The notes under the pieces were generated by a model. That model was not told the origin of the DNA, ran no database searches, and saw only the letters and a list, made by a program, of their open reading frames with translations. The translations under genes and the position numbers were made by a program. A DNA stretch of 62,751 nt, counting the filler, from Basidiobolus meristosporus CBS 931.73 (lineage: Eukaryota > Fungi > Basidiobolomycota): the NCBI GenBank assembly GCA_002104905.1. It is 4 parts of 4 records of this genome, joined end to end, with 100 filler letters (N's around TTAATTAATTAA, not from the genome) between each part and the next. Parts side by side here need not be neighbours in the genome. Positions count along the whole stretch, not along the records: positions 45,581 to 59,184 come from MCFE01001199.1; 3 more parts are not named here. One strand, written 5' to 3'. This document shows, piece after piece, positions 1 through 62,751 of this stretch (its first letter is position 1; each line of letters opens with the position of its first letter).

Positions 1-1575
1 CATCCCTTCCCTTTCAACCAACTCTTCACTCAGGGATTATTGGGGAGTTCGCATCGATTAAGTGAATCGGAGGCTGTGGGATGGGATGTTCCCAAAACTT
101 GAAAAACAGTAAACAAGCCGCTGGCCAATCGTCGAAATGTCAACAATGCTGGGCCAGTCATCATCGATGCTGACTGGATGCTCGTGATAATTGGAGCATG
201 ACTCCCATTGATTTGCCAATCATTTATATTGATCTTGGGTTAGGTGATTGAGCGCAGTTTTGCCGGCCAGGAAGCCCACATACTACCTGGGGATTCAAAC
301 CTCCGGTAATCATTACGTTAGTCATCAGCATAAAAGCCATTGTTGTCCGGTTTCGGAAATTTTTCTGGTTGCTCGATAATTCTCCGCTTTATTGGCTGAG
401 ACGACGGTTGTTTATACGAGGAGGCTTTTCCATACGATAAAGTGAAACGGCCATCGATATTGATCCGACTAGTTGCGTTAAATCAACGTTGCTTGATTCT
501 TCATTTTTGAGGGGCAGTCCGGCACCCATAGTTGCCAGGTCTCGAACAAGATCGGAGCATGGTGGGTGGTCGGATCGGCACCATTGCCCATTCAGATAGC
601 CTTTTGGTACTTGGGACCAAGTCTTCCCAGTCGGAGGTAGAGATTGTGGATGGGCAATGCACGACTATCGGATTTTCTATTTGACCAACTCCAGTGGATC
701 ATGTAACCAAATATCCCTCCTGAGTTCTCTTACGGAGGGTACATTTTCCCTATCACACTGAGGTTACGCAAGATCAGAGTTCTGATTTGTACAATAGATT
801 CTCTTGGGATTTCTATAAGCGTTACGTCACGAAGGAGTATCGGTGGGTTATTAATCCAACACCGACTTAACACAATGGTCCCTGGCGAGCTTAAAAATTG
901 TTTTCCTGACAACCAAACCAAAGAGGGACGTGTATTGCAATAAACTTAATTCAATCTTGTGACCCCTGGATCCAGAGTCACCTACACACATAGATATATG
1001 TTACTAAACTTATCCCTCAACCATGTTTTATTCATTGTGTACTAGAGCATCACTGCGGTCTCTTTCGTACATACCACTTGCTTATTACCTTATTTTGTGG
1101 GTATTTCAAAAGAGTATGTATTGAGCGGCCCAGGGCATTGTTTTGGTATTCACGGACTCAACGTTTAGATAATTGCACGAAAATTGCGAGTTGTGCTAAT
1201 GATGCAGCCCACGCATTTATTAATCTATGGCGTGAAGGTAGTCTTTGTTATATCCATTATTGCTAAATTAGCACCATGGTTAAGTGATTTAAGATTACAT
1301 ATATAATATTCTTATTCAACAAAGCATACATGCAAGAGTTGGCATCTTTTAGACAAGCTTGCAAATCACATCCAAACAATATCTGCTATCTAGCTGAAAT
1401 TATTATAAGTAAGTCCTGATATTAGATTTGGGCTGGAAATAGTTTGGCACGTGATGCTGCAAGTATTGGAACTGCACCTAAATGTTCCTCTGCTGAAGAG
1501 TTGGATGTACCAAACCATCATGTTTGAAAGGTGAGTATAAATATGAAAATGATGCTGGAGGAAGAAAGCTAATGT

Positions 1576-1920
1576 TGTTGTAAGAGTCTTGGACATATTG
1601 GAAGTGATTTGGGAACAAGAGGATTATATGGTTTCCACTTAATGATTAATGAATGTAAAAGTAGTGTTTATACATTTACTTGCTCTAGGCATAACAAGCA
1701 CCTAAAATATGTTTAGGAAGATCTCAAGAGTATGTGTGCAAAGTTTGGGGCTGTTTAGGCAACTCATCAAATTTTCATGTTCTGGGTACCTGATGTTTTA
1801 GTGAGAATATTCCAAGTAAATCCCAACAAGGAATTTAGTCAGTATTCTAAGATTTGTAGGTAAAGATCTGATTGGCAAAGTTATGTGAATATTTAAGTAG
1901 AATTATGAGCTTCTATAACA
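1576..1920 (-). mobile_element. Copia family-A LTR (3' LTR, polypurine tract adjacent at 1921-1935)
   Basis: TGTTGTAAGAG...TAACA ends. Homologous to the LTRs of the complete copia at 30642-36134. Followed by ctcccactcagctaa, the reverse complement of the family PPT. Confidence 0.85.
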
Positions 1921-1935
1921 CTCCCACTCAGCTAA

Positions 1936-2308
1936 CCCTATAACTCAACCAATTCAAAAGAGCTTGGTGCCATATGAGGGCTTGGAACTCCCTTACCAGT
2001 CTAAAGTTGGCAGTCTGAAGTATATCATGCTTTTAACATGTTGAGATATCTCATATTCAATGGATGTTGTCAGCCAACATAATCAGAACTATGGATCTGA
2101 TCATATTGGAGCAGTTAAGTGGATTTTTATACACTTAAAGGAGCTGCTGATATCTACTTAGGGTACACCTATAGTATTTGGAACAGGATCTTGTGGGATA
2201 CTCTAATGCAGATTGGGGACAAAACTTAGATAACCAAAGATCCACAACAGGCTACACCTTTTTTAGTGCAGAGGAGCAATTCAATGGAATTTAAGGAAGC
2301 AACCTACA
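1936..2308 (+). pseudogene. Degenerate copia RT/RNase H fragment
   Basis: Aligns by eye to 29443-29810 (GYSDADW region) with stops and indels. Interrupted by the LTR at 2309. Confidence 0.8.
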
Positions 2309-3236
2309 TGTTGTAAGAGTCTTGGAGATAATGGAAGTGATTGGGAGAACAAGTAGATTATGTGGTTTTCACTTAATGATTTATTGAATGTAAAAGTAGT
2401 ATTTATACTTTTACCTGGTCTTGGCATTACAAACATGTAGAATAGGCTAAGAAAGGTCCCAAGAGCATGTGTACAAAGTGTGGGGCTGTTTGGACAACTT
2501 TGAGAATTTTCATGTTCTGGGTACCTGGTATTTTGGTGAAAATATTCCAAGTAAATCCCAACAAGGAATTTGGTCAGTATTCTCTAGGATTTTAAGGTAA
2601 TGATCTAAGTGACCAAGTTAGGTGAATATTTAGGTGGAAATACAAATTTTTACAACACTCTCACTCAGCTAAATGTTCATGCTGACTAGTCCTAATTTTG
2701 CCCTAAGATATTCAAACTTGCCTCTAGCTAATGGTTTGGTAAGTATGTCTGCAATCATTTCATCTGTAGGACAGTAAAATAAGCTAACTAAGCTATTCTC
2801 TATAGCTTCACATATGAGATGATGTCTAATATCTATGTGCTTGGTTCTAGCATGAAAAGTTGGATTTCTACCTAATTGTATACATCCTTGATTATCTTGA
2901 AATAAAGTAATAGGTGTTTTTGACATAGGCCTAAATCTGTAAAAAATTTTCTTAACCACATTGCTTCTTTTGTAGCTTAACAGGTTGCTATATACTCTGC
3001 CCCTGTGGTAGAAAGTGCTACGGTTGGTTGCCTTCTTGAATTCCATAAAATTGCTCCTTTACAGTAAAGAAAGGTGTATCCTGTTGTGGATCTTCTGTCT
3101 TCTAAATTTTGTCCCCAATCAGCATCAGAGTATCCCACAAGATCCTGTTCTGAATCCTTATAAGTGTATCCTAAGCAGATATCAGCAGTTCCTTTTAGGT
3201 ATCTAAAAATCTGCTTAACTGCTGCAATACAATCAG
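2309..3236 (-). mobile_element. Copia family-A 3' end: LTR 2309-2657, PPT, RNase H relic
   Basis: LTR termini TGTTGTAA/TTACAACA. ORF 2669-3046 has FQDNQGCIQLGRNPTFHARTKHIDIRHH...ADILTKPL, the copia RNase H motif. Confidence 0.9.
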
Positions 3237-3279
3237 TGTTGTAAGAGTCTTGGAGATATTGGCAGTAATCAAGAAAATA

Positions 3280-3939
3280 TGCTCTGACAATGGTTGAGAA
3301 TATACCTCAAAACCTTATATCCACTTCTGCAAAATTCATGGGATAAAGCAAGAGGTTACTGTACCATACTCCCCACAGCAAAATGAAGTAGCAAAACATG
3401 CAAATAGATCAATAATTGATATGGCAAGATCTATGATCCATGATCAAAAATTATCCAAAGGTATTTGGGCGGAATCAGTTGCTACAGCTGTATACCTTAA
3501 AAATAGGAGTTATAACAGAATACTTTATGATTCTACTCCATTTGAAGCATGGCATGGATACAGACCAAGTGCAGAACATCTAAGAATATATGGGTGTACA
3601 GCATATGCCAAGAAAATGCCTGGAAATCAGTTAAAATTTGAGCCAAAAAGTGTAAAATGCATATTCTTGGGCTACTGCAATGTGAGTAAAGCATACAGAC
3701 TCTACAATACCAAAGCAAAGAAGATAATCAAGTCCAGAGATGTGTTGTTTCATGAAAAATCAAAATTTTCACAAACCATAACATCAGATGAGGACAAAAA
3801 TCAGATCTTTAGTCCACCAATTGTCAGGACTGAATCAGAGCAAAACAATGAACATTTTTTCACTCTAGAGGATTCTACAACCATGTTTCAGCCTGAATTG
3901 GTGCCCAGAAATATCCCAGAAGTGATCATTCCAGTTTCA
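3280..3939 (+). pseudogene. Copia integrase fragment
   Basis: ORF 3421-3975 (WAESVATAVYLKNRS...CIFLGY...YRLY) is near-identical to the integrase at 32418-33638. It breaks off at ccagtttca where the NUMT starts. Confidence 0.9.
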
Positions 3940-4912
3940 GACCCAATACTAATGGTTGAATCCAGCTTATTGTAGTGTTAAGCCAATTAAAGTCAACATC
4001 AATATGCGCGGGAAACCAGGCTGCCCCCTTGGGGCCATAGGCAATCATAGCCGTAAAAGCAGGTAGTAATGGTACTAAGTAACCTCCAAAGAATAATATA
4101 ATAGTAAAAGTAGAAATTAAGATCATAGAATCATATTCTGCCGGGAAGAACAGAGCAAAACTTAGAGAAGAATGTTCTGTGTTGAATCCTGAAACTAATT
4201 CACTTTCTGCTTGGGGTAAATCAAAAGGTGCTTGATTAGTTTCAGCTAGGGCAGAAATATAGAATATCAGAGCTAAAGGTAATAAAGGAAATAAGAACCA
4301 AATAGCTTTTTGTGATTCAATAATTGAACTTAGATTTAATGTTCCAGCTATTATTACTATTGGTAGTATAATCAATCCAAAGTTTATTTCATAAGCAATC
4401 ATTTGGGCTGTTGATCTTAATGAACCTAAAAATGCATATTTAGAGTTAGCAGACCAACCTGCAAATATAATTCCGTATACTCCTAATGAAGATATTGCTA
4501 ATAAATATAGTATTCCATTATTCATATCTGATAAAGCTAATCCTTTTGAGTAAGGTATTACTGCCCAACCCAAAATACTTAATGTTAAACTTAGTATAGG
4601 TGCACCTAAGAATATTGCTCTATTTCCATGAGATACTATAATTGTCTCTTTTAGGAATAATTTTAAACCATCCGCTAAAGGTTGTAATATCCCAAATAAA
4701 CCTACTTTATTTGGTCCTAACCTTCTTTGCATTGAACCCATAACCTTTCTTTCTGCTAAAGTTAAATAAGCAATAGTTAATAATAAAGGTAGAATTATCA
4801 CTATATCCTCTGTCAATGAGTTTAACAATATAAGACAAAACAATTTCATAATACATCCCCCCACCTCCTGAGTATTTCCCCCCCCCTCAACCATCCCCCC
4901 CTCACCTGCTTG
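3940..4912 (-). pseudogene. nad1: NUMT: mitochondrial nad1 (3'-truncated) plus upstream non-coding mtDNA
   Basis: Translation from ~4849 contains [19 protein letters not shown]...QPLADGLKL and [22 protein letters not shown]-rich organellar codon usage. Stops at LVLGLK, about 50 aa short. Conserved motif substitutions R>Q, E>Q, L>P. Confidence 0.93.
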
Positions 4913-4914
4913 TT

Positions 4915-5460
4915 GAGGAAGGTCCCAAGAATATGTGTGCAAAGTTTGGGGGCTTTAGGACAGCTTTGAGAAACACTATAACATGGGTACCTGATAACTT
5001 GGTGAAAATATTACAAGTAAATCCTAACAAGAAATTTGGTCAGGACAGAATGCTAATCCAAAAATAAGATCTATGTGACTAAGTTGGTATGACTACCTAG
5101 GTGGCAACTTAATAATTACAACATTTTATACATCAAATGAATGTAAAAATTGCTTTTTTGAATAAAGAACCTGATGAGGACATGTATGTGGACCAGCCTG
5201 ATGGGTTTGTTAGCCAAGATAGCTCTCATTTGGTCTGCAAGCTTGCAAAGTCTCCATATGGACTCACACAATTACCAAGAGTTTAGCTTACCAAATAGAT
5301 TCTTACTGGGAGTATCTGAGTTTCAAAAGGAGTAATGCTGACTATAGCATACACTATAAGCCAGATAGTGCAAATCCAGTTTTATTAGCTCTATATGTGG
5401 ATGATCTTATTATAGCCACCAATAACTTAGAAATATTGGAAAAGACTAAATCCAGCCCAT
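4915..5460. mobile_element. Copia LTR-A fragment (4915-5123) followed by + strand RT fragment
   Basis: gaggaaggtcccaagaatatgtgtgc...ttacaaca, then a degenerate HQMDVKTAFLNG-like region matching the reverse of 31900-32220. Confidence 0.8.
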
Positions 5461-5476
5461 CTAAGGGCTCAAGATG

Positions 5477-5536
5477 CCCTATGAAAATTATTGTAATGAT
5501 CCCATCAAAAGGCTGTCACAAAGTTAAAGTCCCATT
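5477..5536 (+). mobile_element. CACTA/CMC element terminus fragment
   Basis: CCCTATGAAAA...tcaaaaggctgtcacaaa. The same terminus occurs at 16387, 19187 and 40344. Confidence 0.6.
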
Positions 5537-5540
5537 GCAA

Positions 5541-5858
5541 TGTAGTGGGGTGACAGTGACACCCACTGACAGATGTGCTTATTCCCTTATTTTCTACTTC
5601 CCTATATCTCTACTACATTTATTTTAGTTTCCCCTTTTGTTTTACCCAATCAGTACTATCCCATAAGCCGGTTGACTATCACACCTGCTTACCTTATTGC
5701 ATAAGTTACTCCTCACTTTATGTAGATTACTAGCTATAAGTGCTTCTATATTAGGCAAGTACCCGTGCCAGTACCTGTGACACATGATCAACCCGTGTCA
5801 CCATCCCTACCATTTCTGTACCATATATGGTATCCCTATGTTACACAGGTTTCAGAAT
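5541..5858 (+). mobile_element. Gypsy family-C LTR, 5' fragment
   Basis: TGTAGTGGGGTGACAG start. Collinear with 7693-8030. Confidence 0.85.
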
Positions 5859-6582
5859 ACCAACTTTAGCACTTTCAACCAAAGAGGCAGAGTATATGGC
5901 AGCCTGTGAAGCTACAAAAGAAGCAATGTGGTGAAGGAAGCTTTTTGAAGATTTAGGCTTATGTCAAAAAATGCCTATTACATTATTTCAAGATAACCAA
6001 CAATGTATACAATTAGGTAGAAATCCAACTTTTATGCCAGAACTAAGCACATATATATCAGACATCATTTCCTACATGAGGCTTTAGAGAATAACTTAGT
6101 TAACCTAGCTTACTGTCCTACAGATGAAATGATTGCAGACCAAATTACCAAACCATTGGCTAGAGACAAGATTGAATATCTTTGGCCAAAATTAGGACTG
6201 GTCAGTATGAGCATTTGGTTGGGTGGAAGTGTTGTAAAAATTTGTAATCCCACCTAAGTATTCACCTAACTTAGTCACTGAGATCATTTCCTTCAGATCC
6301 TAGAAAATACTGACCAAAATCCTTGTTGGGATTTACCTGGAGTATTTTCACCAAATATCAGGTAATCAGAACATAAAAATTCTCAAAGTTGTTCAAACAG
6401 CCCCAAACTTACACACATGCTCCTGGGGCCTTCCTAAACCTATTCTACATGTTTGTGTTTATTATGGCATGACCATGTAAGAGTATAAATACTACTTTTA
6501 TGTTCAATAAATCATCAAGTGAAAACCACATAATCCACTTGTTCTCTGATTCACTTCCAATAACCCTGAGACTTGTACAACA
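5859..6582 (+). mobile_element. Copia family-A 3' end: RNase H relic and LTR 6230-6582
   Basis: Degenerate VALSTTEAEYMAACEA region, PPT-like ttggttgggtggaag, LTR TGTTGTAAAAA...TACAACA. Confidence 0.85.
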
Positions 6583-6599
6583 GCCTTTACAATCTAGCC

Positions 6600-7500
6600 A
6601 GCTGTTGTGGGCACTATAGATAGTATTGCTGTTAAATGTGTGAGATCTCAAGGATTTATTCCATAATGCACACTCACTATTATTAATAGAACTTCAATAC
6701 TAAGAATACTGTTTTCCTACCAAGAGAATATACAGAAGTCTGCATGCAATTGCAGCAAAGCCAGCAAGCTAGATGTAATTGGCAAGTATGTGGAATTCAA
6801 CCAAAAGCAGTGATACTAAAGGCATAGGTAATCTGGTGAGGCAAAGCTTTCCACTGGGCACAATGCATTTGCACTTCAGCATTATCCCTATTCTAATGAC
6901 CAAGTTGTACATAGGGCATTTAGAGCAAAATGAGCCCTTTGAGATACCAGGGAAATCTGAAAGAACTGACTAGATATAGCAAAGTATCCAATACCCAACA
7001 TACTTTGTACAAGTTAGGCCTTATAAAGCAATTTCTACTCAGGGTGCATTGGAAGCATTAGGAGTCATATGTTGACTCTATAGCAATATTTATCCAGAAG
7101 CAGATTACCTATGCAACTTGACATATTAAAGCATTTATGAAAGGGGTCTGTCATAGGATATTGGTAGCTATACTACAAGCATAAAGCTGAATGTAGAGAC
7201 CTATGCCACTACTGCATCTTAATTAAAGTGAGAAGAAAATTGCACTTTGCTTCTCCTTTTAGGAGTTTCTTATAGAGTGGATGTGTGGGGGGATAGGAAG
7301 ACAAGTCAAGTTGCCAGACTTCCATATTGCAATCTCATCACAAATATTACCTTCAAGTCTGTCATGGATGTGATGAGTTGGAACATGGAGGACAGTTAGG
7401 AAGAGCTGGGAAATACTGAGGAGAGATGTGCACATGGAGACACCTACCCCTTTGGCATTAAGAAGCTAAGCAGCCCCAATTTGTTGGTAATCTGTTAAGT
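6600..7500 (+). pseudogene. CACTA/EnSpm transposase relic
   Basis: Collinear with 44300-45130, which carries Tnp2-type motifs. Confidence 0.65.
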
Positions 7501-7692
7501 ACTACCCTATAAAAAAATATGTTGGTCTCTAGGGTGGATCCAGTCCAGATCAGCCATCAGGATCCTTCAATGAGGCCATCATAATGCTAGCAGCTTGGAA
7601 TTAGCCCTCTACACAATTTTACAAGAGATTATGATGACACTATGCAGAATTTTCTGCTAGATAAAGTTAAAAGCTTGAGAGTGTTTGAGCGG

Positions 7693-8763
7693 TGTAGTGG
7701 GGTGATAGTGACACCCACTGACAGATGTGCTCATTCCCATATTTTCTACTTCCCTATATCTCTACTACACTTATTTTAGTTTTATCCCATTTGTCTTACC
7801 TGATCAGTACAATCCCATAAGCCGGTTGACTATCACATCTGCTTACCTTATTGCATAAGTTACCCCTCATTTTATGTAAGATTACTAGCTATAAGTGCTT
7901 CTATATTAGGCAAGTACCCGCGCCAGTACCTGTAACACCTGATCAGCCCGTGTCATCATCCCTACCATTTCCATACCACATATGGTATCCCTATGTTACA
8001 CAGGCTTCAGAATACTGGTTCCTGATTGGTTGGATGTGCTGTGCCTCTTAGAACCTTCCGGTACCTACTTAGAACATTCTTAGATCATTCTGAAGTCATT
8101 AAGATTTCTACTGATATCCAGAACCTTCTGGAACACCACAATTAGTAATCACTTAGCCAGTAAGAAAAGTATATAAGGGAGGCTATCCCTCAGCAATAAA
8201 TCATCATCCCTTTTATCAATGTACCAACTTGTTGATTAGTGTGATTGCTGCTACCTGCTGCTACCTGAACTCCCAACCCTAGACCACAGGACACTCCCAG
8301 GAAACCATGCTGACAGCATGTTGACCTTGGAAGCACTACTTGTGAGGAATACTCAGAGTAGGTCTCTTTTATTATATTTAATTCTTTCCCAAGTTTGTTC
8401 TTGTACAGGCAAAGATACTTTTCTGTCTTTGTAACTATTGACCACAGCTGCATTCTTATCAAGTCTCTGCTGGTGGAGTTTACAGTTGTTTTGACTTTGG
8501 AAGCTTTAGTACATTGTCATTTCAAAGGACACTGAACCCAGCACATACTTTTGTTAAGATGCCAACTAAGTTGGGGATTGTTGCTTAATAGTTTTACCTT
8601 GACAAGCCTGTGGCTTTATTCCCCTTCACATTAGATTAGAGACAGAACCCAAGTATTCCTAGCAAGCTTTTGCCAGAGGTTATTGCACCCAGTGAGCACC
8701 CCACACAAAAAACACTTGGGAAGTGTTGGATGTACCTCTCCCTTGGACCTATACACCACCACA
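7693..8763 (+). mobile_element. Solo LTR, gypsy family C (1071 bp), 4-bp TSD GCGG
   Basis: TGTAGTGG...CCACCACA termini. gcgg at 7689-7692 and 8764-8767. Same length as 61445-62515. Confidence 0.93.
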
Positions 8764-8932
8764 GCGGTCTTTTGGCAAGAATTGCATGGCATCCTAACAG
8801 TCTCAATGCACTCTGCATTTATTTGAACAAGCCTAACATGCCAAAATATCCATTTACCATATATGGCAAGAAACTTGACAGTGCTCTGATGGCCTCATTG
8901 CAGACCCCTGCTGGCATTATTATGGCAGTATG

Positions 8933-9283
8933 TGTTGTAAGAGTCTTGGAGATATTGGAAGTGATTTGGAGAGCAAGTAGATTATGTGTTTTTCACTTAA
9001 TGATTTATTGAATGTAAAAGTAGTATTTATACTTTTACCTGGTCTTGGCACTACAAACATGTAGAATAGGTTAAGAAAGGTCCTAAGAGCATGTGTGCAA
9101 AGTTTGGGGCTGTTTGGACAACTTTGAGAATTTTCATGTTCTGGGTACCTGGTATTTTGGTGAAAATATTCTAAGTAAATCCTGACAAGGAGTTTTGGTC
9201 AGTATTCTCTAGGATTTGAAGGTGATGATCTAAGTGACTAGGTTAGGTGAATATTTAGGTGGAAATACAAATTTTTTACAACA
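8933..9283 (-). mobile_element. Solo LTR, copia family A, 5-bp TSD GTATG
   Basis: gtatg at 8928-8932 and 9284-9288, with TGTTGTAA/TTACAACA termini. Confidence 0.95.
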
Positions 9284-9655
9284 GTATGGTGGCCTACAGC
9301 CAGTTCTGTATAATGCCACCATACCAATTTACTGAATGGTATATCCATTCTCTACCTCCTATTGTGCCATCTATTTATTCTGCTGCAGAATCACCCCTTG
9401 TGACTTGCTTACCTATTACTACCTTAGGTATTCCATATATAGCTCAAGTAAGGCAAATTATGACCTCCTGCTTACTAACCTCTGCAATCATTCATGCCTG
9501 GTGCAATTGACATACTGCTATCACCTCAACCATATGGCTTCACAGTGTAGCACTTGCAAAGTTGCTGTGTACCTTGTATTGCTGATAACATACATATCTT
9601 GCAAACATATGCTTGATTGTTGCCACTTTTGCCATGAATTCCTCCTGAATATCTG

Positions 9656-10024
9656 TGTTGTGGTATGTTGCTTGGATGTCTAAGCTTGATCAGCTTTTAG
9701 TCAAATTAATTGGTTTTATATTTAGCCTATCAGTATATTATTATATCTATCAAATCAGTAATATTAGTTAGCAGATGAATCAGCAGATCCTTATCAGACA
9801 GAGATAGATATTTTGAGTGAGATCTAATTGGGTGATGATGATGCAATCAGATGAATCAGCAGCCACAACCTACTTTAGGAAATACAATTAGTCAGCAATT
9901 GATCTGGCAAAATGAATATAAGGAGCTGCTGGAACCTCAATAGTGATCAGCTCAAGTTATAGTAAGTACAATAATAGCTAAACTCCTTGTTCCTCTACAA
10001 CTCTTATATCAAGACTTGCAAAAA
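9656..10024 (+). mobile_element. Gypsy family-F LTR
   Basis: Collinear with 24384-24752 (gggtgatgatgatgcaatc and cctctacaactcttat motifs). Confidence 0.85.
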
Positions 10025-10069
10025 AACAAGGCCTCCCTGGTGCACTATGGCATCATTCAGCACTCAGGG

Positions 10070-10690
10070 CTGAATGTACCACTATTCAGTGTAATAAGTC
10101 TTATATATTTAATTCTGTCCAATAAGAATCTGCTGACTTTTCTGGAGACTAAAACTATTGATTTAATAGATAATACAGATGTAATAACAGGCAAAACATA
10201 AGACTAATTGATTTGACTAAAATCTTATCTAGCTTACACATTGAAGCATTAGATCATGGCATTCCCCCTACTAAGGCTTAGAGTGCTCTCCTGAATTTCT
10301 TTTCTTGTGGTACCAATATCTTGATGGTTCAGCATAGTTGGTGAGTTATTCATGCCTGAGTCTGTCTCTATGAGCTAGATCTACTTGGATATTCCCTTGT
10401 TTGCCTACCAGTAGGTAAGTTGCAAATGGATATTCTCTGAAGATCTTGAGTGGTCCTGTCCTTTGTGGCTCAAACTTCTTCCAGGTGTTATTTCTTAGCA
10501 ATACAAAGCTCCTGGCTGTCAAAGCTGCTGGTAATATAGTCTTATCAAATATCTGCTTCATTTTTTCTGCACTTGTAGAGATGTTAGCCTGTGCCTCCTG
10601 ACACTTCTGTTCTAATTTTTAGTGTCTACTAGGCAGACTATGTTCATTGTCCAAGTTGTCAGTGAGTTTTGATGTGTGAGATCTCCTGAA
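10070..10690 (-). mobile_element. Gypsy family-F 3' end: integrase tail, PPT and LTR fragment
   Basis: ORF 10346-10561 is near-identical to 28863-29315 (RNNTWKKFEPQ.TGP). PPT tagtaggggga, then an LTR start near 10261. Confidence 0.85.
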
Positions 10691-10779
10691 ATCCTTTGCT
10701 CACATCCATGCACCAAGTAAAATGGCAATTGTTGGGTAGTGTTGTGTACCTAAATCTCATGGTATATGAAACTTGCAAC

Positions 10780-11040
10780 TTCTTGTTGAATGCTGTCTTT
10801 AAATTTTAACGCTAAGGTAAAGCCTATATACAAGACTTGTTCCATTGTACCATGCCAGGGTGCACAGCACAATCCGCAGTCTCTAAGAACAATCAGGCAC
10901 AATATTGTAGCTAGCAGTAGGCAGGATTGCTCATGGTCAGTCTTGCACACTATGGTACAGTCTGACACAATGAGGTTGGCATGGATGATTGTGCCAGCTT
11001 GTAATGTTTGCATCACATGCACAATTGGATACTGCTATGA
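10780..11040 (-). mobile_element. CACTA/CMC internal fragment
   Basis: Reverse complement of 22900-23120. Confidence 0.6.
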
Positions 11041-12889
11041 TGGTAGGCAAAATCTGGTACTTGGATATGTTTCTTTAATGTAAATGGAAATAAATACTTA
11101 TCACACTACAAACTGCACTGATACTTACTATTATGGTTAACATCACTCCAATGGATGGCATCTTAGTAGTTAATTGGTCCAAAAGTATCCTGAAGCCGTC
11201 AGCTCCCAATTGGCTCTTTGACCAGTACACAAGCTACCTGATTTGCCATCAAATATCCAGTTTTACCAATTGAGCAAGTAATTACTGTTCCTAGTGACTG
11301 GACAAGGTGTCATAGCAAGCATGAAGCCAATCAAACAGGTGCAAAGTGGATCAAATGGCCACACTGGTGTAACAAAAGATGTATATATATGCAGGGTGTT
11401 TATTTATAGGGGTTCTGTCTCAAATGTGAGACAACCTTGATATTGCTTATATCAAAAATTTAGTGGTCACTGATTTTCGTTGGCTTGAGTTGGATTGCAA
11501 AAAAATGTGTTGTTCAGATCATGACAAGTAATAGCAATTCAATGCAATTGCATCATCTTCTAGGTTTTTTTCTCACAGGGGTTACTACTGAAGCATTTGG
11601 CAGTGATTCACTTTGCACACCTAAACTACTTCCTTCCATCTATCCTCTTTGCTACTAGTGTTTTTGTAGTCAGTATTTTGCCTCCTAGTTCATGAGTGTG
11701 ATGCTGCAGCTTGGCCATGCTTAATTGCTCTGGATGATGCTACTGAACCAGCTTACAGTACTACATGCTGACACATTCTTTTACTTGCCATAGACTCTGG
11801 TGGTGGAGGCACTTCATGTGGGTCATCATCAGTCAGTTCACCAGAAGAAACCTGTTGATGGTTGGGTGTTATGGCATGCACAGGTGCAACTTGATGCGCT
11901 GGAATGGCCCTTGGCTGAGATTGATGTAATGCTACTTGTTGTTGCAATCTGGCCCACTCCACTGGACTTGTGTCTGAATCAGCAGTTTGGCAAGCTCAGG
12001 TGGTTTTGCTCTGAAGCGCACACATTAAACAAACATGCATTGACTTGATGCAAGGCACTCTTGTGAAGGGTGTTGGCATAGTTTTGACTGACACACCAGT
12101 GTGCTGAAGCTGCAAGAGATGGTTAGGAATCCAGTAAAGAGTACTGGCACACTCTAGATGCTGTTATTCACACTCTGTATTCTTCCTCTTGAAGCTCACC
12201 TTCTGATTCTTCAAGGTATTCACTTACCCTCTGACACTTTGGAACTGTTGCCTGGATGAGTCCTGTGTATATTGCTCTTGGAAGCCACTTAGCTCTACTA
12301 ATATATCATGCAATACATTAGTCAATTGAGGCAAAAACTCATTCAAAATCTCTTTGGTTCCCAGAGTTGAGGCACAAACGGACATGTCCAGCCCATACTG
12401 TAGAAATTGCATGCAAAATTGTTCCCACATAGCTTCTTCATCAAATCCCCTCACTCTCAGCTCATTCCTGATTTCAACACTTGTCTTATTATGTATCTTC
12501 TTACATACATCTGCTGGCATCTTGATGGATAGTTCATGCCACAGCTTTCTACTCAGGTTTGTCCATCTCTGTTGGCTTTCTGAGGTATCTAGTTCTGCTA
12601 GAGTAATGAGTAGTGCCCCAATATCTGTATGAAGGCTCATCATAGACACTTAGGCTACACTAAAGTCATTTGGCAAGTACTCAAACAGATCCAACAATGA
12701 CTTCCCCAGCGCAGACCATGCTTGAGAGCTAGGGGATGGGTTTTGTCTGGGTTGTACTAAAGATGAGTTGAGACTTGGTATAGGGACCATAGTGACAGAT
12801 TTGAATACTTAGACTTGTGAGTAAAACATCAATAAAAATACCAATTCATTGTTTGAGGATGATTTTTGCACCACAGTAATGGGATACAT

Positions 12890-13880
12890 GGCAATTGATG
12901 AAGATTCAATTATAATGCATGGAATATCAGATAAATTACACCCACTGTGCCAAATTGATTCAAATCACCTCAGCCCAATTGTCTACCAGCTCTAATATGG
13001 CTTACTTATCTGAATAGTCTTTTCTCATCAATCCCATCACTACCACTGGATTTCCTTTTGACACACTAGAGGAGATCTATACAAAGTACTGTGGGCCATC
13101 TACCCCAATTAACTTAAGGAGATCCCTTGTTAACTTCTGTGCTATAACAAGAATGACTGCCCAACAAGGATTTATACAACCATCCATGGCAACAAAAGTC
13201 CTAGAAGCTTTCATTCCTTGCTGCCAACAATGGAGAACCACCTTGCAGAGGGTAGGAATGACTTAGAGCAAGCTTCAAATACTAGGCCCAGAGGCTCCAA
13301 TAGACTTCCATATCCCAGAGTGCTCAGCAGTAGGTTCCATATAAGGAGTATTTTGGATACCTTCCCAGTCAGGATTAACAGACCTTCTAGAGGGCAGAGG
13401 CACTTTTATTCTGGCAAGTACAAGGCACAATGTGTGAAGTTTCAAGCACTGCCTGACATTGAGTGTAACATCATCTAGTTTAGTGGGCCATTTGCCGGAA
13501 GTTGGCCTGATAAAGCACTCTGGGTAGCAAATCATCTAGAATGCAATAGAGGTGAGAAATATATGGCAGACTTAACTTATATAGAGGAGGATTGTCAGAG
13601 ATTAGGATGTATTACAGCTTGATTGAAGCCAAGGAATGGTGTGCTTAGCAGGAAGCAGAAGCTCTACAAAGAGATATTTGATCATTTCAGAGTGAGGGTA
13701 GAGCATACATTTGCTTATCTGAAGAGATTCGGCATATTGGCAGGTAAATACAGAGGAAAGTCATATATAGGAGAGAATAGCAAAATAGGTAAAATAGATA
13801 AGATACTTATCAATGCACAGTACATTCATATAAGAAGATACCCACTGAGGGAAATGTGTCTGGAGCATTTTGATGAGTAA
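12890..13880 (+). pseudogene. DDE_Tnp_4-type (PIF/Harbinger/ISL2EU-like) transposase pseudogene
   Basis: ILDTFPVRINRP...FYSGKYKAQCVKFQ...SGPFAGSWPD...RVRVEHTFAYLKRFGILAGKYR, broken by in-frame stops. Confidence 0.8.
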
Positions 13881-14049
13881 ATATAGCAAGGAAAGCACTT
13901 CCTTGAGCAACATAAGTAAGATTGAGTAAAATTGCCAGTAAATATATCCTACCACTGGCATTATGGTAGAAACTATAGTGCTAGATGGTGCCATTGAGTG
14001 CCAGATCAATCCAGCACTATAAACAGGCTGGCACTATGTGACACTATCC

Positions 14050-16387
14050 AACAGAACAGGTCTATTGCACCTACATGAATGTAAGATTCAATGATGATCC
14101 ACCATAGTAACAATTATAAATAAAGTTGTGGCATCAAATACACACATATATGTAGCACTATTTCCCCTTTGGTTTAACTTACTTCCATATGTATGCCGCC
14201 AAAAAATAAAGCAAAGTCATCTGCTACCCAACCAAACCCCACAGATGACAGCAACAGAAGAACATTTGGTTAACAGCTTGCTTTGCCATTCAGTGCACCA
14301 GCAAGTGGCTATCATAACACCTGCACCGCCTATTTTAGCAAGTATGTTGTCAGCTCATACCAAAGCATTGATGAAGCAATTAGGTGCAGTGGCTGATGGG
14401 ATAGATGCAATGGCCCATAGAAATCAGGAAATAGTCCAGAAACAGGATGAGCAGATAATACATGTAGCACAATCAATATTCCAGGTAGAGAAGGCAGCAT
14501 CTTTGCTGCAAAGAAGGAACTCAGGTAGCTCAATGTCACAGGCAAAGTGAGCCATTTCCCAATGTAATAGCAGAGGAACACCATAGAGTGTTTGAAGCAC
14601 AACAACAGCGCCCAAAGATAAAGCTCACAGAAAAACCTATAACAGCGTGGGAGGGAGACAATGTGGTGTTTATACCAGAGCCTAAAAATCAAAAGACACT
14701 GAAGATCTGTGAAGCCATTGAATGCAATAATAAAGAGTGGGCTGATATTCAAGAGGCTGCCAGAAGTCTAGCATGCCATCATCTTAAGGCCAGCATACCA
14801 TGAGACCGTAAGGAACGCAAGGCCAAGCAGAATGCACTTGACTTGTTCCATGAGTATTATCCTGGATTCAAACAGGCAAATGGATTTTGGTCCAGCATTG
14901 GTATGCTAAGAAAGTATATTAAGAATATCAGAATCTATCAAAGGCACAAGAACAAGGATGCCATGGCTAAAAACCAGCAGCTTCCCTAAGAGCCCATTAC
15001 AAGCAGGGCTGAAAGCTCCAGACAAGCATCAAAGTGACATCAGGTAGCTGGAAGAGGGCCAATTAGGGACAAGCAGGCAGACACAGATGCACCAGCACAA
15101 TTTTTATCAAGGAAAAAGTGTAGAACCACTCAAGAAGCTCCCAGTCAAAGTAGCAGTGAAGGAGCTGGCAGTGATAAATATTGGCCACTTTTACAGGAGC
15201 CTGTCACAACTACAATTGAGAGCTCAAAACAAGCAGAAAAGAAATGTCAGGTTGCCAGAAGATGGCCAGCAAGGGACAAGAAGGCCAAAACAGATGTGTC
15301 AGAGCAGAATTTATCCAGGAGAAAATCTTGTTCTTTACAAGAAGCCTTCAGACAAAATAGCAGCCAGAGACCTGGCAGTGATCAAGGAAAAGGTAAAGGG
15401 AAAAATGTCTACAAAAGCCTGAGACAGGCAAGCATATAAAAGAAACTGCAGTTCCTGCCAATTAATGCCGCAAGCCCGGAACAGACTGAATCCCATCATA
15501 GCCCAGAAGATTTACCAACAACAAAAGAGCTGTTTTCACAAGAGTTGGAAGTGCAGCCAGTTGAGCTACACTCTAGCAAGGTAAATGAGTTTGCTGAAAA
15601 AGACAATTTGTCTACCACAGCCTCCACTTCCTCTACTGTTAACAGTGTGGAGATCCCACTGACAGACAAGGTTACAATATTGAGAGCACTAAAGACTATC
15701 ATAATGCCTTCAGTGTATTTTGGCACATTAATAGGCACACCAAAAGGTTGCAGCACTAACAAAGAAAATGCACTTGAATATTGTAAGGATTTATTGCAAA
15801 GACTAGCAGATGAGGTTCTAGACCTTGCAGTGCCAGCTGAAGACCAGGACATGTGGGAACCAGTGAATGAACAGTGGCATAGAGCCATTGGGTTCCTGCC
15901 AAAGTTGTGAAACCAGAGTATAACAACAGAAATACTTGTTGAGTGGAGGATTTTGATAGAGTTACTTGTTGGGTATGGGGTTGGGCTTAATGTTAGTGTA
16001 GGATATAGGGACTTGTATAGGTCAATACAATTGGCAATTGGGGTACAACTGAAGTTTTAATGGAAATAAATAAGTTTATACACATGAAAAGTAAGAAACA
16101 ATTGAGTCAGGCAGCAAGGAGTGTGAAAAACCAATCAATGCACACAAACATACAAGGTAACAGAGTGTATGGGATCTGAGAGTGAGCAAATTGGCAGGGA
16201 ACCAATCAAGAGCAACTTATACACTGTTGTGATGAGAAATTTTGACCATGTTTTTGTGAAATCTGGGGTATAATTATTTTTCAATGGTCTCTGGACTCTG
16301 TCCTTATGGGATCAGTACCACTTAGTCATGGCACTTTAACTTTGTGACAGCCTTTTGATGAGATCATCTCAATAATTTCATATAGGG
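14050..16387 (+). mobile_element. CACTA/CMC element arm with decayed second ORF and terminus
   Basis: Homologous to 23100-24370, 18490-19187 and the reverse of 40344-42780. Ends ...catataggg. Confidence 0.7.
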
Positions 16388-16591
16388 GACCAAGAAAAAA
16401 CCAGCATACTTTGGTAGAGCTTTTGTAATAAAAATTAGTTGCTTGTTGCTCCAACCCAACTGTGCATTACTTAACAGATTACCCACTCATTGGGGCCTCT
16501 TAGCTTCTCAATTCTATAGGCATAGGTAACTCCTTGTGCACATTTGTCCTCAATATTTTCCACTCTTCCTGGCTGTCCTCCATGCACCAGC

Positions 16592-18420
16592 TGTCATGAG
16601 CACATGACAACCATGAACACCCATGCCAAGTTTTAGCTTCCTAGCTCAATTTCTAAGAAATTCCTTCTGGAACCCTCTACCACCTTCCAGAAAGTTCCTG
16701 ACTATTTGAAATCATTGTTACACAATGGAACACTCCATGGAAGCTTCCCATTGTATTTTCATAGTTCATTACCGTAAATGGAAATACCAGGTCACATGAC
16801 GTAGTCACATGATCAGGTGACCCAACCCATTTCCCCATCTGGTTTCAGTGCCTTGCCTTCTATATTATGATCCCTAGCACTGCTGCTGTGCCTCACCCCA
16901 CAACCCCATTAGTATTAGCTAATATATCTTGGCATCAGTATAGCCAAAAAGTATATATAGTCCTTTCCCCCATTAAGTATTCCTCAGTCTGATAAACACA
17001 GGTCTTGAATAAACAGCCTTGCCTTGAATCCTGTCTTGCCTTGATGGTCCACACCTAAGTCCTTTCCTGCTGTGCCTAGCTTTTCCTCCTGCCTTGTGTC
17101 TATTCATAACAGTTTTATAAGACTCTCCTGACTTACCTATGAATCCCTGCCTTCTGCCCAAAGTTTTAAGAAAACTTGTAAAAGAATACTCACCATAAGT
17201 ATCACCCATCATCTTTCCCTAGTCTTGTCCTATAAAGGCAAAGATACTTTATCTTTGTAAAACTATTGGTCAAAGCTGCATTCACTTGATTACCCTGCTG
17301 GTGGAGTTTACAGTTGTTACAATATTGGAAGCTTTAGTACAATACTCTATCAAAGGACGTCAAAACCAGTACATTCTGAAGTGACACTAACTTATTCAAG
17401 TTGGGGATTGTGGCTTAATAGTTATATTCTTGACATACTAGTGGCTTTACAAACCTACAATCTAGTTTAGTATATTCCAGTATTCCTTGCAAGTGCATCC
17501 GCCTTCCTCTCCTACCATGTCCAACCTAGAGCTGAACTTTGCCCAGCTCATGGCTGCCTTTACCCAACTGCAGCAAGACCATGCAGGCCTCAGAAACACT
17601 CTTGCTCAGTTCCAGAACCAAAGTGTACAGCAAACTAGCCATGTCCTAGTCTACCAAGAACCCAAGTATACTCCTGCTACCAAGTTCAATGGCTCTCCAA
17701 ATGTATTCCATGGCTTCATCAACATGGTGAAGAGCAATCTTGCACTCCAGCCCAACTGGTACCCCACTGACCAGGCCAAAGTTGGTTTCATCTCCAACCT
17801 CCTTACTGGTACAGCTCTCAAGTGGTTCTCCCCATTAGTGGAAACCAACTCTCCCCTCCACAGAGACTACCAAGCTTTTCTCACTGAAATGAAGCTAACA
17901 TTTGGTAACCTTGACCAAGCCAGAACTGCTGCCAACAAGATCAAGACCCTCAAGCAAGGGAGCAAACCAGCATCAGTCTATGCCTCAGAATTCCAACAAC
18001 TCTCCAGTGACCTCAGCTCCTGGGGTCAAGCAGCCTTGATAAGCCAATTCCAAGATGGCCTCAATGATGAAGTTTGTGATCTGCTACTCACACTCCTAGA
18101 TCCAGATATACTGATTGAAGCTATGCACCAAGCAATCCGGTGTGATAACAGACTATTCCAGAAGAAGCAAAAGAACCGTCAAAGACACATTCCTGTTGCA
18201 GTCCCAGCCCCTCCTGCTCCCCAAGTCACTCCAGAAGATCCTATGCAGATTGATAGTGCCAAATACAAGAAACTCTCAAAGAGTGAATAGTCCAGACATC
18301 CACAAGCAAACCTCTGACTATACTGTGGCCAACCAGGTCACTTTGCCAAGTCCTGCCCCAACAAGAAGTCCAGCTTCAAGCTGATGCAGTCCTCCAGTAA
18401 GCAACCTCAGTAAGCAAGAT
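16592..18420 (+). mobile_element. Truncated Ty3/gypsy element (family D): probable LTR ~16592-17460 and gag with zinc knuckle
   Basis: Gag (ATG ~17516) has retrotransposon-gag/PEG10-like motifs (KVGFISNLLTGTALKWF...LKQG..PAS.YASEFQQL). After a stop comes LYCGQPGHFAKSCP. LTR bounds are approximate. Confidence 0.8.
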
Positions 18421-18489
18421 CCTGTCATTCACCATATCCCACCAAGTCAAATCCATGAAATCTCCAGACCCTGATAACCATGAAAAGAC

Positions 18490-19187
18490 TGTGGCCAACA
18501 GTTCAACAGCCCACACCAAGAGGTTGCAGCACTTATTCAAGAGCAGTGCTCAAGAAAACACACTGGAATATTGCAGGGATTTATTGCAAAGACTGGCAGA
18601 TGAGGTGCTAGACCTTGCAGTGCCGGCTGAAGACCAGGACATGTGGGAACCAGTGAATGAACAGTGGCACAGAGCTGTTGGGTTCCCACCAAAGTTGTGG
18701 AACCAGAGCATTACAGCAGAAATACTTATTGTGTGGTGGATTTTAATGGAGTTACTTGTTAAGTGTGGGGTTGGACTTAATGTTAGTGTAGGGTATAAAG
18801 ACTTGTGAAGGTCAATACAATTGGCAATTGAGGTACAACTGAAGTTTCAATGGAAATTAATAGATCTGTACACACAAAAAGTAAGAGAAATGGTTAGTCA
18901 AGAAGTAAGGAGTATGAAAAGAGGCAATAGCCAAGCAATGTACACAAACATAGGGGGTGTTTGATTATCTGGGATCAGAAAGTGAGCAAATTGGCAGGGA
19001 ACCAATCAACAGCCACTCATATATTGTTGAGATGAAAAATTTTGACTCAATTTTTTGTGAAATATGTGCTGAAATAATTTTTAACAATCTCTGCATGGTG
19101 TCCTGACAGGGTCAGTACCTATAAGTCACAGGACTCAGAGTTTGTGACGGCCTTTTGATGAGATCATCACAATCACTTTTCATAGGG
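18490..19187 (+). mobile_element. CACTA/CMC terminal fragment
   Basis: Near-copy of 15750-16387, ending ttttcataggg. Confidence 0.7.
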
Positions 19188-19194
19188 AAGTCAA

Positions 19195-19403
19195 TAAAGT
19201 GAGATCTCATAGGGTGATGATGATGCAATAAATAAGTCATCAGGCACTACCTACATTGAGAAGTACAATTATTCAGCAATTGATGTGGCAAAATGCATAT
19301 AGGGGGTTGTTGGTATCTCAATAAAGATCTGTTCAGGTTTTAGCAAATACATTACTGGCAAAACTCCCTATTCCTCTACAACTCCCATATAAAATCTTGT
19401 AAC
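19195..19403 (+). mobile_element. Gypsy family-F LTR, 3' fragment
   Basis: gggtgatgatgatgcaat...cttgtaaca. Confidence 0.75.
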
Positions 19404-20021
19404 ACTTCTTGTATTGTACTTTGTTTTCTCCTTGATGAATGCTGCCATGGTGTATCTGTTTCAGTCTTACTTATGACAGTATAGTGGGGTCACCATGACA
19501 CCCACTGACAGATATGCCCATTTCCATATTTTCCACTTCCTTATATTCTACAACACTTATTTTAGCTTTATCCAATTTGTTTTATATGACCAGTACCATC
19601 CTAAAAGCTAGCTACCTCTGATACTTACTAATTTATAACATATGTTATCCCTCACTTGATATAAGATTGCTATATTTATGTGCTTCTATATTAGGCAGCG
19701 TACCCATGCCAGAATCCATAATGCATTGCCAAACTGTGCCACCATCCTTGGCATTTCCACATTATATATGATATCCCAATGTTAAGCAGGCTTCACAATA
19801 TTGATCCCAGATTGGTTTGATGTGCTGAACTTGTTGGAACCTCTCACCATCTATTTACAGCATTTTTAGCTCATTTGGACAACATCATGGATAATATTGA
19901 TCTCCAACACCTTTTGGAACACTTTGATTTGTAATTACTCAGCTGGTGAGGAAAGTATATAAGAGAGGCAATCCCTCAACAATAAACCATCATATGTTTT
20001 ATCAGTATACAGACATGTTGA

Positions 20022-20370
20022 TGTTGAAATAATTAGGACTCCACCTAATTATTAATATATTATGAACTAGCACTTAGTGAAATGATATATTTCAGATTAT
20101 CAACATGAAAATTAGTTCGTAAGATATTTACTAATTGTTAGGAATTAGAGAAGTACAGAATTTTAGGAAAATCTGAAACTTGTCCAAATGAGCTGAAACT
20201 TGGCACATGTACTCCTGAGACTCCCCTAATAATGACCAAATAGTCACATCTATGTAGTTCTGCAATAAGTATAAATACTGTGTTGCAACTCAATAAAACA
20301 CCAAGTGAATATCATGTAAATCTTTTAATTCTCCAATTCACTACCAATATATCTCTCTAATATTTCAACA
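20022..20370 (+). mobile_element. Solo LTR (family E, 349 bp), 5-bp TSD GTTGA
   Basis: TGTTGAAATA...TATTTCAACA inverted ends. gttga at 20017-20021 and 20371-20375. Internal TATAAAT and AATAAA. Confidence 0.92.
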
Positions 20371-20534
20371 GTTGATTGGTGTGATCACTGCAACCTGCTG
20401 CTACCTGAGCTTCCAATCCTAGACCACAGGACACTCCCAGGAAATTGTGCTGACAGCCAACTAACCTTGGAGGCACTACTTGTGAGGAATACTCAGAGTA
20501 GCTACTTTTGCAATGAATTCCTCCTGAATATCTA

Positions 20535-20902
20535 TGTTGTGGTATGTTGCTTGGATGTCTAAGCTTGATCAGCTTTTAGTCAAATTAATTGGTTTTATAT
20601 TTAGCCTATCTGTATATTAGTATATCTATCAAATCAGTAGCATTAGTCAGCAAATGAATCCGCAGATCCTTATCAGACAGCAATGGATATATTAAGTAGG
20701 ATCTTATTGGGTGATGATGATGCAATCAAATGAGTCACCAGCCACAACCTGCATTAGGAAATACAATTAGTCAGCAATTGATCTGGCAAAATGTATATAA
20801 AGAGCTGCTGGAACCACAATAAAGATCAGTTCAAGTTTTAGTGCATACAATACTAGCTAAACTCCCTATTCCTCTACAACTCTTATATCAAGACTTGTAA
20901 CA
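20535..20902 (+). mobile_element. Gypsy family-F LTR
   Basis: TGTTGTGG...TGTAACA, collinear with 9656-10024. Confidence 0.88.
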
Positions 20903-21409
20903 AAGGAATACTTAGAGTCATTATCTTCTATTATATTTAATACTTTGCTAAGTTTGTTCTTTTACTAACATAGATATATTTCTGCCTTTGAAACTATTGA
21001 CCACAGCTGCATCCTTATCAAGTCCCTGCCAGTGGAATTTATAGTTGCTTTGACTTTGGAAGCTTTGGTACATTGCTATCTCAAACAATGCTAAACCCAG
21101 TCCATACTTCTGTACAGATGCAACCAAGTTGGGGATTGAAGCTCAATTTTTTTACCTTGACAAATGGTGGCTTTATTCCCCTTCACATTAGAGTAGAGAC
21201 AAAACCCAAGTATTCCTGGGAAGCTTTTGCCAGAGGTTACTGTACCCATTGAGCACCCCATTCACATTACATTTGCAAAGTGTAAGATGTATCTCTCCCC
21301 CAAGCCTATGCACCCCCACATATTTGTCCGCCAATATGGGGGGTTCATACAAGCTCTCTAGAACTCAACAAGATTTACCAGAAGATTTGAGTAAATGTCA
21401 ACTTGTTGA

Positions 21410-22105
21410 AAAGAGACTACTTGTATCAGCAACAAGTTAGACACAAGTGAGCTTAGCAAGACAGAGTTTGAGAGCCCTTAGGAAAGGTACCCAGATGTTT
21501 CTCATGGCATTTTTACAGTATGATTTTTCCCCTTCAGTACCCCAAAAAGTACAGACTCTCCTGAAGGAATATTCATATGTGTTTCCACATGAACTTGGAA
21601 GCCTACCACCGGTCAGAGACATGAGCCATGCCATTGGCACAGGAGATAGTCCCCCCTGTCAGCAAGACACTTTATAGGATGAGCCCATTGGAATTGGAAG
21701 AGATGTAGAGATAAATTGATCAACTATTGGAGCAAGGACTCATCAGGCCCAGCAAGCCACCTTGGGGAGCCCCAGTACTTTTTGTGAAAACAAGGTGGGA
21801 ACACTTAGGATGTATATATACTATAAAGCCAATAACTCAGTTACTGTGAAGAATAAGTACCCCATGACATGGATTGATGAGCTTTTGAACCAACTCAATG
21901 AGCCACTACATTCAGCAAGACCTCATGTCTGGATACAATTGGATTAGGGTGAAACTGGAAGATATCCCCATGACAGCTTTCAGGACCAGATATGGACATG
22001 ATGAGTACCTATTCATGAGTTTTGGCCTCATCAGTGCCCCTGCAACATTGATGAGCTTGCTGGAAGCTGCTTTCCTGGAATACTTAGACAAGTGTGTGGT
22101 AGACT
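21410..22105 (+). pseudogene. Gypsy family-F protease-RT fragment
   Basis: Degenerate copy of 26170-26850 (SPWGAP, LRMCIDY, TAFRTRYG, FGL.NAPAT). Confidence 0.85.
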
Positions 22106-22108
22106 ATC

Positions 22109-24383
22109 CCCCATGAGTAATAATTTAGTCCTACAGGTGGATCCAATCTGTATCAGCCAGCAAGATAATATCAGGAGACTGCTATATTCCCAATAGCTTG
22201 GAATTAATGACCATCTACAGATCTTAAGAAGGGATCACAACAGTAATTGGCTAATTTACAGCCGCCTGTAATAGACATACTTCTATTACCTCAACTTTAC
22301 GCCTTTTTAGTGTGATGCTTGCAAAGTTGCAATATACATTTTATTGCTGATAGCATATATATCTTGCAAACATACGCTTGGTTGCTGCCACTTCTGCCAT
22401 GAGTACCTACTGATTATCCACAAAGAGCCCTTTGGTATTTAGCCAATATATTCTTTCTCCCTGCCGGATTCTAGTTCCCCTTAAAGTTGTGTTCTGGCTC
22501 CAGTTTGTGTGAACTCTGTATTAAATGGTGTAGAAATTGGCTTGTGACTAAGAGAAATTGTGCATACAATGGAGAAATTCTCCTAATAAAAATTAGTTTC
22601 TTGTTGCTCCCAACTCAACTTTGTATTGATTAACTGGTTACCCATGCATTGGTGCTGCTTAGCTTTTTAGTGCCATAGGTATAGGGGCCTCCATGTGCCC
22701 ATCTGTCCTCAATATTTTCCAACTATTCCTGGCTGTCCTCCATACACCAGCTCATCACATCCATGACAGACTTGAAGGTAATATTCTTGATGAGATTGGG
22801 ATATGGTAGTACCTGCAACCTGACCTGTGTTCTTGTTGCCCCACATATCCACTCCAAATACCAGATTTTACCTACCACAATAGCGGTATCCAACTGAGCA
22901 CATGATGCAATCATTACAAGCAGGTATGACCGTCTGTGCTAACCACATAGTGTCAGATTGTGCCATAGTGTGCAAGATTGTCTCACATAGTGTGAAATTA
23001 TCCATGAGCAACCCTGCCTACTGATAGCTAAAGCATTGCACCCAACTGTTCTTAATGACTGCAGATTATGCCGCATGCCCTGGCATGGTACAATAGAACA
23101 AGTCTATTGCACCTATATGAATGAAAGATGCAATGATGACCTGCTGTAGTAAGCATTAGAAATAAAGGTGTGGCACCATATACACACTTATATGAAGCCA
23201 AAAAATAAAGCAAAATTGTCTGGTACCAAGCAAAACTCCACAATTGACAGCAGCAGAAAAACAGTTGGACAACAGCTTGCTTTGACATTCAGTGCAAAAA
23301 GCAGGGCAACAATCATAAAAGGCCCTGTGGATAGTGTGCCCACTGAAGCTAATAATGCAGAATCTGCAGGCTTTCTGTCAAATAGGCATTGGGAATCTCT
23401 GTGGAGCTGCAAGCTGACAATATTGTTGAGGCAGATGAGGATGTAGCAAGGTAATATCATTAGTTGAAGACCAGCAGGTGGCTGTCATTGCACCTGCACC
23501 ACCTATTTAAGCAAGTATGTTGTCAGCTTATACCAAAGCACTAATGAGGAAGTTAGGTGCAGTGGCTGACAGGATAGATACAATGATACAGAGAAATCAA
23601 AAAATAGTCCAGGTACAGGATGAGTGGATAAAAGGTGTAGCACAATCAGATTCCCAGGTAGAGAAGGCAGTATCTTTGCTGTAAAGAAGGAGCTCAAATA
23701 GCTCAATGCCACAGCCAAGAATTGAGCCATTTCCCAATGTAACAGCAGAGGAACATTGTACAGTCCTTGAAGCACAACAACAGTGCCCACAGATAAAGCC
23801 TACAGAAAAACCTATCACATCATGGTAGGGAGAAAATGCAGTATTTAACCAAAGCCCAAAAACCAAAAGACACTGAAGCTCTGTGAAGATGTTAAGTACA
23901 AAGATGAAGAGTAATCTAATATTTGTGCTGCTGTTAGAAGTCTATCATGCCAACATCTTAAGGCAAGCATACTAAGGGACCACCAGGAACTAATGGCCAT
24001 GCTGACTGGATTTGGCTTGCTCCATGAGTTTTATCCTAAATTCAAGTGAGCAAGCAGATTTTGGGCCAGCATTGATATGCTAACATAGTATCCCAAGAAT
24101 CAAGGAAACTATCAAAGGTAGAAGAACAAGGGTGCAATTGCTAAACACTATTGCCTTCCTCAAGAGCCCATTCCAAGGAGAGCCAAACACTCCAAACAAG
24201 CATCAAGGAGTTATCAAGTAGCTGGAGGAGTGCCAAAAATGGAAAAGCCAACAGATACTGATGCACCAGCACAACATTTACCAAAGAAAAAGTGCAGTTC
24301 TACTTAAGAAGCACTCAGTGAAAGCAGCAGTGAAAGACCTGGCAGTGATAAAAACAGGTGGCTCCCTCAGGAGTCCATTGCAG
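22109..24383. mobile_element. Internally deleted CACTA/CMC element (transposase tail on -, second ORF on +)
   Basis: Starts CCCCATGAG. 22560-22880 is the reverse of the transposase end at 44880-45130. 23100-24370 matches 14070-15200. Confidence 0.7.
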
Positions 24384-27300
24384 TGTTATGATCTGCCGCT
24401 TGAATGTTTAAGTTAGATCAGTTTTTAGTCAAATCAATTAGTTATATGTTTAGGTTATCAGTATATCAGTATTATCTATGAAATCAGTAGCATTAGTCAG
24501 CAAATGAATCAGCAGATCCTTATCAGACAGATATAGATATATTAAGTAGGATCTTATTGGGTGATGATGATGCAATCAAATGAGTCATCAGCCACAACCT
24601 ACATTAGGAAATACAATTAGTCAGCAATTGATCTGGCAAAATGTATATAAGGAGCTGCTGGAACCTCAATAAAAATGAGTCCAAGTTTTAGTGAAAACAA
24701 TACTAGCTAAACTCCCTATTCCTCTACAACTCTTATACCAAGACTTGTAACATTGGTAGTAGCAACAACCAGAAACCTCCTTCCTGAAGAAAGAAGAAAC
24801 CACCCTCAAGATGTCAGACAATCAAGAATGGAAGAATGCCATGCAGCAAATCCTGGCCCAACAGCAACAGTTACTCCAGATCCACAGCCAACAGCAACAA
24901 GGAATGTCTACCATGGCTCAGAACCAGCAAAGCCCTGCTAAGAGCAACTTTAGTGTGAAGGTCAACCAGTACCATGGCAGAGTCAATGAAAACCTGGGAA
25001 CTTGGCTCTTTCAGATTGAAGAAGCTTTTAAAGCTAAAGGAATTGCTCCAGAGAGCAAGTTGCATTATGCAGCTTCTTACCTGGCAGATGCAGCTTTACA
25101 GTGGTACCACAACAAGATCAGGTCGGCCACTATGATGGGATGCTCTACAATCTCTACCTGGGATGAGTGTGTTGGAAATTCAGGATGCTTTTGAACCTCC
25201 ACACCAACAGACACTACTAAGAAGGGAGTTAAAGACACTCAGACAGAAAGGAATGGTGCAAGAGTACATCTATAAGTACTGATGTCTATCTGGACAAATT
25301 GAAAGAATGGACCCCTTGGATCAAGTTGAATACTTTATTGATGGGTTGAAAGAAAGAACTCGCAAGGAAGTGAATTACCAAAGACCTCAGACTATTGAAG
25401 AAGCCATCAAGATTGCCATTGACTATGACTCAGCTATGTTTGGAGTTGGGAAGCCTACAGTGACTAATCAGAAAGGCTATAATCATTATGAAAGAAGACA
25501 ATCAGAAGCAGTACTAATGGAAATAGACGCTATGCAGAAGAATCCTGCCTTGGAAGAATGTAAGAAGAAAGGACTTTGTTTCAATTGCCACCAGCAAGGA
25601 CATATTGCAAAGTACTGCCCTCAGAGAAGAAATGGACACCAGCCATCAAGAACCTTTAACCGTATTGAGGCCATGGAGCATAGTAACATGAAGGATGAAC
25701 TTGAAGAAGACTCAGAACTCACCTTCCACATAACAGAAGAATACCTATCCCAGATGACCTCAAACTCAGGAAAGCTATTATACTTGAATGGAGTAATCAA
25801 TGGAGTACCTGCCAAGATCATGATTGACTCAGGAGCATTGCTTGAATACATGTCAGAGCAATTTGCCTTGAAAGCTGGAATCAACTCAGAACCTACCAAA
25901 TCAACTTCAGCCTCCACAGCTGATGGGAACTCCCACATAATCAACTGTATTACCCAGCCAGTAAGAATGAAGATCAATGACTATGAAGAAGACCTACAGG
26001 CTTATATATTTGGGAACTGCAAGTTTGATCTTGTACTTGGAAATACCTGGCTATTTTGTTGTGATCCATCAATCAACTGGAGAACCCATGCTACTCAGAT
26101 CTAAAAAGACAACAAGACCTATGAGCTATCACCTGCCAGGCTGGATTTCAGCTTGGTCAAATCCAGTGTGAGTGAGACAAGTGAACTTAGCAAAACCCTG
26201 TTCTGTAGAGCACTTAGAAAAGGTACCGAGATGCTCCTCATGGCGGTATTACAGGAGGATTCCTCTACCCCAGCACCCCAGCAGGTCCAGACTCTCTTGA
26301 AGAAATATTCAGACGTGTTTCCAGATGAGTTTGTAAGCCTACCACCAGTCAGAGACGTGGATCATGCCATTGGCACAGGAGATAGCCCTCCAGTGAGCAA
26401 GACACCTTACAGAATGAGTCCATTGGAATTGAAGGAAATGAAGAGACAAATGGATCAGCTATTGGAGCAAGGATACATCAGACCCAGCAAGTCACCTTGG
26501 GGAGCACCAGTGCTTTTTGTAAAAAAAAAGGATAAAACACTTAGGATGTGCATTGACTACAGAGCCCTGAACTCAGTTACCGTCAAGAATAAGTACCCCA
26601 TACCTCAGATTGATGAGTTTTGGACCAACTTAATGGAGCCGCTATTTTCAGCAAGATTGACCTCATGTCAGGATACAACCAAATTAGGGTGAAACCAGAA
26701 GATATTCCTAAGACAGCATTTAGGACCAGATATGGACATTACAAGTACTTAGTCATGAGTTTTGGCCTCACTAATGCCCCTGCAACATTCATGACGCTGA
26801 TGCAGACTGTCTTGCAGCAGTACTTAGACAAGTTTGTGAAAATCTACCTGGATGACATCTTGATATACAGCAAGACAGAAGAGGATCACGTACTGCACAT
26901 TGAAAAGGTCTTGAAGAAACTAAGAGAGAACAAGCTATAAGGCAAGCTGGCCAAGTGTGAATTCTTCAAGGAGCATGCTGAATACCTGGGACACATAGTG
27001 ACTAGCACAGGAGTAACCTTAGACCCAAAGAAGGTGGAAGTAATCAAGAATCTGAAACAGCCCCATAGCATATCAGAGCTCAGATCATTCCTTGGAATGG
27101 TTTCCTATTATTGGAGATTTGTCAAGTCTTTTGCAAGTATTGCAGCCCCTTTAACTGATATCCTCAAGAAAGACAATACCTACAAGTGGGACATAGCTTG
27201 TGAAACTGCCTTCCAGACACTCAAGAATGAACTTGCTAAGCTGCCAAGCCTAAGAATACCAGACTTCAGAAAAGAGTTCACTCTGTGCACAGATGCTTCA

Positions 27301-29342
27301 GATTATGCAATTGGTGGAGTGCTGAGCCAAGAACACAAGGGAAAGGACTACCCTGTTGTCTTTGAATCCAAGAAAGTAAACTCAGCAGAACAAAACTATC
27401 CAGTCCATGAGAAGGAGATGCTTGCTATAATACACTGTTTGAAGACATGGAGACGCTATATTCAAGGAGTCGAATGCACTGTGAAGACTGATCATGCCTC
27501 CCTCAAGTATATATTTACTCAGAAGGTACTCTCTAGAAGAATGACAAGATAGATTGAATACATTCAGCAATTTGACCTGGAAATTGTCTACTGTCCTGGA
27601 AAAAACAACACAGTTGCTGGCGCCTTATCAAGATTAGATCAAGTTGCACAACTCAACTTGGTGCATGAATCAGATTGGCCTAGCCTATTAACAAAGTACT
27701 TGGAGGACCAAGCCATTCCTAAGGAGGTGGATGAAGATATCAAGAAGATAATCTGTGATGAAGCCAGCAAATTTGTAGTACAGGATGAAACACTCTACCA
27801 AATTGTTGATGGAAGCCCTATTGCCTATTGCCCTTATGTTTCTTGCCTGGATTTAATACATAAGCTACACAATGGATATGGACATCTTGGGATTGAAGGA
27901 ACCTATAGCCTTGTGAAAGCAAGAGCATGGTGGCCCAGAATGAAACAAGATATTGAGAAGCTAGTGAAAACATGCCCAAACTGCTAAATCAATCAAGACC
28001 AGCCACAAAGAATTGCGGAACTCTTCCCTTTGGAGCCTGTAAGACCATTTGAGAGATGGGGAATTGACTTTATTGGAAGACTGCCAACTACCAGGAAATG
28101 CAACAGTTGGATCCTAGTAGCAATTGACCATGCCACTAAATGGCCAGTTGCTAAAGCTGTACCAATAGCCAGTGAACAAGTAGTTGCAAGTTTCATTTAC
28201 CATGGGATCCTGATGAAGTTTGGATGCCCTGTGGAGATCTTAACTGATAGTGGAGCAAACTTTATGGCAAAGACATTAGAGGCTTACCTGGAAATGTAGC
28301 AGATCAGACACTTGAAAACCTTGGCAAATCACCCCAGAACTAATGGAGTCTCTGAGCGATTTAATGGATTATTTGGAAAAATGCTCACCAAGTATGCAAA
28401 TGGAGTTGTCAGTAGATGGGATGAGTATATAGACCAAGCACTCTTTGCATGCAGAGTCAGAGTACACAACACCACCCAGCAATCACCATTTTACTTAGTC
28501 TATGGATGTGAACCAAGGATTCTGTTGCAATTTAAGAAGTGATTTAGATATAAGGAACTTATCAAGAAATAGTGATAATAGTTGAACTGTTGTTTATTCA
28601 TAAAGAAGCTCAGTATTTATACCTTTGTAGAAGTAATACAGCTGCAACACTAAGTAGGGAGGGTTTCTCAATATTCAGGAGCATTCCGTAACAGTTTCAG
28701 GGTTAGTACATAATGTTTGGTAATAGTGCTAATTTCATCCTGACCATAGGGGAATAATCATAAGATCATATATCTGGAGAAAGTGGCGAAGTTAAGGCAG
28801 TAAATGAGTCCTACAGTGACTAAGACTAGCCTAGAATTGTTAAGTAAATTTTTAGCTGCTGAATGATACCAAATAGTCCAATATTTCAACAGATTCCAGG
28901 AGATCTCACACAACCAAAGCTTACAGACACCTTAGAAGATGAACTCAGTCAGCCATGTAGACACCAGCAACTGGAACAAAGACGTCAAGAGGCACAGACC
29001 AAAGTATCTCAAAGTGCAGAAAAGATGAAGCAGAGATTTGATAAGACTATAGCACCAGAAGCATTGACAGTTGGGAACTTTGTATTGCTAAGAAACAACA
29101 CTTGGAAGAAGTTTGAGCCACAATGGACAGGACCATTCAAGATCATCAGAGAATGTCCATTTGCAACTTACCAACTGGTGGACAAGCAAGGCAATATCTG
29201 GGAAGACTTAGTGCATAGGGATAGACTCAAGCTTGCAAGACTTGCTGATAATACTGAACCATCAAGATATTGGTATCACAAGAAAAGAGATTCAGGAGAA
29301 CCCTCTCAACTTTAGTAGGGGAGAATGTTATGATCTGCCGCT
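24384..29342 (+). mobile_element. Near-complete Ty3/gypsy retrotransposon (family F), pseudogenised
   Basis: 5' LTR 24384-24752. Gag with CFNCHQQGHIAKYC, protease MIDSGA, RT YLDDILIYS, RNase H TDASDYAIGGVL and integrase WGIDFIGRLP. PPT agtaggggagaa. The 3' LTR starts at 29326 with the same tgttatgatctgccgct and is cut by the gap. Several stops and frameshifts. Confidence 0.95.
28523..28891 (-). mobile_element. Solo LTR (family G, 369 bp) inside gypsy-F integrase, 5-bp TSD GATTC
   Basis: gattc at 28518-28522 and 28892-28896, with TGTTG/CAACA ends. Removal restores EPRI-PGDL. Confidence 0.93.
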
Positions 29343-29442
29343 NNNNNNNNNNNNNNNNNNNNNNNNNNNNNNNNNNNNNNNNNNNNTTAATTAATTAANN
29401 NNNNNNNNNNNNNNNNNNNNNNNNNNNNNNNNNNNNNNNNNN
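29343..29442. other. Artificial contig linker (44 N + TTAATTAATTAA + 44 N)
   Basis: Six-frame stop spacer, identical at all three gaps. Confidence 0.98.
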
Positions 29443-30521
29443 TCAACCAAATCAAGAGAGCTTGGTGCCATCTGAAAGCCATGCCTTTCCTTATCAATCT
29501 ATGGCCGGCAGTCTGATGTCTATTGCGCTTGGAACACGTCCAGATATCTCATATTCAGTGGGAGTTGTCAGCCAACATAATCAGAACTATGGATCTGATC
29601 ATATTACAGCAGTTAAGCGGACTTTCAGATACCTAAAAGGAACTGCTGATATCTGCTTAAGATACACTTATAAGGACTCAGAACAGGATCTTGTGGGATA
29701 CTCTGATGCAGATTGGGGACAAAATTTAGAAGACAGAAGATCCACCACAGGATACACCTTTCATTACTGTAAAGGAGCAATTTCATGGAATTCAAGAAAG
29801 CAACCAACCGTAGCACTTTCCACCACAGAGGCAGAGTATATGGCAGCCTGTGAAGCTACAAAAGAAGCAATGTGGTTAAGAAAGCTGCTTACAGATTTAG
29901 GCCTATGTCAAAAAATGCCTATTACTTTATTTCAAGACAATCAAGGATGTATACAATTAGGTAGAAATCCAACTTTTCATGCTAGAACCAAGCACATAGA
30001 TATTAGACATCATTTCATACATGAATCTATAGAGAATAACTTAGTTAGCTTAGTTTACTGTCCTACAGATGAAATGATTGCAGACATATTTACCAAACCA
30101 TTAGCCAGAGACAAGTTTTAATATCTTAGGTCAAAATTAGAACAAGTCAGTATGAGCATTTAGCTGAGTGGGAGTGTTGTAAAAATTTGTATTTCCACCT
30201 AAATATTCATCTAACTTAGTCATTTAGATCATTACCTTCAAATCCTAGAGAATACTGACCAAATTCCTTGTTGGGATTTACTTAGAATATTTTCACCAAA
30301 TACCAGGTCCCCAGGACATGAAAATTCTCAAAGTTGTTCAAACAGCCCCAAACTTTGCACACATGTTCTTGGAACCTTCCTTAACCTATTCTACGTGTTT
30401 TAATGCCAAGACCAGGTAAAAGTATAAATACTACTTTTACATTCAATAGATCATTAAGTGAAAACCACATAATCTACTTGTCCTCCCAATCACTTCCAAT
30501 ATCTCCAAGACTCTTACAACA
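29443..30521 (+). mobile_element. Copia family-A 3' end: RT/RNase H, PPT and 3' LTR 30175-30521
   Basis: ORF 29462-30121 (GYSDADW, SRKQPTVALSTTEAEY). PPT tgagtgggag. Confidence 0.95.
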
Positions 30522-33500
30522 GATAACCCCATTTGGTCTGCAAGCTTAAAAAATCTCTATATGTCTCAACAATACCAAGAGCTTGGAATTTGCAAGATAT
30601 AGATTCTTATTTGAATCTTGAGTCTCAAAAGGAGTAATGCTTGTTGTAAGAGTCTTGGAGATATTGGAAGTGATTGGGAGGACAAGTAGATTATGTGGTT
30701 TTCACTTAATGATGTATTGAATGTAAAAGTAGTATTTATACTTTTACCTGGTCTTGGCATCTAAACACGTAGAATAGATTAAGGAAGGTTCCAAGAACAT
30801 GTGTGCAAAGTTTGGGGCTGTTTGGACAACTTTGAGAATTATCATGTTCTGGGTACCTGGTATTTGGTGAAAATATTCTAAGTAAATCCCAACAAGGAAT
30901 TTGGTCAGTATTCTCTAGGATTTGAAGGTAATGATCTAAGTGACTAAGTTAGATGAATATTTAGGTGGAAATACAAATTTTTACAACACTCCCACTCAGC
31001 TAAATGTTCATACTGACTTGTTCTAATTTTGACCTAAGATATTTAAAACTTGTCTCTGGCTAATGGTTTGGTAAATATGTCTGCAATCATTTCATCTGTA
31101 GGACAGTAAACTAAGCTAACTAAGTTATTCTCTATAGATTCATGTATGAAATGATGTCTAATATCTATGTGCTTGGTTCTAGCATGAAAAGTTGGATTTC
31201 TACCTAATTGTATACATCCTTGATTGTCTTGAAATAAAGTAATAGGCATTTTTTGACATAGGCCTAAATCTGTAAGCAGCTTTCTTAACCACATTGCTTC
31301 TTTTATAGCTTCACAGGCTGCCATATACTCTGCCTCTGTGGTGGAAAGTGCTACGGTTGGTTGCTTTCTTGAATTCCATGAAATTGCTCCTTTACAGTAA
31401 TGAAAGGTGTATCCTGTGGTGGATCTTCTGTCTTCTAAATTTTGTCCCCAATCTGCATCAGAGTATCCCACAAGATCCTGTTCTGAGTCCTTATAAGTGT
31501 ATCTTAAGCAGATATCAGCAGTTCCTTTTAGGTATCTGAAAGTCCGCTTAACTGCTGCAATATGATCAGATCCATAGCTCTGATTATGTTGGCTGACAAC
31601 TCCCACTGAATATGAGATATCTGGACGTGTTCCAAGCATAATAGTACATCAGACTGCCACCATAGATTGATAAGGAAAGTCATGGCTTTCAGATGGCACC
31701 AAGCTCTCTTGATTTGGTTGAGTTTTGACAAAGTTAAGGTTTGTCTCCATTGGGGTAGCTGCCAGTTTACAGTCTTCCATTTTGTACTTCTTTAGTATAT
31801 CTTGAATATACTTGGATTGGCTTAGGGTAATAGTCTGGGTACTTCTGTCTATGGAGAACTTAATCCCTAAGTAGTAACTAAGTTCTCCTAGATCAGGACA
31901 TCTTGAACTCCTTAGATAGGCTGGATTTAGTCTCTTCCAATGTTTCTAGGTTATTGGCAGCTATAATAAGATCATCCACATATAGAGCTAATAGAACTGG
32001 ATTTGCTCTATCTGGCTTATGGTATATACTATAGTCAGCATTACTTCTTTTGAAACTCAAGGATTCCAAATAAGAATCTATCTTGTAATTCCAGGCTCTT
32101 GGTGATTATTTGAGACCATATAGTGACTTTTTAAGCTTGGCAGACCAAATGGGGGTTATCTTGGTCAATAAGCCCATCAGGCTGGTCCATATACATGTCC
32201 TCATCAAGTTCTCCATTCAAAAATGCAGTTTTCACATCCATTTGATGAATAAAAAACTTATATTTTGCTGCAATGGCCAAAATTAATCTGATGGAATTAA
32301 ACTTAGGCTACCGGTGCAAAGGTCTCAGTATAGTCAAGTCCTTTTGTTTGAGAGTATCCTTTGGCTACAAGTCTTGCTTTGTATCTTTCAATTGTACCAT
32401 CAGCCTTGTATTTTGTCTTAAAGACCCATCTGCATCAAATTGATTTTTGGTTGATTGGTAATTTGACTAAGTCCCAAGGTTTGATTTTCCATCAGTGCCT
32501 GATATTCCTCAGTCATTGCAGATCTCCAAAACTTTGTCTGAGGGCTATTTAGGGCCTCTTTTACAGTTTGGGGCTCATCAACATGGACTGAATGGGCATA
32601 GGCTAAGTTTGTACCCTCATTGATATAGTAATTTGGGCTATTTCTTGTCTGATTTGATCTCTGGGCATTTGATACTGGAATGATCACTTCTGGGATATTC
32701 CTGAGCACTGATTCTGGCTGAACCATGGTTTTAGAGTCCTCTGGAGTGAAAAAATTTTCATTGTTTTGCTCTGATTCAATCCTGATAATTGGTGGACTTG
32801 AGATCAAATTTTTGTCATCATCTGATGTAATTTTTTGTGAGAATTTTGAAATTTCATCAAACAACACATCCCTGGACTTGATGAGCTTCTTTGCTTTGGT
32901 ACTGTAGAGTCTGTATGCCTTACTCTCATTGCAGTAGCCCAAAATTATGCATTTTACACTTTTTGGCTCAAATTTTGACTGATTTCCGGCCAGTTTTTTG
33001 GCATATGCTGTACACCCAAATATTCTTAGATGTTCCGCACTTGGTCTGTATCCATACCATGCTTCAAATGGAGTAGAATCACAATGTATTCTGTTATAAC
33101 TCCTATTTTTAAGGTATACAGCAGTGGCAACCAATTCTGCCCAAAAATCATAGGATAATTTTTGATCATGGATCATAGATCTTGCCATATCAATAATTGA
33201 TCTGTTAGCTTGTTCTGCTACTCCATTTTGCTGTGGGGAGTATGGTACAGTAGTCTCTTGCTTTATCCCATGAATTTTGCAGAAGTGGATGAAGAGTTTT
33301 GATGTATATTCTCCACCATTGTCAGAGCATATTTTCTTGATTCTTTCACCAGTTTCTCTCTCCACCATGGCTTTAAACTCCCTGAGCTTAGACAGAGCTT
33401 CTTCCTTTCTCTCCATGAAGTAGACCCATGTGTATCTTGTATAATCATCAATAAAAGTGATTAAATACTTCATCCCACCTAAAGATATATTTTGCATTGG

Positions 33501-34237
33501 TCCACACAGATCTGAGTGAGTTAGATCTAATTTTTTCTTAGTTTTGATTAACCCAGAGCTCTTGAACGGTTGTCTGGCTTGTTTCCCATCTATGCAGACT
33601 TCACAGTGCTCCAAATTAGCTGGGGTATCTATTTTCACTCCAGTAACTAGCTGATCTTGAACATTTTGCGCAAATAATCAAAATTGATGTGCCCAAATCT
33701 CCTGTGCCAAACATTGATGTTTCTTCATTTAAGTTACTTATATTGGCTTCCAGATATAATGAAATATAAGTCAACTTGTATAGATTCTGATCTCTGATGC
33801 CCAAAGCAATATGGGCACCATTTTGATCAGTGATCCTGCATCCAGAATTGTCAAAATTGAAACTGAGTCCTTCTGCTGTGGCCTTGCTTACAGAGAGTAG
33901 GTTCTTGGCTATTTCTGGTACATAGAGTACTTCTTTAAAGGTCAGTGTATGGCTTCCATTACTGCTTCTAAGGTTTACTTGGATAGTTCCTTCTCCCACT
34001 GCATCAAGTGTTCTATTGTCACCCATGAAAACCTTCTTAATTGGAATTTCTTGATATTGGGTAAAAAGTCCTTTTAGGTGTGTAAAGTGTTGAGATGCTC
34101 CAGAGTCAATATACCACGTCTGATAATCCTTGTTTGTGGTCATATTTAGTGCAGATATGAATAGTCTATCTTCAGTTGTTGCAGCATTTCCATATTCAGG
34201 CTTCTTTGGCTGATAATCTCTCTTTTTGAGACACCGG

Positions 34238-35041
34238 TGTGTTAGGGTAAACATACCTCCCACAGACAAGTTTATTCATATAGTCATTATGATATACTTA
34301 TCCATATTTTATCTTATCAGTATTATCCCATTCTTCTTTTGCCCATATTATCAGTATTATCCCCATATGATGTTTACCCTGATTAGTTATTAGCATTAGT
34401 TATCCCAGATGTTATTCAGCTTTGTGATCAGTAGATGTATCTATATAAGGCAAGTACCTGCATCAGTACCCGTGACACATGACCTAGGTCTGTGTTACCA
34501 TCCCTACCATTTCAATACCATATATGGTATTTCTATGTTGCACAGGTTTCAGACTACTGATTCCTGATTGGTTGGATGTGCTGTGCCCTTTAGAACCTTC
34601 CAGGACATTCTTGGCATATTTTTAGCTCATAGTGATGTCATCAAGAATTCCACTGATGCCTAGAATCTTCTAGAACCTTGTCATTAGTAATCACTTGGCA
34701 ATCAGGAAAAGTATTTAAGGGAAAGCAATCCCTCATCAATAAATCATCCCTTCTATCAGTAACACTTCTCCCTTATTGATTAGCAGTTGATCACTGCACC
34801 TGCCTTCAACAGTACACCTCAGACCTGCCATCAAGGAGCTTTTCAAGGTAGTGCACAAGACACACAGAGGCCTTTGGAGACACTTGGAGCACCTAGGAAG
34901 CTAGAGAAGCAGGAGCTTTTACCATAGAGACATACTGACAAAGACACCAGCAGTTAAGACCCAGAGGTTATTGCACCCATCAGACACCTCACACACCTTG
35001 AGTTGTGTAGCTTCTCCCAGGAGTACCTCTACACCACCACA
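34238..35041 (+). mobile_element. Solo LTR related to gypsy family C, inserted in the copia gag zinc knuckle
   Basis: TGTG...CACCACA ends and a middle homologous to family C. Flanks ccgg/ccgc. Removal restores CKRKGHTSERC-LKKR. Confidence 0.88.
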
Positions 35042-35770
35042 CCGCTCTGATGTGTGTCCTTTCCTTTTGCAGTAGTTGCAAAATAGGTTGCTGTTGCCTT
35101 TGTAGGGTCTTGGGTATCTCCTTTGTTGGTTATCATTGCTTATTAAAGCATTTTCTTCTTCCTTCTTATTGGCGCTTGATTTTCTTAATTCTTCATCCAG
35201 GAGCCTTCCATATACGTAATTTAAGGTCAAATCTTCAGTTCTGGACTCTAGGGCTGATACAAGGCCCTGAAACTTGCCTGTCAGGCTATTCAGGATGGTA
35301 ACTATCACATCCTCATCAGTAGTTGGTACACCCACAGATTCCATTTCATCTACCAGCAGGGTAATTCTGTTAATTAGATTTTTCATTTCTTCTCCTGGCA
35401 GCATCTTTGTAGTAAAGAATTTTTGTCTCAGATACATTTTCTTGGCAGCTGAACATGACTGGTAGGTGTCTTCCAATGCTTTCCAGGCATTCTTTGCTGT
35501 TTTTGCTCTTGAGCGTTAAATTAGCAATTTGTCCTTGACATTAAGGCAAATGCAGTTGAAGGCACTTTGTTCTTTCTTCTGGTACTTTAAGGCTTCCTCT
35601 CCCACGTTTTTAGGAGGGCATTCTTCTCCCATGACAATATCCCAAAGGCCTCTTTCTTGTAGCAGCATCTTCATCTTCACCTTCCACACTTGGTAGTTAG
35701 AGTCATCCAACCTTTCAGCAGAGGGAAAAATTCCAGTAATAGCAGTAGTAGACATTGCAGAGAGTGACAG

Positions 35771-35786
35771 CTTGGGGTTCATAACC
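35771..35786 (-). promoter_or_regulatory. Primer-binding site GGTTATGAACCCCAAG (half-tRNA-iMet type)
   Basis: Directly abuts the 5' LTR. Second copy at 38840-38855. Resembles the Ty5 and Drosophila copia PBS, which pair with the initiator tRNA-Met anticodon arm. Confidence 0.8.
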
Positions 35787-36134
35787 TGTTGTAAGAGTCT
35801 TGGAGATATTGGAAGTGATTGGGAGAACAAGTAGATTATGTGGTTTTCACTTAATGGTTTATTGAATGTAAAAGTAGTATTTATACTTTTACCTGGTCTT
35901 TGCATTCCAAACATGTAGAATAGATTAAGGAAGGTCCCAAGAACATGTGTGCAAAGTTTGGGGCTGTTTGGACAACTTTGAGAATTATCATGTTCTGGGT
36001 ACCTGGTATTTTGGTGAAAATATTCTAAGTAAATCCCAACAAGGAAATTGGTCAGTATTCTCTAGGATTTGAAGGTGATGATCTAAGTGACTAAGTTAGG
36101 TGAATATTTAGGTGGAATTACGAATTTTACAACA

Positions 36135-37122
36135 ATGCTGACTTTAGTATATACTATAAGCCAGATAGAGCAAATCCAGTTCTATTAGCTCTATATGCCA
36201 TATTGCAGCAGTTTAGTGGATTTTTAGATACCTAAAAGGAACTGCTGATATCTGATTAAGATACACATAAAAGGATTCAGAACATGATCTTGTGGGATAC
36301 TCCAATGCTGCTTGGGGAAAAAACTTGGAAGAAAGAAGATCCACCACAGTATACACTGTTCTTCACTGTAAAGGAGCAATTTCATGGAATTAAAGAAAGC
36401 AAACAACTGTAGCACTCTCTACCACAGAAGCAGAGTATATGGCAGCCTGTGAAGCTACAAAAGAAGCAATGTGGCCAAGAAAGCTTTTTACAGATTTAGG
36501 CCTGTGTCAAAAAACACCAATACCTTATTTCAAGATAATTAAGGATGTATACATCTGAGTAGAAATCCAACTTTTCATGCTAGAACTAAGCACATAGATG
36601 TTAGACATCACTTCATACATGAAGCAATAGAGAATAACTAAGTTAGCTTAGTTTACAGTCCTTCAGATGAAATGATTGCAGATGATTTTACCAAACCATT
36701 AGCTAGAGACAAGTTTGAATATCTTAGGCCAAAATTAAGACTAGTCAGTTTGACCATTTAGCTGAGTGGGAATGTTGCAAAAGTTTGTAACTCCAAATAA
36801 ATAGTTACCTAACTTAGTCACTGAAATCATTACCTTCAAATCCTAGAGAATACTGACCAAGTTCCTTGTTGGGATATACTTGGAATATTTTCACCAAAAT
36901 ACCAGGTACCAACAACATGAAAGTTCTCAAAGTTGTCCAAATAGCCCCAAAATTTGCACACATGGTTTTGGGATCTTCCTAAGCCTATTCTACATGTTTG
37001 CTCTGCCAAGATCATGTAAAAGTGTAAATACTACTTTTACATTCAATAAATCATTAAGTGAAAACCACATAATCTACTTGTTCTCCCAAATCACTTCCAA
37101 GATCTCCAAGACTCTTACAACA
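36135..37122 (+). mobile_element. Older copia RT/RNase H relic and LTR 36773-37122 (host of the complete element)
   Basis: Continues the RT fragment at 30522-30641 across the TSD. PPT tgagtgggaa. Confidence 0.85.
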
Positions 37123-37310
37123 CAAATATCCACTTCTATCTGCATGTGATTTGAGGTATGAGCAACAGTGTATAGTCATAATAGGACTTGAATGATCAAG
37201 GACAGCTTGCAAAAATGTCACAAAATGTAGCCCATTTTTTCTTAAGTTCTTCAAGTCTTATAGTGCATTCAATATACTCACACTGATATTGTCACTTAGA
37301 TTGCTGAAGC

Positions 37311-37660
37311 TGTTGCAAGAGTCTTGGAGATATTGGAAGTGATTGGGAGGACAAGTAGACTTTGTGGCTTTTCACTTAGTGATTTATTGAATGTAAAAGT
37401 AGTATTTATACTTTTACATGATCCTGGTATAGCAAACATGTAGAATAGGCTTAGAAAGGTCCCAAGAGCATGTATGCAAACTTTGCGGCTGTTTGGACAA
37501 CTCCTCTAATTTTCATGCTCTGGGTATCTGATATTTTGGTGAAAATATTCCCAATAAATCCCAACAAGGTATTTGGTTAGTTTTGTCTAGGTTCTGTTGG
37601 TAATGATACAAGTAACTAAGTTAGGTGAGTATTTAGGTAGAACTATGAGCTCTTACAACA
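37311..37660 (-). mobile_element. Copia family-A LTR
   Basis: TGTTGCAAGAG...TTACAACA. No matching TSD. Confidence 0.85.
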
Positions 37661-38491
37661 GTAAAAACACTATTACTTTCAGGCCCAAGTTCAATATTGC
37701 AATTAACATTTTAATACTTGTACCAAAATATCTGGTACCACAAATATCAAAGTTTCTAGAGTTGTTGATGTGCTACTAAATTGCTATGAAAAGCACTTGC
37801 AGCAATCCTCCAGAAAACTATCACAACACTGAAATCCTGCAACTGAGAAGTATTGATGCCATCAGACGGCATTCAAGAATGGTTAAATATAAAAGTCCCA
37901 TTGATTTTAAAAGGCAATTGGAAAAAATTCTTCACTTCAATGTTATCTGAGTTGTTTTTAATTGGATCTCTGTTTTCACTCCTACTTCTTCACTTTAGAC
38001 CCTGAACTTTCTCTTATGCTTGTATACTTTGACCCAATAAAAGATAACTGTGATGATTCTGTCAAATGGCTGTTCAAAATTTGACTCACATGGCCACACA
38101 TTATTGATCCTGTCAAGACACAGTTCAAGAACTGTAGGAAAAAAACCGCACCAAGATCTCCAAAAAAGCACTGTTATATTTTTTATCACAAGAATTCCCA
38201 AGTTGCTTTTGATTGGTTTTCTGGCATTTCTTTCACTTTGAGATTCCTAACACTTAATCACCTCCTATGTTTGTGTACATCAATTGATTGTTGCCTTTTG
38301 TTCACACTCCTTACTCACTTACTTTATCAGCACTCTTACTTGTCAAGCAAACTGATTGGTTTACTTCTGTTGAATCTTCAAATGTTGCTCAATCCAAAAT
38401 TCTACTAAGCTATACAAGCTCTTATACACAATGCTAACATTGAACCCAACCTCACACCTGACAAGTAACTCCATTGAAATACACCATCTAA

Positions 38492-40340
38492 TGGTTGTAG
38501 AAATTTATAATTCACCTCAATGCTCACCTAAATTAGTCATATAGAGCATTACCTGCAAGTCTAAGAAAATACTGACCAAATACCTTGTTGGGACTTACTT
38601 TGAATATTCTCACCAACACATCAGGTGCCCAGAGCATCAAATTTGCAAGGTTGTCCAAACAGCACCAATCTTTGCACACATGCTCTTGTGAGCTTTCTAA
38701 ACCTATTCTCCAGGTTTGACGTGCCAAGATCTTGTAGAAGTATAAATACTACTTTTACATTCAATAAATCATTGAGTGGATACCACATAATCTACTTGTT
38801 CTCCCAATCACTTGCAATATCTCCAAGACTCTTACAACAGGTTATGAACCCCAAGCTGTCACTTTCTAAAATGTCTACTTCAGATATTACTGGAGCTTTT
38901 CCCTCAGCTGAGTAGTTAGATGGCTCTAATAATAGTCTGGAAGTTGAAGATAAAGATTCTGCTAGAGTAAAGAGGCCTTTTGGATATTGCTATGGGAGAC
39001 AAATTCACTCCTAATAATGTAGGAGAAGAAGCCTTAAAGTACCAGAAGAAGGAACAAAGTGCCTTTAACTGTGTTTGCCTTAATGATGAAGACAAATTGC
39101 TATTTCAATGCCCAAGAGCAAATACAGCAAAGAAAGCCTGGAAGGGATTAGAAGACACCTACCAGATATGTTCAGCTGCTAAGAAAATGTATCTATTCAA
39201 AATTTCTTTACTACAAAGATGCTGCCAGGAGATAAAAAAAATCTAATCAACAGAATTACCTTGTTGGTTGATGAGATGGGATCCATGGGTATAACAACTA
39301 CTGATAAACATGTGATAGTACCATCCTGAATTGCCTGAATGACAGGCTTTAGAACCTTGCATCAGCCCTACCATCCTGAACTGCATATTTGACTTTAAAC
39401 CGGTTGTAAGAGTGTTGGAGATATTGGAAGTGATTGGGAGAACAAGTAGATTATGGGGTTTTTCACTTAATAATTTATTGAATGTAAAAGTGGTACTTAT
39501 GCTTTTACATGGTCATGGCATGACAAACCTGGAGATAGGTTTAGAAAGCTCATAAGAGCATGCGTGCAAAGTTTGGTGCTGTTTGGACAACCTTGAGAAA
39601 TTTTGTTCTCTGGGCACCTGATGTTTTGGTGAGAATATTCAAAGTAAATCCAAACAAGAAATTTGGTCTGTATACTCTAGGATTTGAAGGTATTGAGCTA
39701 TATGACTAAGTTAGGTGAATATTTAGGTGGAATCATGAGTTATTAGAACAAACTTATGTATATGGAAGGCTTCTGGATGAAGATCAAGCGCTAATAAGAT
39801 AGAAGACAATAATGCTGTAATAAGCAATGGTTACCAACACAGTAGGTACTCACAACCCTTTAAAGGCAACAGCAACCTGCTTGCCACTACTGCAAAAGGA
39901 AGGGACACATATCAGACTGGAGCCTTAATAAGAGAGATGGCCAACAGAAAAAGCCTAAATATGAAAATGCTGCAAGAATTGAAGATAGACCATTCCTATC
40001 TGCACTAAATAATGACCACAAACAAGGATTCTCAGATGTAGTATACTGACTATGGAGCTTCTCAATACTTTTCACCTTGAAATGAACTTTTTACCTGATA
40101 TCAATAATCCATTTAAAAAGGTTTTCCTGAGTAAAAATAGAACACTTGATGCAGTTTGAGAAGGAGGTATCCAAGTAAACCTTAGAAGCAGTGAAGGAAG
40201 CCACAAACTTACCTTCTAAGAAGTACTTTAAGTACCAGAAATAGCAAAGTACCTACTATCTGTAAGAAAGACTACAGCAGAAGGACTCAGTTTCAGTCTT
40301 GACAAATCTAGATGCAGGATCACCAATCAAAATGGTTCCT
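38492..40340 (+). mobile_element. Degenerate copia 5' half (LTR, PBS, gag, protease) with nested LTR-A at ~39403-39750
   Basis: LTR end ttacaaca followed by the PBS ggttatgaacccc. ORF 38980-39246 matches the gag at 35400-35640. Confidence 0.85.
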
Positions 40341-40343
40341 ATA

Positions 40344-43300
40344 CCCCATGAAAAATTATTGAGATGATCCTGTTAAAAGGCCATCACAAAGTTAGTCCCA
40401 TGACTAAGAGGTACCAATCCCATCAGGACACTGTCCAGAGACCATTGAGAAATAATTGCACCCCAGATTTCACAAAAAACTTAGTCAAAATTTTTCATCA
40501 CAACAATATATAAGTGGCTTTTAATTGGTTCCCTGCCAATTTGCTCACTTTCTGATCCCAGACACTCTATTGCCTCCTATGTTTGTGTGAATTGATTGGC
40601 TATTGCCTCTTTTTCACACACCTTACTTCCTGACTCAACTATTTCTCTTACTTTTCATGAGTACAAATTGATTTATTTCCGTTGAAACTTCAGTTGTACC
40701 TTAATTGCCAATTGTATTGACCTATACAGTCTCTATACCCTACACTAACATTAAGCCCAACCCCACACTCAACAAGTAACTCCATTAACTGTTCATTCAC
40801 TGGTGCACACATGCCCTGGTCTTCAGCCAGCATTGCAAGGTCCAGCACCTCATCTACCAGTCTTTGCAGTAAATCCTTGCAATATTGAAGTGCATTTTCT
40901 TGAGCACTGCTCCTGAAGAAGTGCTGTAACCTCTTGGTGTGCCTATTAATGTTCAAAAATTCCACTGAAGGCATTGTGATAGTATTTTGAGTTCTTGATG
41001 TTGTAACCTTGTCTGTCAGTGGGATCTCTACTCAGTCCACAATGGAGGATGTGGAGGCTGCGGTAGACAAATTGCCATTTTCTGCAACTCATCTACCTTG
41101 CTGGAGTGTAGCTCAACTGGCTGCGCTTCCAACTCTTGTGAGAGCAGCTGTTTTCTTGTTGGTGAATCTTCTTGGCTATGATGGGATTCAGTCTGTTGCA
41201 GACTTGCAGCATTTACTGGCAAGAACTGCAGTTTCCTTTTTATGCTTCCCTGTCTCAGGCTTTGGTAGACATTCTTCCCTTTACCACTTCCTTTGTCACT
41301 GCTAGGTCTTTCACTGCTACTTTTTCTGAGTGCTTCTTGTAATGAACTACATTTTCTCCTTGATAAATTCTACTTTGACGCATTTGTTTTGACCTGCTTG
41401 TCCCTTGCTGGCACACTCCTGGCAACCTGATGTTTCTTTCTGCTTGTTTTGAGCCCTCAACTGTAGTTGTGACAGGCTTCTGTAAGCCGCCGGTTTTTAT
41501 CACAGTCAAGTCCTTCACTGCTAATTTGACTGAGTACTTCTTGAGTGGTACTATGCTTTTGCTTTGGTAAATTTTGTGCTGTTGCATCCATGTCTGCCTG
41601 CTTGTCCCTAATTGGCACTGTCCCAGCTACCTAATGCCATTTTGACGCTTGTCTGTAGCTTTTGGCCCCACTTGTAACAGGCTTTTGAGGAAGCCACTGA
41701 TTTTTAGCCATGGCACCCTTGCTCTTCTGCCTTTGATAGTTCTCCTATTCTTAAGATACTTTCCTAGAATACCAATGCTGACCCAAAATCTGTTTGCCCA
41801 TTTGAAACCAGGATAATACTCATGGAACAAGTCAAGTGCATTTTACTTGGCCTTGAGTTCCTGATGGTCCCATGGTATGTCAACCTTAAGGTGATGGCAT
41901 GCTAGACTTCTGGCTGCCTCTTGAATATTAGCTCACTCTTCATTATTGCACTCCATGGCTTCACAGATCTTCAATATCTTTTGATTTTTAGGCTTTGGTA
42001 TAAACACCACATTGTCTTCCTCCCACACAATGATAGATTTTTTTGTGGGCTTTTCTTTGGGCACTGTTGTTGTGCTATCAAGACTATATGGTGTTCCTAT
42101 GTTGTTACATTGGGAAATAGGTCATTTCTTGGCTGTTACATTGAGCTACTTGTGTTCCTTCCTTGAAGCAAGGATACTGTGTTCTCTACCTGGGGTAATG
42201 ATTGCTCTACATGTATTATCTGCTCATCCTGCTTCTTGACTATTTCCTGATACCTCTGACCATTGCATATATCATATTAGCTACTGCACCTAATTGCCTC
42301 ATCAATGCTTTTGTTTGAGCTGACAACATACTTGCTAATAAAGGTGGAGGGGATGTTATGACGGCCTCTTGCTGGTCTTCAGCTGAAGGTGCTGCTTTTG
42401 CTACATTCTCATCAGCCTCAGTATTATGGTCAGCATGTGGCTCAGCAGATATTCTCATTTGCCTATTTGACTGAGAGCCTGAGGAGTTCTCACAGTTACC
42501 TTCAGTGGGTGCACTGTCAACAGGGCCTTTTGGTATGTAGCCCTATATATTGCACTGAATATCAAAACACACTGTGGTCCAACCATTCTTCTGCTGCTGT
42601 CAACAGTGGGGTTTGGTTGGGAACTAGATAACTTTGCTTTATTTTTTTGTGTCATATATATGGAAGTGAGTCAAACCAAAGGGGATATAGTGTTACATAT
42701 ACATATGAATATGGTGGCACAACTTTATCAATAATGCCTACTATGGCAGGTCATCATTAAATCTTACATTTGTGTGGGTGTATTGTCTCAAATACAAGAC
42801 TGTCTTAAATACAACTTAGTGTTAACAAACAAGTACTATGATAAAGTTACATTGTTGAGTGTCAAGCTGTTTGCCCTATGGAGAAGACTACTTTGGTTCA
42901 ACATTGTTGGAGAAGAGAAAAAAAAATTGTGGCTATTACAACAGGCCTCTCAGCCATGAAGCATACAAACTATATAGGAAGTACTGCATGGATCACAGTT
43001 AGTGTTTTGCAGCACAAGTCATATCTGACTATTCATCAGTCACCACTGTACCAACAATGTTGTACAGGCTATTTGATACTTCTACAATAGCACCTAGCCA
43101 TACCTATCACCTTGCTCAAACTGAGTCAGGTGAGTTTGTGATGTCTCCAGGCTCACCTCAGCCTTCTGAATATGACACATAGAGTGATGGCTTTGAAGAA
43201 GTAGGCTCACTGAAGGATTATGAGTCTATCTCCGCTTACAACAACACCCTGCGCTAGCCTGGCAAAATCCCAGCATGCAATGAGAGAGCACCCATATAAA

Positions 43301-45150
43301 TAAATGCTAAGGATACTCTATGGAGTCAACTGAGCCCAGTAATCCAACTACTGGTTTACAATGTGATGTTATGGCTAGAAAAGTGACTTGCTTACACAAA
43401 TATCAGTAATGGGGACTTTGAGGATTTACTACTACTTCTTGCCAAAATTATCCGGGGTTGCAACTTACCATATACATAGTACAAATGGACCACCATTATA
43501 TGTCTGGCAATATATGACCCAGAGACTGTCCTGATACCAGCATGTCTTAATAGTTGCATGGCATTTATATCAGAAAGTGCCACTATTGCAAGGTGTCCAG
43601 CTTGCCCAGAATCCAGCACCATTGGGAGAATACATTGTACACACTCCAGATATATTCTGGTAATACCCCATCTAAAGAAGCTCATGCAGTCCAATCAATA
43701 TTGTGAGGCTATAAAGTAACAAACTCAGTATCAATTAAGCCCAAACATATACAAAAGACTTGGTGGCAAACATTACAAACAGCCAAGATGCAAGGGCTAC
43801 TTTGAATGTATGTATGACTATGTCTTTGCCTTGGCGCATGATGGATTCTCATTAAACAAGTGCTCTACCAGCAAGTCCTGCTGGCCACTGATTTGCAATA
43901 ACTTTAATCTGCTGCCTATCTTAGAGTATCAGGGCAAAAATCTAATGGTGAGTAGAGTAGAAATCTGATGGTAGACTCCCTGGTATCTCTGCCTAAATTG
44001 CTGTCCAACCTGGATAGCTACCTTTATGCATTGCTGGATAGGCTTTGAATACCTTCCAGTAAGATAACTGTAAGTGGCCATCATGTCAAAGCACATATTA
44101 TTATCTGCATTGGAGAAGCCCCAGCCATCAGCAAGATAGCTGGCTTTTCTGGGTGTTATGGATGGTATCACTGTTAAGTGTGTGATATCCAGGTGACTTA
44201 CTCCATAACTCACACACATTATTGTTACCCACACACCAATACTAAGTAAATCATCTATCTGCAGAGAGGTTGTTTAGAAGTTAGCATGCAATTTTGCATA
44301 CTTGGGAAGCTATCAGCTATTGGCTATAATATGGAATTAATTTAAACCAGAGTCATTTAAGATAGAGGGTATCTGTTGGAGCAACAGCTTTCCACTGATA
44401 GCTATACACTTGTTTTTCTACAATATCCCTATACTGATGACCAAGTCAAAACATGGGGCATTCCAAAATAAATGAGCCCTTTGAGATACCAGAATAATCT
44501 GGTAGAATTTGCAAGATATTACAGAGTATCTGCTGACCTAGTATGTCTCACAGGCTCCAATTAACATTCATATGCATATGCAACAATACAAGTGCAAGTA
44601 CTGGATGAACTGGACATGTATATATTCAAGTGGCCTTCTGAAGCCATTCCTACCAAGAGTATGTTGGAAGCATTGGGAGTCATATGTGGATATTGTAGGA
44701 ATATTTATCCAGAAGCAGATTACCAATGCCAACTTGATGCATCTATAGCTTTTGTGCCAAGAGGTTGAGATAGGATTTGAGCAGTTATACTACAAGCATG
44801 AAGCTGAACACTTAGATCTCTGCTGCTACTGTATTCATTTGTTACTTCATCTGGCTCTGTATGTAGAAAATATTGAACCTTGCTTGACCTTTTGGGAGTT
44901 TCCTATGAAGCAGATGTGTGGGGAGATAAGAATACAAGTCAAGTTGCAGGTACTACCATCTCCCAATCTCATCAAGAATACTACCTTTGAGTCTGTAATA
45001 GATGTAATGAGTTGACACATGGAGGACAGCCAGGAGTAGCTGGAAATTACTGACAACAAATATGCACAAGGAGACATCTATGCGTATGGCATTAAGAAAC
45101 TAAGCAGCCCCAATGCATGGATAATCAGTGAGTAATGCAAACTTGGGTTG
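40344..45150. mobile_element. Longest CACTA/CMC (EnSpm-like) element relic: terminus, second ORF on -, Tnp2-type transposase on + (~43900-45130)
   Basis: Starts CCCCATGAAAA. Degenerate LPSNLDSYLY..., GEAPAISKIAGF.G..G..HC.VC and IHLLLHLA...WEFPMKQMCG motifs typical of the CACTA transposase family. Confidence 0.8.
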
Positions 45151-45202
45151 GGTGCAACATGTAACTAACTTTGATTAGGTAAACTCTATCAAAGTATGAC
45201 AG

Positions 45203-45480
45203 TGTTACCAGTCATGGTTTCAGAGTTGTAGAGGAATAGGGAGTTTAACTAGTATTGCATTCACTAAAACTTGAACTGATTTTTATTGGAGGTTCCCGCA
45301 GGTCCTTATATACATTTTGCCAGATTAATTGATGACTAATTGTATTTCCTAATGTAGGCTGTGACTGATGACTCATTTGATTGCATCATCATCACCCAAT
45401 AAGATCCTACTTAATATATCTATTTCTGTCTGGTAAGGATCTGCTGGTTCATTTGCTGACTAATACTATGGATTTGAGAG
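45203..45480 (-). mobile_element. Gypsy family-F LTR (cut by gap)
   Basis: Reverse complement of 24470-24752. Confidence 0.85.
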
Positions 45481-45580
45481 NNNNNNNNNNNNNNNNNNNN
45501 NNNNNNNNNNNNNNNNNNNNNNNNTTAATTAATTAANNNNNNNNNNNNNNNNNNNNNNNNNNNNNNNNNNNNNNNNNNNN
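45481..45580. other. Artificial contig linker
   Basis: 44 N + TTAATTAATTAA + 44 N. Confidence 0.98.
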
Positions 45581-45681
45581 TCTTTGGAAGCCGCTGCTTT
45601 CGTTGGGTTACCGGAGACGTTGTCGCGGGTAGCCTGGTCACCACCAAGGGAGTTTTTGTGAGTTCTTTCGACGGCAGACAT
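45581..45681 (-). CDS. 5' end of a second protoglobin-like gene copy (truncated by gap)
   Basis: MSAVERTHKNSLGGDQATRDNVSGNPTKAAASK versus MFTVERTHKNSLGHDQTTRDNVSGNPTKAAASK at 50387. Confidence 0.85.
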
Positions 45682-46726
45682 GACTATTGAGTGATGGATT
45701 TTTGAATGAAGTAGACTCGCCCAGACAACCTCATATTTATACTTCTCCACACAACCGTAAATCCAGTGTAAGAATGGATGAGAAATCAAGCCCAAAAATG
45801 GGATTCTATTCGGACATTACTACACTTGGAACAGTTCGTAATGCAAAGACCAGTGCGGAAGAATAATTCCATCACCATTGCAATTAGATATCAAATCAGC
45901 CCTGTATTTGGTCGATCACATTACTGATCGGCAGAGATTGAGTTTATCATACCTGAATGCCCCATCAGGTTATAATGCATCTATTACTACGGAATATTGG
46001 AGGAGTAGTCAGGTTTTGATAAACAGCTAGGGAATGCCAATACTAAACCGTAGTCTATTGGTCCTTCATTCAGCTTCATCTGATTCGCAGTAGAGAATAA
46101 CGGCGTGCATTATACCGGAATATTTGAACTTATTATACTTCACCATATGATAACGTTTTGGATGTCCTCTGATCTAACGCGGTATCTTGGCCACCATTTT
46201 TTCAACAAAACATAAACTGCTGCTTTCACGCAATCAGCAATGATTGAATTGCCGAGCAACACAGTAAAATTACAATCATACGATGGCTATAGTTTCAATT
46301 TGTGGTCATTCACCAGTTGCTAAATTAGTCATTTAATCTAATAGAAAGAAAATGTGTCAGTTACTGGATTCCTGGGGCGCATATCCTTCCCCTGAAAGGA
46401 TGGGGTGCTTCCGACTTGGATAGCTATGGTGAGGATATCACGAATTTACTAGTGATAAATGTGGATTAATGAACAGGTCAGGCCAGTAAAAGTGGTGACT
46501 ACAGGCAGTGCGGAGTGAACGGCAACGATGCCATTGAATATCTCTTAACCAGCTCCGTGAGCGTGCATTATCACAGAGATGGGCTGGTATCACTATCTAA
46601 TGCTTTAAACTTGAGAAAACCATCACTTGATTGTGTATGTGTGAATTTTATTATTACGTTGGCTTGGCTAATGATTGGATTTATATTACATGATGGCGAT
46701 GTGTGGAATGCAAGTGAAGGATGGCT

Positions 46727-48409
46727 CTAAAGCAACATTCCAGCAATAGTGGCACTCATCAGTGTGGACATCGTGCCACACAACATCGCTGAGAAGGCGA
46801 GCTCGGCCAGATCCTTCTTGCGACTAGGTGCCATAGCCCCCAAGGCACCAATCTGGATACCGATGGATCCGAAATTGGCGAATCCGCACAGGCAGTAAAT
46901 GCCCAGTGATGCTGTTCTCTGCTCCAAGGCCCCCGAAGTGGTGAGGTTGGCAAGCTCGGCGAACGCGGCGAACTCGTTCACAAACATCTTGGTGGCCATC
47001 AGGCGAGCGACAGTGAGGAGATCTCTGTTTGGGATGCCAACCAGCCACATGAAAGGATAGAACAGGTAGCCAACGATGAACTCCAGGGTGAGGTTGTCGA
47101 TGTTGAAGAAGTTCCCGACCCAGGTGAGGAACGAGTTGACCAGCGCAAGCAATGAGATGAACGAGATGACAGTGGCTAGAATCAGCAAAGCCAAGTGGAT
47201 ACCCTGGGCAGCTCCGTTGGAGGCAGCATGGAGGAAATTGGCCTCCTTGTCTTCACTCTCGGGGATTCTCACCTTGCCCTTGGTGACTGGCTCACCAGTC
47301 TCCGGGTAGCGCATTTTGGAGATGGCAAGACCGCAAGGAACCGACATCACACACGAGGTGATCAAGGTCTGTGCATCGACCTTCATTGAGATGAAGGCAA
47401 CCAGCACAGAGCCGGAGATGGTGGCAAAGCCAGAGGTCATGGCTGAGTGAAGCTCACTGCGAGTGAGGGTTTCCAAGAATGGCAGGATCAGTAAGGATGA
47501 TTCGCCCATGCCAACGAATGGCGAGGCAGCAGCGACCACCGACTCGGCTCCACTGGTGCCCATAAGTCTGACCATCAACCAGGCGAACTTTCGGACGATC
47601 CATTGCATACCACCGAGATAGTACACTACCTTGACAATGGCCGCGAAGAAGATCACAGCTGGCAACACGGTGAACACAAAGATGCCGATGTTGGCGATGT
47701 CGTCGTTGGTTACGAACGACAGGCCTGACTTGGAGAAGTGAAGCAGAGTGGAGCACATGTTCGAGAGCCAGCTGAAGATGTCATAGCCGACAGAGGTCTT
47801 GAGGATGAACAAGCCGAGAAGGAACTGGAGCAAAACACCCACGACGACAGTTCTCCAGGGGATGAGCTTGCGGTTGTTCGACGTGGCAAACAGAACGCCA
47901 ATGAATATCACCAGCCCCAGGAGAGATCTCAACCGATCCATACGGGTACTGTGACCCTCTTGGATGGGAAGCGCCAAGGTGACTGAAACGATCAAGCCGA
48001 CAGGAAGCAGAACACCCAGGACAAGACGGATCTTCTCGGGGATGGCAAAGACGACCTTGAAGATGGCACCAAAGAACATGCCTAACGGCTTGGAAAGAAT
48101 CCTGGTGGTAACGTGGTAGAACATAAGCTTTAAGGAGACAAAGGCCCACAGAAGGGACAGGACCAGGGAATCCTTTCCGTGCAATATCCAGGCACCGATC
48201 ATCAATCCGGTGATGACCAGAAACATCAATAGATGGAACCATAAGCGAAAGCGACGGTAGAATGACTGTGGCTGATCCTCCGTTGAGGTGTCGATCTCCT
48301 TCTTCTCCTCAGGGTAGGTGTCGTTGGCACTTACTGGAAGAAAGGAGGGAGGGTGTGATTCGGAGCTCCTTCGCACTTCTGGTGCTTCACAAGAGTTATT
48401 CGAGTTCAT
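46727..48409 (-). CDS. Concentrative nucleoside transporter (CNT/SLC28 family), 560 aa, intronless
   Basis: IPWRTVVVGVLLQF, FTVLPAVIFF, PFVGMGES, MTSGFATISGS, TKMFVNEF and CGFANFGSIGIQIG motifs. Confidence 0.95.
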   Translation of the reverse strand: MNSNNSCEAPEVRRSSESHPPSFLPVSANDTYPEEKKEIDTSTEDQPQSFYRRFRLWFHLLMFLVITGLMIGAWILHGKDSLVLSLLWAFVSLKLMFYHVTTRILSKPLGMFFGAIFKVVFAIPEKIRLVLGVLLPVGLIVSVTLALPIQEGHSTRMDRLRSLLGLVIFIGVLFATSNNRKLIPWRTVVVGVLLQFLLGLFILKTSVGYDIFSWLSNMCSTLLHFSKSGLSFVTNDDIANIGIFVFTVLPAVIFFAAIVKVVYYLGGMQWIVRKFAWLMVRLMGTSGAESVVAAASPFVGMGESSLLILPFLETLTRSELHSAMTSGFATISGSVLVAFISMKVDAQTLITSCVMSVPCGLAISKMRYPETGEPVTKGKVRIPESEDKEANFLHAASNGAAQGIHLALLILATVISFISLLALVNSFLTWVGNFFNIDNLTLEFIVGYLFYPFMWLVGIPNRDLLTVARLMATKMFVNEFAAFAELANLTTSGALEQRTASLGIYCLCGFANFGSIGIQIGALGAMAPSRKKDLAELAFSAMLCGTMSTLMSATIAGMLL

Positions 48410-49574
48410 AATGAGAAATTAGATGCTGTTAGTGATAATGATGATGGCATACCGAGATCGTTCGGTATATATATTCAACCTCATTCCAACACCATTGCTT
48501 ATGTCAAGTGAATCTCGCCTTATATGGCAGTCATTAAAAGTATTTAGCATTCAATACAAATCCGGTGGACGCTTATTTCATCGAAGCGTTCGATGGTCGA
48601 ACAGGATCAGGGAAGGCGTTCCGATTTAGGCATTAGAAGCGTGTTCGATCATTAGGTATTAAGATTAATCGATCACTTGGCCAAAAATAGTATTATTCAA
48701 TGCACTGTATCAAACTCGGAGTATGAATATGGTAAAGTGGTATGAAACTTGGATAAAGCTTGAAGCCATAATCTTATTCATAAATTGAGGCCGATTCTTT
48801 GGAACACCCGCCATCCAGCCAGTTTGTATCGAATACGATGGTAAGATCTTCAATAGTTGATATTACTTCCCTAAAGCTGCCCTACAACGGAATCAAAAAT
48901 TACCGAAGATATTCTTCATTTCCATCTTCACGTGGTGAGTATTGCCTTCAGTAAGGAAAGAACATCAAGAGGCAAGCATCCAGAATTCGAGATTGTATGA
49001 GATTCAGAAACCTCCCATCCAATAAGGGAACATTAGAGAGACTCACATTCCAGGCGTGGGAAAGGCAATCTCTTGGGCTCCGGATCTTTTTGCCTATATT
49101 TTCGACCATGCATATTAATCATAAATATGGTACCCCAAGATGATCGCTGTTCATCTGCCTATTTATGGAGATGTTGTTCACCTTGTTTCTATACTGGGTT
49201 AGTAAGGACATGTTGCAAGAAAAAAACTTGCCGTCTTTGCAAGATCAGCTTCTCTTGGCTGTGGGCTATAAACCGTGCAGGGCTTGATGCTTACATATAG
49301 AGATTTGGTGTTTCGTGCAGAAGTATATTCAGGAGAATATATTCGCACTACTATTTCCAACAAATTCAGCCATGATATCTAAAAGCTTTTCACTTTTCTG
49401 AATATGGAAATAATAGAACGAATACTTCGGTCAGTAGGGTGGTTAGCAAAGAATGCATGAGGGGGAGCTGAAAGGAAGGCCGCTGAGCTTATTTTTATTG
49501 CCAAACTGGTGTTCGTGAGAAATGAACCTTACGCTTATTTATTAGAGAATGTACACAATGTTTATACAATGCTT

Positions 49575-50387
49575 TCAGATGCTTTGGGCTAGGAATAATC
49601 CCAGGGCAGCTACGACTCCACCAACTAAAGCACTGTTGAGGTTGAATCGGGGAGCAGGTACTGGTTGTGCGTGCAGCCCAAACGAGGCCGGCACATCCGA
49701 GCCATCCTTGGTGTAGTATTTAGCAAAGAAGTCGTTCTGAAGCCAAAGAACCTTGTTGAAGGCCAGATTCACTTGCAGCTCGTGCTCCCGCTCAAGTTGA
49801 AGTGAGCCAACCAGCGACATCAGGGTATTCTCGATGAAGCCCATGAGCGCAGAGATATGGATGTACTCCACGTTGATCTTGGACTTCTTTCCCGGGATGT
49901 CGGTATGGATCTTGGCCACCCAGTCAAGGTACTTGATCATCCTCTCGTCGTAGGGATTGGCCAGGAGACGGTTGATGTAGCGGGTCAGCATATCTTTTCT
50001 GTACTTGATCTGGGAGCTGTCGACCTTGAGATCCTGCACTTTCTCAACCACCTCCCCAGCGTACCCCTCGTGGCGTTTGGCCATGGATTCCCAAGTGATG
50101 TCGAATGCTCTGAGCTTGTCATACACAGTGTCCACTATGACACCACCAAGAGGGGCCAGTCTCTTCGACACCGATTTGATGGCCTGGACATCTTTGTCGG
50201 AGAAATCCACAAACTTGGCCACATAGTTGTAGCGATACACCGGATCTGTATGAAGGAGCACCCTGTCTACATGGTCCATCTTGACGTCTTTGGAAGCCGC
50301 TGCTTTCGTTGGGTTACCGGAGACGTTGTCGCGGGTAGTCTGGTCATGACCAAGGGAGTTTTTGTGGGTTCTTTCGACGGTAAACAT
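49575..50387 (-). CDS. Protoglobin-domain (sensor single-domain globin-like) protein with hydrophobic C-terminus; alternative start 50279
   Basis: VDR..LHTD...RYNY...FVDFS..D....K...LAP....IVD.VY.KL..FDIT, KIH, INVEYIHISALMGF and AFNKVLWLQNDFFAKYY match fungal protoglobin-family proteins (from recall, no search). Confidence 0.82.
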   Translation of the reverse strand: MFTVERTHKNSLGHDQTTRDNVSGNPTKAAASKDVKMDHVDRVLLHTDPVYRYNYVAKFVDFSDKDVQAIKSVSKRLAPLGGVIVDTVYDKLRAFDITWESMAKRHEGYAGEVVEKVQDLKVDSSQIKYRKDMLTRYINRLLANPYDERMIKYLDWVAKIHTDIPGKKSKINVEYIHISALMGFIENTLMSLVGSLQLEREHELQVNLAFNKVLWLQNDFFAKYYTKDGSDVPASFGLHAQPVPAPRFNLNSALVGGVVAALGLFLAQSI

Positions 50388-51590
50388 GGCTATTGAGTAA
50401 TGGATTTACGAATGAAGTAGACTTGCCCATACACCCTCATATTTATACTTCTCCACACAACTGTAAATCCAGTGTATGAACTGATGAGAAATCGAGCCCT
50501 AAAATGGGAATTGCACCAAACCCTATGAAGACATCGCTCTGTTTGGAAGAGCTCTTGGAGCAGAGGCCAGTGGAGAAGTATATTCCATCACAAATCTTCC
50601 CCGTATTTGGTTGAAGACTTATCTGATTGACAATATATGAGATATCGATATCAAATCTCAACCGCATTTGGTAGATATCTGGTTTTATCTGATCCACAGT
50701 GCTGAACAACTGAGTGTATTATTCACTCGACCATCTGATTACCTTGCTGATACTCTTAATTTGCCATCGTTTACTTGATGACTATATGTATATGTATTCA
50801 ATGGATCCAGGCTTGGTAATAACCCTGTTCAGGTGATGCTTTCAAGTGAGGTAAAGAGATAGTCGCTCATCGACAATTATATGAGCAATTTCATGGAATC
50901 GAAGGAATACTTCATATTCCGATTACCAGAGTCTCCCAATGGGTACAAATCGAGAATCTCAGCCATTATACTGACTATCTGTTTCTGCAATTGTTATCGT
51001 TACGGTGTGACACTGTTGCGAATCTTGTTCACCGCTCTCACATTATGATTAGGGAGCGATGGTGTTTCAAATACGGTTATAATACGAATTACCCTCGTGA
51101 GATGGTAGGGGTATATTCGATATTAAAATCGTAGGATGAACGCTCTCTATGCAGGCAACTATTAGGAACTCGGCAGTGGTAAATGAGTTCAAATTTTGTT
51201 ATCGGCTTCCGTATTAAACTTGAAAATGTTAGTGATCACGAATTCGATTACCTCAAATCCTTCCCCTGAAAGGATGGTGTGCTTCCGACTTGGATAGCTA
51301 TGGTGAGGATATCATGAATTTAGTAGTGGTAAATAATAATAACAAGCCAGTAAAAGCGGTGACTACGGGCAGTGCGGAGTGAACGGCTACGATGCCATTG
51401 AATATCTCTTAACCAGCTCCATGAGCGCGTATTACCACAGGGATGGGCTGGTATCACTATTTAATGCTTTAAACTTGAGAAAAACATCACTTGATTGTGT
51501 ATGTGTGAATTTTATTATTACGTTGGCTTGGCTAATGATTGGATTTATATTACATGATGGCGATGTGTGGAATGCAAGTGATGGATGGCT

Positions 51591-53274
51591 CTAAAGCAAC
51601 ATTCCAGCAATAGTGGCACTCATCAGTGTGGACATCGTGCCACACAACATCGCTGAGAAGGCGAGCTCGGCCAGATCCTTCTTGCGACTAGGTGCCATAG
51701 CCCCCAAGGCACCAATCTGGATACCGATGGATCCGAAATTGGCGAATCCGCACAGGCAGTAAATGCCCAGTGATGCTGTTCTCTGCTCCAAGGCCCCCGA
51801 GGTGGTGAGGTTGGCGAGCTCGGCGAACGCGGCGAACTCGTTCACAAACATCTTGGTGGCCATCAGGCGAGCGACAGTGAGGAGATCTCTGTTTGGGATG
51901 CCAACCAGCCACATGAAAGGATAGAACAGGTAGCCAACGATGAACTCCAGGGTGAGGTTGTCGATGTTGAAGAAGTTTCCGACCCAGGTGAGGAACGAGT
52001 TGACCAGCGCAAGCAATGAGATGAACGAGATGACAGTGGCTAGAATCAGCAAAGCCAAGTGGATACCCTGGGCAGCTCCGTTGGAGGCAGCATGGAGGAA
52101 ATTGGCCTCCTTGTCTTCACTCTCGGGGATTCTCACCTTGCCCTTGGTGACTGGCTCACCAGTCTCCGGGTAGCGCATTTTGGAGATGGCAAGACCGCAA
52201 GGAACCGACATCACACACGAGGTGATCAAGGTCTGTGCATCGACCTTCATTGAGATGAAGGCAACCAGCACAGAGCCGGAGATGGTGGCAAAGCCAGAGG
52301 TCATGGCCGAGTGAAGCTCACTGCGAGTAAGGGTTTCCAAGAATGGCAGGATCAGTAAGGATGATTCGCCCATGCCAACGAATGGCGAGGCAGCAGCGAC
52401 CACAGACTCAGCTCCACTGGTGCCCATGAGTCTGACCATCAACCAGGCGAACTTTCGGACGATCCATTGCATACCACCGAGATAGTACACTACCTTGACA
52501 ATGGCCGCGAAGAAGATCACAGCTGGCAACACGGTGAACACAAAGATGCCGATGTTGGCGATGTCGTCGTTGGTTACGAACGACAGGCCTGATTTGGAGA
52601 AATGAAGCAGAGTGGAGCACATGTTCGAGAGCCAGCTGAAGATGTCATAGCCGACAGAGGTCTTGAGGATGAACAAGCCGAGAAGGAACTGGAGCAAAAC
52701 ACCCACGACGACAGTTCTCCAGGGGATGAGCTTGCGGTTGTTCGACGTGGCAAACAGAACGCCAATGAATATCACCAGCCCCAGGAGAGATCTCAACCGA
52801 TCCATACGGGTACTGTGACCCTCTTGGATGGGAAGCGCCAAGGTGACTGAAACGATCAAGCCGACAGGAAGCAGAACGCCCAGGACAAGACGGATCTTCT
52901 CGGGGATGGCAAAGACGACCTTGAAGATGGCACCAAAGAACATGCCCAACGGCTTGGAAAGAATCCTGGTGGTAACGTGGTAGAACATAAGCTTTAAGGA
53001 GACAAAGGCCCACAGAAGGGACAGGACCAGGGAATCCTTTCCGTGCAATATCCAGGCACCGATCATCAATCCGGTGATGACCAGAAACATCAATAGATGG
53101 AACCATAAGCGAAAGCGACGGTAGAATGATTGTGGCTGATCCTCCGTTGAGGTGTCGATCTCCTTCTTCTCCTCAGGGTAGGTGTCGTTGGCACTTACTG
53201 GAAGAAAGGAGGGAGGGTGTGATTCGGAGCTCCTTCGCACTTCTGGTGCCTCACAAGAGTTGATTTGAGTTCAT
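51591..53274 (-). pseudogene. CNT copy 2 with a +1 frameshift after codon 4 (pseudogene, re-initiating allele or sequencing error)
   Basis: ATG AAC TCA AAT CAA CTC TTG TGA versus ATG AAC TCG AAT AAC TCT TGT GAA in copy 1. Span is 1684 vs 1683 bp. The rest of the protein is identical. Confidence 0.8.
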
Positions 53275-54493
53275 GATGAGATAGTTATTGTTAATGAGGA
53301 ATACTAATGAAATCATTCGATATTTATATTTGCTTACACAACCCTGCTCATGTCAAGGTAAATCTTGCCTCTTTTGGAAATCGCTTAGAATACATAGTAT
53401 TCGATCAAACCTAGTGATTACTTATTTCTTAAAAGTACGATCGATGATTATGATTAATCGAATATCGAACCTAATATAGTCTTATTGCAAGTGTAAATTA
53501 AGCAAGGAGGATTCATGGGATAAAGTGGTATAGAACTTGGATAGAGCTTAAAGCCATATTCTCTTTCAGGAAATACCACCTATTCTTTGGATCGTTGCTA
53601 CTTCGGAAGGACCGCTACCTAGTCAGCTCGGTTCAATTGTCGTATTGTGGTCTTTAATAGTCAATATTACATCCCGAAGCTGCCCAATATCTAGATCGAA
53701 AGAGCACATAAGCTAGACATCATTGTTTTCCATTGTTATTAGAACCTCCACATGGTGAACAGTACCTTCAGTATGGAAAGAATGTCAAGAGGGAAATACC
53801 TAGAATCCAAATGTAAATACGAGATAGAAACCTCGAATCAGAAATGGAGATATTGTAGGGGAGAGTATTCCTGGAGTGGGAGCACCATTTGGAAGCCAAC
53901 ATGGCCATGTCCTCGGAGGTTTGTAGCAACATTTGTGGATAGGGATGTTTACCAGGAAAATAATGCCCTAAGTTAACTGCTGATCATATGTCTATATAAG
54001 GTGGTTGCTTTGGGTTTTTGCGCACCGACATTTACATATTTAGCCCCTTGCTACAGAGTTTAAAGAATCGAAATATACATTAGAAACAAAGTCCAATCAT
54101 CACTAAATTCATTTTCAGCGAGGTGTACTTTCACAAAAAACGGTTTTGGAACCATTATGTGCAAAATATTGACTCATACTACGCGAAGAGTGCACACAGG
54201 ATTGGCACATCTCACGCGTAGTCAGTTATTTCATTGCCATAAGCAATGGCGGCTGATCAATGTATAAACGCTTATCAAATCAATCCAAAAATAATATTAT
54301 GGGATGTTGACGCAGACTAGATGAGAATATTTACAAATGTATATTCTTTGGTAAATGGCTATAAAAGCAACTCCGATTTATTTTGATCAACTCATCTACG
54401 CTGATAGTCAAAATACAACCAACAATAGATGGAGATTATTGATAGTAGCGGACATTAGTAGATACAATTACCGTTGAGCCACTAGTAGATGTG

Positions 54494-54674
54494 GACAAAG
54501 CAAACTCAATGATATAAAGACAGAAATACTTCTTCCAAGGTAGACGTCGACAAAGCAAACTCAATGATATAAAGACAGAAATACTTCTTCCAAGGTAGAC
54601 GTCGACAAAGCAAACTCAATGATATAAAGACAGAAATACTTCTTCCAAGGTAGACGTCGACAAAGCAAACTCAA
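54494..54674. repeat. Perfect 55-bp tandem repeat x3 plus 16-bp partial, overlapping the ABCA stop codon
   Basis: Unit gacaaagcaaactcaatgatataaagacagaaatacttcttccaaggtagacgtc at 54494, 54549 and 54604. Confidence 0.97.
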
Positions 54675-57332
54675 CAACACCATAGTTCTCATTCTTACAT
54701 AACCCCTCCAATGCTTCAAAGAAATCGGGATAGGCCTCTTGATTATCGGGGAGTAAATAAGTAATATTATGGGCCGAGTTCTCCAGTACTTCCGCTGTTG
54801 CAATGAAGGACTGAATAAACTGCGTAAGCCCGTCCTGATCAAACAGTCCATTTTTTATTAGACTGAGACGGTACCCCGTACCAAATCGATCCTTCAAGAA
54901 GAGAGGGCTTCCAAGGGCTTTAAGCTTGCCTTTTGACATGATAGCTACCCGATCACCTAGTATATCTGCCTCCTCCATACTGTGTGTTGTTAGTATGATA
55001 ACTTTGTTTTCTTTGCTATCCTGGATTAGCTGCCAGATGGTGTTTCTCGAGTAAACATCCATACCAGAGGTTGGTTCATCCAGAACAACAATGGAAGGGT
55101 TTCCCAAAAGCGCAATGGCTAGACTGAGTTTCCGCTTCATCCCAACACTGTAAGACCCAGCTTTTTCGATGCATTTTGACGCCAGCGAGACATCTTCCAT
55201 CAATGCAAAGATATACTCCTTTTGTAGAGCATCCGGATCACCTGAGACTACAGTCCCATCTGCCTCGATCTTGCCAAGAACGCGGAGCCCACGCACAGCA
55301 GCAAACAGCTCTAAATGCTCAACCGCTGAGAAAACATCAAGTAGTACATCGGATTGTCGGCAGACTCCAAGAAGCTTTTGAACCTCAAACGTGATGCCGA
55401 TGTTAGGGCTTTGGTTTTTACGTGTAGGCAACGTTTGGCCAAAAATTGAGATGGATCCATCATCGGGGAGCATCAGGCATGATAGCATAGATATGACAGT
55501 TGTTTTCCCGGCACCGTTGGAGCCCAAAAGCGCCAGTACCTGACCCCGATTCAGATCAATGTCCAGGCTATCGACAGCATGGATTTTCTGTCCGCTTCCT
55601 ACAGCATAGGTCTTCTGTAGGTCCGAGATCAAGATGGCCCCACGATCCTGTGGAGCAATGGAACTAACATCCTGTGATTCGAACATGTGCCTGTCCTCTT
55701 CCCTAACCTTTCTAGTAGCCCATAACTCACTACCATTAACGGCGCTGACGGTATCACTAAACCTCACACGTTTCCAGTAGCTGGGGTTAAACAAGAAATT
55801 CCAAGGCAGCCCAATCCCTTCCTTACCAGGTTTCAGGTGATCCGCATACCAGGCCACGAATAAGTACAAGAAGGGATCCACCACAAGCATCAGCATGGCG
55901 ACATACAATGGAGTCCCATGCATGGGATGGTTCATCTCATTAGTGGTATCATATCTGATCAACGCAACTACCTGACCAATAGCGATCGGCGGAAACAGTA
56001 ATGCCAATCTCGAGATAGCCCATGATAGTCTCCGAACTCCAAGAAGCTCGAACCATACAGATACTACAGCAGAAGCAAAGACGAAAACAGTGGCAGCTAT
56101 GGGACCGGTGTGCGTTTCATTGAAGATCAGGGATAAAATGGCCGACAGCGCAATCATCGAGAGTGCATAGAAGCATAGCGCGAATAATACCTGCCAGGCC
56201 ATAACTGAGCTTAGCACTGCCCTGAAATGAAGAAGAGCAACTATTGTGGCAATAGGGAGCAGCGTGAAGATGACCAAACTCGACCAGACTGCAGCAAGAT
56301 AAACGGAGTGATCAAGCCCCATCATAAGCATGGTCCCTTTGATTAAGGACTTCTTGTCCTCGTTCAATATGCTGATGTAGTGGACGAGTAACATCTGGAA
56401 TGCGCCTATTACGTAGAATATAGTCAGCGTAGATATCACAAATCTGTTCATTCTGTTGGACTCCAAGGCAGTATAGGAAATGAACCATTGCCCGATTCCG
56501 CTGGTTGCTTTCTTATCGAAGACCGTTCCTTTTGCTGGGAGTGGGGAAGAAAGCAATGCCTGACCAGCTGCTTGTCGACGGACGTTGGTGATTGCCCGCT
56601 CGATGTATGCTTGAATAGTCAGTGACTTGGACGTAAATAAGCTCGCAATATTGTGCATTGAATAGGCTAAATGTATCTCATACGATGCAGGCTGTCAAGG
56701 GAATTGTTAGTATATATATATATATAGTGCATGAGACTAGCGTCTTTCGCTTGGATACCCTACCTGGCTCGTGTCACAATCATTCAAGGTCATTCCCACC
56801 ACCAGAGAGGATGGATCTTGATTTCTATGGCTCACCAACTCATCAAAGCTGGAAAATTGCCGAGTGGTGACGATACTCGGCTCAGAATACTCCAAAAATC
56901 GTTGAAGATGCCGTAGCGTTTCTTGGTTGGCCCCATTACTGACGTAGCCTATATGAACACAGCTATGATGGCTCGCAGAGCAAGCACTCTCCGTTAGCGG
57001 TGATAGTGGCTTAACATCGAGAACTTGGGAAAGATAAGAGATTATCTGACTGCATCATGGAAGGGAAATCAGAGGGAATATAACCTGCCGGGGTAAATAC
57101 GTATAAAAGAAAGAACAGTCCTATGGCCATATTCATCGGCTGATGGCAAATATTCAGTAAGATGGTGAGCAAAGCCATTGAATCTTCCTACCATTATGAA
57201 GAAATTGTACAAAGAGACTTTGTCTCGAGTGTTCCGAAGCACCTGCATCCTGAGCACCGCTTTGAACTGCTTCCATTTGGAAGGCTCACTGACTGTTTTG
57301 TAACTTGCTATTGAGCTTCTTTTTCGCTCCAT
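54616..57332 (-). CDS. Half-size ABCA-family transporter (TMD-NBD-regulatory domain), about 845 aa. Proposed exons 57332-57192, 57139-57101, 57045-56764, 56691-54616
   Basis: GT-AG introns of 52, 55 and 72 nt keep the frame open (intron 3 has a TACTAAC branch point). N-terminal KWKQFKAVLRMQVLRNTRD, Walker A GSNGAGKTT, YSVGMKRKLSLAIAL, LDEPTSGMD, LTTHSMEEAD, GSPLFLKDRFGTGY and STLEEVFL motifs. Confidence 0.88.
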
Positions 57333-57604
57333 GATATCGCAAAGGATTGAAGTCAAGGAATATATAGCCAGATGAAAACCCTGAGAGTAGTCATGGGTTT
57401 GTACAATTTCAATTGGTCCTACTACAGACCTTCTCATTAGAAATAAGTGCTGTCACATCACAACTACAATCATGTGCACTATTTCTATATGTGGCTCTGT
57501 GGCTTAGCTCGTCCTACTGTTACTCCACATCCTAACGCTAATCAGAGGGCTCATTGGAATCATACAAATACTTATACTCCAGACCAAGTTTCCGATCAAT
57601 CAAC
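57333..57604. promoter_or_regulatory. Putative bidirectional promoter between two ABCA genes
   Basis: 272 bp between divergent ATGs. No specific motif identified. Confidence 0.5.
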
Positions 57605-59184
57605 ATGACGATGTCAACCCCAAGTCCCATTCCGTTTGGCACCCAAGTGAAGATCAATCTTTTACTTAATCTGAGGCTTATCGTTCGTAGAATCTTGAGT
57701 GAGATTTCAGGTACATTTAATACGGACTACAACTAGGAATGCGGCACTAATTGCTCCCATGAAGTCCTTGCCACACCCGTCATATATATTGCTATTGCAT
57801 TTATGATAGTAAGATCTGTTGGTGCTAGTCAGTGGTAAGCCGTCAACATTAACGTTTTAAGGCTAATGCAGGTCAAAGCCTACCGGTCGAGTCTGTTTCA
57901 TGGTAAATGCTCACCCAGCACACCACAGTGAGCCATACTAATCGAAATAAACAGGCCGATCATCTCTCCGCACAGCAACACTCCCTTTTCCTCCAGATTC
58001 AACCCTGGAATCGTACTAAATCCAGGAATCACCGACGAATTCTGGAACCAACAGTTGCTCCCAAACTATATCGCGGTACAAGATAACAGGACTCGAAACC
58101 CCACCTTAAAATTCAACCACTACAGCTCCATTAGTGAAATCATACAACTCGACGACCAACTCAATGCTTACAATGGCCAAGAAGTGTCGGAGTTGGGCTT
58201 CGAGTTGAACCAGATCAAAGAAGGGCGAAACCAGCTCGACTTCGGCTACACTGTGTTCTACCGAAGCTATCAAGCTATATTCCTCCCTTGGCTTGTTTCA
58301 AATATGGAGGCAGCAATCCAGAGTACTTACAGCAAAAATCAACGGACGGCTACAATGAGTAATGTCACTTACAGAACTTTGCCAACCGCTACTTCAGAAA
58401 AGCTGGTCGATGAAATGGGGACGATCTCTGCATTTATAGTTTACGGTATTGTTCCAAGAGCATATCAGTATTGTTGTTAGCAACTGAACCCATTCTAGCC
58501 TTGGCTACCCTCTTGATCACATACGTAACGAATGTGGTACGTGAGCGCGAGCAAGGTCAAAAGCAACTACTACTCTTGGGTGGTCTGGACGCCCGGGCCT
58601 ATTTTGCCGCCGCTTTCATTAAAGACTTCATGGCCTATCTTGTAGTGATAATAGTGTTGTTGCTCTTCACACGAGTTGAATCGATATCGGCATTTTTGGA
58701 ATCCAGCGCTGTAAGCTATTCGCTACTTCTGGTATTGTCTGGGCCGCCGCTCATCTTGATGGGATACGCACTTTCATACAGGTTTGAAAAAAGTAAATCC
58801 GTTGGGGTATCCATGAGTCTTTTGATTTTCTGGATTATATGCTTTCCATATGTCCTGAGCGACCATCCAAGCCTATTCACCATCTGTAGCTTGACTTTTA
58901 TCTTCCCCACCATTGCGCTGAAGTATGGCTTGAGTGTACGTATCCATAGCGCCAATCTTGTCAGTGTCTGGCAGTATTCAAAGTCTCTGACGTTGTAGGA
59001 GCTGCAAATTGCCTGGACCAGGGGCCATCCGTACTCGATACCCATGGTTTTCGACATCCGCTATCCCCTTCTTCCCATACTATTAACGTTGATCGCCAGC
59101 ACAGCATTTTACGCCTTCTTGCTGGTATGTTTGGAGCAGGCAGGGAACCAACGGCTCTCTTTGATGAAGTTCATATACAAATCC
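57605..59184 (+). CDS. Second ABCA-family gene, multi-exon, TMD portion only (cut by gap; 5' exon structure approximate)
   Basis: MTMSTPSPIPFGTQVKINLLLNLRLIVRR N-terminus and VVREREQGQKQLLLLGGLDARAYFAAAFIKD ABCA TMD motif. Introns at 58446-58480 and 58936-58998 join the ORF pieces. The TMD ends FYAFLLVCLEQ. Confidence 0.8.
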
Positions 59185-59284
59185 NNNNNNNNNNNNNNNN
59201 NNNNNNNNNNNNNNNNNNNNNNNNNNNNTTAATTAATTAANNNNNNNNNNNNNNNNNNNNNNNNNNNNNNNNNNNNNNNNNNNN
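59185..59284. other. Artificial contig linker
   Basis: 44 N + TTAATTAATTAA + 44 N. Confidence 0.98.
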
Positions 59285-60764
59285 GCCCCTTGCTCTTAAG
59301 TGTCTTCCAGAAGTCTAGTGGCATAACACATATCTCTGAGCCACTGTCAATATGGCAGTCAACAGGGTCATCATATATATATCCTTTCACCACAGCAGTT
59401 GCAACTGAGTAAAAGGTCTTATATTCAGTAGTGTTGTCATCCTTTTGGTGGTCTTCATGGTTTGTCTGAATTATATGGGTGTCCATATGTTCAACAGCTT
59501 GTTGTCTTGTTCTAAGCTGCTCATCAAAGGTCTTCCTAACAGATGGGGATACACTCATGATTTCTCCAACCAACAAAGTGAGGTTCTGCTTCAGCAGCTT
59601 CTCAGTAATCAGTTGAGGGCTTGAGTAGCTTGCTATCTTTGAGGTCATCTGAAAGTGAGGCAATGGATCTTGGGTGGGCAGCATACTAGGCCTCTTGTCA
59701 ATAACAACTTCAGGTTCTTCAAATTGTGGTCTTCTAAGGATGGGCTTGGCAGGTTCTTCAGGAAGGTGTCTTTTGGTAGCAAAGGCATCAACTTCGTATT
59801 GTCTGTTGTCAGGGCTGCTTGGATTCACTTTATGAGTCCCAATAGGGGCATCAACAGTAATCTTTCTAGTTGCTGAGTCAGATTTCTGGAAAAGGGCTCT
59901 CATCCCTCCTCTTTGGAAATTAGTGGGAATCCTTCTTCCTTCCTTGTCAGCAAGCATTCCATCAGCATCAAACTGTACTGCTCCTTCTCTGAGTAGCTGA
60001 CTAAGCTCTGAGCATTCTTGTCTGGCATACTGAGTAGAGTCACACCAGATGCAGTACCTGGGCAAAGGTCTTTGTCCCTCAGTGGCAACCTCAGCTGAGC
60101 CATTAATCTTGAGGGCTAGCTCCTGTAGCTGTTCAGCAAGTTGGTCAATTCTGTCGGTAGTGTAGGTCTGATTGTCAGCAGCAGCACTCCTTGGCTCCTT
60201 GGTTGACTGGTCTGGCAGATTAGATGTCAGGAGTCTCATAAAGGTAGAAGTTTGCTTTGCCTCTAGGAGAACATGTTTCATCTCTGCAAAGCAAGTAATG
60301 CCAGACTTGTCATCCTTGGCTGCATGTAAGTCAACTTTCCTTGCCAAGTCCTGGGGAAGCCCTTGTGCAAGGTAAAGTGTCATGGTAAACTCAGTTATAG
60401 CCTGGGACTCTAGGAGTGGCTTGGCCATATCTTCATACTGTTGAATGAACTCTTCAAGTGGTAGCTTGGAAAGTCCAGTTCTTCCAAAGTGCCTGAGGTC
60501 TTCAATTCCATAGTATATCTGGGGTCTACCATACTTGGTCTGTAGGTAGGTCTTCATTAAGGCCCAGTCAGTGAGAATGTCTCCTTGTCTGAGAAGCTTA
60601 GTGGTAATATCATTGGTGCAGTAGTTGGGGAAGTCTTCAGCCATTTCTTGTTCAGATTGGCTGCACATCTTGCAGAGCTTCTCCCATTTGAATATGAAGC
60701 TTTCCACATTCTTTCCCTCAAACTGTGGGGCTCCATGTGAGAGTGGTAATGGCATAGTGATCAT
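59285..60764 (-). CDS. Gypsy family-C gag-protease ORF (uninterrupted to the gap)
   Basis: YCIWCDSTQYARQEC knuckle-like motif, IPTNFQRGGMR (resembles DUF4100-type elements, from recall) and protease HIDSGSEI. Lies downstream of the LTR and PBS. Confidence 0.88.
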
Positions 60765-60882
60765 TTTGGGCAGGTAGGTTGGTGTTGTAATCTTGGTAAT
60801 ATCGGTAGTCTCTTTTCAATAGGTGGATAACAGCTCAAATCTTCAGGTAAATCTTGTTGGGTCCTAGGGAGCTTGTATGAAC

Positions 60883-60900
60883 CCCCCATGTTGGGTGCCA
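60883..60900 (-). promoter_or_regulatory. Primer-binding site TGGCACCCAACATGGGGG (tRNA-Lys type)
   Basis: 4 nt from the LTR end. Matches the tRNA-Lys(CUU) PBS TGGCGCCCAACGTGGGGC at 15/18, and two of the mismatches are CpG>CpA. Confidence 0.8.
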
Positions 60901-60904
60901 ATTA

Positions 60905-61444
60905 TGTGGTGGTGTATAAGTCCAAGGGAGAGATATGTCCAACACTTCTCAAGTGTTTTGTGTGTGGGGTGTTCACTGGGTGCAATAACCTCTGGCAAAA
61001 GCTTGCTAGGAATACTTGGGTTCTGTCTCTAATCTAATGTGAAGGGGAATAAAGACACAAGCTTGTCAAGGGAAAGCTATTGAGCTACAATCCCCAACCT
61101 AGTTGGCGTCTTAACAAAAGTATGTGCTGGGTTCAGCATCCTTTGAGATGACAATGTACTAGAGCTTCCAAAGTCAAAACAACTGTAAACTCCACCAGCA
61201 GGGACTTGATAATAATGCAGCTGTGGTCAATATTTACAAAGACAGAAAAGTATCTTTGCCTGTACAAGAACAAACTTGGGAAAGAATCAAATATAATAAA
61301 AGATACCTACTCTGAATATTCCTCACAAGTAGTGCCTCCAAGGTCAGTTGGCTGTCAGCATGGTTTCCTGGGAGTGTCCTGTGGTCTGGGGTTGGAAGTT
61401 CAGGTAGCAGCAGGTAGCAGTGATCACACTAATCAACAAGTCGG
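60905..61444 (-). mobile_element. Family-C 5' LTR, interrupted at tcgg by a sister element
   Basis: Collinear with 61445-61984, then stops. Confidence 0.9.
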
Positions 61445-62751
61445 TGTGGTGGTGTATAAGTCCAAGGGAGAGATACGTCCAACACTTCTCAAGTGTTTTG
61501 TGTGTGAGGTGTTCACTGGGTGCAATAACCTCTGGCAAAAGCTTGCTAGGAATACTTGGGTTCTGTCTCTAATCTAATGTGAAGGGGAAAAAAGCCACAA
61601 GCTTGTCAAGGGAAAACTATTGAGCTACAATCCCCAACTTAGTTGGCATCTTAACAAAAGTATGTGCTGGGTTCAGCGTCCTTTGAGATGACAATGTACT
61701 AAAGCTTCCAAAGTCAAAACAACTGTAAACTCCACCAGCAGGGACTTGATAAGAATGCAGCTTTGGTCAATAGTTACAAAGACAGAAAAGTATCTTTGCC
61801 TGTACAAGAACAAACTTGGGAAATAATCAAATATAACAAAAGATACCTACTCTGAGTATTCCTCACAAGTAGTGCCTCCAAGGTCAGTTGGCTGTCAGCA
61901 TGGTTTCCTGGGAGTGTCCTGTGGTCTGGGGTTGGAAGTTCAGGTAGCAGCAGGTAGCAGTGATCACACTAATCAATAAGTCGGTATATTGATAAAAGGG
62001 ATGATGATTTATTGTTGAGGGATAGCCTCCCTTATATACTTTTCTTACTGGCTAAGTGATTACTAATCATGGTGTTCCAGAAGGTTCCGGATATCAATAG
62101 AAATCTTAATGACATCAGAATGACCTAAGTATGTTCTAAGTAGGTGCCGGAAGGTTCTAAGAGGCACAGCACATCCAACCAATCAGGAATCAGTATTCTG
62201 AAACCTGTGTAACATGGGGATACCATATATGGTATGGAAATGGTAGGGATGGTGACACGGGTTGATCATGTGTCACGGGTACTGGCGCGGGTACTTGCCT
62301 AATATAGAAGCACTTGTAACTAGTAATCTTACATAAAGTGAGGGGTAACTTATGCAATAAGGTAAGCAGGTGTGATAGTCAACCGGCTTATGGGATAGTA
62401 CTGATTGGGTAAGACAAATAGGATAAAACTAAAATGAGTGTAGTAGGGATATAGGGAAGTAGAAAATAAGGGAATGAGCACATCTGTCAGTGGGTGTCAC
62501 TGTCACCCCACTACATCCACCCCCCTCTCAGCTTTGAACTTGGGTCAAAGCAAACTAATCTTGATGTGCAAAATTCCTATGCTTGAATAACTTAAGTGCG
62601 TTTCCAGCAACTGGTGCTCTCAACTGGGTGTTGTCAAGCTCAGATATGTAATAACTTCCATTCCAATCACTTTGGAAATGAGGTAGGGGCCAGTCCATTT
62701 GTTGTCAAACTTCCGACTCCATTGCTTGTCCAAGGTAGAATTGTAGAGTAA
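61445..62751 (-). mobile_element. Family-C element 3' end: LTR 61445-62515 (1071 bp), PPT 62516-62531 and integrase C-terminus
   Basis: PPT ctgagaggggggtgga. Translation LLYNSTLDKQWSRKFDNKWTGPYLISKVI...SYYISELDNTQLRAPVAGNALKLF (one frameshift). Confidence 0.93.

Follow-up and report, generated by a model that had tools for sequence, protein, structure and literature searches.

A head-to-head pair of half-size ABCA genes in Basidiobolus meristosporus as a candidate split ABCA-type transporter

The gene pair and its flanks

We analyzed a 62,751-nucleotide stretch of DNA from Basidiobolus meristosporus CBS 931.73, filler included (the window), in which the locus described here lies on scaffold MCFE01001199.1. 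The locus carries two half-size ABCA genes on opposite strands (Table 1). The core of gene 1 is a minus-strand ORF of 680 aa found by ORF scan (54616-56658), which three short GT-AG introns of 52, 61, and 72 nt join to an upstream ATG. The encoded protein begins with TM1 and an extracellular loop of about 170 aa, followed by the TMD, the NBD, and the R domain, and then stops, as the original prediction had held. It is collinear with the Basidiobolus paralogs P0001 and P0002 (877-885 aa) from the N-terminus to the C-terminal motif, and its C-terminus falls within 4-6 residues of theirs. The partial ORF of gene 1 matched Pfam ABC2_membrane_3 (27.6 bits, below the 31.6 cut-off) and then ABC_tran.

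Gene 2 starts 272 bp away, again as predicted (ATG at 57605, against 57332 for gene 1), and its model reaches the end of the scaffold. The remaining 361 aa, comprising the NBD, the R domain, and a stop codon, are found on a second scaffold, MCFE01000325.1 (L009), which is 99.7-99.8% identical to window positions 53053-59184; positions 1432-6021 of this scaffold align with 54595-59184 at 99.74% identity, and it is this scaffold that carries the gene 2 remainder. The last seven residues of gene 2 in the window, MKFIYKS, are also the first seven of protein P0349. Closing the gap in this way, a check proposed with the original prediction, gives a half-size protein of 791 aa, and a full-size gene 2 was rejected since a stop follows the NBD and R domain. 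Nor does the locus encode a single-chain full-size ABCA: gene 1 stops at 54616, and gene 2 is encoded on the other strand, from an ATG to a stop of its own. By the gene model, about 190 aa separate the N-terminal hydrophobic segment of gene 2 from the rest of its TMD; the loop lengths of both genes were read from the sequence and the paralog alignment. This N-terminal segment is gene 2's own and is conserved in the B. meristosporus and B. ranarum paralogs. Exon 4 holds the motif VVREREQGQKQLLLLGG and matches ABC2_membrane_3 at 40.5 bits; the succession of ABC2_membrane_3 and ABC_tran was also looked for, and found, with P0349 and the paralogs P0002 and P0328. Both scaffold copies keep open frames in both genes, with four non-synonymous and two synonymous differences between them in gene 1, and three differences in gene 2, all synonymous.

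The 272-bp region between the divergent start codons must contain both 5′ UTRs and any shared promoter. It had no k-mer in common with the regions between the genes of paralogous and orthologous pairs, and no conserved motif was found in these regions either. At the other end of gene 1, a 55-bp repeat spans the last 17 codons and the stop codon and runs into the 3′ flank. About 1.45 copies of this repeat are present on the near-identical scaffold, and the window is about 110 nt longer there. The repeat named in the original prediction is thus present, but it does not sit at an inversion breakpoint: it is a direct tandem repeat of variable copy number at the gene 1 3′ end, and its interpretation as an inversion scar was rejected.

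In GenBank, the NBD of gene 1 is joined to a downstream nucleoside transporter, the gene 1 TMD is unannotated, and the 5′ half of gene 2 is likewise unannotated; neither gene is modeled there as it is here. The public annotations at this locus need correcting.

Table 1. Features of the gene pair (positions along the window) and the other A/B loci examined.
Feature	Position or locus	Strand	Remarks
Gene 1, A-type (N-half-like) half-size ABCA, 843 aa, 4 exons	54616..57332	-	hand-built model checked against P0002
Gene 1 exons	57332-57192, 57139-57085, 57023-56764, 56691-54616	-	stop at 54616, ATG at 57332
Gene 1 NBD motifs	55057..55524	-	motif coordinates
Gene 1 Walker A, GSNGAGKTT	55524-55498	-	
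Gene 1 Q-loop, GVCRQSD	55368-55348	-	
Gene 1 signature, YSVGMKRKLS	55152-55123	-	G-to-V, first Gly of SGG
Gene 1 Walker B, VVLDEPTSGMD	55089-55057	-	
Gene 1 H-loop	54993-54964	-	just beyond the 55057..55524 motif range
55-bp tandem repeat, ~3.45 copies	54485..54674	.	repeat search, family D1
Region between divergent start codons, 272 bp, 40% GC	57333..57604	.	gene models
Gene 2, B-type (C-half-like) half-size ABCA, first 430 aa	57605..59184	+	ends at scaffold end, just past TMD
Gene 2 exons	57605-57710, 57765-57834, 57955-58445, 58499-58935, 58999-59184	+	gene model; five exons to scaffold end
B. meristosporus, second locus	L002		A/B divergent
B. ranarum	L003		A/B divergent
Chytriomyces hyalinus	L005		A/B divergent, ~100 bp apart
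Chytriomyces sp. MP71	L008		A/B divergent
Syncephalis fuscata	L007		A/B divergent
Batrachochytrium dendrobatidis	L010		A/B divergent, 356 bp
Jimgerdemannia	L011		A/B divergent, 499 bp
Haplosporangium	L004		A/B divergent, four genes between
Mortierella	L006		A/B divergent, four genes between

Relation to the two halves of full-size ABCA proteins

Both genes have the features of the ABCA subfamily (type V), namely an ABC-2-type TMD with one NBD, solved ABCA structures as nearest relatives over TMD, NBD, and R domain, a long extracellular loop that separates membrane helices 1 and 2, and an R domain downstream of the NBD. In phmmer searches of the PDB, the best-matching stretch for gene 1 was the N-half of ABCA3, ABCA4, ABCA1, and ABCA7 (E 1e-92 to 1e-111), for example residues 303-859 of ABCA3 and 638-1135 of ABCA1. 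The NBD and R domain of gene 2 (P0349) matched best to the C-half of ABCA4, ABCA3, ABCA1, and ABCA7 (E 1e-97 to 1e-115; ABCA4 1922-2252), and the best matches of the B-type ortholog P0328 were likewise C-halves (ABCA1 1645-2234, ABCA3 1117-1717). These alignments extend to the ends of R1 and R2. The nearest family outside the ABCAs was ABCB, at 1e-30 over the NBD only, against 1e-92 to 1e-125 for ABCA3, ABCA4, ABCA1, and ABCA7. In the same searches the extracellular loops of gene 1 and P0328 gave no alignment to the ECD1 and ECD2 regions of ABCA structures.

The motifs divide along the same line. A-type proteins carry LGHNGAGK, SGG[MQ]KRKLS, and TTLEEVF, as in N-halves, and B-type proteins carry LGPNGAGK, SGGNKRRLS, and TLxQVFVxF, as in C-halves. 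In both types the regulatory domain after the NBD ends in a conserved motif, TTLEEVF or QTTLxQVF; relatives also have weak precomputed Pfam matches to ACT_13 and R1_ABCA1. The two motifs on which gene 1 had originally been called N-half-like, IKGTMLMMGL (56343-56314) and GSPLFLKDRFGTGY (54912-54871), are both present. All other A-types in the alignment have LGHNGAGK and SGG[MQ]KRKLS, from which gene 1 of the window deviates: its signature reads SVG instead of SGG, an S replaces the H ahead of the Walker A lysine, and the Q-loop region has R/S. It retains the Walker A Lys, the Walker B Asp-Glu, and the H-loop His.

A careful tree (supports given as UFBoot/SH-aLRT) included 13 N-halves and 13 C-halves of full-size ABCAs. 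Fungal A sequences (100/99) formed a clade with the N-halves (99/96) at 100/98, and fungal B sequences (100/100) formed a clade with the C-halves (100/99) at 97/84; the split between the N-side and the C-side was supported at 99/96. The two types thus fall on opposite sides of the tree, as predicted, rather than with each other. An AU test rejected A and B as a single clade (delta lnL 105.9, p 0.00013), which bears out the claim that the two halves are not recent duplicates. We conclude that gene 1 is the counterpart of TMD1-NBD1-R1 of full-size ABCAs, and that gene 2 is the counterpart of TMD2-NBD2-R2.

The likeness to full-size ABCA1, ABCA3, ABCA4, and ABCA7 (PDB 5XJY, 7W01, 7LKP, 8EDW) covers gene 1 over TMD1-NBD1-R1 and gene 2, with its orthologs, over TMD2-NBD2-R2 (E 1e-92 to 1e-125), and it includes the N-type and C-type NBD and C-terminal motifs and the position of each gene type as sister to the respective halves. 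Unlike the full-size proteins, the fungal halves are separate polypeptides encoded on opposite strands, and their extracellular loops are short (about 170-190 aa) and unaligned to ECD1/ECD2. Plant ATH (ABCA2-12-like) and dictyostelid half-size ABCAs (P0014, P0368, P0356) share the TMD-NBD layout and a similar length, but they branch outside the clade of fungal A and N-halves and are not closest to the halves of full-size proteins. The plant ATH proteins are assumed to be homodimeric, and we know of no N/C pairing for them or for the dictyostelid proteins.

Conservation of the pair across fungi

At all nine other loci examined, from eight species, one A gene and one B gene lie in divergent orientation (Table 1). 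These loci represent chytrids, Zoopagomycota, Endogonales, and Mortierellaceae, and the types of the partners were checked. Seven of the nine are directly head-to-head. In B. ranarum, for example, K7432_006044 (A) and K7432_006045 (B) share a 19-kb contig, and their locus tags are consecutive. In the Mortierellaceae, four genes and about 7 kb separate the two, so a promoter common to both genes is not a universal feature. For the partner genes, a restricted enumeration of introns recovered deposited models of 749 aa and 564 aa, and others were rebuilt by tblastn-guided stitching, which missed the small TM1 exon and left some errors; in the rebuilt model Chya_B, an intron is probably retained and an exon probably skipped. 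The same arrangement in ten loci from nine assemblies led us to reject an assembly artifact. The synteny check in relatives proposed with the original prediction accordingly came out in its favor. Three of the four observations that had been named in advance as contrary to that prediction were looked for, and none was found: gene 2 ends at half size, A and B fall into different clades, and the genes are linked and divergent at all nine other loci.

B-type orthologs are widespread in early-diverging fungi, with none from Dikarya among the 120 best matches listed. A word-based protein search with residues 1-520 of P0002 returned only Basidiobolus, Haplosporangium, and one further sequence. Within Basidiobolus, the window copy is the first-branching member in both the A and B trees. 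Its terminal branches in the careful tree are 0.42 for A and 0.49 for B, compared with 0.27 and 0.29 for Bmer2 and 0.15 and 0.12 for Bran1. The duplication patterns agree between the two trees, and the pair has been duplicated as a unit within the genus. The A/B pairing and its divergent orientation have been kept across chytrids, Zoopagomycota, and Mucoromycota.

A putative split transporter and its origin

We consider it likely that this locus is one copy of an ancient, co-inherited, divergent gene pair encoding a split and presumably heterodimeric ABCA-type (type V) transporter. The gene anatomy, the trees, and the synteny all agree with the earlier proposal of head-to-head N-half-like and C-half-like genes as a candidate split transporter. 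The A and B products would assemble 1:1 and reproduce the pseudo-heterodimeric architecture of ABCA1 and ABCA3, with the two short extracellular loops, the two TMDs, and the NBD and R domains pairing as they do within a full-size chain. The 272-bp shared upstream region would drive co-expression of the two genes, and the putative complex would move lipid or sterol-like substrates in an ATP-driven manner, as characterized ABCAs do. To our knowledge, no heterodimeric half-transporter is known in the ABCA subfamily.

The vertebrate sterol exporter ABCG5/ABCG8 is an obligate heterodimer whose half-transporter genes lie head-to-head with a short intergenic region. The layout of the fungal locus, two anciently diverged half-transporter genes in the same geometry, matches the parallel drawn in the original prediction. 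The fungal pairing is conserved and co-inherited across species, and its products would form a heterodimer. ABCG5/ABCG8, by contrast, is a subfamily G transporter in which the NBD precedes the TMD. One of its ATP sites is degenerate; in the fungal A/B family both sites keep the consensus. Since both NBDs keep consensus motifs family-wide, with the SVG signature only in window gene 1, an obligate heterodimer cannot be argued from a degenerate site common to the family, and homodimers of A or B may form. With the SVG subunit of the window, a heterodimer would combine one consensus and one deviant ATP site, and an A-A homodimer would have two deviant sites.

A and B could instead be two independent half-size ABCAs, each homodimeric, with adjacency kept by shared regulation or inertia, though we think this unlikely. 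With consensus Walker A, Walker B, signature, and H-loop motifs in both NBDs across the family, neither protein obviously needs the other, and in the Mortierellaceae the four genes that separate them are unrelated. However, one A and one B occur at ten of ten loci, in lineages separated early in fungal evolution; the two have co-duplicated with matched branch lengths; and among half-size proteins each stands nearest to one half of full-size transporters whose N and C halves are known to pair. The two SVG sites of a window A-A dimer also weigh against it.

It is very unlikely that, within a real family of pairs, the window copy is a decaying redundant paralog in which gene 1 or both genes are non-functional. 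This would fit the longest Basidiobolus terminal branches in both trees, the variable repeat on the gene 1 stop codon, the deviations in the gene 1 signature, Walker A, and Q-loop regions, and the non-synonymous changes in gene 1 (four of six); the NBD deviations, several of them at otherwise invariant positions, could together with these changes reflect relaxed constraint. Yet neither frame is interrupted over its 843 or 791 codons, at only about 57-59% identity to the nearest paralogs, a divergence at which an unconstrained frame would be expected to have gained stops. The introns also retain GT-AG boundaries, the key Walker A, Walker B, and H-loop residues are kept, and gene 2 differs between the scaffold copies at synonymous sites only. 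The equal acceleration seen in the two partners is better explained by co-evolution than by one-sided decay. Finally, a local inversion that recently flipped the first half of a full-size ABCA gene in this genome would yield head-to-head geometry, and a repeat does lie at the gene 1 3′ end, but such an inversion is almost certainly not the explanation, given the same geometry at nine other loci from chytrids to Mucoromycota, a repeat that is direct and tandem and varies in copy number between 99.7% identical scaffolds, a gene 1 C-terminus that ends where those of the paralogs do, and a conserved N-terminal segment belonging to gene 2 itself.

For the split transporter that we favor, the origin of the pair is a separate matter. 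It is possible, but on balance doubtful, that in this pair an unfused stage from the origin of full-size ABCAs has survived, working as an obligate heterodimer, rather than a product of later fission. This reading takes A and B as sisters to the N and C halves, respectively, of all canonical full-size ABCAs in the sampling, which covered plants, animals, fungi, and CRuMs; later tree searches used IQ-TREE -fast under LG+F+G4, a simpler model. An ancient fission in the fungal stem, distinct from a recent local inversion, may also have produced the pair. In the "heterofusion" model of Xiong et al. 2015 (PMC4649718), two half transporters that had previously diverged fused to give full-size ABCAs. 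Half genes of precisely these two kinds exist in living fungi as A and B, and such a gene pair is not described in that paper.

Kovalchuk and Driessen 2010 (PMC2848647) report half-size "Group II" ABC-A proteins only from Spizellomyces punctatus (two) and B. dendrobatidis, the latter including the consecutively numbered BDEG_05951 and BDEG_05952, and regard half-size ABC-A as ancestral in fungi and lost in Dikarya. The passages of that survey consulted here do not mention pairing, divergent orientation, N-like and C-like identity, or presence in Zoopagomycota and Mucoromycota. At the loci examined here, half-size ABC-A genes always occur as N-type/C-type pairs. The B. dendrobatidis pair (L010) probably corresponds to such "Group II" half-size genes. 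Paired or heterodimeric ABCA half transporters were not described in the literature we searched, an absence that is no proof of novelty.

The pairing recurs in chytrids, zoopagomycetes, and mucoromycetes, which suggests a two-gene ABCA transporter undescribed within that literature. The range of half-size ABC-A genes, limited to chytrids in the 2010 survey, now extends to Zoopagomycota, Endogonales, and Mortierellomycota. ABCA1, ABCA3, ABCA4, and ABCA7 are human disease genes, and work on ABCAs deals with single chains longer than 1,600 residues. In a natural two-gene ABCA, the halves could be expressed, mutated, and assembled separately, which would permit direct tests of mutual recognition between TMD1 and TMD2, the extracellular domains, and R1 and R2. 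The fungal pair also bears on whether full-size ABCAs originated by fusion of two diverged halves or otherwise; if the pair is indeed an unfused stage, it would give the "heterofusion" model a living intermediate.

Gene models and the completion of gene 2

The record of MCFE01001199.1 (GCA_002104905.1) is reversed relative to the window, and its deposited annotation holds only three genes: an 864-aa ABC NBD/CNT chimera, a protoglobin and a CNT. The membrane domain of gene 1 and the whole of gene 2 are without annotation. The gene 1 ORF was extended through three GT-AG introns (52, 61 and 72 nt) lying upstream of it, giving a product of 843 aa. The third intron has a perfect TACTAAC branch site, which a (TA)8 microsatellite adjoins. 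Two Basidiobolus A-type paralogues, P0001 and P0002, are collinear with this product between the SKWKQF motif at the N-terminus and the TLEEVF motif at the C-terminus. Pfam identified ABC2_membrane_3 and ABC_tran in the gene pair, and the models bear out the predicted 272 bp between the two ATGs.

The deposited K493DRAFT_364895 joins the gene 1 NBD to the downstream CNT, as does the sister scaffold's 947-aa model. These models splice away the final residues and stop codon of gene 1. Since the paralogues end without any CNT, the fusion probably reflects read-through or a chimeric annotation. The two CNT copies are 97.8% identical across 2,038 bp, and their proteins are almost identical.

A search with a Haplosporangium B-type exon recovered P0349, a 368-aa B. 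meristosporus protein whose first seven residues, MKFIYKS, are the final seven of window gene 2. P0349 maps within the scaffold MCFE01000325.1 (L009), which is 94.7 kb long and belongs to the same assembly, and the 13.6-kb window scaffold is seemingly a second copy of part of it. Window positions 53053-59184 match positions 1-6021 there at 99.74-99.80% identity, and the window scaffold therefore appears to be a haplotig or very recent duplicate. On MCFE01000325.1, gene 2 runs on through an NBD and an R domain to a stop, and the following gene is convergent. Gene 2 is therefore a half-size ABCA of 791 aa, which settles the half-size status proposed when its NBD lay beyond the scaffold end. Across window positions 54595-59184 the two copies differ by twelve substitutions, with four non-synonymous and two synonymous in gene 1 and zero and three, respectively, in gene 2; neither copy has an interrupted frame in either gene.

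Features of the window scaffold and of other A/B loci (window positions unless a locus is named)
Feature	Position	Strand	Remarks
Gene 1 ORF	54616-56658	-	Extended 5' to ATG at 57332
(TA)8, gene 1 intron 3	56711-56726		
Gene 2	from 57605	+	5 exons to scaffold end; 430 aa, ending just past membrane domain
55-bp direct tandem repeat	54485-54674		~3.45 copies; covers last 17 codons and stop of gene 1
K493DRAFT_364895	51591-55686	-	864 aa
CNT tandem duplicate	46380-48416		560-aa ORF
CNT tandem duplicate	51254-53281		549-aa ORF
Protoglobin gene	49575-50387	-	Between CNT copies
Sister-scaffold ABC-CNT model	L009 1-2772	-	947 aa
L002, B. meristosporus second locus			~870 bp between ATGs (B first exon located in this analysis)
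L003, B. ranarum			~717 bp
L004, L006, Haplosporangium, Mortierella			~7.3 kb, four intervening genes
L005, Chytriomyces hyalinus			~100 bp
L007, Syncephalis fuscata			~1.1 kb between deposited gene models
L008, Chytriomyces sp. MP71			B gene deposited as a fragmentary model
L010, Batrachochytrium dendrobatidis			356 bp
L011, Jimgerdemannia flammicorona			499 bp
Jimgerdemannia 1,438-aa model	L011 1402-7481	-	

N-half and C-half identity

Against the PDB, the top-scoring stretch for gene 1 always fell within the first half of ABCA3 (303-859), ABCA4, ABCA1 or ABCA7. For P0328, which is the gene 2 orthologue from B. ranarum, and for P0349, which holds the NBD and R domain of gene 2 itself, it always fell within the second half (e.g., ABCA1 1645-2234 and ABCA3 1117-1717). 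The gene 2 TMD exon alone also matched the C-half, but weakly (E 0.02). In an exhaustive HMMER search, the top matches of gene 1 were full-size ABCAs aligned over their N-halves. Motif comparison cleanly tells the two types apart, with LGHNGAGK, SGG[MQ]KRKLS and TTLEEVF in A-type proteins being N-half-like and LGPNGAGK, SGGNKRRLS and TLxQVFVxF in B-type proteins C-half-like.

Trees were built from an alignment (~600 columns) of the TMD-NBD-R core. It covered half-size proteins from fungi, half-size ABCAs from other eukaryotes, and full-size ABCAs cut into their halves. Named among the full-size members are Quercus ABCA1, Hydra ABCA3, molluscan and crustacean ABCA5, two Spizellomyces proteins, Rigifila and Thecamonas. 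A careful tree (LG+C20+F+G4 by PMSF) and two quick ones agreed with one another. The fungal A clade (100/99, UFBoot/SH-aLRT) is sister to the N-halves (99/96; union 100/98), the fungal B clade (100/100) is sister to the C-halves (100/99; union 97/84), and the split between the two sides has 99/96. Constraining A and B as one clade cost 105.9 lnL units and was rejected (p-AU 0.00013). Searches, motifs and trees all uphold the original prediction that gene 1 is N-half-like and gene 2 C-half-like, and the AU test bears out that the two are not recent duplicates.

Half-size ABCAs of plants (ATH), dictyostelids and other protists branch deeper on the N- or C-side, as does a third chytrid family. 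This family (~640-990 aa; P0013, P0015, P0354, P0355, P0380, P0382 and P0387 in the trees) joins half-size proteins of Mastigamoeba, Stygiella and Anaeramoeba at the C-side base; those of plants (ATH), dictyostelids and Pharyngomonas lie at the N-side base. Eukaryotic half-size ABCAs may generally be divisible into N-side and C-side kinds. P0346, an 801-aa half-size ABCA from a EukProt transcriptome, branches at the base of fungal B plus C-halves (100/99) and may be a B-like half gene beyond the sampled fungi. In the full-size proteins P0254 (Thecamonas trahens, 1768 aa) and P0155, both halves group with deeper half-size families and fall outside the canonical N and C clades. This suggests that the full-size form arose independently in that lineage, or else that long-branch effects are at work.

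Conserved divergent pairing

Starting from an A- or B-type protein, we found a partner of the other type, assigned by motif and score checks, on the opposite strand and divergent at all nine other loci, so the linkage seen in the window extends to relatives. The B. ranarum pair, K7432_006044 (A) and K7432_006045 (B), lies on a single 19-kb contig. Among the matches listed, B-type orthologues occur in Mortierellomycota, Zoopagomycota (Entomophthoro-, Zoopago- and Kickxellomycotina), Endogonales and many chytrids; there were no Dikarya B-type orthologues among the best 120 matches listed. The deposited Jimgerdemannia model joins an A-type ABCA to a Say1/alpha-beta-hydrolase domain and is seemingly a further case of gene models fused at an A/B locus.

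Both the A tree and the B tree show the window pair as the first branch within Basidiobolus. Terminal branches (window copy/Bmer2/Bran1) are 0.42/0.27/0.15 for A and 0.49/0.29/0.12 for B, with partners matching. On these trees, the pair duplicated and evolved as one unit.

The passages of Kovalchuk and Driessen (PMC2848647) on half-size ABC-A proteins report them in two chytrids only, including the consecutively numbered BDEG_05951/BDEG_05952, and infer their loss in Dikarya; unlike the present analysis, these passages make no mention of pairing, orientation or N/C identity. Our literature search found no description of a heterodimeric or split ABCA.

Origin and a candidate two-chain transporter

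In the best trees, the fungal pair is sister, in both halves, to all sampled canonical full-size ABCAs. Such a position would be consistent with a relic from before the fusion, which the "heterofusion" model for full-size ABCA (PMC4649718) predicts. Ancient fission in the fungal stem is also possible, because AU tests under LG+F+G4 left three of four Spizellomyces placements unrejected: A with either full-size N-half (p 0.20 and 0.41) and B with the second C-half (p 0.23). Only B with the first C-half was rejected (p 0.033). For SPPG_04879, the values are 0.41 for A and 0.23 for B. Both fungal clades have long stem branches, and long-branch attraction would produce just such a basal position. 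The proposed inversion with the 55-bp repeat at a breakpoint was not borne out, as the repeat is a direct, variable tandem array at the gene 1 3' end, with about two fewer copies on MCFE01000325.1, and the gene 1 protein ends no more than 4-6 residues from the ends of its paralogues.

The N and C halves of full-size ABCAs form a pseudo-heterodimer in solved structures. The A and B products, if co-expressed, would form a two-chain version of this arrangement, presumably acting on lipid-like substrates. Both NBD types have consensus catalytic motifs throughout the family; no ATP site is degenerate family-wide, and homodimers of A or B are possible. Window gene 1 is exceptional in motif comparison, with an SVG signature, S in place of H beside Walker A, and an altered Q-loop region. 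A heterodimer containing it would have one deviant and one consensus ATP site; relaxed constraint on a paralogue that is redundant could explain these deviations equally well.

Genomic and phylogenetic evidence confirms the predicted head-to-head pair of N-like and C-like half genes, a two-gene ABCA, and supports it as a candidate split transporter. We infer a heterodimer as the simplest reading of N-type and C-type half genes that have been kept together since chytrids diverged from other fungi.
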